The notes: a model not told the origin generated them from the sequence alone. Shown: positions 1-64,000, numbered from the stretch's first letter. The stretch: 64,000 nucleotides of DNA from Alphaproteobacteria bacterium (GCA_965229605.1 OZ245892.1:2506944-2570943); one strand, 5' to 3'. A program made the numbers and translations.

Positions 1-510
1 GAAGTTCAGGGCGAAACCGCTTTTAATCTGCCGGGCGGGAAGTTTACCTTGCGGGCGATTGCTGACCGGATTGATGTCTATAGTGATGGCACATTGCGTA
101 TTCTGGACTATAAGACCGGGCAGCCGCCAAGCATTAAACAGATCAAAACCCTGCGCGCCCCGCAGCTGATGCTGGAGGCTCTGATTGCTACCCGTGGAGG
201 CTTTGAAATGGTTGACTCGCAAGAGCCGGTTGCGGTTTCAATTCTGCCGATGTCGGGGCGACCTGAAGAGCGGGTTTCTATCCCGACCCTGGAAGACAAG
301 GAGGATAAAGCTGAATTTTCAACGGTTTTAAAGGACATTGAGGCGCGGTTGATTGAATGGGTTGGGTATTATGACCGGCCGGAGACGGGTTATCTGGCCA
401 ATCCGCCGCAAAGCACGTCTTATAAGGAGGATTTTACGCATTTGATTCGCCATGCCGAGTGGGGTCAGATCTCAGAGGACAGTTTTGACAGGGAGGGGGA
501 AGAGACATGA
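1..510 (+). CDS. addB: Double-strand break repair protein AddB, C-terminal PD-(D/E)xK nuclease domain (5' end outside window)
   Basis: Frame open from base 1; motifs ADRID, ILDYKTG and PQLMLEA; overlaps the addA start. Confidence 0.9.
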   Translation, partial: EVQGETAFNLPGGKFTLRAIADRIDVYSDGTLRILDYKTGQPPSIKQIKTLRAPQLMLEALIATRGGFEMVDSQEPVAVSILPMSGRPEERVSIPTLEDKEDKAEFSTVLKDIEARLIEWVGYYDRPETGYLANPPQSTSYKEDFTHLIRHAEWGQISEDSFDREGEET

Positions 511-3500
511 GCCATCCTTCTTCGCCTAAAAACAATACACATAAAAACTGGGCGCGTGAGACTCAAAGTCATATTTTTGTTGAAGCCAATGCCGGGTCGG
601 GCAAGACGACTATTCTGACGCGTCGTTTGCTGTCTTTGCTGCTGGAGGGGGTTGCTCCTTCGCGTTTGCTGGCCTTGACTTTTACCCGGGCGGCAGCTGG
701 CGAGATGCAGATCCGCTTGCAGGATGAGCTGGCGCGCTGGTGCCTGCTGGAGGATGAGGCCCTGGAAAAGACGCTTGACGAGATTGACGGGCAAGACCTG
801 TCTGGTAAGCCCCCCTTCAGCCCGGAAAAAAGAGCAGAACGGCTTGCCAAGGCTCGCCGTTTGTTTTCGCGGGTGCTTGATGCGCCGGGCGGGGTTCAGA
901 TCAGCACCTTTCATGCTTTTTGTGAGTCTTTGCTTAAACGTTTTCCGCTTGAGGCGAATGTCCCGCCTGATTTCACCATTCTGGAGCCCGCCGATGCGGA
1001 TAAATTGCTGAAAGAGGCCTGCAAGGATGTGATCGAAAGGGCCTTTATTCAGCAGGATTTGGGGAGTACAGGCGACCCGGAAAAAATTAAGCCGGAAAAA
1101 ATTAAGAAAGCTCTGGATCAGGTCAGTCTCTATCTGAGTGAAAAAGGCTTGATTGACCTGACCCGCAAGATCATGGGTCATCCGATGGAATCCGAAGGGG
1201 TTAATCGCGGCCCCGGGCAGGTTGAGGCCGAACGGTTAAAATCGGGTCTGAAGAAGTCGCTTGATTTAGACTCAAGCTTGCAAGCAGTGCCGACCTGGCA
1301 GGAAGCAGAGGCTGATTTTATCCAGCAGGTTCTTCCAGAAAACACGCAAAAAGCCCTGATGAGCCTGGCCAAAGCCATGCAGGACTATGGGTCAGACAGT
1401 GCCCAAAAGTTCGGGACGACGATTGAGGCCTTCTGGCGCAGCCCGCTTGCTGAACGCCAGCAGCTTTTATCTGCCTATCAGAATGTCTTTGTGACCGGAA
1501 ACGCCACCCCGCGCAAGACACTTAACAAAGATATTCGCGGGGATTGCCCTTCTGCAGATACGATTTTCCTTGAAGAATCCGAGCGTTTGCTTGCCTTTCA
1601 GCACTATCTTCATCGGCTTTGGGCCTATCATATGACAGCCGCCCTGATTGATCTGGTGCCGGGTATTTTTGAAGCCTATGGACAGAAGAAACTTGCCCGC
1701 GCTGCACTGGATTATAATGATCTGATCGCGCTTGCAGCACAGCTGATGGATGCAGACCGCGCCGCCTTTGTTCATTTCAAGCTCGATAAAGGCATTGATC
1801 ATATTCTGGTTGATGAGGCCCAGGACACCAACCCGGCGCAATGGCGGCTGGTCAATGCCTTGAGTGCGCCCTTTTTTGCTGAAGGGGGCCGGTCAGAGGG
1901 ACCGCGCACACTCTTTGTGGTTGGCGACCCCAAACAGAGTATTTACGGCTTTCAAGGGGTGAATGCGGCTTTGTTCGGGCAAAACCGCGATAAAACCGCC
2001 GAACTGGCCAGCGAAGCCGACCAACCTTTTCAGGACAAGCCGCTTATTCGCTCCTATCGCAGTCTGCCCGCCATCTTGAAGCTGGTTGATCATCTTTTCG
2101 CCGACCAACAGCAAGCCCTTTATCCTTCAGGAGAAAAATCTGCCCCTGAACATAGCCTGCCTGAAAATAGTGCATCTGCGCTTGTTCGCCATGAGGCCGT
2201 GCGTGCTGACGGGCCGGGACTGGTTGAAATATGGCCCCCGCTTCTGGCCCCGACATCCAGCCGGGATGATAGTGAAGAAGCCGGACAGCAGACTCCCTCC
2301 CGGCTGGCGGATTTATGCGACCGGGTGGCGGTCTATATCGAAGACTGGCTGGACAAGGCCTGGATTGTGAACCAGCATAAGGAAGCGTTGGCGCGCCGTC
2401 CGCATCCGGGCGATGTGATGATCCTGCTGAGGCGGCGGTCCCATTTTGTCCCGGCACTGACCCGGGCTTTGCAGGCCAGAGGCATTCCGGTGGCCGGGGC
2501 AGACCGGGTCCGGCTGGAAGATGAACTGGCGATAGCTGATGTGCTGGCCATTCTTGACTGGGTGATCATGCCAGAGGATGATTTGACGCTGGCGGCGATT
2601 CTGAAAAGCCCGTTTATCGGGCTGGATGAAGAAACATTGTTTAATCTGGCTCACCCGCGCAAAGGGTCTTTATGGGCGGAATTGGGGAAAAGCAAGCTTT
2701 CCGCGGTGACTGACTGGCTAGGACATTGGCTTGGCAAGGCTGACTATATGCTGCCCTATGATCTGATGCAGTCGATTCTGGATTCTCCAGCTCCTGTTCT
2801 TGGTTTTGAGGAAGGTTTAAGCGCGCGTTTAAGCGGACGGCAAGCCCTGATCCGCCGCCTTGGCCCCGCCATCGCTGATCCGCTGGATGAACTATTGGTT
2901 CAGGCTTTATCCTATGAAGAGAACCACGCGCCCTCCTTGCAAGGGTTTCTGTCCTGGTTCCGGCAAGGCGAAAGCGAGATCAAACGCGAAATCACCCGGG
3001 GTCAAGCGGTGCGCATTCTAACCGTTCATGCCGCCAAAGGGCTGGAAGCGCCGTTGGTTATTCTGCCCGATACAGTGCCGGAAAAATCCCCGAACGAGCC
3101 AAATCTGGACTGGATCAGCGATGATCAGACCCGCTTGAATATCCCGCTGTGGACGGTGCGCAAGAACAGGGCAAGCTCGCTTGGGGAAAGCCTGGAGGCC
3201 GAACGCACCAAACGCAATGCAGCCGAGCAGATGCGCTTGCTCTATGTCGCGATGACAAGGGCCACCGATTGCCTGCTCATCTGCGGACATGCGCGGCTCA
3301 AAAGAGAAGATGAAAAGAAAAAGAAAAATTTGCACCAGTTTTTTACCCGTGAGACTGGCGGCTGGCTGGGTCTGGCTTATGAAAAGATCGCCGGGCTGGA
3401 GGGGGCTGTTTCTTCTGTTTTTGAAGATGGGGACACCTTGGCTTTACTGCCGGACGGGTCGGATTATCAACGCTATTGTCTTGGCGCGCACACGCCCGCA

Positions 3501-4196
3501 CCGCTTGAGGCGCAAAAACACGCCGAAAGCAGCCTTGAGATGATCAGCGAGGCCACCCCTCAAAATGAATCTGTAAACTGGTCGCTTGCCACCCGATGGC
3601 TGAATGAAGACCCGCCCGTTGAACCGCCGCCTGCCCGTCCGCTGTCGCCAAGCTATGCCGGAAGAATAGACCAGCAAGAGTCCATCGCACCCATCCAGCA
3701 TATTCCGCGCACCGCCCGGTCTGACCGGTTTAAACGCGGGCAGGCCATCCATCAGCTTTTACAATATCTGCCTGATCTACCGGAAGATGTCCGTAAATCC
3801 CGCGCCGTGCGCTTTATGGAAAAGCATTTTCCTCAAATTGACGCACAAACAACTGTCGCAGAATGTCTGCGGCTGATCCATGATCCGGCCCTCGCGTTCT
3901 TATTTGGACCCAATAGCTGGCCCGAAGTCCGGGTTGGTGGCACCATCGAAACCAAAGCCGGCCCCCGGCTGGTCATCGGGCAGATCGACCGGCTGGCAAT
4001 AGGCGATGATATCCTGATTGCCGATTTTAAAAGCCTGCGCGATCCCCCACAAGATGAAGCCGCGATTCCCAAAGACTATATCGAACAAATGCGGCTTTAC
4101 CACGATCTGATGCAAACCACCTATCCCGAAAAACCCGTCAAAACCCTGCTTGTCTGGACCCAAACCCCCGCCGTCTCCTGGCTTGATTTTTCATAA
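507..4196 (+). CDS. addA: Double-strand break repair helicase/nuclease AddA (UvrD-type)
   Basis: Walker A EANAGSGKT, LTFTRAAA, HILVDEAQD, VGDPKQSIYGFQG, LTVHAAKGLE, LLYVAMTRA; C-terminal GQIDRL..ADFKS nuclease. Confidence 0.95.
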   Translation: MSHPSSPKNNTHKNWARETQSHIFVEANAGSGKTTILTRRLLSLLLEGVAPSRLLALTFTRAAAGEMQIRLQDELARWCLLEDEALEKTLDEIDGQDLSGKPPFSPEKRAERLAKARRLFSRVLDAPGGVQISTFHAFCESLLKRFPLEANVPPDFTILEPADADKLLKEACKDVIERAFIQQDLGSTGDPEKIKPEKIKKALDQVSLYLSEKGLIDLTRKIMGHPMESEGVNRGPGQVEAERLKSGLKKSLDLDSSLQAVPTWQEAEADFIQQVLPENTQKALMSLAKAMQDYGSDSAQKFGTTIEAFWRSPLAERQQLLSAYQNVFVTGNATPRKTLNKDIRGDCPSADTIFLEESERLLAFQHYLHRLWAYHMTAALIDLVPGIFEAYGQKKLARAALDYNDLIALAAQLMDADRAAFVHFKLDKGIDHILVDEAQDTNPAQWRLVNALSAPFFAEGGRSEGPRTLFVVGDPKQSIYGFQGVNAALFGQNRDKTAELASEADQPFQDKPLIRSYRSLPAILKLVDHLFADQQQALYPSGEKSAPEHSLPENSASALVRHEAVRADGPGLVEIWPPLLAPTSSRDDSEEAGQQTPSRLADLCDRVAVYIEDWLDKAWIVNQHKEALARRPHPGDVMILLRRRSHFVPALTRALQARGIPVAGADRVRLEDELAIADVLAILDWVIMPEDDLTLAAILKSPFIGLDEETLFNLAHPRKGSLWAELGKSKLSAVTDWLGHWLGKADYMLPYDLMQSILDSPAPVLGFEEGLSARLSGRQALIRRLGPAIADPLDELLVQALSYEENHAPSLQGFLSWFRQGESEIKREITRGQAVRILTVHAAKGLEAPLVILPDTVPEKSPNEPNLDWISDDQTRLNIPLWTVRKNRASSLGESLEAERTKRNAAEQMRLLYVAMTRATDCLLICGHARLKREDEKKKKNLHQFFTRETGGWLGLAYEKIAGLEGAVSSVFEDGDTLALLPDGSDYQRYCLGAHTPAPLEAQKHAESSLEMISEATPQNESVNWSLATRWLNEDPPVEPPPARPLSPSYAGRIDQQESIAPIQHIPRTARSDRFKRGQAIHQLLQYLPDLPEDVRKSRAVRFMEKHFPQIDAQTTVAECLRLIHDPALAFLFGPNSWPEVRVGGTIETKAGPRLVIGQIDRLAIGDDILIADFKSLRDPPQDEAAIPKDYIEQMRLYHDLMQTTYPEKPVKTLLVWTQTPAVSWLDFS

Positions 4197-4313
4197 ACCC
4201 GTATTTTTCAAAAGATTTATGCACATACCCGCACCTTTCTTGTTTTAGTGATCATTATGCAACAGTGCGTGGCGGCGATTGTGATGAATAAACCTTACAT
4301 ACACGCCCAAGCC

Positions 4314-4347
4314 TTGAGAAAATATATCAATTTTGTTATTTTTAACC
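4314..4347 (+). promoter_or_regulatory. Putative sigma70 promoter and antitoxin operator for a near-leaderless toxin transcript
   Basis: TTGAGA-17 nt-TATTTT ends 5 nt before ATG 4348; imperfect palindrome ATATCAA..TTGTTAT in the spacer. Confidence 0.4.
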
Positions 4348-4674
4348 ATGAAATGGAAAGTAGAGACTTTAAATAAGACTGTTGATAAAGAAATCGCGGG
4401 CCTCAGTTCTTCCATGAAGGCAAGATTCTTGCGCATTTCAGAAATGCTGGAGGAATTTGGACCTGCTCGCGTCAAAGAACCCTATGTCAAATATCTTGGC
4501 GATTATCTCTGGGAAATGCGTTTACGAGGAAATGACGGAATTGCGCGGGTCATCTACGTTACTGCAAAAAAACAAAGAATCATTGTTTTACATGCTTTTA
4601 TCAAGAAAACCCAAAAGACCCCACGCTCTGCTATCAAAATGGCTCTAAAAAGAAAACAGGATATAAACCCATGA
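4348..4674 (+). CDS. higB: Type II toxin, RelE/HigB (Gp49-like) family
   Basis: LWEMR..G..GIARVIY, IIVLHAFIKKTQKTP; toxin-first order with a 4-nt overlap onto an HTH gene. Confidence 0.85.
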   Translation: MKWKVETLNKTVDKEIAGLSSSMKARFLRISEMLEEFGPARVKEPYVKYLGDYLWEMRLRGNDGIARVIYVTAKKQRIIVLHAFIKKTQKTPRSAIKMALKRKQDINP

Positions 4675-4946
4675 CAAAACTTGCAGACTTAAAAGAACAA
4701 TGGATGAATAGCCCTGATTTTGTTAAGGAATATGAGAATTTAGCCTCTGAGTTTAATTTGGCTTCTTCGTTAATCCGCGCCAGAGCCGCCGCAAATCTAA
4801 CTCAGGAGGACGTTGCCAAACGCATGGGCACAAGCCAGTCGGCTATCGCCCGGCTGGAAAGCGGTCACCGCCCTTCATTAAAAAGCCTGCGTCGCTATGC
4901 CGCTGCAGTTGGGCATAAGGTTGAAATTCGCCTAACCGCCGATTAA
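4671..4946 (+). CDS. higA: XRE/HTH antitoxin (HigA-like)
   Basis: LIRARAAANLTQEDVAKRMGTSQSAIARLESG helix-turn-helix; coupled to the toxin. Confidence 0.85.
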   Translation: MTKLADLKEQWMNSPDFVKEYENLASEFNLASSLIRARAAANLTQEDVAKRMGTSQSAIARLESGHRPSLKSLRRYAAAVGHKVEIRLTAD

Positions 4947-4974
4947 GGGGCTTCTCCAGCGTTTTTCCGAGAAA

Positions 4975-5457
4975 CTAGCGATACACACCGGCGGTGATAA
5001 ATTCTGAGAAGGCTTCACACCAGATAAGGGCGGTTGTATAGTCTGAAAGGTCGACATCGGCGGGCATATCGAGGATAAATCCGTCGAAGGTTTTGACATC
5101 TCCGATATAGCGGGCGGTGGATTTGATCGGCAGGAATTCGTCTTCATGGTCGACGAATTGATCGACCAGATAGAGTTTATAGTCGGGGCCGGGAGACAGT
5201 TTTCCTTGATAGACGACCTGGCTTTGCGTGAGGCTGAGTGTGCCTTCGCCCCAATGCAGAAAGTCACTGCCTTTTAAATCGCGGACGAATTCGGTTTTAA
5301 ATTCAGCTTCTTTGGCTTTTTCTTCAATGATGGCGGAGTCCGGTGCGGACGGGGCTTGCAAAATAGGCAGCATATAGACCCCGAGTGCAAATCCGGCGAC
5401 AAGAGTGATGCCATGGGTTGTCAGAAGCAAGAGAAAGCGTTTCATGATTTTATTCAT
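4975..5457 (-). CDS. DM13 domain-containing membrane-anchored protein
   Basis: N-terminal TM; DFLHWGEG, GPDYKLYL, IWCEAFSEFI typical of DM13. Confidence 0.8.
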   Translation of the reverse strand: MNKIMKRFLLLLTTHGITLVAGFALGVYMLPILQAPSAPDSAIIEEKAKEAEFKTEFVRDLKGSDFLHWGEGTLSLTQSQVVYQGKLSPGPDYKLYLVDQFVDHEDEFLPIKSTARYIGDVKTFDGFILDMPADVDLSDYTTALIWCEAFSEFITAGVYR

Positions 5458-5569
5458 TAAATGACCACTGTTATTTTTGATCTTTTAGGCCATTCAGGCG
5501 GTCGAGACAAGACAGCCGTTTTGCGCTGTGTTGCTTGCACCTGCCTGCACTCCATGGCAGATTAACCGG

Positions 5570-6742
5570 ATGAACGCAGAAAAGACGCAGGTTTTGATTA
5601 TCGGTGGCGGGCCGTCGGGTCTGCTGTTAAGTGCGCTTTTGGCAAAATCGGGCATTGAGTCGATTGTGCTGGAGCAGCGCACGCGCGATTATGTGCTGTC
5701 GCGCATTCGCGCCGGTATTCTGGAGCAGGGATTTGTCGGCTTATTGCGTGAAGTCGGGCTTGCTGACCGGATGCAGCGCGAAGGATTTCGCCATAAAGGC
5801 ATCGCTATTTCTTATGCGGATCGTTTCTTCTCGATTGATTTTGAAAAGCTGATCGGGTCGCATGTGATAGTCTATGGCCAGACCGAGGTCACGCGTGATC
5901 TCTATGCGGCCCACGAAGAGCGGGAAACCGGAATCTATTTCAATGTCACGGAGGTTGAAATTCACGCGATTGACGCATCGCCGTCTGTGACCTTCAGGCA
6001 GGGCGAGAAATCGCATGAAATTCAGGCTGACTTTATCGCCGGATGTGACGGGTTTCACGGGGTTTCCCGCCAGCATATTCCAAAAGCTGTCCAGAATATT
6101 TTTGAAAAGACCTATCCTTTTGGCTGGCTTGGCATCCTCAGCGAGACCCCGCCTGTCCATGAAGAACTGATCTATGCCTGCTCACCGCAAGGATTTGCCC
6201 TTTGTTCCATGCGCAATCAAAATCTGTCGCGCTATTATATTCAGGTCGAACAGTCAGACCGGGTTGAAAACTGGTCTGATCACGCCTTTTGGGATGCATT
6301 ACAAACACGGCTGCCGCCGATGATCGCTGACAAACTGATCACCGGTCCTTCTATTGAAAAGTCGATTGCGCCTTTGCGGTCTTTTGTCTGTGCGCCAATG
6401 TCTTATGGTCGTTTGTTTCTGTGCGGGGATGCGGCCCATATCGTCCCGCCAACCGGAGCCAAGGGTCTGAATACCGCCGGATCAGATGTCTATTATCTCT
6501 GGCACGCCTTGATGGACTATTATCGAGGCGATGAAGAGGCTCTGATAGATTATTCGGACAAGGCTCTGAGCCGGGTCTGGAAAGCCGCGCGTTTTAGCTG
6601 GTGGATGACTCATCTTTTACATCGATTCCCGAATCAATCGGCCTTTGATGACCAGATACAACAGGCCGAGCTGGCCTATTTGCAATCCAGCCCGGCAGCG
6701 CAAGCGGCCTTGGCAGAAAATTATGTGGGGCTTCCTTATTAG
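5570..6742 (+). CDS. pobA: 4-hydroxybenzoate 3-monooxygenase
   Basis: IIGGGPSGL, SRIRAGILEQG, YGQTEVTRDL, GCDGFHGVSR, GDAAHIVPPTGAKGLN, ENYVGLPY. Confidence 0.95.
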   Translation: MNAEKTQVLIIGGGPSGLLLSALLAKSGIESIVLEQRTRDYVLSRIRAGILEQGFVGLLREVGLADRMQREGFRHKGIAISYADRFFSIDFEKLIGSHVIVYGQTEVTRDLYAAHEERETGIYFNVTEVEIHAIDASPSVTFRQGEKSHEIQADFIAGCDGFHGVSRQHIPKAVQNIFEKTYPFGWLGILSETPPVHEELIYACSPQGFALCSMRNQNLSRYYIQVEQSDRVENWSDHAFWDALQTRLPPMIADKLITGPSIEKSIAPLRSFVCAPMSYGRLFLCGDAAHIVPPTGAKGLNTAGSDVYYLWHALMDYYRGDEEALIDYSDKALSRVWKAARFSWWMTHLLHRFPNQSAFDDQIQQAELAYLQSSPAAQAALAENYVGLPY

Positions 6743-6829
6743 GGTTTATTATTAAGCGTTATTGGGGAGAGCGACTTAATCAAACAGGCTGATTGACGGG
6801 ATTCTGCAGATTCCCTATAAGTCCGTTGA

Positions 6830-8002
6830 TTGGCTGAACTATATCCTGACCCTGACATCATGCAAGAACATAAACGGCCTGAAAAGCCGGGTCAAAAACC
6901 CGCCTGCCCGCATTTTTCATCTGGCCCCTGCGCCAAACCGCCGGGCTGGACGGTCGATCATCTGAAACAGGCCATCCTTGGTCGGTCGCATCGCGGGGCC
7001 GAAGCCAAAGACCGGTTGCGTCAGGTGATTGACCAGTCAAAAAATCTTTTGTCTATTCCCGATGACTGGGTTGTGGGGATTGTCCCGGCCTCCGACACCG
7101 GGGCGGTTGAAATGGCCCTCTGGTCCCTGATTGGAGAGCGCGGAGTCGATGTCCTCAGCTTTGACAGTTTCAGCCACGACTGGGCGATTGATCTGCAAGA
7201 CCAGCTGAAACCGCTTGATCTTCATATTCACGCTGCCGATTATGGCGAATTGCCTGATTTAAAAGACATTAACCCGGCCCGCGATTTTGTCCTCACCTGG
7301 AATGGCACCACCAGCGGCGTGGTCTTTCCAGAACAGGACTTGCCAGCCGGGCATCATGAACAGGGGTCGCTGGTGATTTGTGATGCAACATCGGCCGTCT
7401 TTGCCTATGATCTGCCCTGGTCGCGGCTGGATGTCGTCACCTGGTCCTGGCAAAAAATCCTGGGCGGCGAGGCCGCGCACGGGATGCTGGCCCTGTCGCC
7501 GCGTGCGGTGGCTCGGCTGACGTCCTATACCCCGTCCTGGCCGATTCCCAAAATCTTCCGCATGACCAGAAATGGCAAGCTGATTGACGGGTTGTTCAAA
7601 GGGGAAACGATCAATACTCCCTCCATGCTTTGTGTTGAGGATGTGCTTTATGCGCTGTCCTGGGTTGAGCAGATTGGCGGACTTCCGGCGACCATGGAAC
7701 GCAGCCAGCAAAATCTTGATATCATCAGCGACTGGGTGGCTGAACGCGACTGGATTGATTTTCTGGCGAAAGATGAAAGAATCCGCTCGCGCACCGCGAT
7801 TTGTCTTGAACTCCATCAGGCTGATCCAAAAGCGATTTCTTCCTTGCTGGCCAAGGAAGGGGTGGCGTTTGACATCAATAGCTATCGCACTGCGCCGCCC
7901 GGTTTTCGCTTGTGGGGCGGGGCCACGGTGGAGCCTGAAGACACCCGGCTTTTGCTGCCCTGGATTGACTGGGCCTATCATCATCTATCCAGTATAACTT
8001 GA
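6830..8002 (+). CDS. serC: Phosphoserine aminotransferase (alphaproteobacterial/Methanosarcina type)
   Basis: FSSGPCAK, GRSHR, PASDTGAVEMALWS, NGTTSGV, DATSA, SWQK, TINTPSML; directly upstream of serA. Confidence 0.95.
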   Translation: MAELYPDPDIMQEHKRPEKPGQKPACPHFSSGPCAKPPGWTVDHLKQAILGRSHRGAEAKDRLRQVIDQSKNLLSIPDDWVVGIVPASDTGAVEMALWSLIGERGVDVLSFDSFSHDWAIDLQDQLKPLDLHIHAADYGELPDLKDINPARDFVLTWNGTTSGVVFPEQDLPAGHHEQGSLVICDATSAVFAYDLPWSRLDVVTWSWQKILGGEAAHGMLALSPRAVARLTSYTPSWPIPKIFRMTRNGKLIDGLFKGETINTPSMLCVEDVLYALSWVEQIGGLPATMERSQQNLDIISDWVAERDWIDFLAKDERIRSRTAICLELHQADPKAISSLLAKEGVAFDINSYRTAPPGFRLWGGATVEPEDTRLLLPWIDWAYHHLSSIT

Positions 8003-8014
8003 CGATAAACGGAT

Positions 8015-9610
8015 ATGACCATGAATAAAATTCTGATTGCAGATAAACTCAGCGATGGCGTTTTGGATATTTTTGCCAAGCGCGGCATTGAAGCCGAAAT
8101 GCGCACCGGGCTGCAAGAGGACGAGCTGATCGCTTGCATCGGAGGCTATGATGGCTTGGTTGTGCGCTCGATGACCCAGGTCACTGCCTCTATTATCGAG
8201 GCGGGGAAGCAAGGCCGGTTAAAGGTGATCGGGCGGGCCGGGGCCGGGGTGGATAATATTGATGCCTCGGCGGCAACAGCAGCAGGCATGATTGTCATGA
8301 ATACGCCGGGCGGCAATTCAATCACGACAGCCGAACATGCGCTGGCCATGATGATGGCTCTGGCCCGCAAGATTCCGGCGGCTGATGCCTCGATGCGCAG
8401 CGGCAAATGGGAAAAATCAAAATTTATGGGCAACGAGCTTTACGGCAAAACCCTTGGCCTGGTCGGGGTTGGTAAAATTGGGGCCTTGGTTGCCGAACGC
8501 GCCCGCGGGCTGGGCATGGATGTTATCGGCTATGATCCCATGCTCAATGACGAACGCAGCCAGGCCTTGCGCATTACCTCGGTCGCGTTTGACGATTTGC
8601 TCTCCAGGTCCGATGTTATTTCTATCCATGCGCCCTCAACCGAACAAACCCGAAATATGATCAATGAAAAAACCCTGGCACGCTGCAAAGAAGGCGCGCT
8701 GCTGATCAACTGTGCACGTGGAGAAATCGTTGACCCGGCTGCCCTTGCCGCATCCTTGAACAACGGGCATCTGGCCGGGGCGGCGCTTGATGTCTATCCC
8801 GAAGAACCGCCGCCTGCCGACTTTCCCTTGCGGGAATGTTCCAATGTCATTTTAACGCCACACCTCGGAGCCTCGACCATCGAAGCGCAGGAAAAAGTCG
8901 GCGTTCAACTGGCTCACCAGATGGCCGACTATCTTGACAGCGGCACCATCGTCAATGCCACAAATATGCCCTCAATCGCCGCAGAGGAAATGAAAATCCT
9001 CAGACCCTATATGGTGCTCTGCGAAAAACTGGGCAGTTTTGCCGGGCAACTCACCCAGAATCCTATCCGTCTGATCGGGATCGAATATTGCGGAAAAGCC
9101 TGTGAACTGACACAAGACCCGCTCAATCATGTGCTGGTCGCCAGTCTGCTCCGCCCCTTCCTTAAAGATATCAATATGGTCAATGCCTTGCAGGTGGCCG
9201 AGGCTCAGAAAATCAAACTCACAATCAGCGACTGTAAAAACTTGCTGGAGCGCGAAAATCAAATCCGCCTGACCGTCAATACCCCCGGCGGAGACCGCAG
9301 CATCGCCGGGACTCTGATCGAAGGCAAATATCCTCGCGTGACCGAGATCAAAGGCATTAAAATTGAACTCGAAATGGAAGGGCCAATGCTCTATATTGCC
9401 AATCGTGACAAGCCGCGGCTGGTTGGCCAGATCGGCACAATTCTTGGCGAAGCCGACATCAATATCGGGCATTTTTCTCTGGGTCGCCAAGATAAAGGGC
9501 AGGATGCGCTGGCGGTTCTGTCGCTTGATTCACACCCCGACGAGGCCATACTTGAACAACTGCGGCAGCTTGAAAATGTGACGCATGTGATCGCGCTTGA
9601 TATTCCCTAG
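8015..9610 (+). CDS. serA: D-3-phosphoglycerate dehydrogenase with ASB and ACT domains
   Basis: GRAGAGVDNID, NTPGGNSITTAEHA, GVGKIG, INCARG, TPHLGAST, C-terminal ACT (NRDKP..INIG). Confidence 0.95.
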   Translation: MTMNKILIADKLSDGVLDIFAKRGIEAEMRTGLQEDELIACIGGYDGLVVRSMTQVTASIIEAGKQGRLKVIGRAGAGVDNIDASAATAAGMIVMNTPGGNSITTAEHALAMMMALARKIPAADASMRSGKWEKSKFMGNELYGKTLGLVGVGKIGALVAERARGLGMDVIGYDPMLNDERSQALRITSVAFDDLLSRSDVISIHAPSTEQTRNMINEKTLARCKEGALLINCARGEIVDPAALAASLNNGHLAGAALDVYPEEPPPADFPLRECSNVILTPHLGASTIEAQEKVGVQLAHQMADYLDSGTIVNATNMPSIAAEEMKILRPYMVLCEKLGSFAGQLTQNPIRLIGIEYCGKACELTQDPLNHVLVASLLRPFLKDINMVNALQVAEAQKIKLTISDCKNLLERENQIRLTVNTPGGDRSIAGTLIEGKYPRVTEIKGIKIELEMEGPMLYIANRDKPRLVGQIGTILGEADINIGHFSLGRQDKGQDALAVLSLDSHPDEAILEQLRQLENVTHVIALDIP

Positions 9611-9623
9611 AGATTGGAGGGTT

Positions 9624-10451
9624 ATGCGCTTTTCTTTTCTTTATAGTCTTCTGCTGGTTGGTTTTGCAGGATTTGGGTTGGGTGCTGACCCGCTTTTTGC
9701 ACAGGATAGCGGCGATTCTACGGGTGATCCTATCCAGATTGAGGCCGAAGGCGGCATTGACTGGTTTCGTGATGAAAAGAAATACGAAGCCCGGGTCAAT
9801 GCCATTGCCAGTCGCGGTGACCTGCGCATTCGGGCTGACCGTCTGACCGCTTATTATGATGATAGCGGAGAACGCACCCTGATCACCCGGATCGAGGCGG
9901 TGGGACGCGTTATCCTCACCCAGGGCGAAACCCGCGCCGAAGGGGATCGCGGCACCTATCATATTGATCAAAAGCGGGCTTTTCTGATTGGAAGGAACCT
10001 GCAAATCAGCAATTTAAGCGGCGTGATTATGGCCGATGACAGTCTGGAGTACTGGGAACAAAAAGGCGTTGCAATTGCCCGGGGTCAGGCGCTGGTTATT
10101 CAGAACGAAAATCGCCTGCAAGCCGGAACCCTCACCGCTTTTATTGATCCTGCCCAGACCAATGCAAACGAGGAAAATGCTGACCCAAAACGCCCGGAAA
10201 CCCAGATCACCCGTATTGATGCCGAAGACGGCGTGCATCTTTCAACGCCCGAAGAAATCGTCATTGCCAATGAAGGCGTCTATGATATGGTCGCCCAGAC
10301 CGTGCGCATGTGCGGAGATGTCAAGGTTACCCGGGCCGGAAATCTGGTCACCGGAAATTGTGCCTTTGTTGATCTTGAAACCGGTAAAAGCCGCCTTGAA
10401 AGCGGGCCCGATGGCGAAAAAGTTAAAGGACTGATCCTGCCAGCCAGCTAA
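9624..10451 (+). CDS. lptA: LptA/OstA-family LPS transport periplasmic protein (two OstA-like halves)
   Basis: GGAGG SD before ATG; signal peptide; PIQIEAE, IRADRL, duplicated ITRIEAVGRV/ITRIDAEDGV. Confidence 0.75.
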   Translation: MRFSFLYSLLLVGFAGFGLGADPLFAQDSGDSTGDPIQIEAEGGIDWFRDEKKYEARVNAIASRGDLRIRADRLTAYYDDSGERTLITRIEAVGRVILTQGETRAEGDRGTYHIDQKRAFLIGRNLQISNLSGVIMADDSLEYWEQKGVAIARGQALVIQNENRLQAGTLTAFIDPAQTNANEENADPKRPETQITRIDAEDGVHLSTPEEIVIANEGVYDMVAQTVRMCGDVKVTRAGNLVTGNCAFVDLETGKSRLESGPDGEKVKGLILPAS

Positions 10452-10614
10452 TCAGGTTAAGGGCCAGCACTCAGAGCCAGTGTTTAGGGCCAGGCCATGC
10501 AAGCAGAGCCAACAGGCTTATTGTCAAGCGCGGGGGTTTATGTCATAAGCGCGCACTGTTAAGTTATGTGGCTCAAGGCTGTTATATTATATAGCTCAAG
10601 GCTGCTACCAATAC

Positions 10615-10689
10615 GCTGCCGTAGCTCAGGGGTAGAGCACTCCCTTGGTAAGGGAGAGGCCGGGAGTTCGATCCTCCCCGGCAGCACCA
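10615..10689 (+). tRNA. tRNA-Thr (anticodon GGT)
   Basis: Acceptor stem GCTGCCG/CGGCAGC plus ACCA; D arm TAGCTCAGGGGTAGAGC; anticodon arm CTCCC-TTGGTAA-GGGAG; T loop GTTCGATC. Confidence 0.97.
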
Positions 10690-10728
10690 GTCACATGCTT
10701 GAATATAGGCGTGTAGACAAAACTCTTT

Positions 10729-10765
10729 CCTTGCATTTTTAACATTTCATGTTAAATTTGCAAGG
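10729..10765. promoter_or_regulatory. 37-bp inverted repeat (operator-like) overlapping a putative leaderless promoter
   Basis: CCTTGCATTTTTAACAT-TTC-ATGTTAAATTTGCAAGG, arms match 15/17, ends immediately before ATG 10766. Confidence 0.65.
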
Positions 10766-11959
10766 ATGTATAAAAGAGAATGCACAGAAAGAATCATCAA
10801 CCGCCTTGGTCAAAATCCGACCGTGGCGATCCTTGGGCCCCGTCAGATTGGCAAGACAACGCTTGCCCATGAAGTTGCTGAAATAACGTCGCGAAATGGG
10901 CAGCCCTCGATTTATCTGGACCTTGAGAACCCGGAAGATTTCCAAAAGCTGCAAGACCCGGCCCCTTATCTGGCGCAACATGCTGACAAGCTGATCATTC
11001 TTGACGAGGTTCAACGCTATCCTGATCTGTTTAACGCCTTGCGCGGGATTATCGATCAACGACGGCGGGAGGGGCGCGGAAATGGGCGCTTTCTGATTTT
11101 AGGATCAGCAACAAACGACTTGCTTAAGCAAAGCTCTGAAAGCCTCGCGGGCCGTATTCATTACACCGAACTTGCAGGTTTAAACCCTTTTGAAATTGAA
11201 AGCCCGGGCGGAGAACCCCTGCAACGGCTCTGGATGCGTGGTGGTTTTCCTGACAGCTATGCTGCCGCAGATGATCGGGCCAGCTATGATTGGCGGCAAA
11301 ATTTTATCAGAACTTATCTGGAGCGTGATATTCCGCAGCTGGGGCCACGCATTCCTGCGACAACCCTTATGCGTTTCTGGACCATGCTTGCTCATACGCA
11401 GGGAGAGTTGCTGAATGCGTCCAAACTTGCGAGTGCCCTTGGTGTAGAGAGTGTTACAATCAGCCGCTATATAGACCTTATGTCTGATCTTTTGCTGGTG
11501 CGCAGGCTGGAGCCCTGGCATGGGAATGTCAAGAAGCGGCTGGTGAAGTCACCCCGGGTTTATGTGCGTGATAGCGGCCTTGTCCATTCACTATTGAGAA
11601 TCAACGATTATGAAGAGTTATCGGGACATCCCATACGCGGCAAAAGCTGGGAGGGATTTGTCATTGAGACTATTCTTAATGCCTTGCCTGCGGGTGTTTA
11701 TGCCAGTTTCTACCGGACGGCAGCGGGGGCAGAGATTGATCTGGTGATCAGCTTCGGGCTGGATGAACATTGGGCGATTGAGATCAAGGCCAGCCACACA
11801 CCGGCCCTTGAAAAAGGCTTTCACATGGCCTGTGCGGATATCAAGGCCAAGCAGAAATTTGTGATTTACACGGGCGAGGACAAATTCCCCGCCCGTCACA
11901 ACACAGAGATTCTATCGCTGGCACATTTTATTGAAAGATTAAAGGAATCAGGAAGTTAA
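10766..11959 (+). CDS. AAA+ ATPase (AAA_14) with DUF4143 / C-terminal PD-(D/E)xK-like domain
   Basis: GPRQIGKTT, IILDEVQ, LILGSA, ESLAGRI, RGGFP, YLERDI, KSPRVYVRDSG, EIDLV..AIEIK. Confidence 0.9.
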   Translation: MYKRECTERIINRLGQNPTVAILGPRQIGKTTLAHEVAEITSRNGQPSIYLDLENPEDFQKLQDPAPYLAQHADKLIILDEVQRYPDLFNALRGIIDQRRREGRGNGRFLILGSATNDLLKQSSESLAGRIHYTELAGLNPFEIESPGGEPLQRLWMRGGFPDSYAAADDRASYDWRQNFIRTYLERDIPQLGPRIPATTLMRFWTMLAHTQGELLNASKLASALGVESVTISRYIDLMSDLLLVRRLEPWHGNVKKRLVKSPRVYVRDSGLVHSLLRINDYEELSGHPIRGKSWEGFVIETILNALPAGVYASFYRTAAGAEIDLVISFGLDEHWAIEIKASHTPALEKGFHMACADIKAKQKFVIYTGEDKFPARHNTEILSLAHFIERLKESGS

Positions 11960-12793
11960 AAACACATTCAGGAATGTATCCGGATGGGGGCGCACACGGT
12001 AGTTATCGGTTTCATCGCCGAAGAGGACGGTGCCTTTTTCGTCCAGAGCGATGACGGTTGCCATCACCGTGTCCGCCGGGTAGCCGGGCATTCCGGCAGG
12101 TGCACCGCCGATATCTGCGACCCCCAGAGCTTTTGCGGCGCGGAGGTCTTGGTCCTGAAGGATTTCGAAGTCAGCAGGCAGGTTGAGTTTTTCGGCCAGG
12201 CGCGTTGAATTGGCGATCCCCTGATTAGAGATAAACTTCACTTTCACGGCTGATTTTGCCAGCCGATCAGCTTTGGCAAGCACTTCTTTGAGCTGGTTCA
12301 TACAGAACGGGCACCAGTTGGCTCTGAAGAACACGATCAGGGTTTTGGAGCCAGCGAATGAGTCCGATGTGATCTCTGTTCCATCGAGTTGTTTGAGTGG
12401 CACCTCCGGCAAGCGTTGACCTTTTGCAATCGCGGGGCTTTTCTTTCGGCCATAGCTTGAGAACACGCGGATGAACCACTGGACGAACAGCGCGCCGTAT
12501 AGAGCAAGGCCGAGTGCGATATAGTCTGCTGTGGTATGGATGCCGCGTGAATAGAGGGTGCCGAGAACCAGGGCAACCCCGGCGAGGCTAAGCAGTTGAG
12601 CGATGGGCAGTTTTGCGGAGGTCCGCACGATGCCAAAGAGATTTGTGGCTATCAGCAGGATGAAGGGGACTGGCAAGGTGGTTAGCAATGTCCCGATCCA
12701 GACGGGATCACCGCCCGAGATATAGATCATCACAGCAGAGCCCATACCGCCAAACAGGTTGGTCAAGATCAAGGGCAAGATTGCTTTTTTCAT
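11948..12793 (-). CDS. Peroxiredoxin-like (AhpC/TSA, thioredoxin fold) protein with N-terminal multi-TM domain
   Basis: VFFRANWCPFC and NYRVRP motifs; about 4 hydrophobic segments in the first 110 aa. Confidence 0.75.
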   Translation of the reverse strand: MKKAILPLILTNLFGGMGSAVMIYISGGDPVWIGTLLTTLPVPFILLIATNLFGIVRTSAKLPIAQLLSLAGVALVLGTLYSRGIHTTADYIALGLALYGALFVQWFIRVFSSYGRKKSPAIAKGQRLPEVPLKQLDGTEITSDSFAGSKTLIVFFRANWCPFCMNQLKEVLAKADRLAKSAVKVKFISNQGIANSTRLAEKLNLPADFEILQDQDLRAAKALGVADIGGAPAGMPGYPADTVMATVIALDEKGTVLFGDETDNYRVRPHPDTFLNVFLTS

Positions 12794-12941
12794 TATTCTG
12801 GTCCTTTTTTAACAGGCTGAGGGTTTAACAGGCCGCTATTCTGGCGGATTGTTTTGTTGGTTTGCTTTATTCTTTAACTATTGCTTATTTATCTTATGAG
12901 CGGTAGCCTGCTTTTTTGACTAATAGTTATTTGGAAAATGA

Positions 12942-13835
12942 ATGAAGGATCGGCTTTCGACCTTGCAGCTTTTTTGCCGGGTTGCGCGGACGGGCAGTTT
13001 TACGGCTGCCGGGAAGGAGATGGGGAAGTCGCAACCTTCGGTTTCCAGGATTATTTCTGCGCTTGAGACCGAGCTTGGCGTAGCCCTGTTTGTGCGCAGC
13101 ACCCATGCGATGAGCCTGACCGAGGCTGGAGAGGGTTACCTTGAGCGAATAGAGCCGCTTTTGTCTGCCATTCAAGAGGCCAATGACAGAGTGCGCGGCG
13201 ATGGCACCTTAAAGGGGAAGCTGCGGATCAGCTGTCCGGCCAGCTTTGCCATACGGGAGGTCATCCCCCGCTTGCCCCCGTTTTTAGAAGAGAACCCGGC
13301 GTTGAATATCGATTTTGTCTTGTCCGATGCAAGGCAAAATCTGATTGACCATGGCATTGATATCGCCATTCGCTTTGGGGAGCTTGAAGATTCGACGATG
13401 GTTGCGCGTAAAATTGTGAGCGGGAGACGGCTGCTTGTGGCTTCCCCGGCCTATTTGAAAAAAGCCGGGACACCAGGCAGCCCGGCCGAGCTTGCGGCGC
13501 ATAATATTGTGCGCGGGCCATCAGGCAAAGGCCCTCTGGGCTGGAAGTTTCAAAAAGGCGACACGCAATTATCTGTGCAAGTGGATGGTCAGGTGAGTGT
13601 TGATGTCAATGAAGCCTCTACGGTGGCGGCCCTGGCGGGGCTCGGCATTATCACCACGGCGACATTTGGCTGCAGGAAAGAGCTTGAAAGCGGCGAGCTG
13701 GTTCAAATTCTACCCGACTGGGAGATCGGCACGATTGAGGGTCATGCTATTCTGGCGGGTGGCAAAAAAGCCAAATCCTCCGCCCGCACCTTTGTGGATT
13801 ACTTGGCTCAGTCATTTGCCGTCAACCGCCAATGA
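12942..13835 (+). CDS. LysR-family transcriptional regulator (CrgA-like)
   Basis: GSFTAAG..SQPSVSRIISALETELGVALFVRST; DIAIRFG; divergent from the redoxin gene. Confidence 0.92.
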   Translation: MKDRLSTLQLFCRVARTGSFTAAGKEMGKSQPSVSRIISALETELGVALFVRSTHAMSLTEAGEGYLERIEPLLSAIQEANDRVRGDGTLKGKLRISCPASFAIREVIPRLPPFLEENPALNIDFVLSDARQNLIDHGIDIAIRFGELEDSTMVARKIVSGRRLLVASPAYLKKAGTPGSPAELAAHNIVRGPSGKGPLGWKFQKGDTQLSVQVDGQVSVDVNEASTVAALAGLGIITTATFGCRKELESGELVQILPDWEIGTIEGHAILAGGKKAKSSARTFVDYLAQSFAVNRQ

Positions 13836-15297
13836 GCCCAGCCAAAATATCCCAGAACGATAGAAGCAGAGCAAGAATAATCCCCGCAAGCAGAAGAACG
13901 CCAATAACTGGAAAAGCAACATTGGCGATTGATTGTCGGGCCAAATAACCCGCAATTTCATTTTTCTCTTTCACTGCTAACGGGTAGTCAGTCGCAGTGT
14001 AGCTTACAAAGCGGCTTATTTTTGATCGGTCCGGCTGGGTGATGGTTAATAAAAACCCGCCAAAGGCCAGCCCATGAAGCAGGCTCGGCAGAAAGGTTGA
14101 AAAAATCATCATAAAAACCCAGCCATCAGGACTAAGGAGTGTTTGCCAAACTGGCCGTGAGTCTATCCGCTGCCAAAGCGCACCAAGATCATAGGCCGGT
14201 TGCTCCAGAGCACTTAAACCCGCTGCCAAACTCATGCCTTTTATTACTAAGAACAAACTGAAAATTAAAACAAGAAGGGTTATAAGAGCGGCAACAAAAT
14301 CAAGCAAATAATAACCTGCTTTTTTTATATGCGTAGGTGCCCTTAATGATTTTTTAAGCAGAAGCCGGGTCACACCAAGCGAGAGCCAATCCAAAATACT
14401 GTTGATAATCGGCAGCACAACAAGAAACAATAAAATACCAAAACTGAGTTCATTGACCGGAAGCCAAGGCTGCGCCAGGAACACGCCAATACATACGACC
14501 AGAAAGGAAAAATAGAGAATGTAAAATAATAAGCGATTGCCTTTTTTTAAAAAATAACTATACGTTATTAGAATCGCGAAAGCGAAAGCGAAAGCGAGAG
14601 CGAGAGCGACAGCGCCAGCGCCAGCGAAAGCGACAGCACCAGCGACAGCGACAGCGCCAGCGCCAGCGACAGCGACAGCGCCAGCGCCAGCGACAGCGCC
14701 AGCGCCAGCGACAGCGCCAGCGACAGCGCCAGCGCCAGCGACAGCGCCAGCGACAGCGCCAGCGACAGCGACAGCGACAGTGAAAGCGAGCCAGATCAAG
14801 CCTTTGACTCCATCTTCTTTATAAAACTTATAGAAACTATAAGTCATTCCAACGATCAAAATAGGAATGAGAGGGGCTTTCCAAAAACGCCCTTCTTCAA
14901 TCGGCGGGAAGAGGCCAAAACCGCTGATATCCTGGTTGCTTCCCAACCAAAAAAGCAGACCCAATATAATGGGATAGAAGAAAGCCCATGTAAGACATAA
15001 TTCGTAACTTTTTATAGAAAATGCACGGGAGCCAAAGAAACGACTTAGGGCCCCGAGTGACCACCTTAATCGTGCCGCATAGCGAATTCGGCGCTTTCGA
15101 CTGCTTAAACGTTTAAATTTAAGATGATGATTTTGAAGACTTTTGTCGTCTTTTAATTCTTTTAAAAATTTAGCTTCCTGATGGACATAGATGTTCCATA
15201 AAGCCCACCCCACAGCAGCAAGGCCGGCTGCCAAAGAAGCCAATATTGGCCAGATATCGACTATCACATCAAGCATGGCTGGTTCTGCTGGGTCCAT
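13822..15297 (-). CDS. Hypothetical multi-pass membrane protein containing an (X-Ala)n low-complexity tract
   Basis: Long ORF with many hydrophobic segments; start uncertain (15297 or 15276). Confidence 0.7.
   Translation of the reverse strand: MDPAEPAMLDVIVDIWPILASLAAGLAAVGWALWNIYVHQEAKFLKELKDDKSLQNHHLKFKRLSSRKRRIRYAARLRWSLGALSRFFGSRAFSIKSYELCLTWAFFYPIILGLLFWLGSNQDISGFGLFPPIEEGRFWKAPLIPILIVGMTYSFYKFYKEDGVKGLIWLAFTVAVAVAGAVAGAVAGAGAVAGAVAGAGAVAGAGAVAVAGAGAVAVAGAVAFAGAGAVALALAFAFAFAILITYSYFLKKGNRLLFYILYFSFLVVCIGVFLAQPWLPVNELSFGILLFLVVLPIINSILDWLSLGVTRLLLKKSLRAPTHIKKAGYYLLDFVAALITLLVLIFSLFLVIKGMSLAAGLSALEQPAYDLGALWQRIDSRPVWQTLLSPDGWVFMMIFSTFLPSLLHGLAFGGFLLTITQPDRSKISRFVSYTATDYPLAVKEKNEIAGYLARQSIANVAFPVIGVLLLAGIILALLLSFWDILAGLIGG
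14575..14790. repeat. Degenerate 6-bp tandem array (AGCGNN)x36, in frame in the membrane-protein gene
   Basis: Units agcgac/agcgcc/agcgaa/agcgag read directly; encode VA/GA/FA/LA dipeptides on the minus strand. Confidence 0.97.
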
Positions 15298-15458
15298 TGG
15301 AGGGAATCTCTTATCAGGTTTTGAAATATTTAAGGGAACACTATTATTTGAACAAAACAGTATATTGAACAGGCAGAATACAGACACAAAAATTCCCTTC
15401 TGACAAGATTTCCCTAATTTGATTGATTTTTCAATGGAAGGGCAATAAGCTGCCGATG

Positions 15459-15505
15459 TAATCAGGAAAAACTGATTATGGAGTTTGGTAGCTCCGAAAC
15501 ATGAG
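15459..15505 (+). promoter_or_regulatory. c4-a1b1/seqA-like leader: two hairpins carrying antisense target sites
   Basis: TAATCAG-gaaaaa-CTGATTA, then GGAG-tttggtag-CTCC, then AACATGAG; both targets are complementary to single-stranded parts of the downstream RNA. Confidence 0.6.
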
Positions 15506-15550
15506 CGGCTTTTGAATCTAGCCGTTACAGACGATTCGTTTTCTCGATCA

Positions 15551-15640
15551 GGGTCGAGGAGGCGACGTTATACAATAGGCGTGCGCGCTAAAAGCGTTGC
15601 GGCTGTCCTCATGTTCAGTCTCTACCAACTCCTCGATCAC
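15551..15640 (+). ncRNA. Putative C4/CI-like cloverleaf antisense RNA
   Basis: Closing stem GGTCGAGGAG/CTCCTCGATC; inner stems GCGACG/CGTTGC and GGCTG/CAGTC; exposed CTCATGTT and CTACCAA are antisense to 15498-15505 and 15485-15491. Confidence 0.6.
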
Positions 15641-15775
15641 CAAGGGTCCCTTGGTGATCTGTTGTGAAGACCATCAAGAGGATGCGAGAGATGCAAAAGC
15701 CGGATATCACGTTTTTATTGCCTGCTTTATTAACAATAAACTTCTGAACGGGGCGGCTATCGATGTGATTGCGCC

Positions 15776-16186
15776 ATGTCCCTGTTTCGCCCTGTATGGA
15801 GCCGTCTTTTATGGGCGTTGCTACTGATTATCCTGTTTGCCCTGCCAGCCCCGGCTAAGGATAAGCATACCGAAGCCGATTACAATAAAATCTATTGTGA
15901 CTTGATTGGCGGTCAAACAGAGGTCAGACATGCCTATACCACCGATGCGGGTGAAACCGGCTATATCATCGTCGATTGCGAAACCGCTACAGAGGTGATC
16001 GAGGGCGGGCTAGACAAACGCTCCAGCCTTGATTCCATCCAGCAAGCCCTGTTCTTTGGCTATTTAACCGGAAAAAAGCCGGTTGTTGTCATCTATGACA
16101 CCGATGGCATCGAAGGCAAAATAGAATACCGCCTCAAAATCACCACAAAACTTACCGGGATTGCCTTTACAATATTTCCCGATTAA
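15776..16186 (+). CDS. Hypothetical exported protein, possible PD-(D/E)xK-like fold
   Basis: Signal peptide LLLIILFALPAPA; E..EV..VDC..VIE..QALFF..TGKKPVVVI pattern. Confidence 0.65.
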   Translation: MSLFRPVWSRLLWALLLIILFALPAPAKDKHTEADYNKIYCDLIGGQTEVRHAYTTDAGETGYIIVDCETATEVIEGGLDKRSSLDSIQQALFFGYLTGKKPVVVIYDTDGIEGKIEYRLKITTKLTGIAFTIFPD

Positions 16187-16221
16187 CAGAAGATATCATC
16201 CGCCAAAAATAAGGAAAATCG

Positions 16222-16632
16222 ATGAAGCCAAGAATAAGCATGATCACCTTGGGGGTAAGAGACCTGCAAAAATCTATTGAATTTTATGAAAAGGGTCTTG
16301 GCCTGCCGCGTATGGACTCGCCGCCGGAAGTGGCTTTTTTTACGCTGAACGGCACATGGCTGGGGTTATACGGCTGGGATGCTTTAGCCAAAGACGCAGG
16401 CGTGGATGCAAAGGGAAGCGGGTTTAACGGCTTCACGCTTGCTCATAATTTGGCCAGCGAAACAGAGGTTGACCAGTTTTTTGAAGAGGCCTTGGCTGCT
16501 GGCGCAATATCGGTAAAGAAGCCTCAAAAGGTTTTTTGGGGCGGCTATTCAGGCTATTTCAAAGACCCCGATGGTCATTTGTGGGAAGTGGCCTATAACC
16601 CATTTGCATGGGTTGGCCCCCCAGATAATTAA
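16222..16632 (+). CDS. VOC/glyoxalase family protein
   Basis: ISMITLGVRDL..SIEFYEKGLG; FWGGYSGYFKDPDGHLWEVAYNP. Confidence 0.92.
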   Translation: MKPRISMITLGVRDLQKSIEFYEKGLGLPRMDSPPEVAFFTLNGTWLGLYGWDALAKDAGVDAKGSGFNGFTLAHNLASETEVDQFFEEALAAGAISVKKPQKVFWGGYSGYFKDPDGHLWEVAYNPFAWVGPPDN

Positions 16633-16669
16633 CGCTGCCAGTCGCCCCAATAACTAAGCGCCCCAATAA

Positions 16670-16689
16670 TTAAGCGCATACGCGCTTAA
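16670..16689. terminator. Hairpin between convergent VOC and sodB genes
   Basis: TTAAGCGC-atac-GCGCTTAA perfect 8-bp stem. Confidence 0.45.
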
Positions 16690-16690
16690 A

Positions 16691-17284
16691 TCAAAGCTGA
16701 TCTCCAACATGTGACCAGTTGATGATCTCCAGCACCGCCTTTAAATGATCCGGGCGGCGGTTCTGGTAATCCAGATAATAGGCATGTTCCCATACATCCA
16801 GGCCAAACAGGGTCTGGGTGCCTGCGGCAAACGGGCTGTCTCCGTTCGAGGTGCCTTCAATCGCCAGCTTGCCCCCCTTGACCGTCAGCCAAATCCAGCC
16901 CGAGCCAAAGACTCCAACACCTCCGGCGACAAATTTGTCTTTAAAGGACTGGAAGCCTCCAAAATCGCTTTCCATATGTTCAGCCAGCTTGCCGGTCGGG
17001 GCCTTCGACCCACCAGGCTTTAACGCATCCCAATACTGGATATGATTCCAGGCCTGACCGGCCTGATTGAAAATGCCTTGATCAACACCACGGCTGGCCT
17101 TGACGATGTCTTCCAGCCCCATGTCCTCATATTTTGTGCCCGGAATCAGGTCATTCAGCTTGCCGAAATAAGCCGCATGGTGCTTGCCATGGTGCAACTC
17201 AACCGTCTGCGCAGAAATAACCGGCGCCAGATCAGCATGGGAAAAAGGCAGAGCAGGAAGTTCATGTTTTACACCAGCGCTCAT
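16691..17284 (-). CDS. sodB: Fe/Mn superoxide dismutase (probably Fe type)
   Basis: HHGKHH, FNQAGQAWNH, FGSGW, DVWEHAYYLDYQNRR. Confidence 0.93.
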   Translation of the reverse strand: MSAGVKHELPALPFSHADLAPVISAQTVELHHGKHHAAYFGKLNDLIPGTKYEDMGLEDIVKASRGVDQGIFNQAGQAWNHIQYWDALKPGGSKAPTGKLAEHMESDFGGFQSFKDKFVAGGVGVFGSGWIWLTVKGGKLAIEGTSNGDSPFAAGTQTLFGLDVWEHAYYLDYQNRRPDHLKAVLEIINWSHVGDQL

Positions 17285-17430
17285 ATGTTGTCTCCTTATA
17301 AGATTAGAAATAATATCCGGGCCAGGCAGTCTATCACTTCTTTATTGCCTATCGCCCTTCATTCTCTTGCCAGCATAATATACTTATCAAGACTTGTCAT
17401 CAACCTTGCAGGATAGCATAATTATTAGCC

Positions 17431-18537
17431 ATGAAAATCACCCGCGTCAGATGCTTTCAAACCGACCTTCCTTATGTAGGGGGCAAATATGTCTGGGGCA
17501 GCGGCAATGCCATTGAAATCGCCAAAGCCAATGTCGTTGTCATTGATACTGATGCAGGACTTCAGGGATGCGGTGAGTTTACGCCGTGCGGGGAAAATTA
17601 CATGGTGGCGCATTCCGAAGGGGTTGTCGGCCTCGCCCGGATTGTTGCGCCCGCATTGCTTGGCGAAGACCCCCGGCAAGTCGCCCGAATAGAGCAGATT
17701 ATGGACGAGACTATTCAAGGCCATGGCTATGCAAAGTCAGCCTTTGATATCGCCTGCTGGGACTTGTTGGCTCAATCCTGCGGGCAGCCTCTATGGATGC
17801 TTTTGGGCGGCAAACTCACCGATGGCGCGCCGATGTATCGGGTTGTCCCGCAAAAGGACGTTCCCGAAACAATCCTGGAGCTCGAGGCCTATCGTGCGCA
17901 AGGCTACCGCCAGTTTCAGATCAAGGTAGGCGGTGACTGGCAACAGGATATTGAGCGCATAAAGGCGGTTGTGCCTTTACTGCATCCCGGAGAACAGGCT
18001 CTGGCGGACGCAAATCAGGGATGGCGCGTTGATCATGCTATTCGTGTGGCACGGGCGACGCAACAGCTTGATTTTATTCTTGAACAGCCCTGCAAAACAT
18101 ATGACGAATGTATGCAGGTGCGCAGAATAGCGCAGCAGCCTATGAAGCTGGATGAATGTATCACAGGCCTGGAGGTTGCGCGCAAAATCGTTGCAGAAAG
18201 AAGTGCTGAAGTTTGCTGTTTGAAAATCTCTAACCTTGGCGGCCTGTCAAAAGCCCGGCGGGTGCGCGATTTTCTGATCGAACACAGGATTCCCGTTGTG
18301 AGCGAGGACAGCTGGGGCGGCGAAATAACCACAGCAGCTGTTGCGCATTTTGCAGCCTCAACGCCCGCAAGATTCCTTCAAAATACCACAGACCTGATGA
18401 ATTATAACACCCGCTCCACCGGGATCGGCGGCCCCACCGTCAAAAACGGAAAACTTTACGCAACCGACACCCCTGGCCTGGGCGCCACCCCCGGTTTCAA
18501 TAGCCTTGGCCAACCCGTTGCAGAATTTATATTATAG
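17431..18537 (+). CDS. Mandelate racemase/muconate lactonizing enzyme family, resembling cis-3-hydroxy-L-proline dehydratase / hydroxyproline-betaine epimerase
   Basis: FQIKVG, ADANQGW, LEQPC, LDE, LKISNLGG, EDSWGG metal-ligand motifs. Confidence 0.8.
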   Translation: MKITRVRCFQTDLPYVGGKYVWGSGNAIEIAKANVVVIDTDAGLQGCGEFTPCGENYMVAHSEGVVGLARIVAPALLGEDPRQVARIEQIMDETIQGHGYAKSAFDIACWDLLAQSCGQPLWMLLGGKLTDGAPMYRVVPQKDVPETILELEAYRAQGYRQFQIKVGGDWQQDIERIKAVVPLLHPGEQALADANQGWRVDHAIRVARATQQLDFILEQPCKTYDECMQVRRIAQQPMKLDECITGLEVARKIVAERSAEVCCLKISNLGGLSKARRVRDFLIEHRIPVVSEDSWGGEITTAAVAHFAASTPARFLQNTTDLMNYNTRSTGIGGPTVKNGKLYATDTPGLGATPGFNSLGQPVAEFIL

Positions 18538-18635
18538 TTAAAGCTACAGGGTTATGCCGACCCGCAGGGCAATGAGCATGGTTATAAAGGTTTAAAAAGT
18601 AACGCTTAATTTATGTAATAAAAGGGCAGAGAACA

Positions 18636-19385
18636 TTACAAAGAAAGTATGCTTTTTGCGACACCCTCCGCCAGTGAATGCACGTTCTTTGTTCTCTTAA
18701 TTTTATTAAACAGGAACCGAAACGACCAAGAAGCATAGTCTGTTCCCAACTTAGACAGCAGGCCACAAGAAGAAACACCGCATAGTGCCCAGGCCCTGCT
18801 GTCTCCTCCATAACATAAATAAGCCTTTGCCAATTTCTTCAATACCTCCGTTTGCCGTTTACGCGCACGATGAAGTCCGAAATGAAACGCTTGTCTGGCC
18901 TCAGGGTCTTTTCCATGCCAGGCAATAGGCTCTAAATGCGCAACCGCGTCACCACGAAGAACAATATTATGCCCACTATCAACCCGGTCACAATTCAGAC
19001 GACTTCTGGCCGGCGTGAATATAACCATTGGGCGAAAAAAGTTCATCCCCATAATCGTATCATTAGAATAGTAGTCCAGAAGGCCGATCTGGGCCCCAGT
19101 TACGTCAGGATTCTGGTTGAATAGCCTCCATGCAGATGCCAGGGCATCATCCCTCATCAGAACGGTGTCAGCATCAATCTTTACAAAAAGATCAAAGTCT
19201 TGCTTCACTATATTCCAGGCATTCCAAAGAGAATTATGGGCTTCAAGCTCTCTTTGCCCAGAAATTACATGATGCTTGATCTCTACGTCTTGCTGTCTGT
19301 GGATCGCTGCACAACAGGCACCATATTCAGATTCATTGACATGTAATGTGCCAACAAAAATTTTGGGAAGATTTGCCTTAACCAG
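18636..19385 (-). CDS. Putative GT-A fold glycosyltransferase
   Basis: FVKIDAD DxD motif; frame open upstream of the tracked GTG to 19415; probable CTG start at 19385. Confidence 0.6.
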   Translation of the reverse strand: MVKANLPKIFVGTLHVNESEYGACCAAIHRQQDVEIKHHVISGQRELEAHNSLWNAWNIVKQDFDLFVKIDADTVLMRDDALASAWRLFNQNPDVTGAQIGLLDYYSNDTIMGMNFFRPMVIFTPARSRLNCDRVDSGHNIVLRGDAVAHLEPIAWHGKDPEARQAFHFGLHRARKRQTEVLKKLAKAYLCYGGDSRAWALCGVSSCGLLSKLGTDYASWSFRFLFNKIKRTKNVHSLAEGVAKSILSL

Positions 19386-19390
19386 CTTTG

Positions 19391-20530
19391 TTACCCCAGC
19401 AATTCGCGCACGCGATTAGTCATCATGCGCACATCTTTCTCTGTAATCCACCATCCACAAGGCATCGAGATCTGACGATTGCTGAAATAACGTGTGTTTG
19501 GCAAATCGCAGGCACTGCCCTTGAAGGCGGTATAGAGATCATTTGGCAAATGCACTTGACCAGCCATAATCCCTTCCTGGTTTAATTGTTCCAGTATCGC
19601 ATCTCGATCAACGGACTCATCTTCGATAATTGCGGTATAAACCCAGTGGCTTGAGGTCGCTTCCTTTGGAACGGGGCAGGGAAGAATACCGTCGATTTTC
19701 TTGAAGACTTCAGTGTAAATTGAAGCGTTATAGCGGTGTGATGCTAAAATTTCATCGATGTGTGCCATCTGGGATAAACCAATAGCAGCGGAAATATTAT
19801 TCATATTGAACTTGAAACCGACTTCACCGGGAAGTACGTCTGCTTGCCATCGCTGCCCCTTCCATTCGCCTTTTTCATCCTTGTGCTCATCTCGATCATA
19901 TCCGAACCATTTCAACTTGCGTGCCAGCTTGAACTGTTCTTCATCCCGGCAAACAAGAGCTCCGCCATCACCGCAAGACAGATGCTTGATAGCTTGAAAA
20001 GAATAACAGGTAAAATCAGCAAAATCAGAAATTGAATCTCCGTTCCACTGGGCTCCTAAAGCATGCGCTGCATCCTGAACATGAAAAATGCCATGCTTCT
20101 TTGCCAGGGCATCAATTGCTTCCAGATGGTCGGGCGTTCCTGCCCAAGCCACACTGACTATACACTTGGTCTCTGGTGTAATTTTAGCTTCGATATCAGC
20201 AGGATCAATTCCGCCGGATAATCGATCAATATCAGCCCAGATGATATTGCCCCCTAAATTGATGATCGGTGTATTGCTGGCAATACAGGTCATAGCCGTT
20301 GTCACAACGTCCGTGCCAGATTCAACGCCGCACAGATGATAGGCAATCGTTAACGCACTGGTGCAGGAATTGGTCAGGACAAGTTTATCTACGCCCAGCC
20401 ATGCCGATATCTCTTTCTGGAACTGTGAGACTTGCAGGCCTTCATTGACAAAACCAGAGGCCAGAACTTCCCGCACGGCATGTGTTGCCTCGTCAACCGG
20501 CATATGGACTTTGAAAAGAGGATAAGACAT
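19391..20530 (-). CDS. DegT/DnrJ/EryC1/StrS sugar aminotransferase
   Basis: NSCTSAL, VQDAAHALG, SFQAIKHLSCGDGG, GFKFNMNNISAAIG. Confidence 0.92.
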   Translation of the reverse strand: MSYPLFKVHMPVDEATHAVREVLASGFVNEGLQVSQFQKEISAWLGVDKLVLTNSCTSALTIAYHLCGVESGTDVVTTAMTCIASNTPIINLGGNIIWADIDRLSGGIDPADIEAKITPETKCIVSVAWAGTPDHLEAIDALAKKHGIFHVQDAAHALGAQWNGDSISDFADFTCYSFQAIKHLSCGDGGALVCRDEEQFKLARKLKWFGYDRDEHKDEKGEWKGQRWQADVLPGEVGFKFNMNNISAAIGLSQMAHIDEILASHRYNASIYTEVFKKIDGILPCPVPKEATSSHWVYTAIIEDESVDRDAILEQLNQEGIMAGQVHLPNDLYTAFKGSACDLPNTRYFSNRQISMPCGWWITEKDVRMMTNRVRELLG

Positions 20531-20583
20531 GTGTGAGCCCTTAATACTTTGTGTGAACCCGTTACCAAAATAGAAGAACAGCT

Positions 20584-21612
20584 CTATTCAGGGTTATGCG
20601 TATTTATTTCCTCGATCTCTCGACCAACGAATTCACTCAAGTTCTTGTCAAGGATACCCAGAGAATCCAGATAATCAGCCAATTCACCCTGACTCATAAC
20701 ATCCTGATTAGAGTAATAATCGAACATTTCGGCGTCAAGTGAAATTGGGGCATGCGCGGGTGCCATACGATAAATATCGCCATCCAAAGTGACACGGACA
20801 GATTCAGAATTATTGATCAGACCTTCATGCATTTTTTCTCCGGGGCGAATACCCACAATCTTGATCGGCTTACCGCTTCGTTCGCTGAAAATACGGGCAA
20901 GGTCGATAATGCGCATCGCCTTTAATCGCGGCAAGAAAATTTCACCAGATCTTGCATTTTTAACGGCATTGATAATAAGGTCAATACTTTGATCCAAGGT
21001 CATGACAAAACGCGTCATATCCTTGTGAGTCACGGTCAATGCATCGCTGTTATTTGCTTGCCACTTGAAAAGCGGAATAATAGAGCCACGAGATTCCAGG
21101 ACATTACCGTAGCGGACTGCGACAAAACGAGGTGTTTCACATGAAAGATACAAGCTGGTGATCATGCGTTCCGCGATTGCTTTACACATGCCATAAACAT
21201 TTGCAGGCGCGCAGGCTTTATCAGTAGAAATTAAGTTGACGACCTTCAGCTCTGTTAAGCGATCAATGCTGCGTATCACAGCATCAGCTACATTCTTGAT
21301 GCCAAGAATATTTGTCTGGATACTTTCAAAAGGCGAGTTTTCACAAGTATCCACTTGTTTAAGAGCACTGGCGATCAAAATAATAGTCGGTCGATAGGCT
21401 GTAATCACCTCTTCAACACGCGTGTAGTCTCGAATATCGCCAATGGCGTATTTTACGGATGGATTGTTGACTTCATTCCTAATGGTCCAATGCTTCGCCT
21501 CGTCCCGTGAAAAAAGAAGGAGATCATTATCGTCTATCAAACGGCGAACCAAAGAGCGGCCTAGAGAACCAGTGCCGCCAAAAATTAAAATTTTCTCACC
21601 TGAAATATGCAA
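20584..21612 (-). CDS. NDP-sugar 4,6-dehydratase (PseB/CapD/FnlA-like)
   Basis: GGTGSLG, SRDEAK, ALKQV, STDKAC.P.NVYGMCK, RYGNVLESRGS, MTRF, GIRPGEKMHE. Confidence 0.9.
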   Translation of the reverse strand: MHISGEKILIFGGTGSLGRSLVRRLIDDNDLLLFSRDEAKHWTIRNEVNNPSVKYAIGDIRDYTRVEEVITAYRPTIILIASALKQVDTCENSPFESIQTNILGIKNVADAVIRSIDRLTELKVVNLISTDKACAPANVYGMCKAIAERMITSLYLSCETPRFVAVRYGNVLESRGSIIPLFKWQANNSDALTVTHKDMTRFVMTLDQSIDLIINAVKNARSGEIFLPRLKAMRIIDLARIFSERSGKPIKIVGIRPGEKMHEGLINNSESVRVTLDGDIYRMAPAHAPISLDAEMFDYYSNQDVMSQGELADYLDSLGILDKNLSEFVGREIEEINTHNPE

Positions 21613-21676
21613 TTTAAAGCCCCTTTTCTATCAAATGCACATTTTATAGCACAATAATATAAGCGTTAATTTTATT

Positions 21677-22126
21677 TTATCTGCTTGGAAGTTTAATTGC
21701 AATGGCCTGACCGGAAGAAAGCACAAGTGGTATTTCTGGTTTGTCTACAAAAAAATTGTCAACGGCTTCTCTCGCTCCAGGGCAACTTGGAAATCCGTAG
21801 TCATCAAAAACTATAAACCCGCCATCAAGCAGCCGATCATAAATAAATTTACAGCAATCAACAACAGACTGGTATATATCAACATCCACGTGAGCCACTA
21901 TCAATTTCTTGTCCTCCAGGCCAGTAAATGTTGCGGGGATAAAACCTTTATGAAAAATAGTTTTCTCGCCTCCAGTTACATCTATTTGGACTTGTTCCAG
22001 GTTGGTATTGCTAAAATCTCCTTCTTGATGAAAATCCTTTTCAGTATCCGCCTCAGGCATGCCTTCAAAGGTACCAAAAAGTCGTAATTTTACCGGTTGC
22101 CCTATTATTTTTTTAAAGACATTCAA
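21677..22126 (-). pseudogene. TylF/MycF-like O-methyltransferase, N-terminally truncated
   Basis: HKGFIPAT, AHVDVDIYQS, GGFIVFDDYG present; N-terminal ExG SAM motif absent; the usual FDTF motif reads FGTF. Confidence 0.65.
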
Positions 22127-22368
22127 AAAAGTCCTGCAATGTGGACAAAGGTCAAAATCTGGTATGGACTTTTGTTTTGTTTAGCATGCTTGACACACGG
22201 GTGTCATCTAGATGTCTTCTGTACTCGTTCATATTGAATCAGACATATAAGCCGTATTCTAAGTAAAATTATTGCTGGTCAGGCAAGGAGGCAAATTTTT
22301 CTTTATAAATCAGTCCTGAAAAAGTATATGGGCAAGAGGAGACATTAAAGGCTTTTAACAGGTAGATT

Positions 22369-23625
22369 ATGGCGCATATTGCATTGATTGGCGGGGGGCG
22401 GGCGGCGGCGGCCTGTGCGCGAAAACTGCGGGCATGCGGGTTTGACGGGCAGCTGTCTATTTTCTGTGCTGAAAATCACCTGCCCTATGACCGTCCGCCC
22501 CTGTCAAAAAGCTATTTAAAGTCAAAAAGCTATTTAAAGCAACAGGCTGGCTCAGAAAACCTGCTGATTTATCCGCAGAAATTCTATGATGATCAGGGTA
22601 TTTCTCTTTTCCTGTCAACCCGCATAGACCGGATTGATCCGGCCCGTAAAACCCTTTCATCCGGTACGCAGGCCTGGTCATACGACCAGCTTGTCCTGGC
22701 AACCGGGGCCAGCGCGCGTCCGTTGCCGCCCTTTCCGATGCCGGATGAAATGCCGGTCTATATCCTGCGTGATCAGAATGATGCCCATATCCTGCAACCG
22801 CACTTGCAGCCGGATCGCCAACTTTTGATAATAGGTGGCGGTTATGTCGGGCTTGAGGTCGCTGCGACCGCAACTTTGCTTGGGTTGAAAGTGACGGTTA
22901 TCGAGCGCGCCCCGCGCATTTTACAACGCGTGGCATCAGAAAACCTGTCAGTGATTGTGCGAAACCTGCACCAGGCGCATGGGGTTGAAATCAAAGAAGA
23001 TGCTTTTGTTGAGAAAATTGACCGGGATGGATCACAAAATAAGGCTCATTTAAGTGATGGCACAAAGATTAACTGCGATCTTGTTCTTGCCGGGGTCGGT
23101 GCCATGCCCAATGTTGCGCTTGCTGATTCTGCAGGAATTGAGCTTGAGAATGGCATTAGAACAGATATCTATGGACAGACATCCATTCCTTCTATCTGGG
23201 CGATTGGGGATTGCGCGTCCTTCCCGTATAAAGACTCGCGTATCCGGCTGGAAAGTATTCAAAACGCCATTGATCAGGCTGAAACCGTTGCCGAAAATAT
23301 CCTTGGGCAGCAAAAACCCTATCGCCCGGTGCCAACTTTCTGGTCCGAACAATATAAAACCATGATCCAGATTGCCGGCCTTCGGACTGAAGGGGGTGAG
23401 ACGATCCCCCGGCCCAATATCCGCCCCGATAAAGAGCCCAATGATCCGGCAGACCCTTCAGCCTCTTTCTGGTTTTATCAGGGACAGGAACTCTGTGCGG
23501 TTGAAGCGGTTGCCGATGCCAAAAGCTTTCTCTCCGCCCGTCGCTTTCTAACAGACGGCTTTTCCCCTCCGCGCGATAAAATCGCCGATCCAACCATTAG
23601 CCTCAAACAAATGCGCCCATCATAA
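22369..23625 (+). CDS. FAD/NAD(P)H-dependent ferredoxin reductase (putidaredoxin reductase-like)
   Basis: PYDRPPLSK, LVLATGA, IIGGGYVGLEVA, WAIGDCA, RLESIQNA, PTFWSEQY. Confidence 0.9.
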   Translation: MAHIALIGGGRAAAACARKLRACGFDGQLSIFCAENHLPYDRPPLSKSYLKSKSYLKQQAGSENLLIYPQKFYDDQGISLFLSTRIDRIDPARKTLSSGTQAWSYDQLVLATGASARPLPPFPMPDEMPVYILRDQNDAHILQPHLQPDRQLLIIGGGYVGLEVAATATLLGLKVTVIERAPRILQRVASENLSVIVRNLHQAHGVEIKEDAFVEKIDRDGSQNKAHLSDGTKINCDLVLAGVGAMPNVALADSAGIELENGIRTDIYGQTSIPSIWAIGDCASFPYKDSRIRLESIQNAIDQAETVAENILGQQKPYRPVPTFWSEQYKTMIQIAGLRTEGGETIPRPNIRPDKEPNDPADPSASFWFYQGQELCAVEAVADAKSFLSARRFLTDGFSPPRDKIADPTISLKQMRPS

Positions 23626-23701
23626 AAAGCCCCACGCCGTTTTTGTTGTGAATTGAATCATTATTGATATTGTATCTGATATAAAATCAGGGAGATTGAA
23701 C

Positions 23702-24655
23702 ATGAAACTGAACCTGTCAGCGCGTGTCGTTGAATATTTAGAGCAGAACCCCGAACAGAAATTTACAGCCCGGGAGATCGCCGAATGGGTATTTGAAAAT
23801 TATCCAAATGAATGTCGTGAAAAACAAGAGCGCTCCAAGGCTACTGTATACCCAATCAACGATGACGCATCACTGGTTCAGCAACTTGTTGCTGAAATTG
23901 GTACCAGGCGTCCGCGCTTGCAGAAAAAGCACCCGAAAATTAAAACCACGGAAGGTCGTCCTCGGAAATATTACTTTACTGAATCAACCGATAGTGCAGA
24001 GATTGAAAATGCTGAGAGAGACAGCTCCTCTCCGGGCGGAAGTATCAACGGCTCTAAGGGTAAAGAACAGGATCTTTACCCATTTTTATCTCAATATCTC
24101 TGGTCAGAACTCAAAGTTTATAGCAAGCGTATTAATGAAAAGCGTTCTCGTAACTCTCAGGGCCGTGATGGCAATAAATGGCTTCATCCAGATCTTGTTG
24201 GTATGCAAAACCTCAGTGAGGATTGGAACGATGAAATCAAAAATTGCGTTAGTCAATATGCTGATAAAAAAACAAAGCTCTGGTCATTTGAAGTTAAGAG
24301 ATTGATAAATAGATCAAACGTTCGTGAAAGCTTTTTTCAAACAGTAAGCAATTCTTCATGGGCTAATTTTGGCTATCTGGTTGCTGCTAGGATTGAAGGT
24401 GTTGATACGTTGAAAGAACTTCAGATGCTTTCCAGTCTGCATGGAATTGGTTTTATTAGTCTTGATGTAGAAAATCCATCTGAAAGCCAGATCATGATTC
24501 CAGCCAAAGAGCGGAGTGACATTGATTGGGATACAGCAAATAGATTAACTGAAGAAAACAAAGACTTTCTGGAATATATCAAGTCCGTTCGCATGTTTTA
24601 TCAAACAGACGTAGTAGAGGAGTCCGGCTGGGATATCAAAACGGAGCAAGACTAA
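23702..24655 (+). CDS. COG2958/HrgA-like protein (N-terminal HTH plus PD-(D/E)xK nuclease-like domain)
   Basis: EQDLYPFL, NKWLHPDLVG, WSFEVK, FFQTVSNSSWANFGYLVA. Confidence 0.85.
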   Translation: MKLNLSARVVEYLEQNPEQKFTAREIAEWVFENYPNECREKQERSKATVYPINDDASLVQQLVAEIGTRRPRLQKKHPKIKTTEGRPRKYYFTESTDSAEIENAERDSSSPGGSINGSKGKEQDLYPFLSQYLWSELKVYSKRINEKRSRNSQGRDGNKWLHPDLVGMQNLSEDWNDEIKNCVSQYADKKTKLWSFEVKRLINRSNVRESFFQTVSNSSWANFGYLVAARIEGVDTLKELQMLSSLHGIGFISLDVENPSESQIMIPAKERSDIDWDTANRLTEENKDFLEYIKSVRMFYQTDVVEESGWDIKTEQD

Positions 24656-24753
24656 TTTAGAGATTGTTCTTGGCTAATAACCTGAAAATCAATTCCTCCT
24701 TGAAGGAATTTTTCTGCTAAAACTATAAAAAGCAGGACTTAGTTTGCTCTGTC

Positions 24754-25164
24754 TTAAAATCCGCCTAAAGCCAGAATAACCCGCCAGGCATCCGGCTCAA
24801 CCGGCTGGACAGATAGACGCGACTGGCGGATCAAGGCCATATCTGATAGGGCCGGGTTGGCTTTGATCGTTGATAAATGCACCGGTTGTGGAAAAGACGA
24901 TATGGCTTTTACCCAGACCTGACCAAAGCGACCACTTTCATCGGTGGGGTCCGGTTCATAGAGTCGGATCACTTCAACGATGCCGACAATCTGCTTTTCC
25001 TTGACCGAATGGTAGAAGAAACATTGGTCTCCCAGCTGCATCTGCTTCATAAAATTGGAAGCCTGATAATTGCGCACCCCGTCCCAGTGGGTGCCTTCTT
25101 CTCCAACATCCAGCTGGTCCTGCCAGGACCAGGTGCCGGGCTCTGATTTCATCAGCCAATACAT
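24754..25164 (-). CDS. EVE domain-containing protein
   Basis: YWLMKSEP, WDGVRNYQA, FFYHS, SRLSVQPV. Confidence 0.93.
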   Translation of the reverse strand: MYWLMKSEPGTWSWQDQLDVGEEGTHWDGVRNYQASNFMKQMQLGDQCFFYHSVKEKQIVGIVEVIRLYEPDPTDESGRFGQVWVKAISSFPQPVHLSTIKANPALSDMALIRQSRLSVQPVEPDAWRVILALGGF

Positions 25165-25184
25165 CTTTTTATTCTTTCACAAGG

Positions 25185-25775
25185 TCAGGCTTTTTTATTT
25201 GCATTGGTTTCTTCGTGATAGGATTCGGCCAGTTTGATCAGTTCGCTTTCGGTATTATCTTCATCGTGGTCCAGTGCTTCTTCGGGGCGCAGTGCCACAT
25301 CGCGGGAGCGAAAGAGCTTCGGGGTCTGCAAGAGCAGAAAACCAATAGCAATCCCGACAATAACATAGCCAGCACCAGTCACTGACATTATAAAGCCGAG
25401 TTTATAGCGGTTGATTGCGTCACCCATTAGCTGCCCGTCAAGATGGAGCATCAGCAAAAGCATGCTATCGGATGAATTGGATTCGTCAAAGGCAATCTGG
25501 GAGTTTTGCAGAAACTGGTGGTAGGAAAGCTGAGCCAGATGTTCTTGCCCCAGAGCCTGATCATTGGGGCGGTTACTTTCAAGCAGTTCTGTGACGTAAT
25601 CGAATCGCGAGATATTCGATTCTTCGGCTTTTTCATCAAGTGCCTCAATCGCTTGCTGGATTGTGACCAGGCCCGCATCGACACTTTGCTGATAATAATG
25701 GGTGAAGACCGGGATCTGGGTGAATATACCGGTGAAAACAGCTATAAATGTCCAGCGCAGGATTGTTTTAAGCAA
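25185..25775 (-). CDS. DUF2937-like membrane protein
   Basis: N-terminal TM, then QIPVFTHYYQQ (QxPxFxxxYxQ), helical middle region, C-terminal TM. Confidence 0.6.
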   Translation of the reverse strand: MLKTILRWTFIAVFTGIFTQIPVFTHYYQQSVDAGLVTIQQAIEALDEKAEESNISRFDYVTELLESNRPNDQALGQEHLAQLSYHQFLQNSQIAFDESNSSDSMLLLMLHLDGQLMGDAINRYKLGFIMSVTGAGYVIVGIAIGFLLLQTPKLFRSRDVALRPEEALDHDEDNTESELIKLAESYHEETNANKKA

Positions 25776-25927
25776 AATTCCCTCCTGTAAGAAATTTTTT
25801 CTTTGCGATCAGAGCCCTGTTTATATCGGATCTCCCTAGCATTTTGTTGCTTTAGTTCACGCCGTTCTGGCTGTGTTATTTTTGTAACATATCAGAAATG
25901 CCGTGATTTTGAAACAATTTTTGCTTT

Positions 25928-26794
25928 TTAGGTCAAAAACGCATTGCCCCAGATGATGAGAGCCATCCCTAGCACGAGCCGATAAAGGACGAACGGCCAG
26001 AATCCAGAGTGCTGTAGCCAGCGGATTAAAAGTCCCATTGCCAGAAAAGCGATGAGGGCTGCCAGCAGGGCTGCCAGAAGATAGTCGGTTATGGCAAGAG
26101 GGAGCGCATTTATGGCTCCCACCCCTGTGCCAGAAAACTGTTTGCTTATTCCCAGAGTGAGGGCGCCACCAATGGTTGGAATGGCGAGGAGAAAGGAAAA
26201 GCGCATGGCTGCTGCCCGGTCGATTGACAGGAAGCGAGCGGCGGTAACGGTAATGCCAGAGCGGCTGACCCCTGGAATAATGGCAAGCATTTGCCACAGG
26301 CCGATCCATAAGGCGTGTTGCCAGGTTAATTCATCAAGCGATTTTTGTGTTTTTGATTGGCGATTGCCATACAAGTCTGCGATCCCGAGCAACAGGCCAA
26401 AGCCAAGGGTTGTCGTCCCGATCAAGACCGGATTGCGGGCCATGCTGGCAACCCAGTTATGCAGGATAAAGCCTGCAATCACCACTGGCAGGGTTGCAAG
26501 GATCAGCAAAAAAGCCATTTTTTCGCCGTTATCGGGGATAGAGGATAGAGCATCCCGCCCAAAGATGCGCCTCCAAAAACTGGAAACTCCACGTATCATA
26601 CTTACACATTCACGGCGGCAATAGACCAGCACCGCCAGCAATGTGCCGCCATGCACGGCAATATCAAAGGCCAGCCCCTGATCGGGCCAGCCAAAAACCG
26701 GGGCCACCAAAGCCAGATGGCCAGACGAACTGATCGGCAGAAATTCGCTCAGACCTTGGAGGAGCGCAAGAAAGGCAAGATGGAAGAAATCCAT
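25928..26794 (-). CDS. uppP: Undecaprenyl-diphosphate phosphatase
   Basis: QGLSEFLPISSSGHL, HGGTLLAV, IPGVSRSGIT, RFSFLLAIP. Confidence 0.95.
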   Translation of the reverse strand: MDFFHLAFLALLQGLSEFLPISSSGHLALVAPVFGWPDQGLAFDIAVHGGTLLAVLVYCRRECVSMIRGVSSFWRRIFGRDALSSIPDNGEKMAFLLILATLPVVIAGFILHNWVASMARNPVLIGTTTLGFGLLLGIADLYGNRQSKTQKSLDELTWQHALWIGLWQMLAIIPGVSRSGITVTAARFLSIDRAAAMRFSFLLAIPTIGGALTLGISKQFSGTGVGAINALPLAITDYLLAALLAALIAFLAMGLLIRWLQHSGFWPFVLYRLVLGMALIIWGNAFLT

Positions 26795-26835
26795 GCGCTT
26801 ACGCCTTTAATCCGGGTAACGTGCCTGAACGATAT

Positions 26836-26884
26836 AAAAAAGGGATGAAACAGGCTTGACCCTGCTCCATCCCTTTTATTTTTA
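26836..26884. terminator. Rho-independent terminator downstream of the TRAP SBP gene
   Basis: AAAAGGGATG...CATCCCTTTT inverted repeat with A/T tails on both sides. Confidence 0.6.
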
Positions 26885-26928
26885 TATGGACACTATTCAC
26901 ATGATCACGATGTGAACAGGCAAAACAC

Positions 26929-28095
26929 CTAGAATTTCACCAGAGCTCGCTTGGTCATATAGGCCCCGTCAGAAAGCGCGGTCCAGCCGATGACCTTGCG
27001 GCGGAATTCGATGAAATTATCGAAGATTCTTTTGCCGATATCATCTTCGGCAGCAGTTTCTTCCATAACTTCTTTGGATTTTTCACCAAAGGCACGGAAG
27101 ATATCATCGCTGAACTGGCGCAACTGAACACCATGTTCATTGATCAATGTATCCAGCGCATCAGCATTTTTGGCGTTATATTCGGCAAGCAGCCGGTTAT
27201 TTTCGTCATTTGCACAGGCTTTGATCAAAGCCTGATCAGAGGCCGAGAACGAATCCCAGACCGCCTTGTTAAAGCCGACCGACAAGGTTGATCCTGGCTC
27301 ATGGAAGCCCGGATAATAATAGTATTTGGTGACTTTATAGAAGCCGAAAGCCAGGTCATTCCACGGTCCGACCCACTCGGTTGCGTCGATTGCCCCCGAT
27401 TGCAGGGAGGGGAAGATTTCCCCGCCGGGCAGCGCAACGGCAGAGGCCCCAAGTCGGCGCAGGACTTCACCGCCCAGGCCGGGCATACGCATCTTGAGGC
27501 CTTTCAAGTCTTCAACCGAGTTGATTTCTTTATTGAACCAGCCGCCCATCTGAACGCTGGTATTGCCGCACGGCAGACCTTTGATGTTGAAGCCTGCGGC
27601 GAGTTCATCCCATAATTCCTGTCCGCCGCCATGATGAAGCCAGGCATCATTTTCATTGGCTGTAAGCCCGAACGGCACGGCGGTATAGAAGTTAAAGGCC
27701 TTGTTCTTGCCTTGCCAGTAATATTCGGCCGCATGATAGAGGTCGGCTGTCCCCTTGGAGACCGCATCAAAACTTTCAAACGGCGGCACCAGTTCCCCGG
27801 CGGCATAAAGTTTGATCGTCAAACGTCCATCGCTTGCGCTGGTGACCAGATCGGCGAAACGCTGTGCGCCGGTTCCCAACCCGGGGAAGTTTTTCGGCCA
27901 GGTGGTGACCAGTTTCAGCTCGCGTTTGCCAGAGGCAACAGCCGGAGCTTCAACCGCAGCTTCTTCTTCTTTTTTCTCGCAGGCAGCAAGAGCCAGGGCC
28001 CCAACCCCGGCGGCGGCCCCGCCCAGTATAAATTTACGGCGTTCCAGGGTTTTTCCCTCGTTTTTTTCTGTTACTTTTTCTTCTTTTTTTTCCAT
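26929..28095 (-). CDS. TRAP transporter substrate-binding protein (DctP/TakP family), Tat lipoprotein
   Basis: ERRKFI Tat motif, LALAAC lipobox, VTTWPKNFPGLG, GLKMRMPGLGG, DATEWVGP. Confidence 0.92.
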   Translation of the reverse strand: MEKKEEKVTEKNEGKTLERRKFILGGAAAGVGALALAACEKKEEEAAVEAPAVASGKRELKLVTTWPKNFPGLGTGAQRFADLVTSASDGRLTIKLYAAGELVPPFESFDAVSKGTADLYHAAEYYWQGKNKAFNFYTAVPFGLTANENDAWLHHGGGQELWDELAAGFNIKGLPCGNTSVQMGGWFNKEINSVEDLKGLKMRMPGLGGEVLRRLGASAVALPGGEIFPSLQSGAIDATEWVGPWNDLAFGFYKVTKYYYYPGFHEPGSTLSVGFNKAVWDSFSASDQALIKACANDENNRLLAEYNAKNADALDTLINEHGVQLRQFSDDIFRAFGEKSKEVMEETAAEDDIGKRIFDNFIEFRRKVIGWTALSDGAYMTKRALVKF

Positions 28096-28221
28096 CACTT
28101 TCTCCCTTTTATATATAGTGCGATTTTAACTTTATGTCCGGTTTGTTTAACTGCCTATTCCCATGCCATGATCAGGCCGGGTCGTCAACAGGCCAGAAAT
28201 TATATCCCGGGAAATTATATT

Positions 28222-29067
28222 TTAGGCCCGTCCGGTGACGGTATCGATCAGGTTGCGGACTTCATCGACGTGATCAAGATTGATCATGCCGACGGTATGA
28301 TATCCTGCATCGACATGGTGGTTTTCGCCGGTGACGCCAGAGGCAAGGTCTGACAAGAGATAAAGACCGGCAGCCCCGACATCATCGATGGTGACGTTGC
28401 GTTGTAGAGGCGAATTGAGGGCATTCCAGCGCAGGATAGCGCGAAAATCGCCGATTCCGCTGGCAGCGAGGGTTTTGATTGGCCCGGCGGAGAGGGCATT
28501 GACTCGCACCCCTTCTGCGCCAAGATCGCTTGCCAGATAACGGACCGAGGCCTCAAGGGCGGCTTTTGCGACCCCCATGACGTTATAGTGTGGCATCACC
28601 CGCTCGGCCCCATAATAGGTCAGAGTCAAAGCGGCTGATCCCGGCTTCATCATCGGGCGGGCAAGGCGCATAATTTCGGTAAAGGAATAGCAGGAAATAT
28701 CCATTGTGCGCAGGAAATTTGCTTTGCTGGTTGCGATATATTTGCCTTTCAACTCATCCTTGTCGGAAAAAGCGACCGCATGCACCAGAAAATCAAGCTG
28801 CCCCCAGGTCTTTTCGATCTCGGTCATCATGCGGGTGATCTGGTCTTCTTCGGTGACATCGCAGTCAAATAAAAGGCTGGCGTCAAGCGTTTTAGCCAGC
28901 GGGATCACCCGTTTGCCAAGGGCTTCTCCCTGATAGGTGAAGGCCAGTTCTGCCCCGGCCTGACGCAAAGCCCGCGCCACGCCCCAGGCGATAGACCGGT
29001 CATTGGCAACACCCAGGACCAGGCCCTTTTTGCCTTTCATAAGCTGTGCGCTTTGATTTTCTGTCAT
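28222..29067 (-). CDS. fabI: Enoyl-ACP reductase
   Basis: GVANDRSIAWG, YNVMGVAKAALE, SAGPIKTLAASGI. Confidence 0.96.
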   Translation of the reverse strand: MTENQSAQLMKGKKGLVLGVANDRSIAWGVARALRQAGAELAFTYQGEALGKRVIPLAKTLDASLLFDCDVTEEDQITRMMTEIEKTWGQLDFLVHAVAFSDKDELKGKYIATSKANFLRTMDISCYSFTEIMRLARPMMKPGSAALTLTYYGAERVMPHYNVMGVAKAALEASVRYLASDLGAEGVRVNALSAGPIKTLAASGIGDFRAILRWNALNSPLQRNVTIDDVGAAGLYLLSDLASGVTGENHHVDAGYHTVGMINLDHVDEVRNLIDTVTGRA

Positions 29068-29147
29068 AAAAAGACCATTGTTTTTGATGGGTTCAATTTA
29101 CCCAATTTAAAGGGATATGGGCGTTAAAGGCAAGTCTTTTCGTATTT

Positions 29148-30410
29148 TCAAACTGATTGTGTGACCTGCAAATCCCGGATTGCGGTATGCGCCAGATTGA
29201 TCGCCGCCTCCCGGTCCGGGCCGCAAGCAAGCACCGCCCCCATACGCGCGGTGTGATTTTCCATCGGTTCAATCACATCGCCCGGCCCCCGGTGCAAGCG
29301 GCAAAATAGAATATCTGGATGACCCAGCAATCGGGCTTCGCCTTCAATTGAATCGATCCGGCCGGGTTCGGCAAAAATATAGCGGATGGCCAGGCCGCGC
29401 GGGGAACGGCGCGGGGTCAAAGCCTCAAAGGATGCGGCTTTCTCTTTATCAAAACGCCCGCAGCACAGGCTTAAAACCGTGCCAATCAGATCAACCCCGA
29501 AAGCAAAGGGAATCTGGTCGGTCGCCAGATAGCCGCCAGATAGCCGCAAGGCCACTTCAATCACCGCTGGCCCGTCCGGCCCGACAACAATATCGCCTTT
29601 AACCGGGCCGGTCTCTTGCCCAAGAACGGCCCCGGCCTTTAGGGCCAGAAGCTCTGCTTGTTCCTGCACCGCTTCAGAAACCACTGGCGGATACTGACCA
29701 CCATCTTCGATAATAAAAGGGTGAAACTGTTGCATTCGTTCATAATTGCGCTCGACAAGACCAATCGGAAAGGGCTTTTTATCAATCAACAACCCTTCGG
29801 TGGAAAGCTGCACGCCGGGGATAAATTGTTCAATCATCGCCCGACTGCTTGAAGAATTGCCAAGCGCACGTTCCAGCGCGGCCTGGCGCATATCCGTGGA
29901 ATCCGAAGCGGTTAAACGGCTGACTCCGCGCGCCCCCCGGCTATCCACCGGCTTGACCACAATGGCGGGATAGCGGCGCAACCAGACATCAATCTCTGTG
30001 ACCGAGGTCAAAGGCGCATAATCCGGCACCGGCAGCCCGGCCTTGACCAGCCGATCTTTCATCGCCAGCTTGTCCGATGACAAGGCTGCAGCTTGCGGGC
30101 TTACGCCCGGCAGGCCCAGCCCTTTTGCCAGATGGGCAAGCGTGCGCGGCGCATCGGTGCCGACTGATGTTACCCCGTCAATGCGTCCGCCTGCTTTCAA
30201 ATAGGAACGGCAGCGTTTCAAACATTGCTTTTCGTCATAGATTGAAGCCAAAAGCGCGACATCTGCCATCAACATGCCGGGCGCATTGGTCCGTGTATCA
30301 AGCACAATCAGCCGATAGCCCAGTGCGCGGGCATGAAGCAGGGCAGGCACGGCTTCAAGGCTGCCGCCCACAAAAAGCACGGCGGGATGACTATCTCTAT
30401 CCCCCATCAT
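29148..30410 (-). CDS. ATP-grasp domain protein
   Basis: DKLAMK, VVKPVDSRGARGV, IEQFIPG, KGDIV, VIEVALRLSGG. Confidence 0.85.
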   Translation of the reverse strand: MMGDRDSHPAVLFVGGSLEAVPALLHARALGYRLIVLDTRTNAPGMLMADVALLASIYDEKQCLKRCRSYLKAGGRIDGVTSVGTDAPRTLAHLAKGLGLPGVSPQAAALSSDKLAMKDRLVKAGLPVPDYAPLTSVTEIDVWLRRYPAIVVKPVDSRGARGVSRLTASDSTDMRQAALERALGNSSSSRAMIEQFIPGVQLSTEGLLIDKKPFPIGLVERNYERMQQFHPFIIEDGGQYPPVVSEAVQEQAELLALKAGAVLGQETGPVKGDIVVGPDGPAVIEVALRLSGGYLATDQIPFAFGVDLIGTVLSLCCGRFDKEKAASFEALTPRRSPRGLAIRYIFAEPGRIDSIEGEARLLGHPDILFCRLHRGPGDVIEPMENHTARMGAVLACGPDREAAINLAHTAIRDLQVTQSV

Positions 30411-31144
30411 CAGCCGCCACCGCCGTCAAGATTGATGCATTGCCCGGTGACATAGCCCGCCTGGCGCGAGACCAGAAATTCAACCATGGCGGCAACATCT
30501 TGCGGGGTGCCAAGCCGACCGGCCGGGATCGCAGCCACACGCTTTGCGGCTTCCGGGCGGGAGAGTTCGTTGCGGCTCAAGTCGGTTTCAACCAGCCCGA
30601 TAGCAATCGCATTGGCGGTGATTCCCTTTCCGGCATAAAGCCGCGATAGGGAGCGGGCGAGATTAATCTGCCCGGCTTTTGCGGCGGCATAGTGAGGCTG
30701 ATAGACCCCGCCGGTTTGTGCGCCAACCGATGAAATATGGACAATCCGACCAAAGCCTGCCTCCAGCATTGGCGGGATCATTTCCTGAGCCAGAATAAAA
30801 TTGCTTTTGAGATTAACCGCAAGCATCCGGTCCCAGTCCTGATCGGTCAATTCAAGAAAATCAACGGGCTGGGCAATTCCGGCATTATTGATCAGCCCCA
30901 GGGCCGGGGTCTTGAAATGTCTGTTGGCGGTGTGCAGGGCTTGTTTGACAGCTTGTCGGTCGGTGACATCAAAGCGCAGGGCCAGGCTGGTTTCGGGATA
31001 TTGTTTGGCCAAAGCAAGGGCCCCGTCCTGGCTGTTCAGATAGCCGATAATGACCGGGTAGCCCGCTTGAAGCAACCGTTCGGCAATCGCCTGTCCGATG
31101 CCACGTCCGGCCCCGGTGACAAGCAAGGGGAAGTTTATGTCCAT
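30410..31144 (-). CDS. SDR oxidoreductase (FabG/acetoacetyl-CoA reductase-like)
   Basis: TGAGRGIG, INNAGI, HYAAAKAG; TGATG overlaps with both neighbours. Confidence 0.88.
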   Translation of the reverse strand: MDINFPLLVTGAGRGIGQAIAERLLQAGYPVIIGYLNSQDGALALAKQYPETSLALRFDVTDRQAVKQALHTANRHFKTPALGLINNAGIAQPVDFLELTDQDWDRMLAVNLKSNFILAQEMIPPMLEAGFGRIVHISSVGAQTGGVYQPHYAAAKAGQINLARSLSRLYAGKGITANAIAIGLVETDLSRNELSRPEAAKRVAAIPAGRLGTPQDVAAMVEFLVSRQAGYVTGQCINLDGGGG

Positions 31145-32088
31145 CACAAAATATACTCCATAAACCACAGGATAAGGCTGATAGAAAAGAGGCTGAGGAC
31201 GGTTGACAGGAAGATGGCGGTTGTTGCGAAGTTTCGTCCTGCATCATATCGTTCTGCCATGATTGAGGCAATAATGCCGGAGGGCATACTTGCGGTCAGC
31301 ACAGCTCCTTTGACCCAGAGGTCGGGCAGTTCAAAGAGGTAATAGGCGAATATAAAGACGCAAGCTGGCATGACGAGGAGTTTAACGGCGATGAGGACGG
31401 CGTTTTGGGCGATTCGCCCGGCGATTCGGTATCGGGTGAGGGTTGCGCCGAGGGTGAAGAGAGCGACGGGGGCGACGGCGTCCTGCATGAGTTTGCAGAG
31501 GTGATCGACGGGGCCGGGGAGGGTGACGTCAAAGACATTGAGGGTGAGTCCGGTGACGACTCCGATGATTGGCGGCGAGTGGAGGAGCGAGCGTGCGGTT
31601 GCGTTAAATCGCCCGAGCACATTGAGTCCGGGTTCTTGCTTGGCGATTTCGAGGAGGACGGTCGACAGCGTAATAAAGCAGAGTCCGTGGATTGAGACGA
31701 TGATGAAGTATGGCACACTGCCTTCATCGCCGTAGAGGGTAATGACGACGGCGAAACCGATCAGGACGGTATTTCCGAAGCTGAATCCGAGTCCGGTTAT
31801 GACGCTTCCGGCGAGGTCACGGTTGAAGGCGAGTTTTCCGATGAGCAGGCCGAGGGTAAAGATGGAGATCATTGGCACATAGTAGGAGACGAGCAGCCGC
31901 CAGCTTTCGCCAAGCGACAGATCGGCGATGGAGAGGTTACGCATCAGCGTGAGCGGGATTGCGATTTCGAGGGCAAAGCGGGTGAGTCCGACCTGTGCGG
32001 ATTCGCTGAGGCCAAAGCGTTTGGCGGCGATATAGCCGATGGCGACCAGCATCAGGATAGGCGTCAGGGTTTCAAGGACCAGAATCAT
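31144..32088 (-). CDS. AEC (auxin efflux carrier/MleP) family transporter
   Basis: About 10 TM; FGNTVLIG, PVALFTLG, KLLVMP, ASMPSG, STVLS. Confidence 0.88.
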   Translation of the reverse strand: MILVLETLTPILMLVAIGYIAAKRFGLSESAQVGLTRFALEIAIPLTLMRNLSIADLSLGESWRLLVSYYVPMISIFTLGLLIGKLAFNRDLAGSVITGLGFSFGNTVLIGFAVVITLYGDEGSVPYFIIVSIHGLCFITLSTVLLEIAKQEPGLNVLGRFNATARSLLHSPPIIGVVTGLTLNVFDVTLPGPVDHLCKLMQDAVAPVALFTLGATLTRYRIAGRIAQNAVLIAVKLLVMPACVFIFAYYLFELPDLWVKGAVLTASMPSGIIASIMAERYDAGRNFATTAIFLSTVLSLFSISLILWFMEYIL

Positions 32089-32127
32089 TATGTGTCTTTA
32101 GTGTTTTTATGTCTTTTGGGGGGATTT

Positions 32128-35100
32128 TTAGAACATATCATCAATCGCACGGGTATTTTCAGAAGTTTCCAGAAAATCACTTGTTAAGCGAATGGCTTCA
32201 GCAATACCGACCCGCATCGGTGACACGCCTTCGGGAAACGCCGACATCAGGCGCGACGGAAAGCGTCGGTCGAGCATAACAAAGACGCCGCTGTCCTGTT
32301 CGGTGCGGATCAGGCGACCAAAGGCCTGGCGCAGTTTTCCTTTTGTCATTTCATCATCAAACCCGTTGCTGCTGCCAAACACATCCTTGAAGTGATCACG
32401 CCGGGCGCGGTGAAGAATGGTTGGACGCGGCCAGGGGGTCTTGTCAAACATCAAAAGCCGCAGGCTGCGCCCTGGCACATCAATCCCGTCCCGCACGGCA
32501 TCGGTTCCAAATAAACAGGCATCGGTTTCGGCCCGGAAAATATCAATCAGGCTGGTTGTGCTCATCTTGTCAATATGCTGGGCATAAAGCGGCAGTCCTT
32601 CGGATTCAAGCGCGCCAGCAATCCGCCCATGGACGGCGCGTAAACGTCCAATCGCCGTAAAAAGCCCCAATGCGCCGCCGCCAGCCGCTATCGTCAGTTT
32701 CAGCATGGCCCGGGCCAGCACATCAATATCCTGCGGGTCAAGATCATTGACCAGAAGCACCCGCGTCATTTTTCCATAAGCAAAAGGCGAGACCACCTGC
32801 ACCCGCAAGGCCGGATCGGATTGATGGCGGGTGCCGGTCAGGGCTTCGGCCATCGCCCAGTTCCGTGTGTCAGGCGAATTCGACTCCTTTATATCCGCCG
32901 CGCTGGTTAATGTTGCAGACGTAATCAGGGCCCCGTGCGCCGCATCGTAAAAAACCCGGGCAAAAGGCCGGGACGGGTCCAGCCAGTGCCGCGAAATCCC
33001 GACATCCTGCGCCCGCCCGCCTTGCCGGTTGAGCATATACCAGTCAATAAAGTCAGAATCAGGCCCCGAAATAGACTCAGAGTCCTCCTTGATCGCGTGC
33101 AGCAGCCCGGCCCAGGCCTGCACCGGACCCACCACCCGTTGTTCAAGGATACGACAAGTCTGTTCCAGCCGGAATCGCTGATCGGTTTCAAGAATATCCA
33201 TCGCCTCGACCAGGACCTGATTGAATTGCGCCAGCAGACGCGCCGCATATCTTTCCATATCCACCAACACCTGAATCGATTGATCAAGCGCAGGCAAAAG
33301 GGCTGGTTCCGGGGCAATCGTCAGTTCCAGGTCAAACCCGCCTTCGCGCTCCCGCGGGGCGGCACGTTTCATCACCAGCCGGAAAATCTGGTGCAAAAGC
33401 TCTTCAACCGGGCCTATGCAAGCTGAAGAAAGCTGTAGCGAAGGTTGCAAGGCATTTTGTAAAGGGTTTTCACCCGACTTATCTTCATCCATATTCTTGT
33501 CTGTTTCCAGATCAAAAATACGCCGCCGCCAGTCCTGATCCGGCAGCTGACTGGCTGCCCGGGCCAGCCCCGCCAGATCCTCGCGCAAAGACAATGGTTT
33601 TTTCCCGGACCCTTCCTTATTATCTGGTGACTCTTGCCAGACCTCGGCAATCGCCATGCCTTCTTCCAGCCGTTCGGCAAGGCCTTTTGCCCGGCCTGAC
33701 CGGCTCTGTTCATTGCCGCGAATATACCGGCGCAGCCATTCGGTCTCTTGCCCGCAAAAACGAATCGAAAAGGCCGAATCTGCCGCCTCAAACAGATGAT
33801 GCCCCTCGTCAAAAACAAAACGGGCACTATCAAAAAACTCCGGCTGGGTCTGGCGCATCACCAGCGCATGATTGGCGATCACCAGATCCGCCCGTATGGA
33901 GGCCCGTTTGGTCCGCTCAATAAAACACCGCCGATAATGCGGGCAGGCCGAATAAATACACTCACCGCGCTTGTCATGAAGCTGGTAAAGCCGCTTTGCC
34001 CCCAATAATTCACCAAGCCAGCCCGGAAAATCCCCCCCGGTCAGATCACCGCTTGTCGTTGCCGATAAAAAACGGGCAATCAGGCCAAGACCCGCCGTGC
34101 CTTCTGGCAAAAACCCGATACCTGCCACCAGTTCTTCATAATTCAGCAGGCATAGGTAATTCTCGCGGCCCTTGCGCACAACCACCCGCTCGGCCCGCAA
34201 CTGCGGGTCGGGATAAATGCGATTGAGTTCATCCTCAATCTGTTGCTGCAAATTGCGGGTAAAGGTTGAAATCCACACCGGCCCCTTGTTCTTGACCGCC
34301 CAGGACAGCGCCGGGGCGATATAACCCAGCGTCTTTCCCGTCCCGGTTCCGGCTTCTGCCAGCACAAGATTGGCCCCGTCTTCGGATTTTCGCGGCTGAA
34401 AGGCTTCGGTGACTGCTTCGGCATAATCGGCCTGTCCGGGACGGCTGCTAAACCCGGCCTGGTTAAGCACCATATCAAGGGCCGATCTTGCCTCCCCCCC
34501 GGTGACCGGCTGATCGCTTGGCGACAGCGGCGGGGCGCGTTCCGCCCATTCAGGCAATCCCTGCCAGACTTCCAGCCCCGAGCGGAAGAACGATGGTGTA
34601 TTTTGCGTGCTATTGTCTGATTCCTGCGCATCAGAACCATCTGCAAAACCTGTAGCTTCGCGCAGAACTTTGGCCCAGGGCCAATTCGCCGCCTGCATCG
34701 CTTCAATCAGCGCGAAAAGCTGATGACGTTTGCTGTCATTGGCACTGGCGACTTCTGCCTTGAAATCATCGATCAGGGCCTGCGCCGAATGAAACAGGCT
34801 TGCTGCCGCCAGATCGCTTGAAGAACCAGCAGCGATTGCTTTTTTGCCAGAGGGAGCCACTGCTTCAGCCACCCCGGCCGGGGTGGGCAGGCAAAAGCTG
34901 GCCGGACGAACAAAAGCAAATAATTCCAAAAGATCATAGCCTGCCAGCGGCCCGCTTACCCCAAGCCGCGCCGCAACCGATAGCCCATGGCAAAAAAGCA
35001 GGTTGGGCGATTGCGCCTTCGCTTTCTTGCGGGCTTCTTCTAATGGCAGGTGGGCGGCTTCTTGCGGGTCAAATGGGGAAAAAAACACCGCTTCGGTCTG

Positions 35101-35244
35101 TCCGGGAATCACGCCGACAAGCGACTGCATCGCGTCCGATAAATTCCGGGATAAATGGGACCCCGGACCCAGGCGGGGCGGACTCACGGATATATCCCCC
35201 GCTTGCGGGCCATCTGTTGCCGCCGGTTCAAGAAATTTTTGCAA
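32128..35244 (-). CDS. ATP-dependent DNA helicase, DinG/YoaA family
   Basis: EAGTGTGKT, KGRENYLC, Fe-S cysteines (C.YSACPHYRRC), ANHAL, FDEGH, TSATL, DGIDVPG, QAFGRLIR. Confidence 0.92.
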   Translation of the reverse strand: MQKFLEPAATDGPQAGDISVSPPRLGPGSHLSRNLSDAMQSLVGVIPGQTEAVFFSPFDPQEAAHLPLEEARKKAKAQSPNLLFCHGLSVAARLGVSGPLAGYDLLELFAFVRPASFCLPTPAGVAEAVAPSGKKAIAAGSSSDLAAASLFHSAQALIDDFKAEVASANDSKRHQLFALIEAMQAANWPWAKVLREATGFADGSDAQESDNSTQNTPSFFRSGLEVWQGLPEWAERAPPLSPSDQPVTGGEARSALDMVLNQAGFSSRPGQADYAEAVTEAFQPRKSEDGANLVLAEAGTGTGKTLGYIAPALSWAVKNKGPVWISTFTRNLQQQIEDELNRIYPDPQLRAERVVVRKGRENYLCLLNYEELVAGIGFLPEGTAGLGLIARFLSATTSGDLTGGDFPGWLGELLGAKRLYQLHDKRGECIYSACPHYRRCFIERTKRASIRADLVIANHALVMRQTQPEFFDSARFVFDEGHHLFEAADSAFSIRFCGQETEWLRRYIRGNEQSRSGRAKGLAERLEEGMAIAEVWQESPDNKEGSGKKPLSLREDLAGLARAASQLPDQDWRRRIFDLETDKNMDEDKSGENPLQNALQPSLQLSSACIGPVEELLHQIFRLVMKRAAPREREGGFDLELTIAPEPALLPALDQSIQVLVDMERYAARLLAQFNQVLVEAMDILETDQRFRLEQTCRILEQRVVGPVQAWAGLLHAIKEDSESISGPDSDFIDWYMLNRQGGRAQDVGISRHWLDPSRPFARVFYDAAHGALITSATLTSAADIKESNSPDTRNWAMAEALTGTRHQSDPALRVQVVSPFAYGKMTRVLLVNDLDPQDIDVLARAMLKLTIAAGGGALGLFTAIGRLRAVHGRIAGALESEGLPLYAQHIDKMSTTSLIDIFRAETDACLFGTDAVRDGIDVPGRSLRLLMFDKTPWPRPTILHRARRDHFKDVFGSSNGFDDEMTKGKLRQAFGRLIRTEQDSGVFVMLDRRFPSRLMSAFPEGVSPMRVGIAEAIRLTSDFLETSENTRAIDDMF

Positions 35245-35247
35245 TCG

Positions 35248-36111
35248 TCAGGTATTTTTATGTGTCGTGTTTTTAGGGGCAGTTCTTTTAGAGGGCGCAT
35301 TTTTAGTTTTGGTTTTTGCCACCGCTTTTTTCAGCACGGCAATTTCCTGACGTAAAAGGGCAATCTCGTCGCGCAAGGGGTCGCAATCTTCACGCTCGAC
35401 CGGCATTCCATAAGGACTGAATTGAGGGCTGGACGCCTGATCAGGTTCAGATGAAGCAGCCGGTGCGTTAACAGGACGCGCTGGAATCCCGACCATCGTA
35501 TCACCCGGCGCAACATCTTTAACAACCACCGCATTGGCCCCGATTCGCGCACCTTTGCCAACCGTGATCGGCCCCAGAATCTGTGCCCCGGAACCGACAA
35601 TCACTTCATCCTCCAAGGTCGGATGGCGCTTGAGATCGCGCTGGTCATCCGCATTTTCAGACGGCGACACCCCGCCAAGCGTCACATCATGGTAAAGCGT
35701 CACATTCTTGCCAATCTCGGCAGTTTCGCCAATCACCACCCCCATGCCATGATCAATAAAAAGCCCGGACCCGATTTTGGCGCCGGGATGAATCTCGATA
35801 CCGGTCAGCCAGCGGGCAAGCTGCGAGATATAGCGCGCAAGCACAAACCAGCGTCGCCGATAAAGCGGATGGCTCAGCCAATAAAGCAGCACCGCATGAA
35901 AGGAGGGATAAAGCAAGATGACCTCCAGACGGCTGCGGGCCGCCGGATCACGGGCGATGATGCCATCGACCTCGGCCAGTAAACGCGCAATAAAAGACGG
36001 CGGCGGACGCATCTGTGTCGCCTTTACTTTTTGTGAATCGGTCTTCGGCGAGTCTTCTCCTGCACCGGATTCTTTATCAAAACTATCCTCGGCTCTGATG
36101 TCTGCGCTCAT
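35248..36111 (-). CDS. cysE: Serine O-acetyltransferase
   Basis: [42 protein letters not shown]. Confidence 0.95.
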
Positions 36112-36211
36112 CTTTCGTCCTTATTTCTGTGCCAGCAAAACCAACTCTTTCTATAAACCAAACCCTATAAAGTAAACAGGACCCAATTTCAAAACGCGAT
36201 TTCTTGCGCCT

Positions 36212-36241
36212 CTTGAAAACAGCCAAAACAACCCTACATAT
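36212..36241 (+). promoter_or_regulatory. RpoH (sigma32) promoter
   Basis: CTTGAA...CCTACATAT upstream of a small heat shock protein gene, matching the alphaproteobacterial RpoH pattern. Confidence 0.65.
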
Positions 36242-36250
36242 AAACCACAA

Positions 36251-36312
36251 GAGGTCGGCCATAATGGAGACCTCAAAACACCTATTGCTCTAACCTATGG
36301 AGGATAGCTATG
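36251..36312 (+). promoter_or_regulatory. ROSE-type RNA thermometer
   Basis: 5' hairpin GAGGTC/GACCTC; 3' hairpin CTATTGCTC pairs with GAGGATAG (SD), with the bulged G of the UUGCU motif. Confidence 0.8.
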
Positions 36313-36810
36313 CGTACCTTTGATCTCTCACCGCTGTTTCGAACCTCGGTCGGATATGACCGGATGGCCCGACTGCTCGACAGTATGGCCAGCGAACCAA
36401 CAGCCTCATACCCGCCCTATAATATCGAAAAACTCTCCGATGAAGCCTATATCATCACAATGGCTGTCGCCGGTTTCCGCGAAGAAGACCTGGATATTCA
36501 GGTTCAGGAAAACCAGCTGACCATCGCAGGGCGACTGCAAACAGACGAAAATCAACCCGATGAGCGAGTCTTTCTTTACCGCGGCATTGCTGAACGCGCC
36601 TTTGAACGGCGTTTCTCGCTTGCCGACCATATCAAGGTCAGTGGCGCACGCCTGAACGACGGACTCTTGCACGTCGATCTGGTCCGGGAAGTCCCCGAAG
36701 CCGCTAAACCGCGCCGGGTTGAAATCACCAATGCGGTGTCTGAGCCGGTTCAACAGAAAATCGAGCCGCAAAACAAGGCCTCCACCCGAAAGGTCAAAGC
36801 GGCGGCTTAA
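36310..36810 (+). CDS. ibpA: Small heat shock protein (Hsp20)
   Basis: FDLSPLFR, YPPYNIE, MAVAGF, LYRGIAERAFERRF, GLLHVDLVREVPE. Confidence 0.93.
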   Translation: MRTFDLSPLFRTSVGYDRMARLLDSMASEPTASYPPYNIEKLSDEAYIITMAVAGFREEDLDIQVQENQLTIAGRLQTDENQPDERVFLYRGIAERAFERRFSLADHIKVSGARLNDGLLHVDLVREVPEAAKPRRVEITNAVSEPVQQKIEPQNKASTRKVKAAA

Positions 36811-36901
36811 GGAGCCTTCAGCCACATAAAAAAACAACAAGATGTTCAGTCGTTACCTTTAACAGGCGATAACTGTTCACTTAACAAACGTGGGGCAAAT
36901 T

Positions 36902-36933
36902 GGCGGGAGACCTTCCGGGTCTCCCGCTTTTTT
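36902..36933 (+). terminator. Rho-independent terminator
   Basis: GCGGGAGACC-loop-GGTCTCCCGC followed by a T run. Confidence 0.85.
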
Positions 36934-36996
36934 ATTTGAAGCTGACAAAAAATATGGCAAAAGCAACAGACTCAAAAGCAGCAGATAACAAAACCA

Positions 36997-38145
36997 ATGA
37001 CCAAAACAGACGAACGCCATATTGAACGCCATATCGAAAGCTGGACTGACAGTTATTTCAAACGCACCCGCAGCATCATCGAAGCACACGGGGATGTCCG
37101 GGTGACCTATGCCGTCTTTATGCGCCGACCCGTGGTGCTGGCCCCGCGCCTGGCAGTGGACTGGCTCCATTCTGTCGCAAAGGACCGAAAAACCACCTTT
37201 GATATCGAAGTTTTACACCCCGAAGGCAGCTGGGTCGGCGCCGGGGACCCGCTTTTATATGTTTCAGGGGCTTTCAGTCAGCTGGTTGAACTTGAAACCC
37301 TGATGCTGCAAAAACTTGGGGCCGCCTCGGTTGCCGCCTATAATGCCGCCCTTATGGTCCAGGACTTGCCAAAAACCGCCTTTATTGCCATGGATGCCCG
37401 CCATTGCGCCGGGACTGAAATGGCTGAAATGATGGCCTATGCGGCCTCGGTCGGGTCCGCACGCGGCAAAAAAGAATCCCGGGCCACCGGATTTATCGGC
37501 AATGCAACCGATGCCACCGCCCATTATTTCGGCAATGAAACCGGCCTTGGAACCATGCCTCATGCGCTGGTCGGCTATGCCGGATCAACACTCAAGGCCT
37601 GCACGCTTTTCCACGAAACCCACCCGACCATGCCCCTGACCGCTCTGGTTGACTATTTCGGGCAGGAAATCACCGATGCACTTGAAGTTTCTGGCCATTT
37701 TCCCGATCTTGCAACGACCGGAAAACTCTCTATCCGGCTGGATACTCCCGGAAGCCGCTTTATTGAAGGGTTAGACCCAACCCGCAGCTATCAGGTGCTT
37801 GACCGCCATGCCCCGCGCTCAACCCGGGGCTATCGCAGCGAAAGCGAATTGCAGCATTTGATCGGACCCGGCGTTTCAGCCGCAGCCGTCTGGCATTTGC
37901 GTGAACGACTGGATGCCGCTGGCTATCGCCAAGTCAAAATCGTCTGCTCCTCCGGCTTTGGACTTGAAAAATGCCGGGTGATGGCTCTGGCAGATGCCCC
38001 GGTCGATGTGATTGGAACCGGAAGCTATCTGCCGCAATCCTGGCAAGAGACCTATGCAACCGCTGATATCATCGCCTATGACGGACAGGCCCGGGTGAAA
38101 ACAGGCCGGGAGTTCTTGTTGCGTGGCAAATCGGTTGAATCCTGA
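36997..38145 (+). CDS. Nicotinate phosphoribosyltransferase-family protein
   Basis: TDSYF, MDARH, GTMPHAL, LVDYFG, IRLDT, SSGF, GTGS. Confidence 0.8.
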   Translation: MTKTDERHIERHIESWTDSYFKRTRSIIEAHGDVRVTYAVFMRRPVVLAPRLAVDWLHSVAKDRKTTFDIEVLHPEGSWVGAGDPLLYVSGAFSQLVELETLMLQKLGAASVAAYNAALMVQDLPKTAFIAMDARHCAGTEMAEMMAYAASVGSARGKKESRATGFIGNATDATAHYFGNETGLGTMPHALVGYAGSTLKACTLFHETHPTMPLTALVDYFGQEITDALEVSGHFPDLATTGKLSIRLDTPGSRFIEGLDPTRSYQVLDRHAPRSTRGYRSESELQHLIGPGVSAAAVWHLRERLDAAGYRQVKIVCSSGFGLEKCRVMALADAPVDVIGTGSYLPQSWQETYATADIIAYDGQARVKTGREFLLRGKSVES

Positions 38146-38151
38146 CGATTG

Positions 38152-39876
38152 ATGAAAAAACCCGACAAGCCGGAAAATTCACCGGAAAACGCAGAAGCTC
38201 CCCTTCAGGATATTATGGGTCAGGCCTGGCAAGCCGTCAAAAATAGCGACTGGCCGCTGGCTGAAAAAAAGGCCCGGCAATGGATCGAACAAAGACCAGA
38301 GGACCAAAAAGCGGTCGAGATCATGGCTGCTGCTGCCGCCAATCAGCGCAATTTTGACGAAGCCGCCTCTTTCTATGAGCGTTTACATGCGCTGGACCCG
38401 GCGCGGGAAACTATTTTGTCGGCCCTCCATCGGGTCTATCTCCAAAAAGCCGACCAGGTGATTGAAGGCCAGGACCCCCGGACGATGGATTTATGGGCCA
38501 CGCGAATCCTGACCACCTTCCCGAACAACAGTGCCGGATTGAACGTCAAAGGTATTTCCAGCCGCCTTCAAGGTAACTTCAAAGCCGCCGCTTCCTTTCA
38601 TCAACAGGGCTTGCAGGCAGAAGGCCTTGCCCCGCAGGAAGAAGCCGCCCATCAGGCCGGGTTGGGGATGGTGGCTCTGGAAACCGAAGACTATGCGGCC
38701 GCCTTTCACGCTTTCACTCGCGCGGTTGAACTGACCCCCGATATTTCCACCTATAAGCATAATCTGGTGGTTGTTCTGTATAGTATGGGCAAGGATGACG
38801 AGGCTTCAGAGCTTCTTTATCAACTCATCGCCGATGAGCCGGAGAATCCGGACTATCTTTATTCACGGGCTCAAATTCGCTTGCGCGCTGGTGACTGGCC
38901 CAAAGGATGGGCTGATTATGAAGCGCGCTGGAACAGTTTTTATATGAAACGCGATGTCGGCAAGGGACTGCGCGGCTATTATACCCGGTTCTTCCCCGAT
39001 ATCCCGGTCTGCACCCGCCAGTTTCTATCTGACCAGTCCCTGCACGGAAAAAGCCTGATTATCTATGGTGAACAGGGCTATGGCGATAACCTGATGGCCT
39101 TGCGGCTTTTGCCTCTGGTTAAGGACAAAACCGGTGCCTCTCCGGTTCTGGTCACCCCGTATGACCCGCTTGTGCCGCTTATGCGCGCTATCCCTGATCT
39201 CGAACGCAGCACAAAAATTGTCCAGGCTGTCGAAGGCATGGCGGTCGAGAAACTTCCGAAAGGCGATGGACATTGCGGTATTTTAAGCCTTTTCCATCTT
39301 TTATCCATCAATAGTCCGGCCGATATACCCCTGATTTCAAAGCCAATATTCAGTGCTGAACATCAAAAAATCTGGCGGGACAGGATAAGCTCTAGCAGGA
39401 GTCGTGAAAAGAACCTGGCCATCGGGGTTGCTTTTGAAGGCAATGCCAAGGCTAAAAATCGCCAAAGCCGGTCGCTTGATCTTTCCCGGCTCTGCGCTGC
39501 TCTGCCTGATGACTGCACAATTCATCTGCTGCAAAAAGACAAAACCCCTGAAATAGAAAAGGTTCTGCAAAACCACTCGTCCATCTTCTTTTGGGGCGAT
39601 ATGATGGATGATTTCACCGATACCGCGCAACTAATCCATGAACTTGATTTTATCGTTACGATTGATACCGCCATCGCCCATCTTGCCGGGCTTCTGCAAA
39701 AACCGGGCTGCCTGCTTTTGCCGACTCCCGGTGAATGGCGGTGGGGCCCGCCGTTTTTACAAGAAAACCGGGGCTATTGCAGGCTTTATCCGCATCTTTA
39801 CGAGCTGCGCCAAAAAACCCCCGGCGCGTGGGATTCAGTGCTGGATCAACTCTCTGATCTTCTTCAAACTATTTAG
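38152..39876 (+). CDS. TPR-repeat protein with C-terminal GT9-like glycosyltransferase domain
   Basis: TPR helices; GWADYEARW, EQGYGD, DFTDTA, VTIDTAIAHLAG, WRW, LYP..RQ..PGAW. Confidence 0.88.
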   Translation: MKKPDKPENSPENAEAPLQDIMGQAWQAVKNSDWPLAEKKARQWIEQRPEDQKAVEIMAAAAANQRNFDEAASFYERLHALDPARETILSALHRVYLQKADQVIEGQDPRTMDLWATRILTTFPNNSAGLNVKGISSRLQGNFKAAASFHQQGLQAEGLAPQEEAAHQAGLGMVALETEDYAAAFHAFTRAVELTPDISTYKHNLVVVLYSMGKDDEASELLYQLIADEPENPDYLYSRAQIRLRAGDWPKGWADYEARWNSFYMKRDVGKGLRGYYTRFFPDIPVCTRQFLSDQSLHGKSLIIYGEQGYGDNLMALRLLPLVKDKTGASPVLVTPYDPLVPLMRAIPDLERSTKIVQAVEGMAVEKLPKGDGHCGILSLFHLLSINSPADIPLISKPIFSAEHQKIWRDRISSSRSREKNLAIGVAFEGNAKAKNRQSRSLDLSRLCAALPDDCTIHLLQKDKTPEIEKVLQNHSSIFFWGDMMDDFTDTAQLIHELDFIVTIDTAIAHLAGLLQKPGCLLLPTPGEWRWGPPFLQENRGYCRLYPHLYELRQKTPGAWDSVLDQLSDLLQTI

Positions 39877-40040
39877 CCGAATTATCACAAACCGCTTGTC
39901 TTTTATGTAAAAATCAAATATATTAAAGTATTCGCATGATATGGCAGAATGCTCTGAAAGCGAATATTGACAGACAAATACAAGTCAAACAGCTGTATAT
40001 CACCGTTATTTCTGGATTGCTCCAAGCAGACCGGAAGATA

Positions 40041-40056
40041 CGGCACAAATATTGCA
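40041..40056 (+). promoter_or_regulatory. sigma54 (-24/-12) promoter
   Basis: CGGCAC-AAATA-TTGCA with correct GG-N10-GC spacing, about 50 nt upstream of SD GGGAGG and ATG 40108. Confidence 0.7.
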
Positions 40057-40107
40057 TATTCTATATCTAATATTTTGGGAAGTAGCCTCTAACTAAGGGA
40101 GGATCAC

Positions 40108-41238
40108 ATGACCGTATCAGGAAGTTTCTATTTGCCGACTGTTTTGTCGCGTATGACGGGATCGACTGGCGAGCCGATGTCGGTTGCGGGGATGCTGAAG
40201 AGTTCCCGCGATTGGGAGAGTCGTAACACCTATACGCCGAACCAGTCTGGGACGATTAATTTACAGAATGCATTGAACAACCGAGATGCGGTTGCGAGTC
40301 GCCAGCGGATTATGCTGGGTGCCATTCAGTTTATCAACGACGTTGCGCAGGAGCGTCGCACGCCGACTGAGGACTGGGAGATGACGGGCGGTTATATGGC
40401 GACGAAGGGTCTTCCGTTTCATGTCGAGGTTAATCAGTCGGGTCAGATTAATGTTTTGCCACAGGAGGACATGATTTCGGAGCTTCCGATCAACCAGCAG
40501 CCGAAGATGCGCGAGGCCCTTGACCGTCTGGAGGAGTTGAAAGCTTTGTTTGACGAGGAAACGACGAAGGATCTTTTGCATACGAAGTTGGAGTATGCGG
40601 TTTTTCGGATTGACGAGTTGAATCTTTTCAAGCCGGCGCAGGATCCCTGGGAGGAGGAGTTTTTGAATCGCCGGGAGATTGGTCGTCCGATGATTGTTGG
40701 TTTGGACAAGGATGGCGAGTTACAAACTTTTGATCAGATTGAGACGAATTTTGAGTATGTTGAGGATGACGATGATCGTTTGAAGCTGCAGTTGGCCGGG
40801 ATGCGCATGGAGTCGATCATTGCGGGTGATGTCGCTGCGGTCGAGAGTTGGGAGACCCTTGCCCTTGGGAAAAGGCTGTCTGGCGACGATTATTTTCTGG
40901 ATGTTGACGAGGATGGCGAGATCGTTGTCCGTGAAAATAATGACAAGATTTCGGGGGCCAATTCGATTTTGCCGAGTTATTTGCAGGAGGATGTCGAGGA
41001 CGAATATTATATCGTGCCGGAGTATCTGCGTGGTGGCGGCAGCTATGATTTCTATAAGGAGAGCTGGGAAGAAAAGGCGATGGAGATGTATCAGAACAAG
41101 ATTCCTTTCCATCTGGATGTCAGCGGCTCTTCTGTCCGGGTGATCGAGACTGATTTTAACGCTACGCGTACGCGTGATCTTTTGTCGGATAATTATTCAT
41201 CGCGGCTCTTGAATGCCCGGGTCAATCTTTTGGTGTAA
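40108..41238 (+). CDS. Hypothetical acidic protein with four internal WE..GxP repeats
   Basis: 376-aa ORF with strong SD; repeats start at W90, W181, W248, W320. Confidence 0.8.
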   Translation: MTVSGSFYLPTVLSRMTGSTGEPMSVAGMLKSSRDWESRNTYTPNQSGTINLQNALNNRDAVASRQRIMLGAIQFINDVAQERRTPTEDWEMTGGYMATKGLPFHVEVNQSGQINVLPQEDMISELPINQQPKMREALDRLEELKALFDEETTKDLLHTKLEYAVFRIDELNLFKPAQDPWEEEFLNRREIGRPMIVGLDKDGELQTFDQIETNFEYVEDDDDRLKLQLAGMRMESIIAGDVAAVESWETLALGKRLSGDDYFLDVDEDGEIVVRENNDKISGANSILPSYLQEDVEDEYYIVPEYLRGGGSYDFYKESWEEKAMEMYQNKIPFHLDVSGSSVRVIETDFNATRTRDLLSDNYSSRLLNARVNLLV

Positions 41239-41412
41239 ATCTCTTGGTGTGAATCTTTTAATGATTCTTTTAATTCAGGGGCCGTTCTGACAGAACGGAC
41301 GTTCAGAATAGAAAAAATCGTTCTTTACAAGAGCGATATCTATCTGGCAGGACAATAAAAGACCCTAAAATATAAGAATATAAGCGTAGCAAACATAAAG
41401 CGGCCCCGTGAT

Positions 41413-42630
41413 ATGAGTCCAGCTTCGGCTATTCCGCCGCTTTCCCGATTTAAGCGCATTGTTGTCAAGGTTGGCTCGGCCCTTCTGGTCAAGGACGGGC
41501 GGGTGCGACAGAAATGGCTGACGGCTCTGGCCCGCGATTGCGCCGAATTTAACAAAAAGGGACAGCAATGTATCATCGTGACCTCCGGGGCTATTGCTCT
41601 TGGTCGCAGCAGCCCGAAAGCCCGGTTTGGCCGTAAAAAAAGCCTGAAACTTGAAGAAAAACAGGCCGCTGCCGCTCTTGGGCAGCCACGCCTGATCGAG
41701 GCCTGGCAGCAAGCCCTTGCCCCGCATGATCTTGATGTCGGGCAGATCCTGCTGACCTTTGAAGATACCGAAGAACGCCGCCGCCATCTCAACGCCCGGG
41801 CCGCCATCTTGCAGCTTCTGGGGCTGGGGACAGTCCCGATTATCAATGAAAATGACAGTGTGGCCACGGCTGAAATCCGCTATGGCGATAATGATCGCCT
41901 GGCCGCACGGGTCGCCACCATGGTCAGTGCCGATTTGCTGGTGCTTTTATCGGATATTGACGGGCTTTACAGTGCTGATCCGCGCCATGATCCCGATGCC
42001 CGCCATTTTCCGGTGATCGAGGCTTTGACCCCCGAAATCATGGCTATGGCAGGCGGAGCCCCGATTGGCTATTCATCCGGCGGCATGGTGACCAAACTCG
42101 AAGCCGCCCGCATCGCCCTTGGTGGCGGCTGTCATATGGTCATCGCCAAAGGCGATCTTGACCATCCATTACGCCAGCTTGAAAAAACACCGGGTCAGCT
42201 TGAAACAACAGCAGGAAACGAAAAATCATCACGCAGCACCTGGTTTTTGCCCTCGGCCACGCCGCAAGCCGCCCGCAAACGCTGGATTGGCGGGGTGCTT
42301 GACCCGAAAGGACGCTTGCGCGTTGACCAGGGGGCGGCACAGGCCCTGCGGCGCGGGTCCAGCCTGCTGCCCAAAGGCATTACCGCCGTTGAAGGATATT
42401 TTGAACGCGGCGATCCGGTTGAAATTCTGGAACAAGACCCCCAAAAACACCAAATTATTGCCATTGGACTATGCGCCTATTCAAGTGCTGAAACCGCCCG
42501 TATTCTATCGTGTCACAGCGATGAAATTGCGTCTGTTCTTGGCTATGCCGGGCGCAACGCGGTTGTCCACCGCGATGATCTGTCCCTGATCGAAAACCCC
42601 AAAACGCCTAAACCTGCCAAACAAAGATAA
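41413..42630 (+). CDS. proB: Glutamate 5-kinase with PUA domain
   Basis: VVKVGSALL, TSGAIALG, PIINENDSV, GDNDRLAA, GGMVTK; C-terminal PUA. Confidence 0.96.
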   Translation: MSPASAIPPLSRFKRIVVKVGSALLVKDGRVRQKWLTALARDCAEFNKKGQQCIIVTSGAIALGRSSPKARFGRKKSLKLEEKQAAAALGQPRLIEAWQQALAPHDLDVGQILLTFEDTEERRRHLNARAAILQLLGLGTVPIINENDSVATAEIRYGDNDRLAARVATMVSADLLVLLSDIDGLYSADPRHDPDARHFPVIEALTPEIMAMAGGAPIGYSSGGMVTKLEAARIALGGGCHMVIAKGDLDHPLRQLEKTPGQLETTAGNEKSSRSTWFLPSATPQAARKRWIGGVLDPKGRLRVDQGAAQALRRGSSLLPKGITAVEGYFERGDPVEILEQDPQKHQIIAIGLCAYSSAETARILSCHSDEIASVLGYAGRNAVVHRDDLSLIENPKTPKPAKQR

Positions 42631-42645
42631 TCAAAAAGGGTGGAT

Positions 42646-43443
42646 ATGAAAATTGACCTGAATTGCGATCTCGGGGAAGTGCTGATTGCCGCAAGCGCAC
42701 CTGATCCAAATAATCGGGATGATATTCTGATGCGCGATAAACAGGTCATGGAATATGTGTCCTCGGTCAATATCGCCTGTGGCGGCCATGCCGGAGACGC
42801 CGATTCAATGACCGAGATCATGGAGCAGGCAAAAGCGCGTGGCATTGCAATCGGGGCGCATCCTTCCTATGCCGACCCGGCCCATTTCGGACGGCGCGAT
42901 CTTGATCTGCCCCGTGAGCAGTTGATCAGTGACCTCTGCCGCCAGCTTGACGATTTTCGTGCCCGCGCACAGGCTTGCGCGGTACAGCCTGCGCATATCA
43001 AGCCGCATGGTGCGCTTTATAACCGCGCCGCGATAGACCCCGATGTCGCCCGCTCCATTCTTGAAGCTATCGGACAGGTCTTTCCCGACCGCGCACAAAT
43101 TGCGGTCATGGGACTGGCTGGCGGGGTGCTGGTGGATGATGCACGCGCCGCCGGACACCCGGTTATCCGCGAAGGATTTGCTGATCGTGCCTATGACGAA
43201 AAGGGGCGGTTGGTCAGCCGCAACATTTCAGGTTCGGTGATTGAGGACCATGATCAGGCCGTAGAACAAGCTATTTCCCTTGCCAAAGCAGAGCCGATTT
43301 CAACGCTTGAAGGCTCAAAGATAACCTTGAAAGTGGACAGTTTATGCCTGCATAGCGATACACCCGCCGCGATTGAACGGGCCAGACAATTATATCAGGG
43401 CTTGACCGCCGCCGGATTTACCATCATAGCGACACCCGCTTGA
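42646..43443 (+). CDS. pxpA: 5-oxoprolinase subunit A (LamB/YcsF)
   Basis: IDLNCDLGE, NIACGGHAGD, GAHPSY, HIKPHGALYN, EGFADRAY, CLHSD. Confidence 0.92.
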   Translation: MKIDLNCDLGEVLIAASAPDPNNRDDILMRDKQVMEYVSSVNIACGGHAGDADSMTEIMEQAKARGIAIGAHPSYADPAHFGRRDLDLPREQLISDLCRQLDDFRARAQACAVQPAHIKPHGALYNRAAIDPDVARSILEAIGQVFPDRAQIAVMGLAGGVLVDDARAAGHPVIREGFADRAYDEKGRLVSRNISGSVIEDHDQAVEQAISLAKAEPISTLEGSKITLKVDSLCLHSDTPAAIERARQLYQGLTAAGFTIIATPA

Positions 43444-43474
43444 CCAACCCGATCAACCCGGCCTAAATAAGGCC

Positions 43475-43969
43475 ATGCAAACAACCGTTAAATCCCGCCT
43501 TTTTCGCCTGTTCTCTATAGCCAAGATAAGGAAAGGCTGGATAATCGCAGCACTGGTCGTGCTTGTTGTGGCAAACCCGGCGCAGGTCCGGGCTGATTCC
43601 GTGGCCTTTATTCCCGGGACCGAGGATATTCCGCTGATGCCTGCCCTTGTTCCTCTGGAAGACGGCACCATGCGCTTTGACACCCCGACCGGACGGGTGG
43701 TTGAAAGTCTGGCGCAAAGCCGCGCCGGGCAATCTCTGTCCCCGCAATCCCTGTCAGACTTTTATAATCAGATATTGCCCGGCCTTGGCTGGCAAACCGA
43801 TGGCACCGGCTTCACCCGCTCCGGCGAGCGGCTGGAAATCAAGGTCTGGCCCAAATCCGACGCATCCAATTCAGACTTATCGACGTTATCCTCCTCCACT
43901 TCAGCTACCTCCGCTGCAAGCAACCAGCCTACCGACATCATCGTCCGCTTCCTCCTGTCCCCGCAGTAA
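43475..43969 (+). CDS. Hypothetical exported protein
   Basis: Signal peptide; FIPGTEDIPLMP, FDTPTGRVVE, FYNQILPGLGW; Ser/Thr-rich insert. Confidence 0.7.
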   Translation: MQTTVKSRLFRLFSIAKIRKGWIIAALVVLVVANPAQVRADSVAFIPGTEDIPLMPALVPLEDGTMRFDTPTGRVVESLAQSRAGQSLSPQSLSDFYNQILPGLGWQTDGTGFTRSGERLEIKVWPKSDASNSDLSTLSSSTSATSAASNQPTDIIVRFLLSPQ

Positions 43970-44210
43970 CCGTTCTAAAAATTTAAAATGGGACTGTCCT
44001 AGATAACTAGCCCATATTCTTTCTAACCTATTGCTTTAGCTGTGATAATTTATTTTTGGGTCAAGGTTGTTAAAACGTCATTCACATTCCTTCAAATATA
44101 GCCCAAAATGAGCCTTGGGAACACCTGTTTGAACTTATTCAAAGCGTCGTCAATTCGGTTATACATTCGTCCTGATCCGGTGCATCTGGCACTTTGAGCG
44201 TGGAGACTGG

Positions 44211-44582
44211 TCACCCATGCCGGGTTTTAAGGATATATCGGCTACCAAGAAAGTTGATGGGTGCTAAAGCGATACTGACCAGAATAATCGCAAAGGCATC
44301 ATTGATACGCATTACATTTGTACTGACTTCGATAATCAAGACACCGGCACAGTAGGAGCATGCATAGAACAGAAAATACCCAAGATAATCCCGCTTTGAT
44401 GCCTTGTCTTTGTTAAAGGTATAAATCGAATTCATATACCAGGAAAATGAAGTAACAATAACAAAAGCTACAAAATAAGCTAAATGGGCGTGAGCAAACT
44501 GCAGCATAAACCAGTAAACCAGCCATCCTGCCAGTGTGTTAAATACGCCGATGATCAAGAATTTCAAGAATTGTTTGCGCAT
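44211..44582 (-). CDS. GtrA-family flippase-like protein
   Basis: QFLKFLIIGVFNT, NSIYTF; 4 TM; 123 aa. Confidence 0.88.
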   Translation of the reverse strand: MRKQFLKFLIIGVFNTLAGWLVYWFMLQFAHAHLAYFVAFVIVTSFSWYMNSIYTFNKDKASKRDYLGYFLFYACSYCAGVLIIEVSTNVMRINDAFAIILVSIALAPINFLGSRYILKTRHG

Positions 44583-44627
44583 GGATATTGCGATTTCTTA
44601 TTGGGAAGCAAGTACGTTGGAAGATGG

Positions 44628-46502
44628 TTATGCTTGCCATGGAGGGGTGTGCGCGCCCATGGGGCAGGCCCCGGCTTGTAACGATAACCAGGCCCATATC
44701 AAAAGCCGATGGTCTTGCTCTGCGTTTTGATGGGCAGTTATCATCTGTTCAAGCGACTCCTTGTGTATTCCCCATTGATCGCTACCCTCAACAGACAAGT
44801 CGTGTTGCTTCAGCCAATATAGCAGGGGAATCCCAAAGCCTTTTTTTGGGCGCTTCAAAATTGAATCCGGCACAATGCCATTGGCAGCTACTTTCAAGAT
44901 TTTCTTGCGATTTTTACCATCAAATTTATATGGTGCTGGCAGTTTTCTGGCAAAATCTACCAATTCATTGTCTAAAAAAACCGACCGCGCTTCCAGGCTA
45001 TTCATCATGGATGCTCGATCCGTTTTGACCAAAACATCATCAGGCAAATAGAAATTGGTGAAATATTCCAGGGTTTTGTCGACAGGGGACTTTTCCGGAT
45101 CTTCCCGCCACAGAGCGAGAACCTCACTAAAGACCTCTTCAACCTGCACATCTTGCTGGAAAAGGTCCTGCAAATCACCCATCGAGGCGGGCCCCATCCA
45201 TGATGGCAGCCATAATTCAGGAGGATGATCCAAACCCTTCATAGTACGGCGTAATTTGAAATCCAGCGACATGTTTCTGCTGGAATAGGGGAGCAGGTCA
45301 ACCAGCTTTTTAATGCCGCAGTGCATGCGCTTTGGCACCACAGATTGATAAATACGTGCAGGAAGCAGGGCTGCAAATGGGTCATAACCGCCAAAAATTT
45401 CATCTCCACCATCACCGCTTAAACAGACGGTGACATATTTGCGGGCAAAACCGCAAAGAAAATACGTTGGCAGGATTGAACTGTCACAAATCGGCTCATC
45501 TATGCGGGGCAAGACTTCTTTCATAAGCTGTCTGGCTTTGTCATAGTTCAAAATCTGGTTCTTGTGGCGTGACCCGATTACATCTGCAACGGTTTGGGCA
45601 TAGGGGCTCTCATCGTAGCTTTTTTCATGAAAACCGATAGAAAAACTTTGAATCGGGTCTGATTGGCAGGTGCTGGCGATACAAGCTACAAGGCTTGAGT
45701 CAATCCCGCCCGATAAAAAGATGCCTAAGGGGACATCACTCATCATTCGGCGCTTGAGTGACTGATGCAAAATTCTCTTCAGTTCTTCTGCTGCCTCCTC
45801 AAAGGATGGAGGTTGCAGATCTGCCTCAATACGAAAAGACCAGTAGCTTTCAATGTCAATAGACTGACAATCAATTTGGTACGTCAGGCTGCTGCCTGGC
45901 TTCAATTTCCAGCAATCAGCATAAAGGCTATTGGGGGCAGGAATATAGCCGTGGGCGAATAGCTTATATAAGGACAGCATATTGGGGTTTGAGTCAAAGT
46001 GCTGATGGTAACGGAAGGCAGATAATTCAGAGGCAAAATAGAAATTGCCTTTCTGGAATCCCCAAAATAAAGGTTTTTCACCAAATCGGTCTCGTGCTAG
46101 AAAAAGCTGCCTTGTTCGTTGGTCAAAGAGGGCGAAAGCAAACATACCATTCAGTTTGCCTGGCAGATCCTGCTGCCATTCCTTCCAGCCATGGACAAGA
46201 ATTTCTGTATCTGAATGGTCTGTACGAAAGACATGACCAAGGCTTTCCAACTCCCGCCGCAATTCACGATGATTGTAAATCTCGCCATTATAGACAACGG
46301 TAATGAGCTGCGAGGCATCCTGCATTGGTTGTAAGCCATCCGCCAAATCAATGACTGCCAGTCGTTGATGTGCCAGGAAAACCGGATGGTTCGGGATCTT
46401 ATGCACACCATGTCCATCGGGACCACGATGCGCCAGACATAGTCCCATATTCCGCGCATCCTCCAGATCGCCACGACCTGCAAAACCGGCGATTCCACAC
46501 AT
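44628..46502 (-). CDS. asnB: Asparagine synthase-type amidotransferase (probably glycan amidation)
   Basis: MCGIAG, HRGPD, NGEIYN, RDRFGEKPL, LSGGIDSS, SGDGGDE, KTDRASMMNSLEAR. Confidence 0.92.
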   Translation of the reverse strand: MCGIAGFAGRGDLEDARNMGLCLAHRGPDGHGVHKIPNHPVFLAHQRLAVIDLADGLQPMQDASQLITVVYNGEIYNHRELRRELESLGHVFRTDHSDTEILVHGWKEWQQDLPGKLNGMFAFALFDQRTRQLFLARDRFGEKPLFWGFQKGNFYFASELSAFRYHQHFDSNPNMLSLYKLFAHGYIPAPNSLYADCWKLKPGSSLTYQIDCQSIDIESYWSFRIEADLQPPSFEEAAEELKRILHQSLKRRMMSDVPLGIFLSGGIDSSLVACIASTCQSDPIQSFSIGFHEKSYDESPYAQTVADVIGSRHKNQILNYDKARQLMKEVLPRIDEPICDSSILPTYFLCGFARKYVTVCLSGDGGDEIFGGYDPFAALLPARIYQSVVPKRMHCGIKKLVDLLPYSSRNMSLDFKLRRTMKGLDHPPELWLPSWMGPASMGDLQDLFQQDVQVEEVFSEVLALWREDPEKSPVDKTLEYFTNFYLPDDVLVKTDRASMMNSLEARSVFLDNELVDFARKLPAPYKFDGKNRKKILKVAANGIVPDSILKRPKKGFGIPLLYWLKQHDLSVEGSDQWGIHKESLEQMITAHQNAEQDHRLLIWAWLSLQAGACPMGAHTPPWQA

Positions 46503-46507
46503 GTGGC

Positions 46508-47464
46508 CTAGCTCTTGACCTTGTTGTAGACAGAACGAATTTTATAGATGTCCTGATTTTGACTTTCGTAATAGGTCCTGATCAGAAGCTCGGCCAGCAA
46601 CCCCATTAACAGACAGGTTATGCCTGTTGACAGAAAGGTGCCCGTGATGACTGGTAATGGCGTCGCACTAAAGGGAATATCGTTAAATAATTTTAAGTAG
46701 ACGGCCCATAACCCGCAACCAAAAGCTCCAGCCAATAATGTCATACCAACACCCCCAAACACATAGATAGGCTTGGTAAGGTATCGGTCCATAAAGGACA
46801 AAATCAACAAATCCAGCAGCACTTTAAAGATGCGATTCAAACCATATTTGGATTTTCCATGAATGCGTGGGCGGTGATTGACGGGTACTTCAGAAATTTT
46901 TCCACCGTACCATTTGGTATAAATCGGCACAAAGCGATGCATTTCTCCGTAAAGCTTAACATGTTCGAGTGAATCGCGGCGATAGGCCTTTAACGAGCAA
47001 CCATAATCATGCAAATGCACCCCCGACACCCTGGAGATAATTGCGTTGGCAACCCGACTTGGAATTTTTCGGGATAATGTTTTATCTTTCCGGTCTTTAC
47101 GCCAACCGGAAACGACATCAAAGCCCTTGTCCAGTTCTTCTAGCAATTTAGGTATTTCTGCAGGGTCGTTTTGCCCGTCACCATCAAGTGCGATAATGAT
47201 TTCACCCTTTGCTGCATCAAATCCGGCCATCATTGCGGCAGTTTGCCCATAGTTCCGACGAAGGTCAATGACGGTCATGGCATCATTTTTGGATGCCTCT
47301 TCATGCAAAACGGATAATGTTGAGTCGGTTGATCCATCATTGATGCAAATCAGTTCCCAAGGCTGCCCAATATCTTGCATGCTTGTTGTGATTTCTACGA
47401 TCAGCGAGCTAATATTACTCTCTTCATTGTAAAATGGGACAATAACGGATAAAGAAATCAACAT
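46508..47464 (-). CDS. GT2 polyprenol-phosphate glycosyltransferase (GtrB/ArnC-like)
   Basis: LSVIVPFYNEE, NDGSTD, RNYGQTAA, DGDGQNDP, two C-terminal TM. Confidence 0.92.
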   Translation of the reverse strand: MLISLSVIVPFYNEESNISSLIVEITTSMQDIGQPWELICINDGSTDSTLSVLHEEASKNDAMTVIDLRRNYGQTAAMMAGFDAAKGEIIIALDGDGQNDPAEIPKLLEELDKGFDVVSGWRKDRKDKTLSRKIPSRVANAIISRVSGVHLHDYGCSLKAYRRDSLEHVKLYGEMHRFVPIYTKWYGGKISEVPVNHRPRIHGKSKYGLNRIFKVLLDLLILSFMDRYLTKPIYVFGGVGMTLLAGAFGCGLWAVYLKLFNDIPFSATPLPVITGTFLSTGITCLLMGLLAELLIRTYYESQNQDIYKIRSVYNKVKS

Positions 47465-47563
47465 ATTTTGTCCTCGCATGAAAGAAATAAACAAATAGTT
47501 TTTATGGCTACTCATACTTCGGAATCAAAGGAAATGCAATTAAAGTTACGTTGGAACAAATTG

Positions 47564-49069
47564 ATGAATTATGCTATTTTTTGTCCAGACGGCTTGTCAA
47601 AGACGCCGAGCAGGCTGGCTTTATTGATTGGCTTGGTTATAGCGGCCAGTATCGGTATCGCCGGCTTATATTCTAGCCAAAAAGCAGTTTATTTGACAAA
47701 AAACCCAGATATTTGTGGTGTATATTGCGACATGGCACTGCATTATGGAACATATTTCGCAGACAAAAGTTTTGATAAATATTATTTTAGTAAATCAGCG
47801 GGATCTCTTTTTGTTTATGTTGGCGTCTCTACAGGTATCATTGACCCGGTCCCGGCTTCGGTGAATCAGGCCCTGGAAATTGTCTCTTTGCTGACAATGC
47901 TGGCAACTACGGCAGCCTGGTTTTCTATTTGTCATCGCATGGCCTTTGGTAATAGTGCCTTTATGCTCGGAATCGTTACCTTTTTTGTGAGCCAGCTATT
48001 TGTGTGGGACATTCCACTGGCCCAGGAAAGCCCGGATGCCATTGCATTATTTCTGGGTATGATGTTTATTTTGGGAATTGTAGCGAAATGCTATTGGTTG
48101 ATATTGGCGGTCTTTTTTTTGGCCTCTTTTTCTCAAACCCAATTGGCCTTATATATCGTGCCGGTCATTTTGTTTTGGAAATTACAATCGAAACCCGCAT
48201 CGGCATTCATTGTCAAGAATCTGGCAGGGTTGTTGAAATATTTTGCCAATAAGAATGTACGAGGAGCTGCATTGATCTTTGTTCTTTTCGTTGTATTGTT
48301 TTCTTTAGTGGCTTATGGATTGGCCCTGTTTCGAGGACCTTATCACGGATATGAGGCAACGATTGAAATATTGTGGCCCCTTAGCATTGTGGCAGCGTCT
48401 GGATTGTTGACTTGGTTGCTTATCAGAATGCGGATTTTTCATGCGGCCTGCAGATATTGCGGCTTTCTGGAGCAAAAAGAATTCTGGCTGCGCTTTTCCT
48501 TGATGGTGATCTTCTTTCTGATCAAGGGCGCATTCATCGAGTGGGTCGCGCAGGGTGAAGTCAAATCGTTGGCCAGCTCGACCGCTGGGGCTGCATATCT
48601 AACAGCTTCCATGCTATATTTGGGTGTTGAGGCTCCCTTAAAAAGCTGGATTGTTCATTTTTTCTATTTAGGGCCAATCATTTATTATTTTGCTAGCAGG
48701 ATTACAGCGGTTGACGATTTCGACCAAAATTACAGCCCCGGTTTCAGTCTGACGATTGCGGCTGTATTGGTGTTTTCGGTTAATTCGGAAAGTCGTCATT
48801 TTGTAGGATTCTTGCCCTGGTTGATGGTCGTGCCTCTTCTTTTAGATAAGGGTAATGTATCCCGGGCGTTTATGGTAGCTTATATTGTTCTGATGTTACT
48901 AAGCAGCCGGTTTTTTGTGGAAATCTGGCCTTCTGAACCAGCACAAGATTCCTGGCTTTTGACATGGGGTCCGTGGTGGACAATGGAACATTATTACATA
49001 TCCATTATTCCAGCAGCAATTGGGATTCTGATACTGGCCTGCGCTGACAAAATGCTGAAAAAAAACTAA
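47564..49069 (+). CDS. Multi-pass membrane protein, possible GT-C glycosyltransferase
   Basis: More than 10 hydrophobic segments; beside GtrA/GtrB-like genes; start uncertain. Confidence 0.6.
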   Translation: MNYAIFCPDGLSKTPSRLALLIGLVIAASIGIAGLYSSQKAVYLTKNPDICGVYCDMALHYGTYFADKSFDKYYFSKSAGSLFVYVGVSTGIIDPVPASVNQALEIVSLLTMLATTAAWFSICHRMAFGNSAFMLGIVTFFVSQLFVWDIPLAQESPDAIALFLGMMFILGIVAKCYWLILAVFFLASFSQTQLALYIVPVILFWKLQSKPASAFIVKNLAGLLKYFANKNVRGAALIFVLFVVLFSLVAYGLALFRGPYHGYEATIEILWPLSIVAASGLLTWLLIRMRIFHAACRYCGFLEQKEFWLRFSLMVIFFLIKGAFIEWVAQGEVKSLASSTAGAAYLTASMLYLGVEAPLKSWIVHFFYLGPIIYYFASRITAVDDFDQNYSPGFSLTIAAVLVFSVNSESRHFVGFLPWLMVVPLLLDKGNVSRAFMVAYIVLMLLSSRFFVEIWPSEPAQDSWLLTWGPWWTMEHYYISIIPAAIGILILACADKMLKKN

Positions 49070-49240
49070 GTGTCTGATTATTTTAAAAGCCGAATTTTCA
49101 GCATACCACACAATAATAATCATATATAGAGGATAAATATACGGTTGAACATGCATTCAGCGTATCTTAAAGACCAGTGATTCGCTGCAGTAAATACCTG
49201 AATTCGTATAGTTATCGCGTTCTATTAGCGGGGCCAGCAT

Positions 49241-50365
49241 ATGATATTTAGATTAGTGAAAGCAGGACTTTTTATCTTTTGCCTTTTTGTGGCCTATGCT
49301 TTTGGTATCATTTCAATGCGATATAATTTCTACCCGGTCGGCGAGCTCTATTTAAAACCGGAAGCCATTAAACAGGTCATTGATGATTATCGATATCAAT
49401 CAGGTTTGAAAGGCGAACATTCAAAGATTCTACGCATTTATGAGGAAGCAACGCATCCAGGCTTAAGGTCGGAAATCGCAGCGAAACTCATCATTCCGGA
49501 TCGAAAATATGTTTCTATGGCCCATGATTGTTCAATTTGTGCGAACAACGTCGCTTTGGAACATCACACGGTAACGACATATGACACGGTTCATAATGCA
49601 CATTACTATTATAACCGCAGAAAAAAATCCACACGCCTGGTTATCTATTTACAAGGGCATGGTGGCAGTCCTTATGAACATGACTACGCGCTAAACATCC
49701 TGTCGCAAGTGACAAAACGTGGTGACAGTATGTTATTAATGTCGATGACGGGATTAGGTCTTAATCAGGGTCCTGCCAGTTTCTCATCAACATTGTTTGG
49801 TAAAGACATAACACGAAAATTGCCAAAAGAACGCGCTGCTCAGCATCAGTTTTATGCTGAATTCCGAGATTCGACCCAACCTGATCTTATCGATATCGCA
49901 ATTATGATTTCCGGCAATTACCATCTTGTTAAAGAAATTTCTGAATCTTATACCGATATTGACATTGTTGGTGTCTCTGGCGGTGGCTGGTATAGTGTAT
50001 TCTTGGCTGCATTGCTGCCAGAAATTGACAATACCTATTCCTACGCAGGCTCTTTACCAATGGTCTACCGCGTAATTAAATCTAACAAAGGAGACTTTGA
50101 GCAATATGATAGCTTATTTTGGCAGGATTATGATTACTACCATTTATATTTCCTGTCGGTGATGGATAAAAATAACGATGCGACGCGGAAGCTGCATCTT
50201 GTTTATCATTCTAAAGATGAATGCTGTATGCGTGACCCCTATGCATCTGAGTTTAAGAACATGATGACAGACTTCATATCAAAGAGGCTTGATGTCACAG
50301 TTCTAAATCAGCGTGCTCATAAAATTAATGAATACCACTTACTTTCCCAACTCTATGTCGAGTAA
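49241..50365 (+). CDS. Membrane-anchored alpha/beta hydrolase-fold protein
   Basis: N-terminal TM; YLQGHGG; nucleophile elbow VGVSGGGW; late Asp and His. Confidence 0.65.
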   Translation: MIFRLVKAGLFIFCLFVAYAFGIISMRYNFYPVGELYLKPEAIKQVIDDYRYQSGLKGEHSKILRIYEEATHPGLRSEIAAKLIIPDRKYVSMAHDCSICANNVALEHHTVTTYDTVHNAHYYYNRRKKSTRLVIYLQGHGGSPYEHDYALNILSQVTKRGDSMLLMSMTGLGLNQGPASFSSTLFGKDITRKLPKERAAQHQFYAEFRDSTQPDLIDIAIMISGNYHLVKEISESYTDIDIVGVSGGGWYSVFLAALLPEIDNTYSYAGSLPMVYRVIKSNKGDFEQYDSLFWQDYDYYHLYFLSVMDKNNDATRKLHLVYHSKDECCMRDPYASEFKNMMTDFISKRLDVTVLNQRAHKINEYHLLSQLYVE

Positions 50366-50416
50366 GGACCAAAGAAGTAAAACAGCATATATGTGCAAAG
50401 AGGTAAGGATATAAGC

Positions 50417-51223
50417 ATGGGCAACAAATCGCGACAATCCGTATATGATGAAGGGTTCTTCAGCTATACAAGCCGTATTTCTGACCGGTCATCTGAAATT
50501 GCTGTTCCAATATTAAGCGGATTGTTGCCCGAAATATCCAGCGTGGTTGATTTTGGGGCTGCAGAATGTGTGTGGATCAGTAAATGGAAGAAAGTCGGCA
50601 TTGAAGATATTATCGGGATTGATGGCAATTATGTCGATCAGCAAAAATTGTGGATTAGCCCTGATAAATTTCACAGTGCCGATTTAAACAAGCCGATTGA
50701 CCTGAAGCGGCGTTTTGACTTTGCCTATAGTCTTGAAGTTGCAGAACATTTAAAACCGGAAGCATCAGCGGTCTTTGTAGAATCACTGGTGCGCCATTCG
50801 GACATCGTTTTGTTTTCGGCTGCCCCGCCAGGGCAGGGGGGCGAAAGCCACATTAATGAAAAGCCGATGGAGTTTTGGCGGGATCTTTTTGTTAAAAATG
50901 GCTATGCTGCCTATGATTGCATACGGCCAAAACTGATAAAGGAAACGGATATTTCCTATTGGTATCGATACAATGCACTTCTTTATATCAAGAAAGGCCG
51001 CGAAGAACTTGTTTCCCGCCATATTCTGGATACACGTTTAGAGGATGATGCAAAAATTCTCGACATATCACCGATGTGGTTCAAAATGCGCAAGGCCGTT
51101 GTCAGAATGCTCCCTGTATCATGGCAAAATGTTCTGGCCCGATTAAAGGCTAGAAAAAAATTCAAAGCGGGTTTGATCCTGACCCTGAAAAATAAAACAG
51201 TTTTCATTCTGGTCCAAGAATAA
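50417..51223 (+). CDS. Class I SAM-dependent methyltransferase
   Basis: SVVDFGA, GIDG, SLEVAEHL, FSAAPPGQGGESHINE. Confidence 0.88.
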   Translation: MGNKSRQSVYDEGFFSYTSRISDRSSEIAVPILSGLLPEISSVVDFGAAECVWISKWKKVGIEDIIGIDGNYVDQQKLWISPDKFHSADLNKPIDLKRRFDFAYSLEVAEHLKPEASAVFVESLVRHSDIVLFSAAPPGQGGESHINEKPMEFWRDLFVKNGYAAYDCIRPKLIKETDISYWYRYNALLYIKKGREELVSRHILDTRLEDDAKILDISPMWFKMRKAVVRMLPVSWQNVLARLKARKKFKAGLILTLKNKTVFILVQE

Positions 51224-52236
51224 TGAACGATGACGATTATATTTTGGTGACAGGTGGAGCCGGTTTTATTGGCTCTCATATTTGCCTGAAACTCCAGGAG
51301 AGTGGATATCGTCCTTTGGTGTTTGATAATTTTAGCAATGGTCATCGCGATGCAGTGGTGGGCTTTGATATCATCGAGGGAGATATACGTGACTCAACTG
51401 CGCTTTCCAGCTTGTTCCAGAAATATAATATCGCTGCGGTCATTCATATGGCTGGTTTGATCGAAGCAGGTGTTTCTGTACATGATCCTGCGCCGTTCTA
51501 TGATGTTAACACGCTTGGCAGTTTCCGCTTGCTGGAGGCGATGCGGCAGTTTGACCGGAGGCATCTTGTTTTTTCGTCAACGGCAGCTCTTTATGGCAAT
51601 AACGAAACACCTTTATTGCACGAAGAACTATCGGTCGCACCAGTGAATCCCTATGGAACGTCAAAAGCTGTTGTTGAAATGATGCTTCGCGATTTTGTGG
51701 GGATCTATGGTTTCAGCGCAACAGCCTTACGCTATTTTAACGCAACCGGGGCAGATCCAGCCGGGCGGGCTGGAGAACGCCATAATCCAGAGAGTCATTT
51801 GATTCCAATTGCACTTCAAGCTGCAGCAGGACTGCGGTCTGGTATGAAGCTGTATGGAACTGATTACGATACCCTAGATGGAACTTGTATACGTGACTAT
51901 GTTCATGTTGATGATCTGGCTGATGCGCATGTAAAGGCAGTTACCAGATTATTGGGAATGAGGTCCCCGGCGTTTGATGTAATGAATATTGGTACCGGGA
52001 ATGGTTGTTCGGTTCGTGATATCTTGGATTTATGCCGTAAAATTACAGGCGTTGATTTTAAGATTGAGGAAACTGCTCGCCGGGCCGGTGACCCCTCGTC
52101 TCTGGTCGCTGACGCAGCTAAAGCGCAAAGACTATTGGGGTGGAAAGCCAAATACCCGGAACCAGAAGATATGATCCGCCACGCTTGGCAATTTATAAAG
52201 CAAGGGAACAAACCTATTCAACACGGAAAGAACTGA
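51223..52236 (+). CDS. galE: UDP-glucose 4-epimerase
   Basis: VTGGAGFIGSH, FSSTAA, PYGTSK, LRYFN, DGTCIRDYVHV. Confidence 0.93.
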   Translation: MNDDDYILVTGGAGFIGSHICLKLQESGYRPLVFDNFSNGHRDAVVGFDIIEGDIRDSTALSSLFQKYNIAAVIHMAGLIEAGVSVHDPAPFYDVNTLGSFRLLEAMRQFDRRHLVFSSTAALYGNNETPLLHEELSVAPVNPYGTSKAVVEMMLRDFVGIYGFSATALRYFNATGADPAGRAGERHNPESHLIPIALQAAAGLRSGMKLYGTDYDTLDGTCIRDYVHVDDLADAHVKAVTRLLGMRSPAFDVMNIGTGNGCSVRDILDLCRKITGVDFKIEETARRAGDPSSLVADAAKAQRLLGWKAKYPEPEDMIRHAWQFIKQGNKPIQHGKN

Positions 52237-53093
52237 CGTCTTGTTTTTGAATATTTCGCAGAGGCTGAAAATCTAAACAGACTTGCTGCCAACTTGTTGA
52301 AAACGGAAACAGGAAGAATCTGATAAATCAATTCCCATCCGGCATAAAGCCATAAAGGCCTTGTGGATGCTTTGTTTCTCCACTGCTTCCATAAGTTGAC
52401 CAGCCGTTTGGCTTGATAGAGGTCCGTGTGTTTATTACGAATAAAAGACCAAAGCTCGGCGTGACGGCTGCGTGAGGTGCTTGCCAGCATTCCTGTTTTT
52501 TGTACGCGATAATGAAAGAGAGGAGCCGGAATGACCGCTCCATGATATCCTGCTTTGCCCAGACGAATATTCCAATCCCAGTCTTCGTACCCTTTGCGCA
52601 TTGTTTCGTCATAACCGCCCAGTTCTTCCCAGCAGCTCTTTGGTTGCAAAAGACAGTATGGCAGTTGATTCAAAAAAAGCTGCTCAAAGAAATTATAATT
52701 CTTTTGCATTATACCATCAGATTCTGCTTCCAGCTTAAGCCATGCGAAAGCAAAATGAATGTCTGGGCGGCTGTTAATCAATTCCAACCCTTTTTCTATG
52801 AAGTTTGGTTCGAGCCAGTCATCACAGTCTAAAGGCAGGACATAATCCCCGCGTGCTTTTTGGAAGCCAGTATTTCTTGCACCAGGCAGGCCTTTGTTTT
52901 CCTGCCTGATCAGCGTAATATCGTCAGTCATACTCTCTAAATAGCTAATGGTGTCAAAATCAGTGGAGCCATCATCTATGACCAGTATTTCGCACGGTTT
53001 GCAGGTTTGCTGGCGAACAGACTCCAAGGCCTGATCCAGAAATTTATGTCCGTTGTAGCAAGGAATGATAACGGAAACGCGAATATCTATCAT
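52218..53093 (-). CDS. Glycosyltransferase family 2
   Basis: VSVIIPCYN, DDGSTD, GARNTG, LDCDD, EDWD. Confidence 0.92.
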   Translation of the reverse strand: MIDIRVSVIIPCYNGHKFLDQALESVRQQTCKPCEILVIDDGSTDFDTISYLESMTDDITLIRQENKGLPGARNTGFQKARGDYVLPLDCDDWLEPNFIEKGLELINSRPDIHFAFAWLKLEAESDGIMQKNYNFFEQLFLNQLPYCLLQPKSCWEELGGYDETMRKGYEDWDWNIRLGKAGYHGAVIPAPLFHYRVQKTGMLASTSRSRHAELWSFIRNKHTDLYQAKRLVNLWKQWRNKASTRPLWLYAGWELIYQILPVSVFNKLAASLFRFSASAKYSKTRRQFFPC

Positions 53094-53866
53094 TTTATCA
53101 CTTTTTTCCTGTTATTAATATAGCAAACAGCCCATATTTCGCTCCAAACAGTACGCAGGCTTTCAATGCTCAGGCCTGCGCTTGTGATTTCATCTTCAAA
53201 TTCTTTAATTGTATGTTCAATAAAGTGCGTGCGGTCGTTAAAATAAGTTATCCCCAGTTCCTTACGCATAGGAACATGCCATTCGCGCTCGAAAGCGGGA
53301 ACACGAATCATTATGGTTTTTGGATTTAGCTTGCTCTGCAGGCGACGCAAAAAGGCCTGACGCTCTTCAATATGCTCAAGGACATTTGAAAGGATAACAA
53401 TATCAGCAGAACCTTCAGGCAGGACTTCAAACGCGTCCCCAAAAAGAAAAGAGAGATTTTCTGGATTATCAGAGGCTATAGCTTGATGGTACCGCCCTTC
53501 GTCCATTTCAACACCCACGACAGTTGTATGGCTAACTCTGTTGGCAATCGACCGAGCGACGGCACCATATCCACATCCAATATCGATAACTTTTTGGCCC
53601 GGTTTGATATAGTCAACAAAAAAATCATGATATTTCATCAAGCGATGCTTTGGATGCTCACCTCCCTCATAAGCCATAGCGCGTTCTGAAAGTAAGCGGT
53701 CCATATTATCACGCATTGGGTATAACCGTCGCAAAGCATCAGCAGGTGTGCCAATTCGCGATTCCAGCATGAGCAAGCCAAATATCAATTTCTCCCGCAA
53801 CCTCGCTGGTATCAGGCGGTAAAACAATGATAAAAAAGCAATAAGAGATAATAAAAATTTCCTCAT
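53090..53866 (-). CDS. Class I SAM-dependent methyltransferase
   Basis: VIDIGCGYG, LSNVLEHI. Confidence 0.88.
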   Translation of the reverse strand: MRKFLLSLIAFLSLFYRLIPARLREKLIFGLLMLESRIGTPADALRRLYPMRDNMDRLLSERAMAYEGGEHPKHRLMKYHDFFVDYIKPGQKVIDIGCGYGAVARSIANRVSHTTVVGVEMDEGRYHQAIASDNPENLSFLFGDAFEVLPEGSADIVILSNVLEHIEERQAFLRRLQSKLNPKTIMIRVPAFEREWHVPMRKELGITYFNDRTHFIEHTIKEFEDEITSAGLSIESLRTVWSEIWAVCYINNRKKVIK

Positions 53867-53871
53867 CGTGA

Positions 53872-54951
53872 TCAATTCCCGGATAATTCACAAAATATTT
53901 GTTGATGGCGCTCAATCCATTTTTTTATGTCAAATTGCGCCACTGCGCGCTGACGCGCTGCAAGTTGGCGCGCTGGAAGATCCTTCAGGATTTGCTTCAT
54001 GCCCTTCGCAATCTCCATCTGTTCAGGCACATAATTGGCCTCAAAGCCTTGCTGTACCGGAAGAGAAATCCCACAATTCCCCGATGCAAGTTCTGGCACA
54101 CCTCCAGAATCACTGTATAAAATTGCCAGACCGCTGGCCATAGCCTCCAAAACGGTGTTCGGGCAAGGATCATTATGTTTCAGCATCACATAAACATCAG
54201 CCTGCTGATAAACTGAAGGTGCTTCCTCCTGGCTATAGGCCCCTGTAAACGAAACCAGATCAATAATATCCAGCTCTCGGGCAAGCGATACGGCTTTATC
54301 AGTAACAGTTTCAGACATCCATCCAGCAACTGTCAAGGTTGCCTCCAGCCCATTGTCAAGCGCGGCTCCAAAGCCGCGCAATGTTGCCTCTAATCGGTAG
54401 TACATATGATCATCTATCTTTCCGGCTACTAAAAAGACGGGTTTGGTTATGTTGCGCTCAATCGGCCGGAAATGATTAACATCTACAGCATTATAGAGAA
54501 TTTCTACAGGACCTTTTCGCGCACCCAGAAACTGCCGTGCACAATCATAACAGAATTGACTCTGGCAAAAAGCATAATCTGCAACATGCCAGGCCTTGGC
54601 CATTTCCTTGTTTTTTGCCTGCCAGTCACCATCAAACCAGCCGCTATAGAAAACGCCATTTTGATTCAATATAATGGGAATCCCCCGCCATTTCAGGAAT
54701 TTAATGGAAAATGACGTCAGGTATGGTGTGTTTGATAACAAATAGACAATAGAAAACCCAAATCGAAATTCAGGAAAAAACTGCTGAAGACGCTTAACCT
54801 TCACAAGAGGCCCCCCTAAATCGCCTGAACGGGCACCACCGTACCAGACTTTTATTGCTTGCTTTCTCACCGACGAAAACACCAGCAAGCTTTGCAGATT
54901 ACGCCACCCCCAGCGCAAAATTCTTTTTCGTAAAGGATCGATCGCAGACAT
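53872..54951 (-). CDS. Glycosyltransferase family 4
   Basis: YNAVD, DPCPNTVLEAMASGL, SGGVPEL. Confidence 0.9.
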   Translation of the reverse strand: MSAIDPLRKRILRWGWRNLQSLLVFSSVRKQAIKVWYGGARSGDLGGPLVKVKRLQQFFPEFRFGFSIVYLLSNTPYLTSFSIKFLKWRGIPIILNQNGVFYSGWFDGDWQAKNKEMAKAWHVADYAFCQSQFCYDCARQFLGARKGPVEILYNAVDVNHFRPIERNITKPVFLVAGKIDDHMYYRLEATLRGFGAALDNGLEATLTVAGWMSETVTDKAVSLARELDIIDLVSFTGAYSQEEAPSVYQQADVYVMLKHNDPCPNTVLEAMASGLAILYSDSGGVPELASGNCGISLPVQQGFEANYVPEQMEIAKGMKQILKDLPARQLAARQRAVAQFDIKKWIERHQQIFCELSGN

Positions 54952-55988
54952 TAGCGCATTAATCCATGCTTTAATCTAAACCACAAACGATCCATGCGTG
55001 GATGCCGCGCCGCAATGACTGAACGTCGATTCTGATTCAGCTGTGTAAACAAATCCAACCAGTCAGTACAGGTCTTGCGCAGGTTATGTGGATAAGAGGA
55101 TATTTTCGTTTGCCAAAAATCATAATTGCCCAATAATTCTTCTAGCTGCTGCTCAAAACTTGGAATATTATGAAATGCCAGCCCATAGCCGCCAAGATAT
55201 TCGGGCATGCAGCCACTGGCGAGATACAGAACAGGCAAGCCGCATTGCGCCCCTTCATTCTGATGATTGCCGCCTGGTTCATTTATCGAACCGGTTACAT
55301 AAGCATGCTGTTTGCGCAATGCATCTGCCAGAAACTGACCAGATAAGGGGGAAATATGGTGTGCATGCCTGAATTGATACCCTTTAGGCAAATTGCCAAT
55401 ATATGTAAAATCTATACGATTCGCCCAGGAAGGTTCAAACAGCATTTTATCCAGATGATCATAGATATCAAAGCCTTTCATCCAGTTGCCGGCCCAGTGA
55501 TGAGTGACCAGTTTCAATTTGCCTTGATGATCCCAGGGGTTGAAACCATGGCTGTTATAAACAGCCAGATCTGCGCCGTTCAGAATGACGCTTGATGACA
55601 TTTGATCTGTGCCAAGCCATACGTCCAGATCTTTCAACCAGCTGCCAACAAAAACAGTGTGATCAGCCGCTTCATTACAGAGCTTCAGCATCCGGTTCAT
55701 ATTTTTGGTGTTTTTACGCTCGTCACATTCGTTAATCCGGTGGACGATTATACAATCAGGATTACGCCGCTGAACATAGCGCCAAGCTGCATTATAACTG
55801 AAAGGAATGGATTTGTTGCGGCGCCCGAACCGCGGGTCGGAGAGAAGAATAAAATCAATATCAGAGTCCTCCAACCCTTGAACAACACGATGCCCGGCTT
55901 TCTCTAAAGCGTGGATAAGACCAGAGAAAAAACTGTTGCCGCCCCCCCATGGTCCTGGTTGAACGTTATAAGCAATGCATATTTTCAT
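54951..55988 (-). CDS. Glycosyltransferase (GT-B, GT4-like)
   Basis: GPWGGGN, ILNGAD, KGFD, EPGGNHQNEGAQCGLP (Ex7E). Confidence 0.8.
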   Translation of the reverse strand: MKICIAYNVQPGPWGGGNSFFSGLIHALEKAGHRVVQGLEDSDIDFILLSDPRFGRRNKSIPFSYNAAWRYVQRRNPDCIIVHRINECDERKNTKNMNRMLKLCNEAADHTVFVGSWLKDLDVWLGTDQMSSSVILNGADLAVYNSHGFNPWDHQGKLKLVTHHWAGNWMKGFDIYDHLDKMLFEPSWANRIDFTYIGNLPKGYQFRHAHHISPLSGQFLADALRKQHAYVTGSINEPGGNHQNEGAQCGLPVLYLASGCMPEYLGGYGLAFHNIPSFEQQLEELLGNYDFWQTKISSYPHNLRKTCTDWLDLFTQLNQNRRSVIAARHPRMDRLWFRLKHGLMR

Positions 55989-55998
55989 GATGCTGCTT

Positions 55999-57006
55999 CT
56001 ACGTTCTGCCCAAAAGAGAGGTAATCGCTTTTTGAACCTCGCTTGTCTTCAGCGACCTCATGCATTTATGTCCATTGTTACACCAGCCAAGATTGCCGCA
56101 TGGTGCGCAATCAACATAGTGACAAAGGATTTTTTGCTGGTCTGCATAACCTGCAAATTCCGGCAATGTGATGCCTCCCCATAGAATCAACGCAGGAACA
56201 TCAACTGCCGAAGCGGCATGCATAAGGCCCCCTTCGGTCCCAATAAATAGTGCAGATCGTTTCATCAACAGGGCAGCTTCCCGGAAACTGGTTTTGTTTT
56301 TCAGATCAATAACGCCTTCAAGTGGCTCAGCATTGCCGACTCCGACTTGAATCCTCTGGTGGTCCGGATATGCCTCTTGAAGCCAATTAACGATTTCTTG
56401 CCAGCGCTCTTCAGGCCAGGCACGCAACTTTCCAAACCAGTCCTGGTTGGTTTCTGGCTCCAGAATGATAAACGACTTATGCAAGCCATATTCTGAAATG
56501 AGTTCATCAATTTTCTGCTGTTCCCTTACATCAAAATACAAGTGACATTTTGGAACATCCACTTTGATCCCAAAAGGTTTTCCGATAATCTGGGCTGCAT
56601 GTCCTCCTGTTTTCCAAACCGTGTTTGTTTTACTCTGGCTAGCTGCGTATGAGTGAATGCGCATATCAATATGGACAAGAAGCGGACCTTGTTTTTCGTG
56701 AAAAGCCTTTATGCTTCTGCGAAAAACCCAATTTTCATATCGGCGACGAACGAGGTCAGGAGATATGGTCTTTTCAAACAAGAAATCCACAGCATGCGTG
56801 ATCGCGTTCTTCTGAACCGGGACAATCTGTTGTATAGTTGGATTGTCTTTGAAAATAATATCATTGGCATAGCTTCTATCGCCACGCCACAAGCGGCCAA
56901 AAATCAAATCTGTCAGCATTGGTGTATCGCAAGCCGTTGCATGCTGTCCGTTATTGGCAGCAGCAGCAAAGACACTTGTCCATATTAAATTACCGCCAAA
57001 GCCCAT
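55999..57006 (-). CDS. Glycosyltransferase family 9 (heptosyltransferase-like)
   Basis: MGFGG, DLKNKTS, FIGTEGGLMHAASA, CAPC..C..KCM tail. Confidence 0.85.
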   Translation of the reverse strand: MGFGGNLIWTSVFAAAANNGQHATACDTPMLTDLIFGRLWRGDRSYANDIIFKDNPTIQQIVPVQKNAITHAVDFLFEKTISPDLVRRRYENWVFRRSIKAFHEKQGPLLVHIDMRIHSYAASQSKTNTVWKTGGHAAQIIGKPFGIKVDVPKCHLYFDVREQQKIDELISEYGLHKSFIILEPETNQDWFGKLRAWPEERWQEIVNWLQEAYPDHQRIQVGVGNAEPLEGVIDLKNKTSFREAALLMKRSALFIGTEGGLMHAASAVDVPALILWGGITLPEFAGYADQQKILCHYVDCAPCGNLGWCNNGHKCMRSLKTSEVQKAITSLLGRT

Positions 57007-57018
57007 AATGCTACCTGC

Positions 57019-57804
57019 TTAGGACGCTGCAGATTTCTTGCCAAAAACAATGCGCGCCTGTCCAGATGAACCTTCTCCCGTTTCAGGGTTTTTTGGTAAA
57101 TTATCCTCATAGTCAAGAATGTCAAAATGTTGGCCAATAAGATGTCGCATATTGGAAGGATTGATAAAAAGACTACAGTCACGCAATGCAAAATCGCGGT
57201 CACTTGCTTCAATCACATCCCCCGTTTCGGTTTTCCCATAATATATATGGGCAACTCCATTTTTATTCAGCAGCCTTTTAATGTGTTCAAGGTAAAATTC
57301 AATTTCTTTTTTAGAATCAAAGTGCTGAAATACAATAAAGCTATAAACAAAATCTATACACCCGTCTTCAAGATCTTTAAGACTATCACGATGCAGCAGA
57401 TGGAAATTAGAGACTTCTTCATATTCAAGATAGCGTCGCGTATTCGCAAATGCTTTATGGATGTCAACACCTATAGCTTCATTGAATTCGCGTGCCGCTT
57501 GCGCCAGCAAGCGCCCCCCGCCAAATCCAATTTCTAATGAGCGGCCTTTTCCTATATCGGCAAAAGCGGTCGTATTCTGAAACCGAAATTTCCAATCTCG
57601 TTGTGCTGCCGCGCGTGTATCTTCCAACGAACTTGTCTTGTCGAACCAATTCATAAACTCTGTCAAATCGTCAAATTTTTCTGGTGTTTGCTCCCATGTC
57701 TCCCGAACAGGAGTCGATTGATTCAGCAAACGTCTTTTTAAAACGTCTAAAGCTATAAAACATAAAATTTTGAAATTATTCATTATGTTCCACCAATTGT
57801 TCAA
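57019..57804 (-). CDS. Class I SAM-dependent methyltransferase
   Basis: LEIGFGGGR, GVDI, DFVYSFIVFQH. Confidence 0.85.
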   Translation of the reverse strand: MNNWWNIMNNFKILCFIALDVLKRRLLNQSTPVRETWEQTPEKFDDLTEFMNWFDKTSSLEDTRAAAQRDWKFRFQNTTAFADIGKGRSLEIGFGGGRLLAQAAREFNEAIGVDIHKAFANTRRYLEYEEVSNFHLLHRDSLKDLEDGCIDFVYSFIVFQHFDSKKEIEFYLEHIKRLLNKNGVAHIYYGKTETGDVIEASDRDFALRDCSLFINPSNMRHLIGQHFDILDYEDNLPKNPETGEGSSGQARIVFGKKSAAS

Positions 57805-59522
57805 GAATTCTGCAAATGCAGAACTTCATCCGCAATTCCAAGCATAGACTTTTTGTGAGTCACAATGCATATCGTCATTCGACCCTTTAATTCTGCAAAA
57901 GTGTTAATCAGCCTTTGTTCGGTTGAGTCATCAAGATTTGCGGTTGCTTCGTCTAAAATGAGCAATTTTGGTTGCCGTACCAAAGCACGAGCCAAGCTCA
58001 ACCTTTGCTTTTGCCCGGCGGATAGTCCCTCCCCTTGTTCGGTTACAGGGTGGTCAAGGCCATACGCCATTTCAAAGACAAAATGACACTCCGCCATTCT
58101 TAATGCCAGGATCAATTCATCATCACCATACTGATCAATACCATATACCAGATTTTCTCTGATTGTGCCGGATATCAAAAAGCTTTCAGGGCCAACATAA
58201 CCCACGTTTTCCAGCATCTGGTGCCGCAGGCGGGACAAAGGATAAACTGCTCCCCGATCATCCAGAATCTCGACTCGTCCTGATGTTGGCTGATTGAGAC
58301 CCAGTAAAAGACTAAGAACACTGCTTTTTCCTGATCCGCTTTTACCAATAAGAGCCAAAACTTTCCCTGGCTCAAGCCTTAAGTTGAAGTTAGACAAAAC
58401 TGGAGCGTCCAAAGAGTTATATTGTAAAGAAACATCAGAAAGTTTCCAACCTGTCGGCCTTGCAAAAATGTCTTTGGCAAAGCCGGGCGCAGATTCATTT
58501 TCTTTTTCGGCCTGTTCTATTTGTGCCTCTGGCTCTCTAATCTTATTTTGCTGCCACCATTTTTGGATAACCATAGCCCGGGGTCTGGTAAGTGAAAGGT
58601 AAGACCCAAGATTGGCCAGCTCACCAAGTGTGGTAACAAAACGAAGGAACAAATATAGATAGCTGACCAGCATGCCTGATTCTATTGTGATATGGGTGAA
58701 GGCCAGATGTGCAATCAGAGCAATAAGCCATATACCAGATAACGCAGGCATAATCCCTTTCAAGCCTGACATGATATAATAGCTGGAATAGGCACGTTGA
58801 TACCGACGTAAAGATGTAGTTGTTTTGGCTGTTTCTTCAGCTTCAGTTCCATAAATGTGTAAAAGAAGGCTGTTGCGAATGCCAGTCAGAAGACGACCCA
58901 GCGTCACTGCAATGTCTTTGTGCAGACTATCCGAATGGCGGCGTATGCGTTTATTTAGCAATCGTACAGGAATGAATAGAAACGCCAATGTCGCCAATGT
59001 AGCAATTGTCATTTTCACAGAAATACCAAACAAGGAAACCAGCACCAATCCGGACATTGTTAATCGAATGAATGCATTCAATACTGATGATATATAATTT
59101 GATGCACCTATTGCTTTATCATTGAAAAGGTCAGCAACCTCGCTTGATGCAGTTTTACGATTTTTAAGACTGTAGGAGATGATCCGGGCCCGAATTTCTG
59201 ACTCGCAATTAACCGAAACAATTCCCGTAACATAGGCTTGCAGCCATCCCAGCAAAAATCGCGTGCTGCCAATTACAAGAAAGCCAAAGAGGATCAAATT
59301 TCTATTGTCATAAGGAATGAGGTCGCCAAGAAATTGTGGCTTTTCACCCATCAGCCCCATTACAAAAAACAATGACTGGAGACTAGCCGCCAGTGCCAAC
59401 TCTGCACCAAATTGCAAAAAGCCGGCAAAAACTGAAAAAACTGCCAAAAAAACCGTTCTTCTATTAGCGAGATGATAAAAATCTCTGAAAAGCAAATAAT
59501 TTTCTATTAATTTATTTTTCAC
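57801..59522 (-). CDS. ABC exporter, fused permease/ATPase (MsbA/PglK-like glycan flippase)
   Basis: GKSGSGKS, LSAGQKQR, LILDEAT, VTH; N-terminal TMD; probable GTG start at 59522. Confidence 0.9.
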   Translation of the reverse strand: MKNKLIENYLLFRDFYHLANRRTVFLAVFSVFAGFLQFGAELALAASLQSLFFVMGLMGEKPQFLGDLIPYDNRNLILFGFLVIGSTRFLLGWLQAYVTGIVSVNCESEIRARIISYSLKNRKTASSEVADLFNDKAIGASNYISSVLNAFIRLTMSGLVLVSLFGISVKMTIATLATLAFLFIPVRLLNKRIRRHSDSLHKDIAVTLGRLLTGIRNSLLLHIYGTEAEETAKTTTSLRRYQRAYSSYYIMSGLKGIMPALSGIWLIALIAHLAFTHITIESGMLVSYLYLFLRFVTTLGELANLGSYLSLTRPRAMVIQKWWQQNKIREPEAQIEQAEKENESAPGFAKDIFARPTGWKLSDVSLQYNSLDAPVLSNFNLRLEPGKVLALIGKSGSGKSSVLSLLLGLNQPTSGRVEILDDRGAVYPLSRLRHQMLENVGYVGPESFLISGTIRENLVYGIDQYGDDELILALRMAECHFVFEMAYGLDHPVTEQGEGLSAGQKQRLSLARALVRQPKLLILDEATANLDDSTEQRLINTFAELKGRMTICIVTHKKSMLGIADEVLHLQNS

Positions 59523-60466
59523 GCATTTAACCCTGAATTTTCCATAACCTGAATAATCGTTTGCCAATCATCACGTTCACGAATCCGATGTACAGATTCG
59601 CGCATGCGTTCATTCTTTTCCTTCAATGACATTCTGCTTATCAAATCCAGAAGCGTCGGGGCTTCACCTTTATCTTTAAAGGTAAAAATAGTCGGAATTT
59701 CATCAATATTATAGGCCGCGCTTTCGTCTTCATGATCTCGTAAAGCGAAGCAACCACGTGATGCAGCTTCTATATCCTTGATCCAAAGTGCATTTCTTGG
59801 AACTGACACACCATCAATAATCCAGGGCTCATTCTCAATATGGATATAAATCTGAATATCATTCAAATGTTGTAGAAATTTTTTATAGGGAACTGAACTC
59901 ATGAAAGTTACCGGATGATTTTTGGATGCAAGATAGTCGAAGAATTCCTTTCGGTGCGGATGAAGGCTCCCCTGAAAGCCCAGCCCGATAGGCCGTTCTT
60001 CCCAGCTTTTATCTAAAGAGCAAAATGCCGGAAGCATTCCCATGCGTACAAATGACGATTTCAAACCTTTATCATTAATAAAATTTGACCACCACAAGGA
60101 TGTGTTTAGAAAACTAACAACATTCAATTCGCGGGAAATAGCTTCGTACGTTCCTTTATACGCCGCATCATCACGAAAATTTTCCCACGGGTCCTGCTCG
60201 TAAAGATAGAGCGGAAGATCACCAATAACCCGAACAAGAGCTGGTACAAGATGATGCAGGCTTCGCAACTTCAGAACACTTAGAATTCGGTGATATTTTT
60301 CCGGCTTTACGGCGCTGGAACGGGCAATCTGTGTTGCTGACATAATTTTGACACTATAGTACTGCTTCAGAGTAATCAGTAGCTGACTTTGATAGCAATT
60401 CTGCTTGAGATAACGAACATTGTCAGCCAGCAAAAGAAGGCGGGGCTTGCGTTTAAACAGACTCAT
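59519..60466 (-). CDS. Hypothetical glycosyltransferase-like protein (CgeB-like GT-B)
   Basis: GFQGSLHPHR, KDIEAASRGCF; likely start MSLFKRK at 60466. Confidence 0.55.
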   Translation of the reverse strand: MSLFKRKPRLLLLADNVRYLKQNCYQSQLLITLKQYYSVKIMSATQIARSSAVKPEKYHRILSVLKLRSLHHLVPALVRVIGDLPLYLYEQDPWENFRDDAAYKGTYEAISRELNVVSFLNTSLWWSNFINDKGLKSSFVRMGMLPAFCSLDKSWEERPIGLGFQGSLHPHRKEFFDYLASKNHPVTFMSSVPYKKFLQHLNDIQIYIHIENEPWIIDGVSVPRNALWIKDIEAASRGCFALRDHEDESAAYNIDEIPTIFTFKDKGEAPTLLDLISRMSLKEKNERMRESVHRIRERDDWQTIIQVMENSGLNA

Positions 60467-61334
60467 GGCAATCAATCTGGTTTGTATGAACAGAAAAGTC
60501 TTTTGGAAACTGTCCGCGTTCACGCGTGCTAAAGTAGCCAATTTTCTTGGTTTCTTTTTCAGAAATATAACTGCCGGCAGTCTTGTTCTGTTTCGGATCG
60601 TTGGCCATAGAATAGAAAATACCACCGTCCAATACACCTGTTTTCTGATAAAGTTCGTGGTGCAAAAGCATAAACTGATGTTCATTGACTTCTTCGGTTG
60701 CTTTCAGCTTCTGGAAAATCTTCTGCATTGCTTTCAGGCGGTTTAAAGCAGGGAGCTTGGCGTGAAAAGTCGACTCATAAATGCCTGTTTCCTGATCATA
60801 GGAGCCAAAACGTATAGGCTCTCTGGTTGCTCCATTATAGGCGGCTACCGCTGAACGAGCCTTATAAAAAGGCAAACGATGATTTTTTTTATGGTAACGC
60901 CAGCGCCAGCGAACGGAATATTCCTGTGTTCGTACACAGCCATGGTCTGGGTGGCGGTCTAAAAAATCTACACAGTCTGCCAGGCGATGTATATCATAGT
61001 GAATTAAATCTGACTCAATGATATAGATATAGTCCAAGCCTTTATTGAGTGGGCTGTCAGTATTATTCAACAGCCAGTCTATGGCTGCCCAATATCCAAT
61101 ATTGCGATCACACTGGCACAACTGACTGGCTATTGGCAGAAAACTCAGATGTCCTTTAAAAACCGAGTCATTGTCAAAAGTGATCAATTGATGTTCTTGA
61201 GAAACCGAAGCTAACTGCTCTGCCAAATTCTGCACAGTTCGCATTGCCAGGACCTCGCGTTCGTGGTCACGGCTACATGTTACCAGTACAAAGCCAACAC
61301 GCGCGAAGAGATCAGCAGTACCTGTTAAAGCCAT
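60453..61334 (-). CDS. Hypothetical GT-A-like protein
   Basis: FDNDS, NIGYWAA, YIYIIESD. Confidence 0.55.
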   Translation of the reverse strand: MALTGTADLFARVGFVLVTCSRDHEREVLAMRTVQNLAEQLASVSQEHQLITFDNDSVFKGHLSFLPIASQLCQCDRNIGYWAAIDWLLNNTDSPLNKGLDYIYIIESDLIHYDIHRLADCVDFLDRHPDHGCVRTQEYSVRWRWRYHKKNHRLPFYKARSAVAAYNGATREPIRFGSYDQETGIYESTFHAKLPALNRLKAMQKIFQKLKATEEVNEHQFMLLHHELYQKTGVLDGGIFYSMANDPKQNKTAGSYISEKETKKIGYFSTRERGQFPKDFSVHTNQIDCHESV

Positions 61335-61870
61335 TTTGAACCCTTGAGGTCTCTAAGCACATAGTTTTTCTGGACCTTGCGTTTTTTGATTTCCTGAGCA
61401 GGGTTGCCGCCAACAACTGTCCAGGCAGGTATGTCTTTAATAACAACGGCTCCTGCGGCGGCTACGGCGCCTTCGTGCATAGTAACTCCTGGCATTATGG
61501 TCACATTTGTCGCTACCCAGGCGCGATCGCAAATGATGATCGGTGCCGTTGTGGTCGAGGTAAAATCATCACCCTCAAGATCGTGCTGTTGCGAAATGAA
61601 ATAGCTATAACCAGATAAATTTACGTTATTTCCAATTTTTATTTTCCCGCGCGCCAAAAAAAGATTGCCTGGGCCAACAATGGTGTTATCGCCAATTTCA
61701 ACATTTTTAGGGTCATTAAATTTGTTTCCAGCCCAAATAATGCTGTCCTTGCCAATCGCTATACCGATCAGCTTACGATATATGCCCATTCGGAGCCTGT
61801 TGCTGAAAACAACATGTTTATTGAGGCGAACTGCGTAATGGCAAAGCCGATTGCTTAGTTTTCGTATCAT
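61325..61870 (-). CDS. Hexapeptide-repeat O-acetyltransferase (WcaF/LacA-like)
   Basis: IAIGKDS, VEIGDNT, IKIGNNV, GAVAAAGAVV, VVGGNPA. Confidence 0.9.
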   Translation of the reverse strand: MIRKLSNRLCHYAVRLNKHVVFSNRLRMGIYRKLIGIAIGKDSIIWAGNKFNDPKNVEIGDNTIVGPGNLFLARGKIKIGNNVNLSGYSYFISQQHDLEGDDFTSTTTAPIIICDRAWVATNVTIMPGVTMHEGAVAAAGAVVIKDIPAWTVVGGNPAQEIKKRKVQKNYVLRDLKGSKWL

Positions 61871-61909
61871 GATTTCTAAGGATTCAACATTTCACAAGTT
61901 GATAGCTGC

Positions 61910-62803
61910 TTAATCTTTTAAATCGTTCAAATAATCTTCAACCGCATTATAAAACGCACAGGATATATCGCTGTTGCGAAAGGCGTGTTGGTGGGATCCG
62001 CGTTGATGTGCCACTACAGGCCTACCCTCCCACTGGTATTCTTCATTATAGTCATTGCCGCTTTTGACAGCGATCGCTTCTTTTTGAGTTGGCTTTGCTT
62101 GAAAAAATGCAGCATAGGCCAGTTTATGATCCCGGATGAACATCGGCAATTTCCAGCCAACATCGCGTATAAGCTCTGATCCTACAGGCAAGTTATATAG
62201 TTCGGACATTTCCCGGTTTTCGATTTTAACGCGCTTCTCTTTAGCAGCGTCACAGCGAAAAGACGAAAAATCCACCCCGGGACCAACGGCTAACCACGTC
62301 ACATTGGGTAAATCTTTATAAGTCTGAACTTTACCACCTCCGGAACTGAAACCATCAATACCCTCATAAGTCGTACCAGCAAATGCCTTTTCTTTCATGA
62401 GACCGCGTAACCAGTTGTCCCAGCCAGATTTCAGCATCACAGTATCGGCATCAGCCAGAATATCAATTACATCCGGTTTCGTACTGGCACAAGCCGCATT
62501 CAACCCGCTCGCATGGCCGTTGGAGCCCGCCATCTTCATTTCAATTTTCAATGCCGCAGCGGCAGTTCGCACCCAGTCCTTCCATGTTGTTCGAGAAATA
62601 AAGCGGGGCATTTTCCAAACCTCAACAATATTTTCATATCCAACAATAGAAGAAACTTCCGCTTTAACGCCAGATGACAAAATATAGGCTCGAAAAATCA
62701 TTAAGTCTGGCCTCTTGGCCAAAGCACTATAATTATTTACCATATATTTAAAATAATCGACTGATTGATAATTAACAAACGAATGAATAACAATTTCAGT
62801 CAT
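61910..62803 (-). CDS. Hypothetical GT-A-like protein
   Basis: GSNGHASGL, ILADAD, RDVGW, HQRGS. Confidence 0.5.
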   Translation of the reverse strand: MTEIVIHSFVNYQSVDYFKYMVNNYSALAKRPDLMIFRAYILSSGVKAEVSSIVGYENIVEVWKMPRFISRTTWKDWVRTAAAALKIEMKMAGSNGHASGLNAACASTKPDVIDILADADTVMLKSGWDNWLRGLMKEKAFAGTTYEGIDGFSSGGGKVQTYKDLPNVTWLAVGPGVDFSSFRCDAAKEKRVKIENREMSELYNLPVGSELIRDVGWKLPMFIRDHKLAYAAFFQAKPTQKEAIAVKSGNDYNEEYQWEGRPVVAHQRGSHQHAFRNSDISCAFYNAVEDYLNDLKD

Positions 62804-63378
62804 TGCTCGTCTTTCGCATAACGATTCAGAGCATTATGTCTCCATTCGCAAGCAAGTATAGACAACCATACTAAATTCTGGAAACGTCCATCTCGATATA
62901 TAGCTTCCCGGCTATGGCCCTCTTCAACAAAACCAAGGTGCTTATACAGTTTCAGCGCAATGTCATTTGTTTCAAGTGTCGCAAGATAAATTCGGTGAAA
63001 GTTCTTTTGATTGAAGAAAAGATCCAGAAAATAATTATAGCTCTGCTTCGCATAGCCAAGGCCACGTTTGTTTTCAACAACATCTAAACCGACACAAACG
63101 CTTCTATTGTGCCTGTCTATATTATCCACACGAAACACACCGACTGAATTCCCACTCTCCATTTCATAAATAATATAGCGCTCCGATGAAGCAGAAAGGG
63201 AAATTGTTTCAAACCATCGCTCCTGTTGGCTCTCACTGACATGAGAAGGGTCAGATAATTTCATCAGGACACTGCTTTCATTATGCAGCAAGCGGGCAAA
63301 CTCAATATCCTCCCGCTCCATTATCCTGTATCCGAGCTTTGGTGCATTTTCAACCATTGACCAATCCATCCAGAACAT
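62800..63378 (-). CDS. GNAT N-acetyltransferase (PseH/RimL-like)
   Basis: QQERWF, RGLGYA, N..ALKLYKHLGFVEEG. Confidence 0.88.
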   Translation of the reverse strand: MFWMDWSMVENAPKLGYRIMEREDIEFARLLHNESSVLMKLSDPSHVSESQQERWFETISLSASSERYIIYEMESGNSVGVFRVDNIDRHNRSVCVGLDVVENKRGLGYAKQSYNYFLDLFFNQKNFHRIYLATLETNDIALKLYKHLGFVEEGHSREAIYRDGRFQNLVWLSILACEWRHNALNRYAKDEQ

Positions 63379-64000
63379 TAATTAACTGCATGTGTAGCAA
63401 GTGCATCTATAACAGATTTAACCTAATAGCGACAAGGCTTGGAAAATTGATTGGAAAAGCCTGAATTCAGCAGCCAGGAAGTATTTTAAGCATCAGCTCA
63501 ACAGTTTTGTGCAACTGTACAATTGCCCCGGTTCAGCCACTTAGAGCCTTTTTCAAAACTATCGGAAATGAGTTGAGATCGGGTCCATTATCTGGTTCAT
63601 CATTAAGTTCACAACACTTTACGAATGAGGTTCAGATGGTTTGGAAGCCCGACACTCGGTGCGAGTATGCACGTGATAGACGCCATTATGCAAACACAAC
63701 GACAGATAAGTAGTGGGTAGTGATTTTGCCATACCTTTCCCCCGACAAACCGACGGGAAGCCACCGCAAACACAGCCTGCGCCAGATCATCAAGTGCAAT
63801 CAGACAGCTTGAAGTATTACCAAAACGTTTTCTAAAACGTTGGATTGTCGAGCGAACACTTGCATGGCTCGGTATAAACCAGCTATTGTCAAAGGACTTT
63901 GAACGCCTTTCAAAAAACCGTCGAAACATTTATCCAAACGGCTATTATTAAACTAATGTCGAGAAGACTGCCACGTTGCCAATAGTTTTGAAACAGACTC

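Follow-up and report, generated by a model that had tools for sequence, protein, structure and literature searches.

The window, a stretch of 64,000 nucleotides from Alphaproteobacteria bacterium (GCA_965229605.1, OZ245892.1:2506944-2570943) in which positions are counted from the first letter, contains a structured intergenic region that lies between a divergently transcribed gene for a 521-aa membrane protein with Ala/Gly/Val repeats and a gene for a small exported protein, referred to here as the cargo gene. A glyoxalase gene, SodB, a LysR regulator and a tRNA are located nearby. No phage genes were found around this copy of the element, there is no antirepressor, and the region is not a prophage.

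A candidate sigma-70 promoter, read by eye, is located on the plus strand at 15423-15451 (TTGATT at 15423-15428, a 17-nt spacer and TAAGCT at 15446-15451). The TTGATT and TAnnnT elements of this putative promoter are conserved in 6/6 aligned copies, and a strict consensus scan called neither a promoter nor a terminator in the window copy. All of the features that follow are on the same strand. The leader begins with hairpin H1 at 15459-15478, the arms of which (15459-15465 and 15472-15478) read TAATCAG/CTGATTA and are without change across the six copies of alignment A2. Hairpin H2 at 15480-15495 has the form GGAG-TTTGGTAG-CTCC and exposes in its loop TTGGTAG (15485-15491), which is the target of the joiner described below and corresponds to a1 in the naming used for phage P1. 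It adjoins the single-stranded target of the P3 loop, AACATGAG at 15498-15505 (b1 in P1 naming), and is followed by hairpin H3 at 15506-15524 (CGGCT/AGCCG), which has a compensatory change in one copy, c2579k, where it reads CGGTT/AACCG. The last leader element is a strand at 15541-15548, termed here the anti-P1 strand, which forms a local hairpin with 15553-15560 in the 5' strand of closing stem P1.

The RNA body occupies 15552-15642 and consists of a junction (15552-15638) and an ACCA tail (15639-15642). Its closing stem P1, GGTCGAGGAG/CTCCTCGATC, is formed by 15552-15561 and 15629-15638 and has 10 pairs, of which one is G-U. The arm P2 (15562-15568 / 15594-15600) is long, with a AUACAAUA internal loop at 15570-15577 and a distal hairpin at 15578-15589, and hairpin P3 (15601-15605 / 15616-15620) has a loop at 15606-15615 which contains CTCATGTT (15608-15615). 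A joiner at 15621-15628, containing CTACCAA (15622-15628), leads from P3 to the 3' strand of P1. A sequence-only reading of this locus had listed the leader hairpins, target sites, closing stem and a palindrome, and all of these were located where it had placed them; the unpaired segments CTCATGTT and CTACCAA are, as it had proposed, exact complements of the leader sites AACATGAG and TTGGTAG. The 'cloverleaf' that it described is a three-way junction of P1, the long P2 arm and P3, and does not have four arms.

The 3' end of the RNA body overlaps a terminator-like hairpin at 15635-15666, composed of the palindrome GATCACCAAGGG-T-CCCTTGGTGATC (15635-15659, with 12-bp arms) and a weak T tract, TGTTGTG, at 15660-15666. 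The hairpin forms helix 5 of the aligned structure and is 100% paired, and in relatives such as G001 it is followed by clear T runs. The base of the palindrome and P1 share 4 nt (15635-15638), and the overlap that had been claimed between the two is therefore real. The competition which had been claimed along with it is limited to the lowest 4 pairs of P1, as the palindrome and the remaining 6 pairs of P1 coexist in the minimum-energy fold. The 3' strand of P1 has three potential partners, namely the P1 5' strand, the base of the terminator hairpin or the Shine-Dalgarno sequence of the cargo gene. The minimum-energy fold of 15551-15662 has a free energy of -44.4 kcal/mol (z = -3.74), and 0/200 shuffled sequences folded as well. 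Covariation had been named as a check on the reading, and six homologues show 97.8% pairing over the structure, with both partners altered in 5 pairs; compensatory changes are seen in P1, P2 and H3.

Downstream of the hairpin a Shine-Dalgarno sequence, AAGAGGA (15676-15682), precedes an 18-codon ORF (15691-15747), the two together covering 15676-15747, and the cargo gene follows at 15776-16186, both ORFs being present as the sequence-only reading had them. The 18-codon ORF is kept in 3/5 of the paralogues described below, and in the relatives G001 and L112 the exported-protein gene itself begins at the ATG of this ORF. The cargo gene encodes a 136-aa protein with a predicted signal peptide and a predicted restriction-endonuclease-like (PD-(D/E)XK) fold. 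Its protein family comprises 831 matches, none of which is named, and has no Pfam family. The structure model (pLDDT 88.8) matches NucS (2vld_B; Z 9.8, rmsd 2.3 over 88 residues), VC1899 (1xmx_A; Z 9.1) and Can2 (7bdv_A; Z 8.3), as well as the CdiA-CT and TseT toxin domains at Z 6-8; a search of the model with Foldseek alone returned nothing at E ≤ 0.001. Residues D67, E69, E76 and D80 are invariant and K81 is nearly so; they are candidates for the canonical catalytic D...(D/E)xK residues. On this modelling the cargo is assigned a PD-(D/E)XK-like nuclease fold. Homologues of the cargo gene at two named loci, in a Binatia MAG and in Roseovarius, were inspected by eye, and no RNA of this kind was seen within 600 nt upstream of them.

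BLAST and model searches showed that the whole module, RNA and exported-protein gene together, is present in five copies in the 2.73-Mb single-contig genome, with leaders starting at genome positions 275794, 2094547, 2522402 (the window copy), 2579505 and 2638736 (minus strand). Two of the seven candidate copies suggested by a 12-nt motif (2320800 and 2482012) were rejected as chance matches. The five modules are at five different chromosomal sites and have no flanks in common, and the sequence common to them runs from approximately the -35 box to approximately 10 nt beyond the cargo stop codon. The RNA had been called an 'orphan', a description that does not hold, since the same exported-protein gene accompanies it in 5/5 paralogues and two relatives, and its wider family precedes diverse cargo.

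Both complementarities between leader and RNA are kept in 5/5 paralogues, each with its own sequence. The joiner target and joiner are TAAGACA / TGTCTTA in c275k, CTAATAAA / TTTATTAG in c2094k, TTGGTAG / CTACCAA in the window copy, TTAAGAA / TTCTTAA in c2579k and TGGTAAG / CTTACCA in c2638k, so that the joiner target in the H2 loop covaries with the joiner in 5/5 cases. The corresponding P3-loop target and P3 loop are AGACATAG / CTATGTCT, CATAGATA / TATCTATG, AACATGAG / CTCATGTT, CACATAAG / CTTATGTG and, with two G-U pairs, TGTGGATG / CATCTGCA. When all leaders were paired with all RNAs in a 5 x 5 duplex matrix, the cognate pair was the most stable in 5/5 rows; the margin is small for c2579k (-16.3 vs -14.1 kcal/mol). 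Divergence among the five copies is 0.54 in the recognition segments, 0.18 in the internal stems and 0.27 at other unpaired positions. The fast divergence of the recognition sites fits selection for distinct specificities, and it could also come from relaxed constraint combined with compensatory drift.

A covariance model built from the five copies and the G001 copy (127 positions, 31 pairs) gave matches in 26/151 genomes sampled from the class. Many of these genomes had more than one match, and outside the home family the E-values went down to 7e-18. Thirty-three matches were aligned and two of these, L042 (22 bits) and L043 (20.5 bits), were dropped as P3 could not be aligned, leaving 31 loci; the model matches L004 and L020 were judged to be spurious. 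The order of the leader elements is conserved in the family: a G-rich hairpin with the joiner target in its loop, which recurs as GGGG-loop-CCYC at the position of H2, the adjoining loop target, a CGG...CCG hairpin 3' of it and the anti-P1 strand. The anti-P1 hairpin has a free energy of -8 kcal/mol or lower at 28/31 loci vs 183/620 shuffles, and the anti-P1 strand covaries with P1, for example as CCCTGGAA/TTCCGGGG in L037. The RNA starts with GGT and NCCA is found directly 3' of P1 at 25/31 loci.

Pairing of each RNA with its own leader was scored as a perfect two-site match summing to at least 12 nt, with the joiner target 5' of the loop target and within 12 nt of it. Such a match was found at 27/31 loci, compared with 8/930 cross-locus pairs. 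Those that failed were the G001 copy, c2638k (which pairs if G-U is allowed), L026 and L044. In G001 the single RNA is intact (130 bits) and yet not self-complementary: its leader sites are those of copy c2579k, and its RNA sites differ at 0.39 of positions. Own-leader pairing is therefore not indispensable for retention of the locus. A pattern scan of genome contigs returned 48 stretches, of which only L090 and L112 are real, and a scan of predicted viral contigs gave at least four real members among the 80 loci listed from 87 stretches; own-leader pairing is present in 4/4 of these viral-contig members and in a second RNA copy of L112.

It could be argued that these complementarities arise by chance in a structured intergenic repeat which has no RNA function, and the element does score below the threshold of every Rfam family. 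This explanation deserves almost no weight, given the 27/31 own-leader against 8/930 cross-locus matches and the spread of the element over 26/151 genomes, and it is already contradicted by the covariation, with compensatory changes in P1, P2 and H3.

The target sites found for the RNA are confined to the leader. In the 150 or 400 nt downstream of the 31 loci, complementarity to the recognition segments was the same for own and foreign loci, with Watson-Crick matches of at least 7 nt in the first 150 nt at 0/31 own loci vs 41/930 cross pairs, and no paired downstream site of more than 12 nt was found within 700 nt of any of them. Complementarity of the recognition sites to the cargo region was not above control, and on this count the locus is not a type I toxin-antitoxin system. 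The sequence-only reading had also seen neither an antirepressor nor a second target pair here, which agrees with the neighbouring genes and with this control-level complementarity. Across the 2.73-Mb genome none of the five RNAs has an exact two-site target other than its own leader; the search for target pairs that had been suggested with the reading thus recovered one leader per RNA and none besides. The RNAs of this family therefore have a copy-specific, covarying complementarity to their own leaders, with distinct specificities and without downstream targets.

Comparison with Rfam had been proposed as a further check, and it did not place the element among C4 RNAs. At gathering thresholds the only match in the window is a tRNA at 10615-10686. 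With E values up to 10 allowed, the C4 model (RF01695, cut-off 45 bits) matched neither 15300-15900 nor any other part of the genome, and it had no match in 20 related loci. The c4-a1b1 motif (RF03163, cut-off 46.7 bits), which is similar in being a structured leader that bears both of the upstream sites targeted by a C4-type RNA, had no match at any of the five leaders, and its best matches elsewhere in the genome reached at most 13.3 bits (E ≥ 1.4). The best Rfam match is to sRNA-Xcc1 (RF02221), which aligns with 15552-15646 over model positions 1-87 of 87 at 26.0 bits (E 0.031, cut-off 53). The same model finds two of the paralogues at 27.1 and 29.9 bits, again below the cut-off, and related loci form a graded series of 36.5-43.8 bits. 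As all scores are below cut-off, the element is formally outside every Rfam family. It is like sRNA-Xcc1 in the full-length match, the same junction and the AUACAAUA motif, but differs in falling below the cut-off and in its cargo.

A class-wide search with the sRNA-Xcc1 model gave matches in 24/151 genomes, five of them above the cut-off. Of the 53 matches listed, 26 lay in the loci analysed and one of these fell outside its locus. The other 25 were submitted to the own-leader test, and 19/25 had two-site pairing with their own leader vs 63/600 cross pairs (18/24 without the one match from genome G042), so own-leader pairing is also a property of the wider sRNA-Xcc1 group. The available text of published work places sRNA-Xcc1 upstream of the potentially toxic symE in Xanthomonas integron cassettes (bioRxiv 10.1101/2025.06.18.660453) and gives seven sRNA-Xcc1 homologues for Xylella (PMC12189769).

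C4-type RNAs are phage immunity devices, in which the C4 antisense RNA is matured at its 5' end by RNase P. In the annotated record of phage P1 the order is promoter, a1 (TTGACAG), b1, hairpin, anti-P1 strand, c4, a2 and b2 within 40 nt, and icd; c4 is annotated as the repressor RNA and the role of a1/b1 as 'putative'. In P1 c4, which acts in trans (as is also stated in the annotation), the P3 loop contains b' and the joiner contains a', a geometry identical to that of the window RNA, and P1 c4 aligns in register with the family covariance model (11.5 bits). The likeness to the C4 layout of P1 drawn in the sequence-only reading is borne out by this matching order and geometry. Shared with the immI c4 region of P1 and P7 are the order of the leader sites, the anti-P1 strand, P1-P2-P3, the recognition sites, the GGT start and CCA after the stem. 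In contrast to immI, the window has no a2/b2 over a downstream ribosome-binding site, no icd, no ant and no prophage, and its P2 is a long arm with a AUACAAUA loop whereas that of c4 is a tetraloop hairpin. Judged by these sequence features, the element is a distant, chromosomal and non-phage member of a C4 / sRNA-Xcc1 superfamily with own-leader-only targeting.

In the available text of PMC5320573, P1 and P7 are described as having distinct specificities, and 21 chromosomal Group 1 C4-like RNAs are reported in Acinetobacter baumannii, processed from longer transcripts at GGW, with a conserved 5' 'Region 1' hairpin and a varying recognition loop. These RNAs resemble the present family in having many chromosomal copies per genome and a recognition loop that varies, but, going by the description given in that part of the paper, they are set apart by reaching the Rfam C4 motif; the same text contains no description of own-leader complementarity for them. 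Weinberg 2010 lists both c4 and c4-a1b1 in its available text (PMC2864571), and its additional file 1 may cover the distribution of a1/b1. No description of C4-type RNAs that target only their own leader was found in the literature available to us.

With the C4 precedent, it could be proposed that the RNA excludes or confers immunity against incoming mobile elements or phages equipped with the same leader, and that the leader of the resident copy is no more than a decoy. The distinct specificities of the paralogues are reminiscent of those described for P1 and P7 (available text of PMC5320573), and there are the members, at least four, on predicted viral contigs. Against this, blastn gave no match in collections of 50,697 phage and 72,556 plasmid records, the context is non-phage with an ordinary accessory gene as cargo, and the own leader is the sole target found in the genome. 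The 'superinfection-immunity' role that the sequence-only reading offered as one option is weakened by the same lack of phage or plasmid similarity and of a second exact target pair in the genome, and we consider exclusion of this kind quite improbable. The other option offered there, a domesticated switch regulating host cargo, is plausible.

The precursor was modelled for 19/31 loci, chosen because their start codon is clear and each of the two sites is at least 6 nt long. The internal recognition pairs are present in 19/19 modelled precursors and P1 is formed in 1/19, with a probability typically near 0. In these models the pairing of the leader within the precursor contributes a mean of 9.6 kcal/mol, and forcing P1 to form in the precursor costs a median of 15.6 kcal/mol. 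When the leader sites were blocked in silico, the accessibility of the cargo Shine-Dalgarno sequence shifted weakly, from 0.34 to 0.28 (down in 8 and up in 3 of 19 loci), and P1 was left unformed (mean probability 0.04). Matches of at least 5 nt between the P1 3' strand and the cargo Shine-Dalgarno region are found at 17/31 loci vs 262/930 cross pairs, and include covarying cases (CACCCC/GGGGTG and CTTCC/GGAA); this complementarity is partly generic, because GGAG pairs with CUCC in any case.

The mature RNA may be a copy-specific feedback regulator that acts in trans on its own leader and probably represses the cargo, a reading which on sequence and modelling we put a little short of an even chance. 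Each module would then be a portable cassette with its own promoter, leader, small RNA, leaky terminator and cargo gene. RNase P would probably cut the RNA from the 5' untranslated region at G15552, with the GGT start and the ACCA tail as cues. The precursor leader can be seen as antisense to the RNA body, with interruptions, and in it the joiner target, the loop target and the anti-P1 strand together would hold the body in a closed, non-junction fold. Through its P3 loop and joiner, the RNA would pair with the two leader sites only on transcripts of its own locus; most likely the mature RNA, working in trans, binds leaders freshly transcribed from its own copy and displaces the internal pairing. 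The CUCC-rich 3' strand of P1 that is freed in this way could pair with the cargo Shine-Dalgarno sequence, and expression of the cargo would be held down. Here we infer the processing, the action in trans and, most of all, the sign of the effect on the cargo.

The same precursor models could be read as a purely cis-acting pro-sequence, in which the leader pairs within the same molecule and guides or delays folding and RNase P maturation, while the cargo is expressed by read-through. All three leader segments are placed on the RNA body in the models (recognition pairs in 19/19, P1 in 1/19), the three pairings are co-linear and resemble one long interrupted hairpin, and nothing downstream matches the RNA. 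However, a helix that forms only in cis would need no paralogue-specific sequence, and the recognition helices have diverged at three times the rate of the internal stems. Presentation of one target in a hairpin loop and the other as a single strand is the usual design for fast intermolecular pairing, and P1 c4, by established knowledge and by its record annotation, acts in trans. We regard the cis-only explanation as rather unlikely.

Action in trans with the opposite sign is also conceivable, with the read-through transcript translationally silent and the short RNA opening the leader so that the cargo is switched on. The model for this is IsrK of Salmonella Gifsy-1, for which the available text of PMC4825925 describes a terminator-ended short form that activates the read-through form in trans. 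The present RNA is similar in that a leaky terminator ends it and the read-through form carries downstream ORFs. The ribosome-binding region of the cargo is poorly accessible in the modelled free precursor (mean 0.34), and occupation of the leader sites would remove approximately 9.6 kcal/mol of stability from the closed state. But blocking these sites lowered the Shine-Dalgarno accessibility more often than it raised it (8 vs 3 of 19) and P1 remained unformed. IsrK, as described in that text, moreover pairs with the downstream orf45 region; such downstream pairing is absent at these loci, where the only conserved partner of the RNA is the upstream leader. Activation in this manner appears distinctly unlikely.

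The cargo start is 13-50 nt 3' of the hairpin throughout the family, and the proteins encoded are diverse: PAP2 phosphatase, DNA methylase, GIY-YIG and PD-(D/E)XK proteins, TM2 and DUF805 membrane proteins, lipoproteins, transferases and an HTH protein, with 9/20 of the family cargo proteins scanned having no Pfam match. What distinguishes the element is its own-leader-only targeting, the five specificities in one genome and a spread that lies below Rfam thresholds, which miss a C4-like architecture present in 26/151 genomes sampled from the class. The module precedes unrelated accessory genes and retains only the upstream, a1/b1-type sites, those whose role is 'putative' in the P1 annotation.

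We tentatively propose, as a doubtful but possible generalisation, that the whole C4 / sRNA-Xcc1 superfamily has a1/b1-type leader pairing as its ancestral core, and that the module is a self-addressed RNA 'governor' whose copies do not interfere with one another. If this is true, the portable cassette of promoter, leader, RNA and terminator would give each cargo gene a private feedback loop, complementarity to the cargo itself would be unnecessary, and genomes or phages could carry several potentially harmful cargos (nucleases, small membrane proteins, methylases). With its five paralogues, each of a different specificity, this small genome offers a natural test set for whether short two-site RNA pairing gives such private control channels. 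If these hold, the a1/b1 sites would be explained and a compact, reprogrammable regulatory part would be gained.

The related genome G001 carries a single RNA copy of the type described by R1 (the covariance model built from the five paralogous copies and this one; loci L015/L090). The two target sites in its leader are identical to those of c2579k, one of the five paralogues, but the P3 loop and joiner of its RNA differ in sequence from those of c2579k, and the leader and RNA of this copy are therefore no longer complementary. Three further matches to the sRNA-Xcc1 family, all sub-threshold, lie elsewhere in the G001 genome (the third at 609299). One of these, L054, pairs with its own leader and showed no match when compared with the leader sites of the R1-type copy; for L076, also of G001, own-leader pairing was checked and none was seen.

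Two tandem RNA copies are present in L112, a locus of a Parvibaculaceae MAG. The first (5559-5688) has neither a recognisable leader nor a match to a leader of its own, and the second (5811-5933) comes with a complete leader of a sixth specificity (CTGATAG / ACGAAAG) and with the same cargo gene as the five-paralogue modules. In a further genome, G016 (L050/L074), three above-threshold sRNA-Xcc1 copies were detected at 749745, 750739 and 751733, and their spacing of ~1 kb resembles that of a cassette array.

In the window, the RNA is divergent from a gene on the reverse strand (13822-15387) for a 521-aa predicted membrane protein, which has a long Ala/Gly/Val repeat and belongs to no Pfam family; a second copy of the first ~130 nt of this region lies upstream of paralogue c2638k. 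A tRNA followed directly by a DUF4143/AAA_14 ATPase gene occupies 10615-11959, and over the last 20 kb (44000-64000) the G+C content falls from ~0.55 to ~0.43, a stretch that may represent an island.

An invariant ATGGAG at the junction of leader hairpins H1 and H2 opens a mini-ORF (15478-15504 in the window). This has 8 codons and stops within the loop-target site in four of the six copies, is longer in the other two, and is probably incidental. Downstream, an 18-codon hydrophobic ORF (15691-15747, forward strand) has its ATG immediately after a conserved AAGAGGA. In the relatives G001 and L112 the ATG directly 3' of this motif is the start of the exported-protein gene itself; in three of the five copies of this genome the same ATG opens only the 18-codon ORF, and the cargo gene starts 29 nt further on (at 15776 in the window), in a different frame and without a clear Shine-Dalgarno sequence. 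The 18-codon ORF may be what is left of a former signal peptide, or it may be a coupling ORF.
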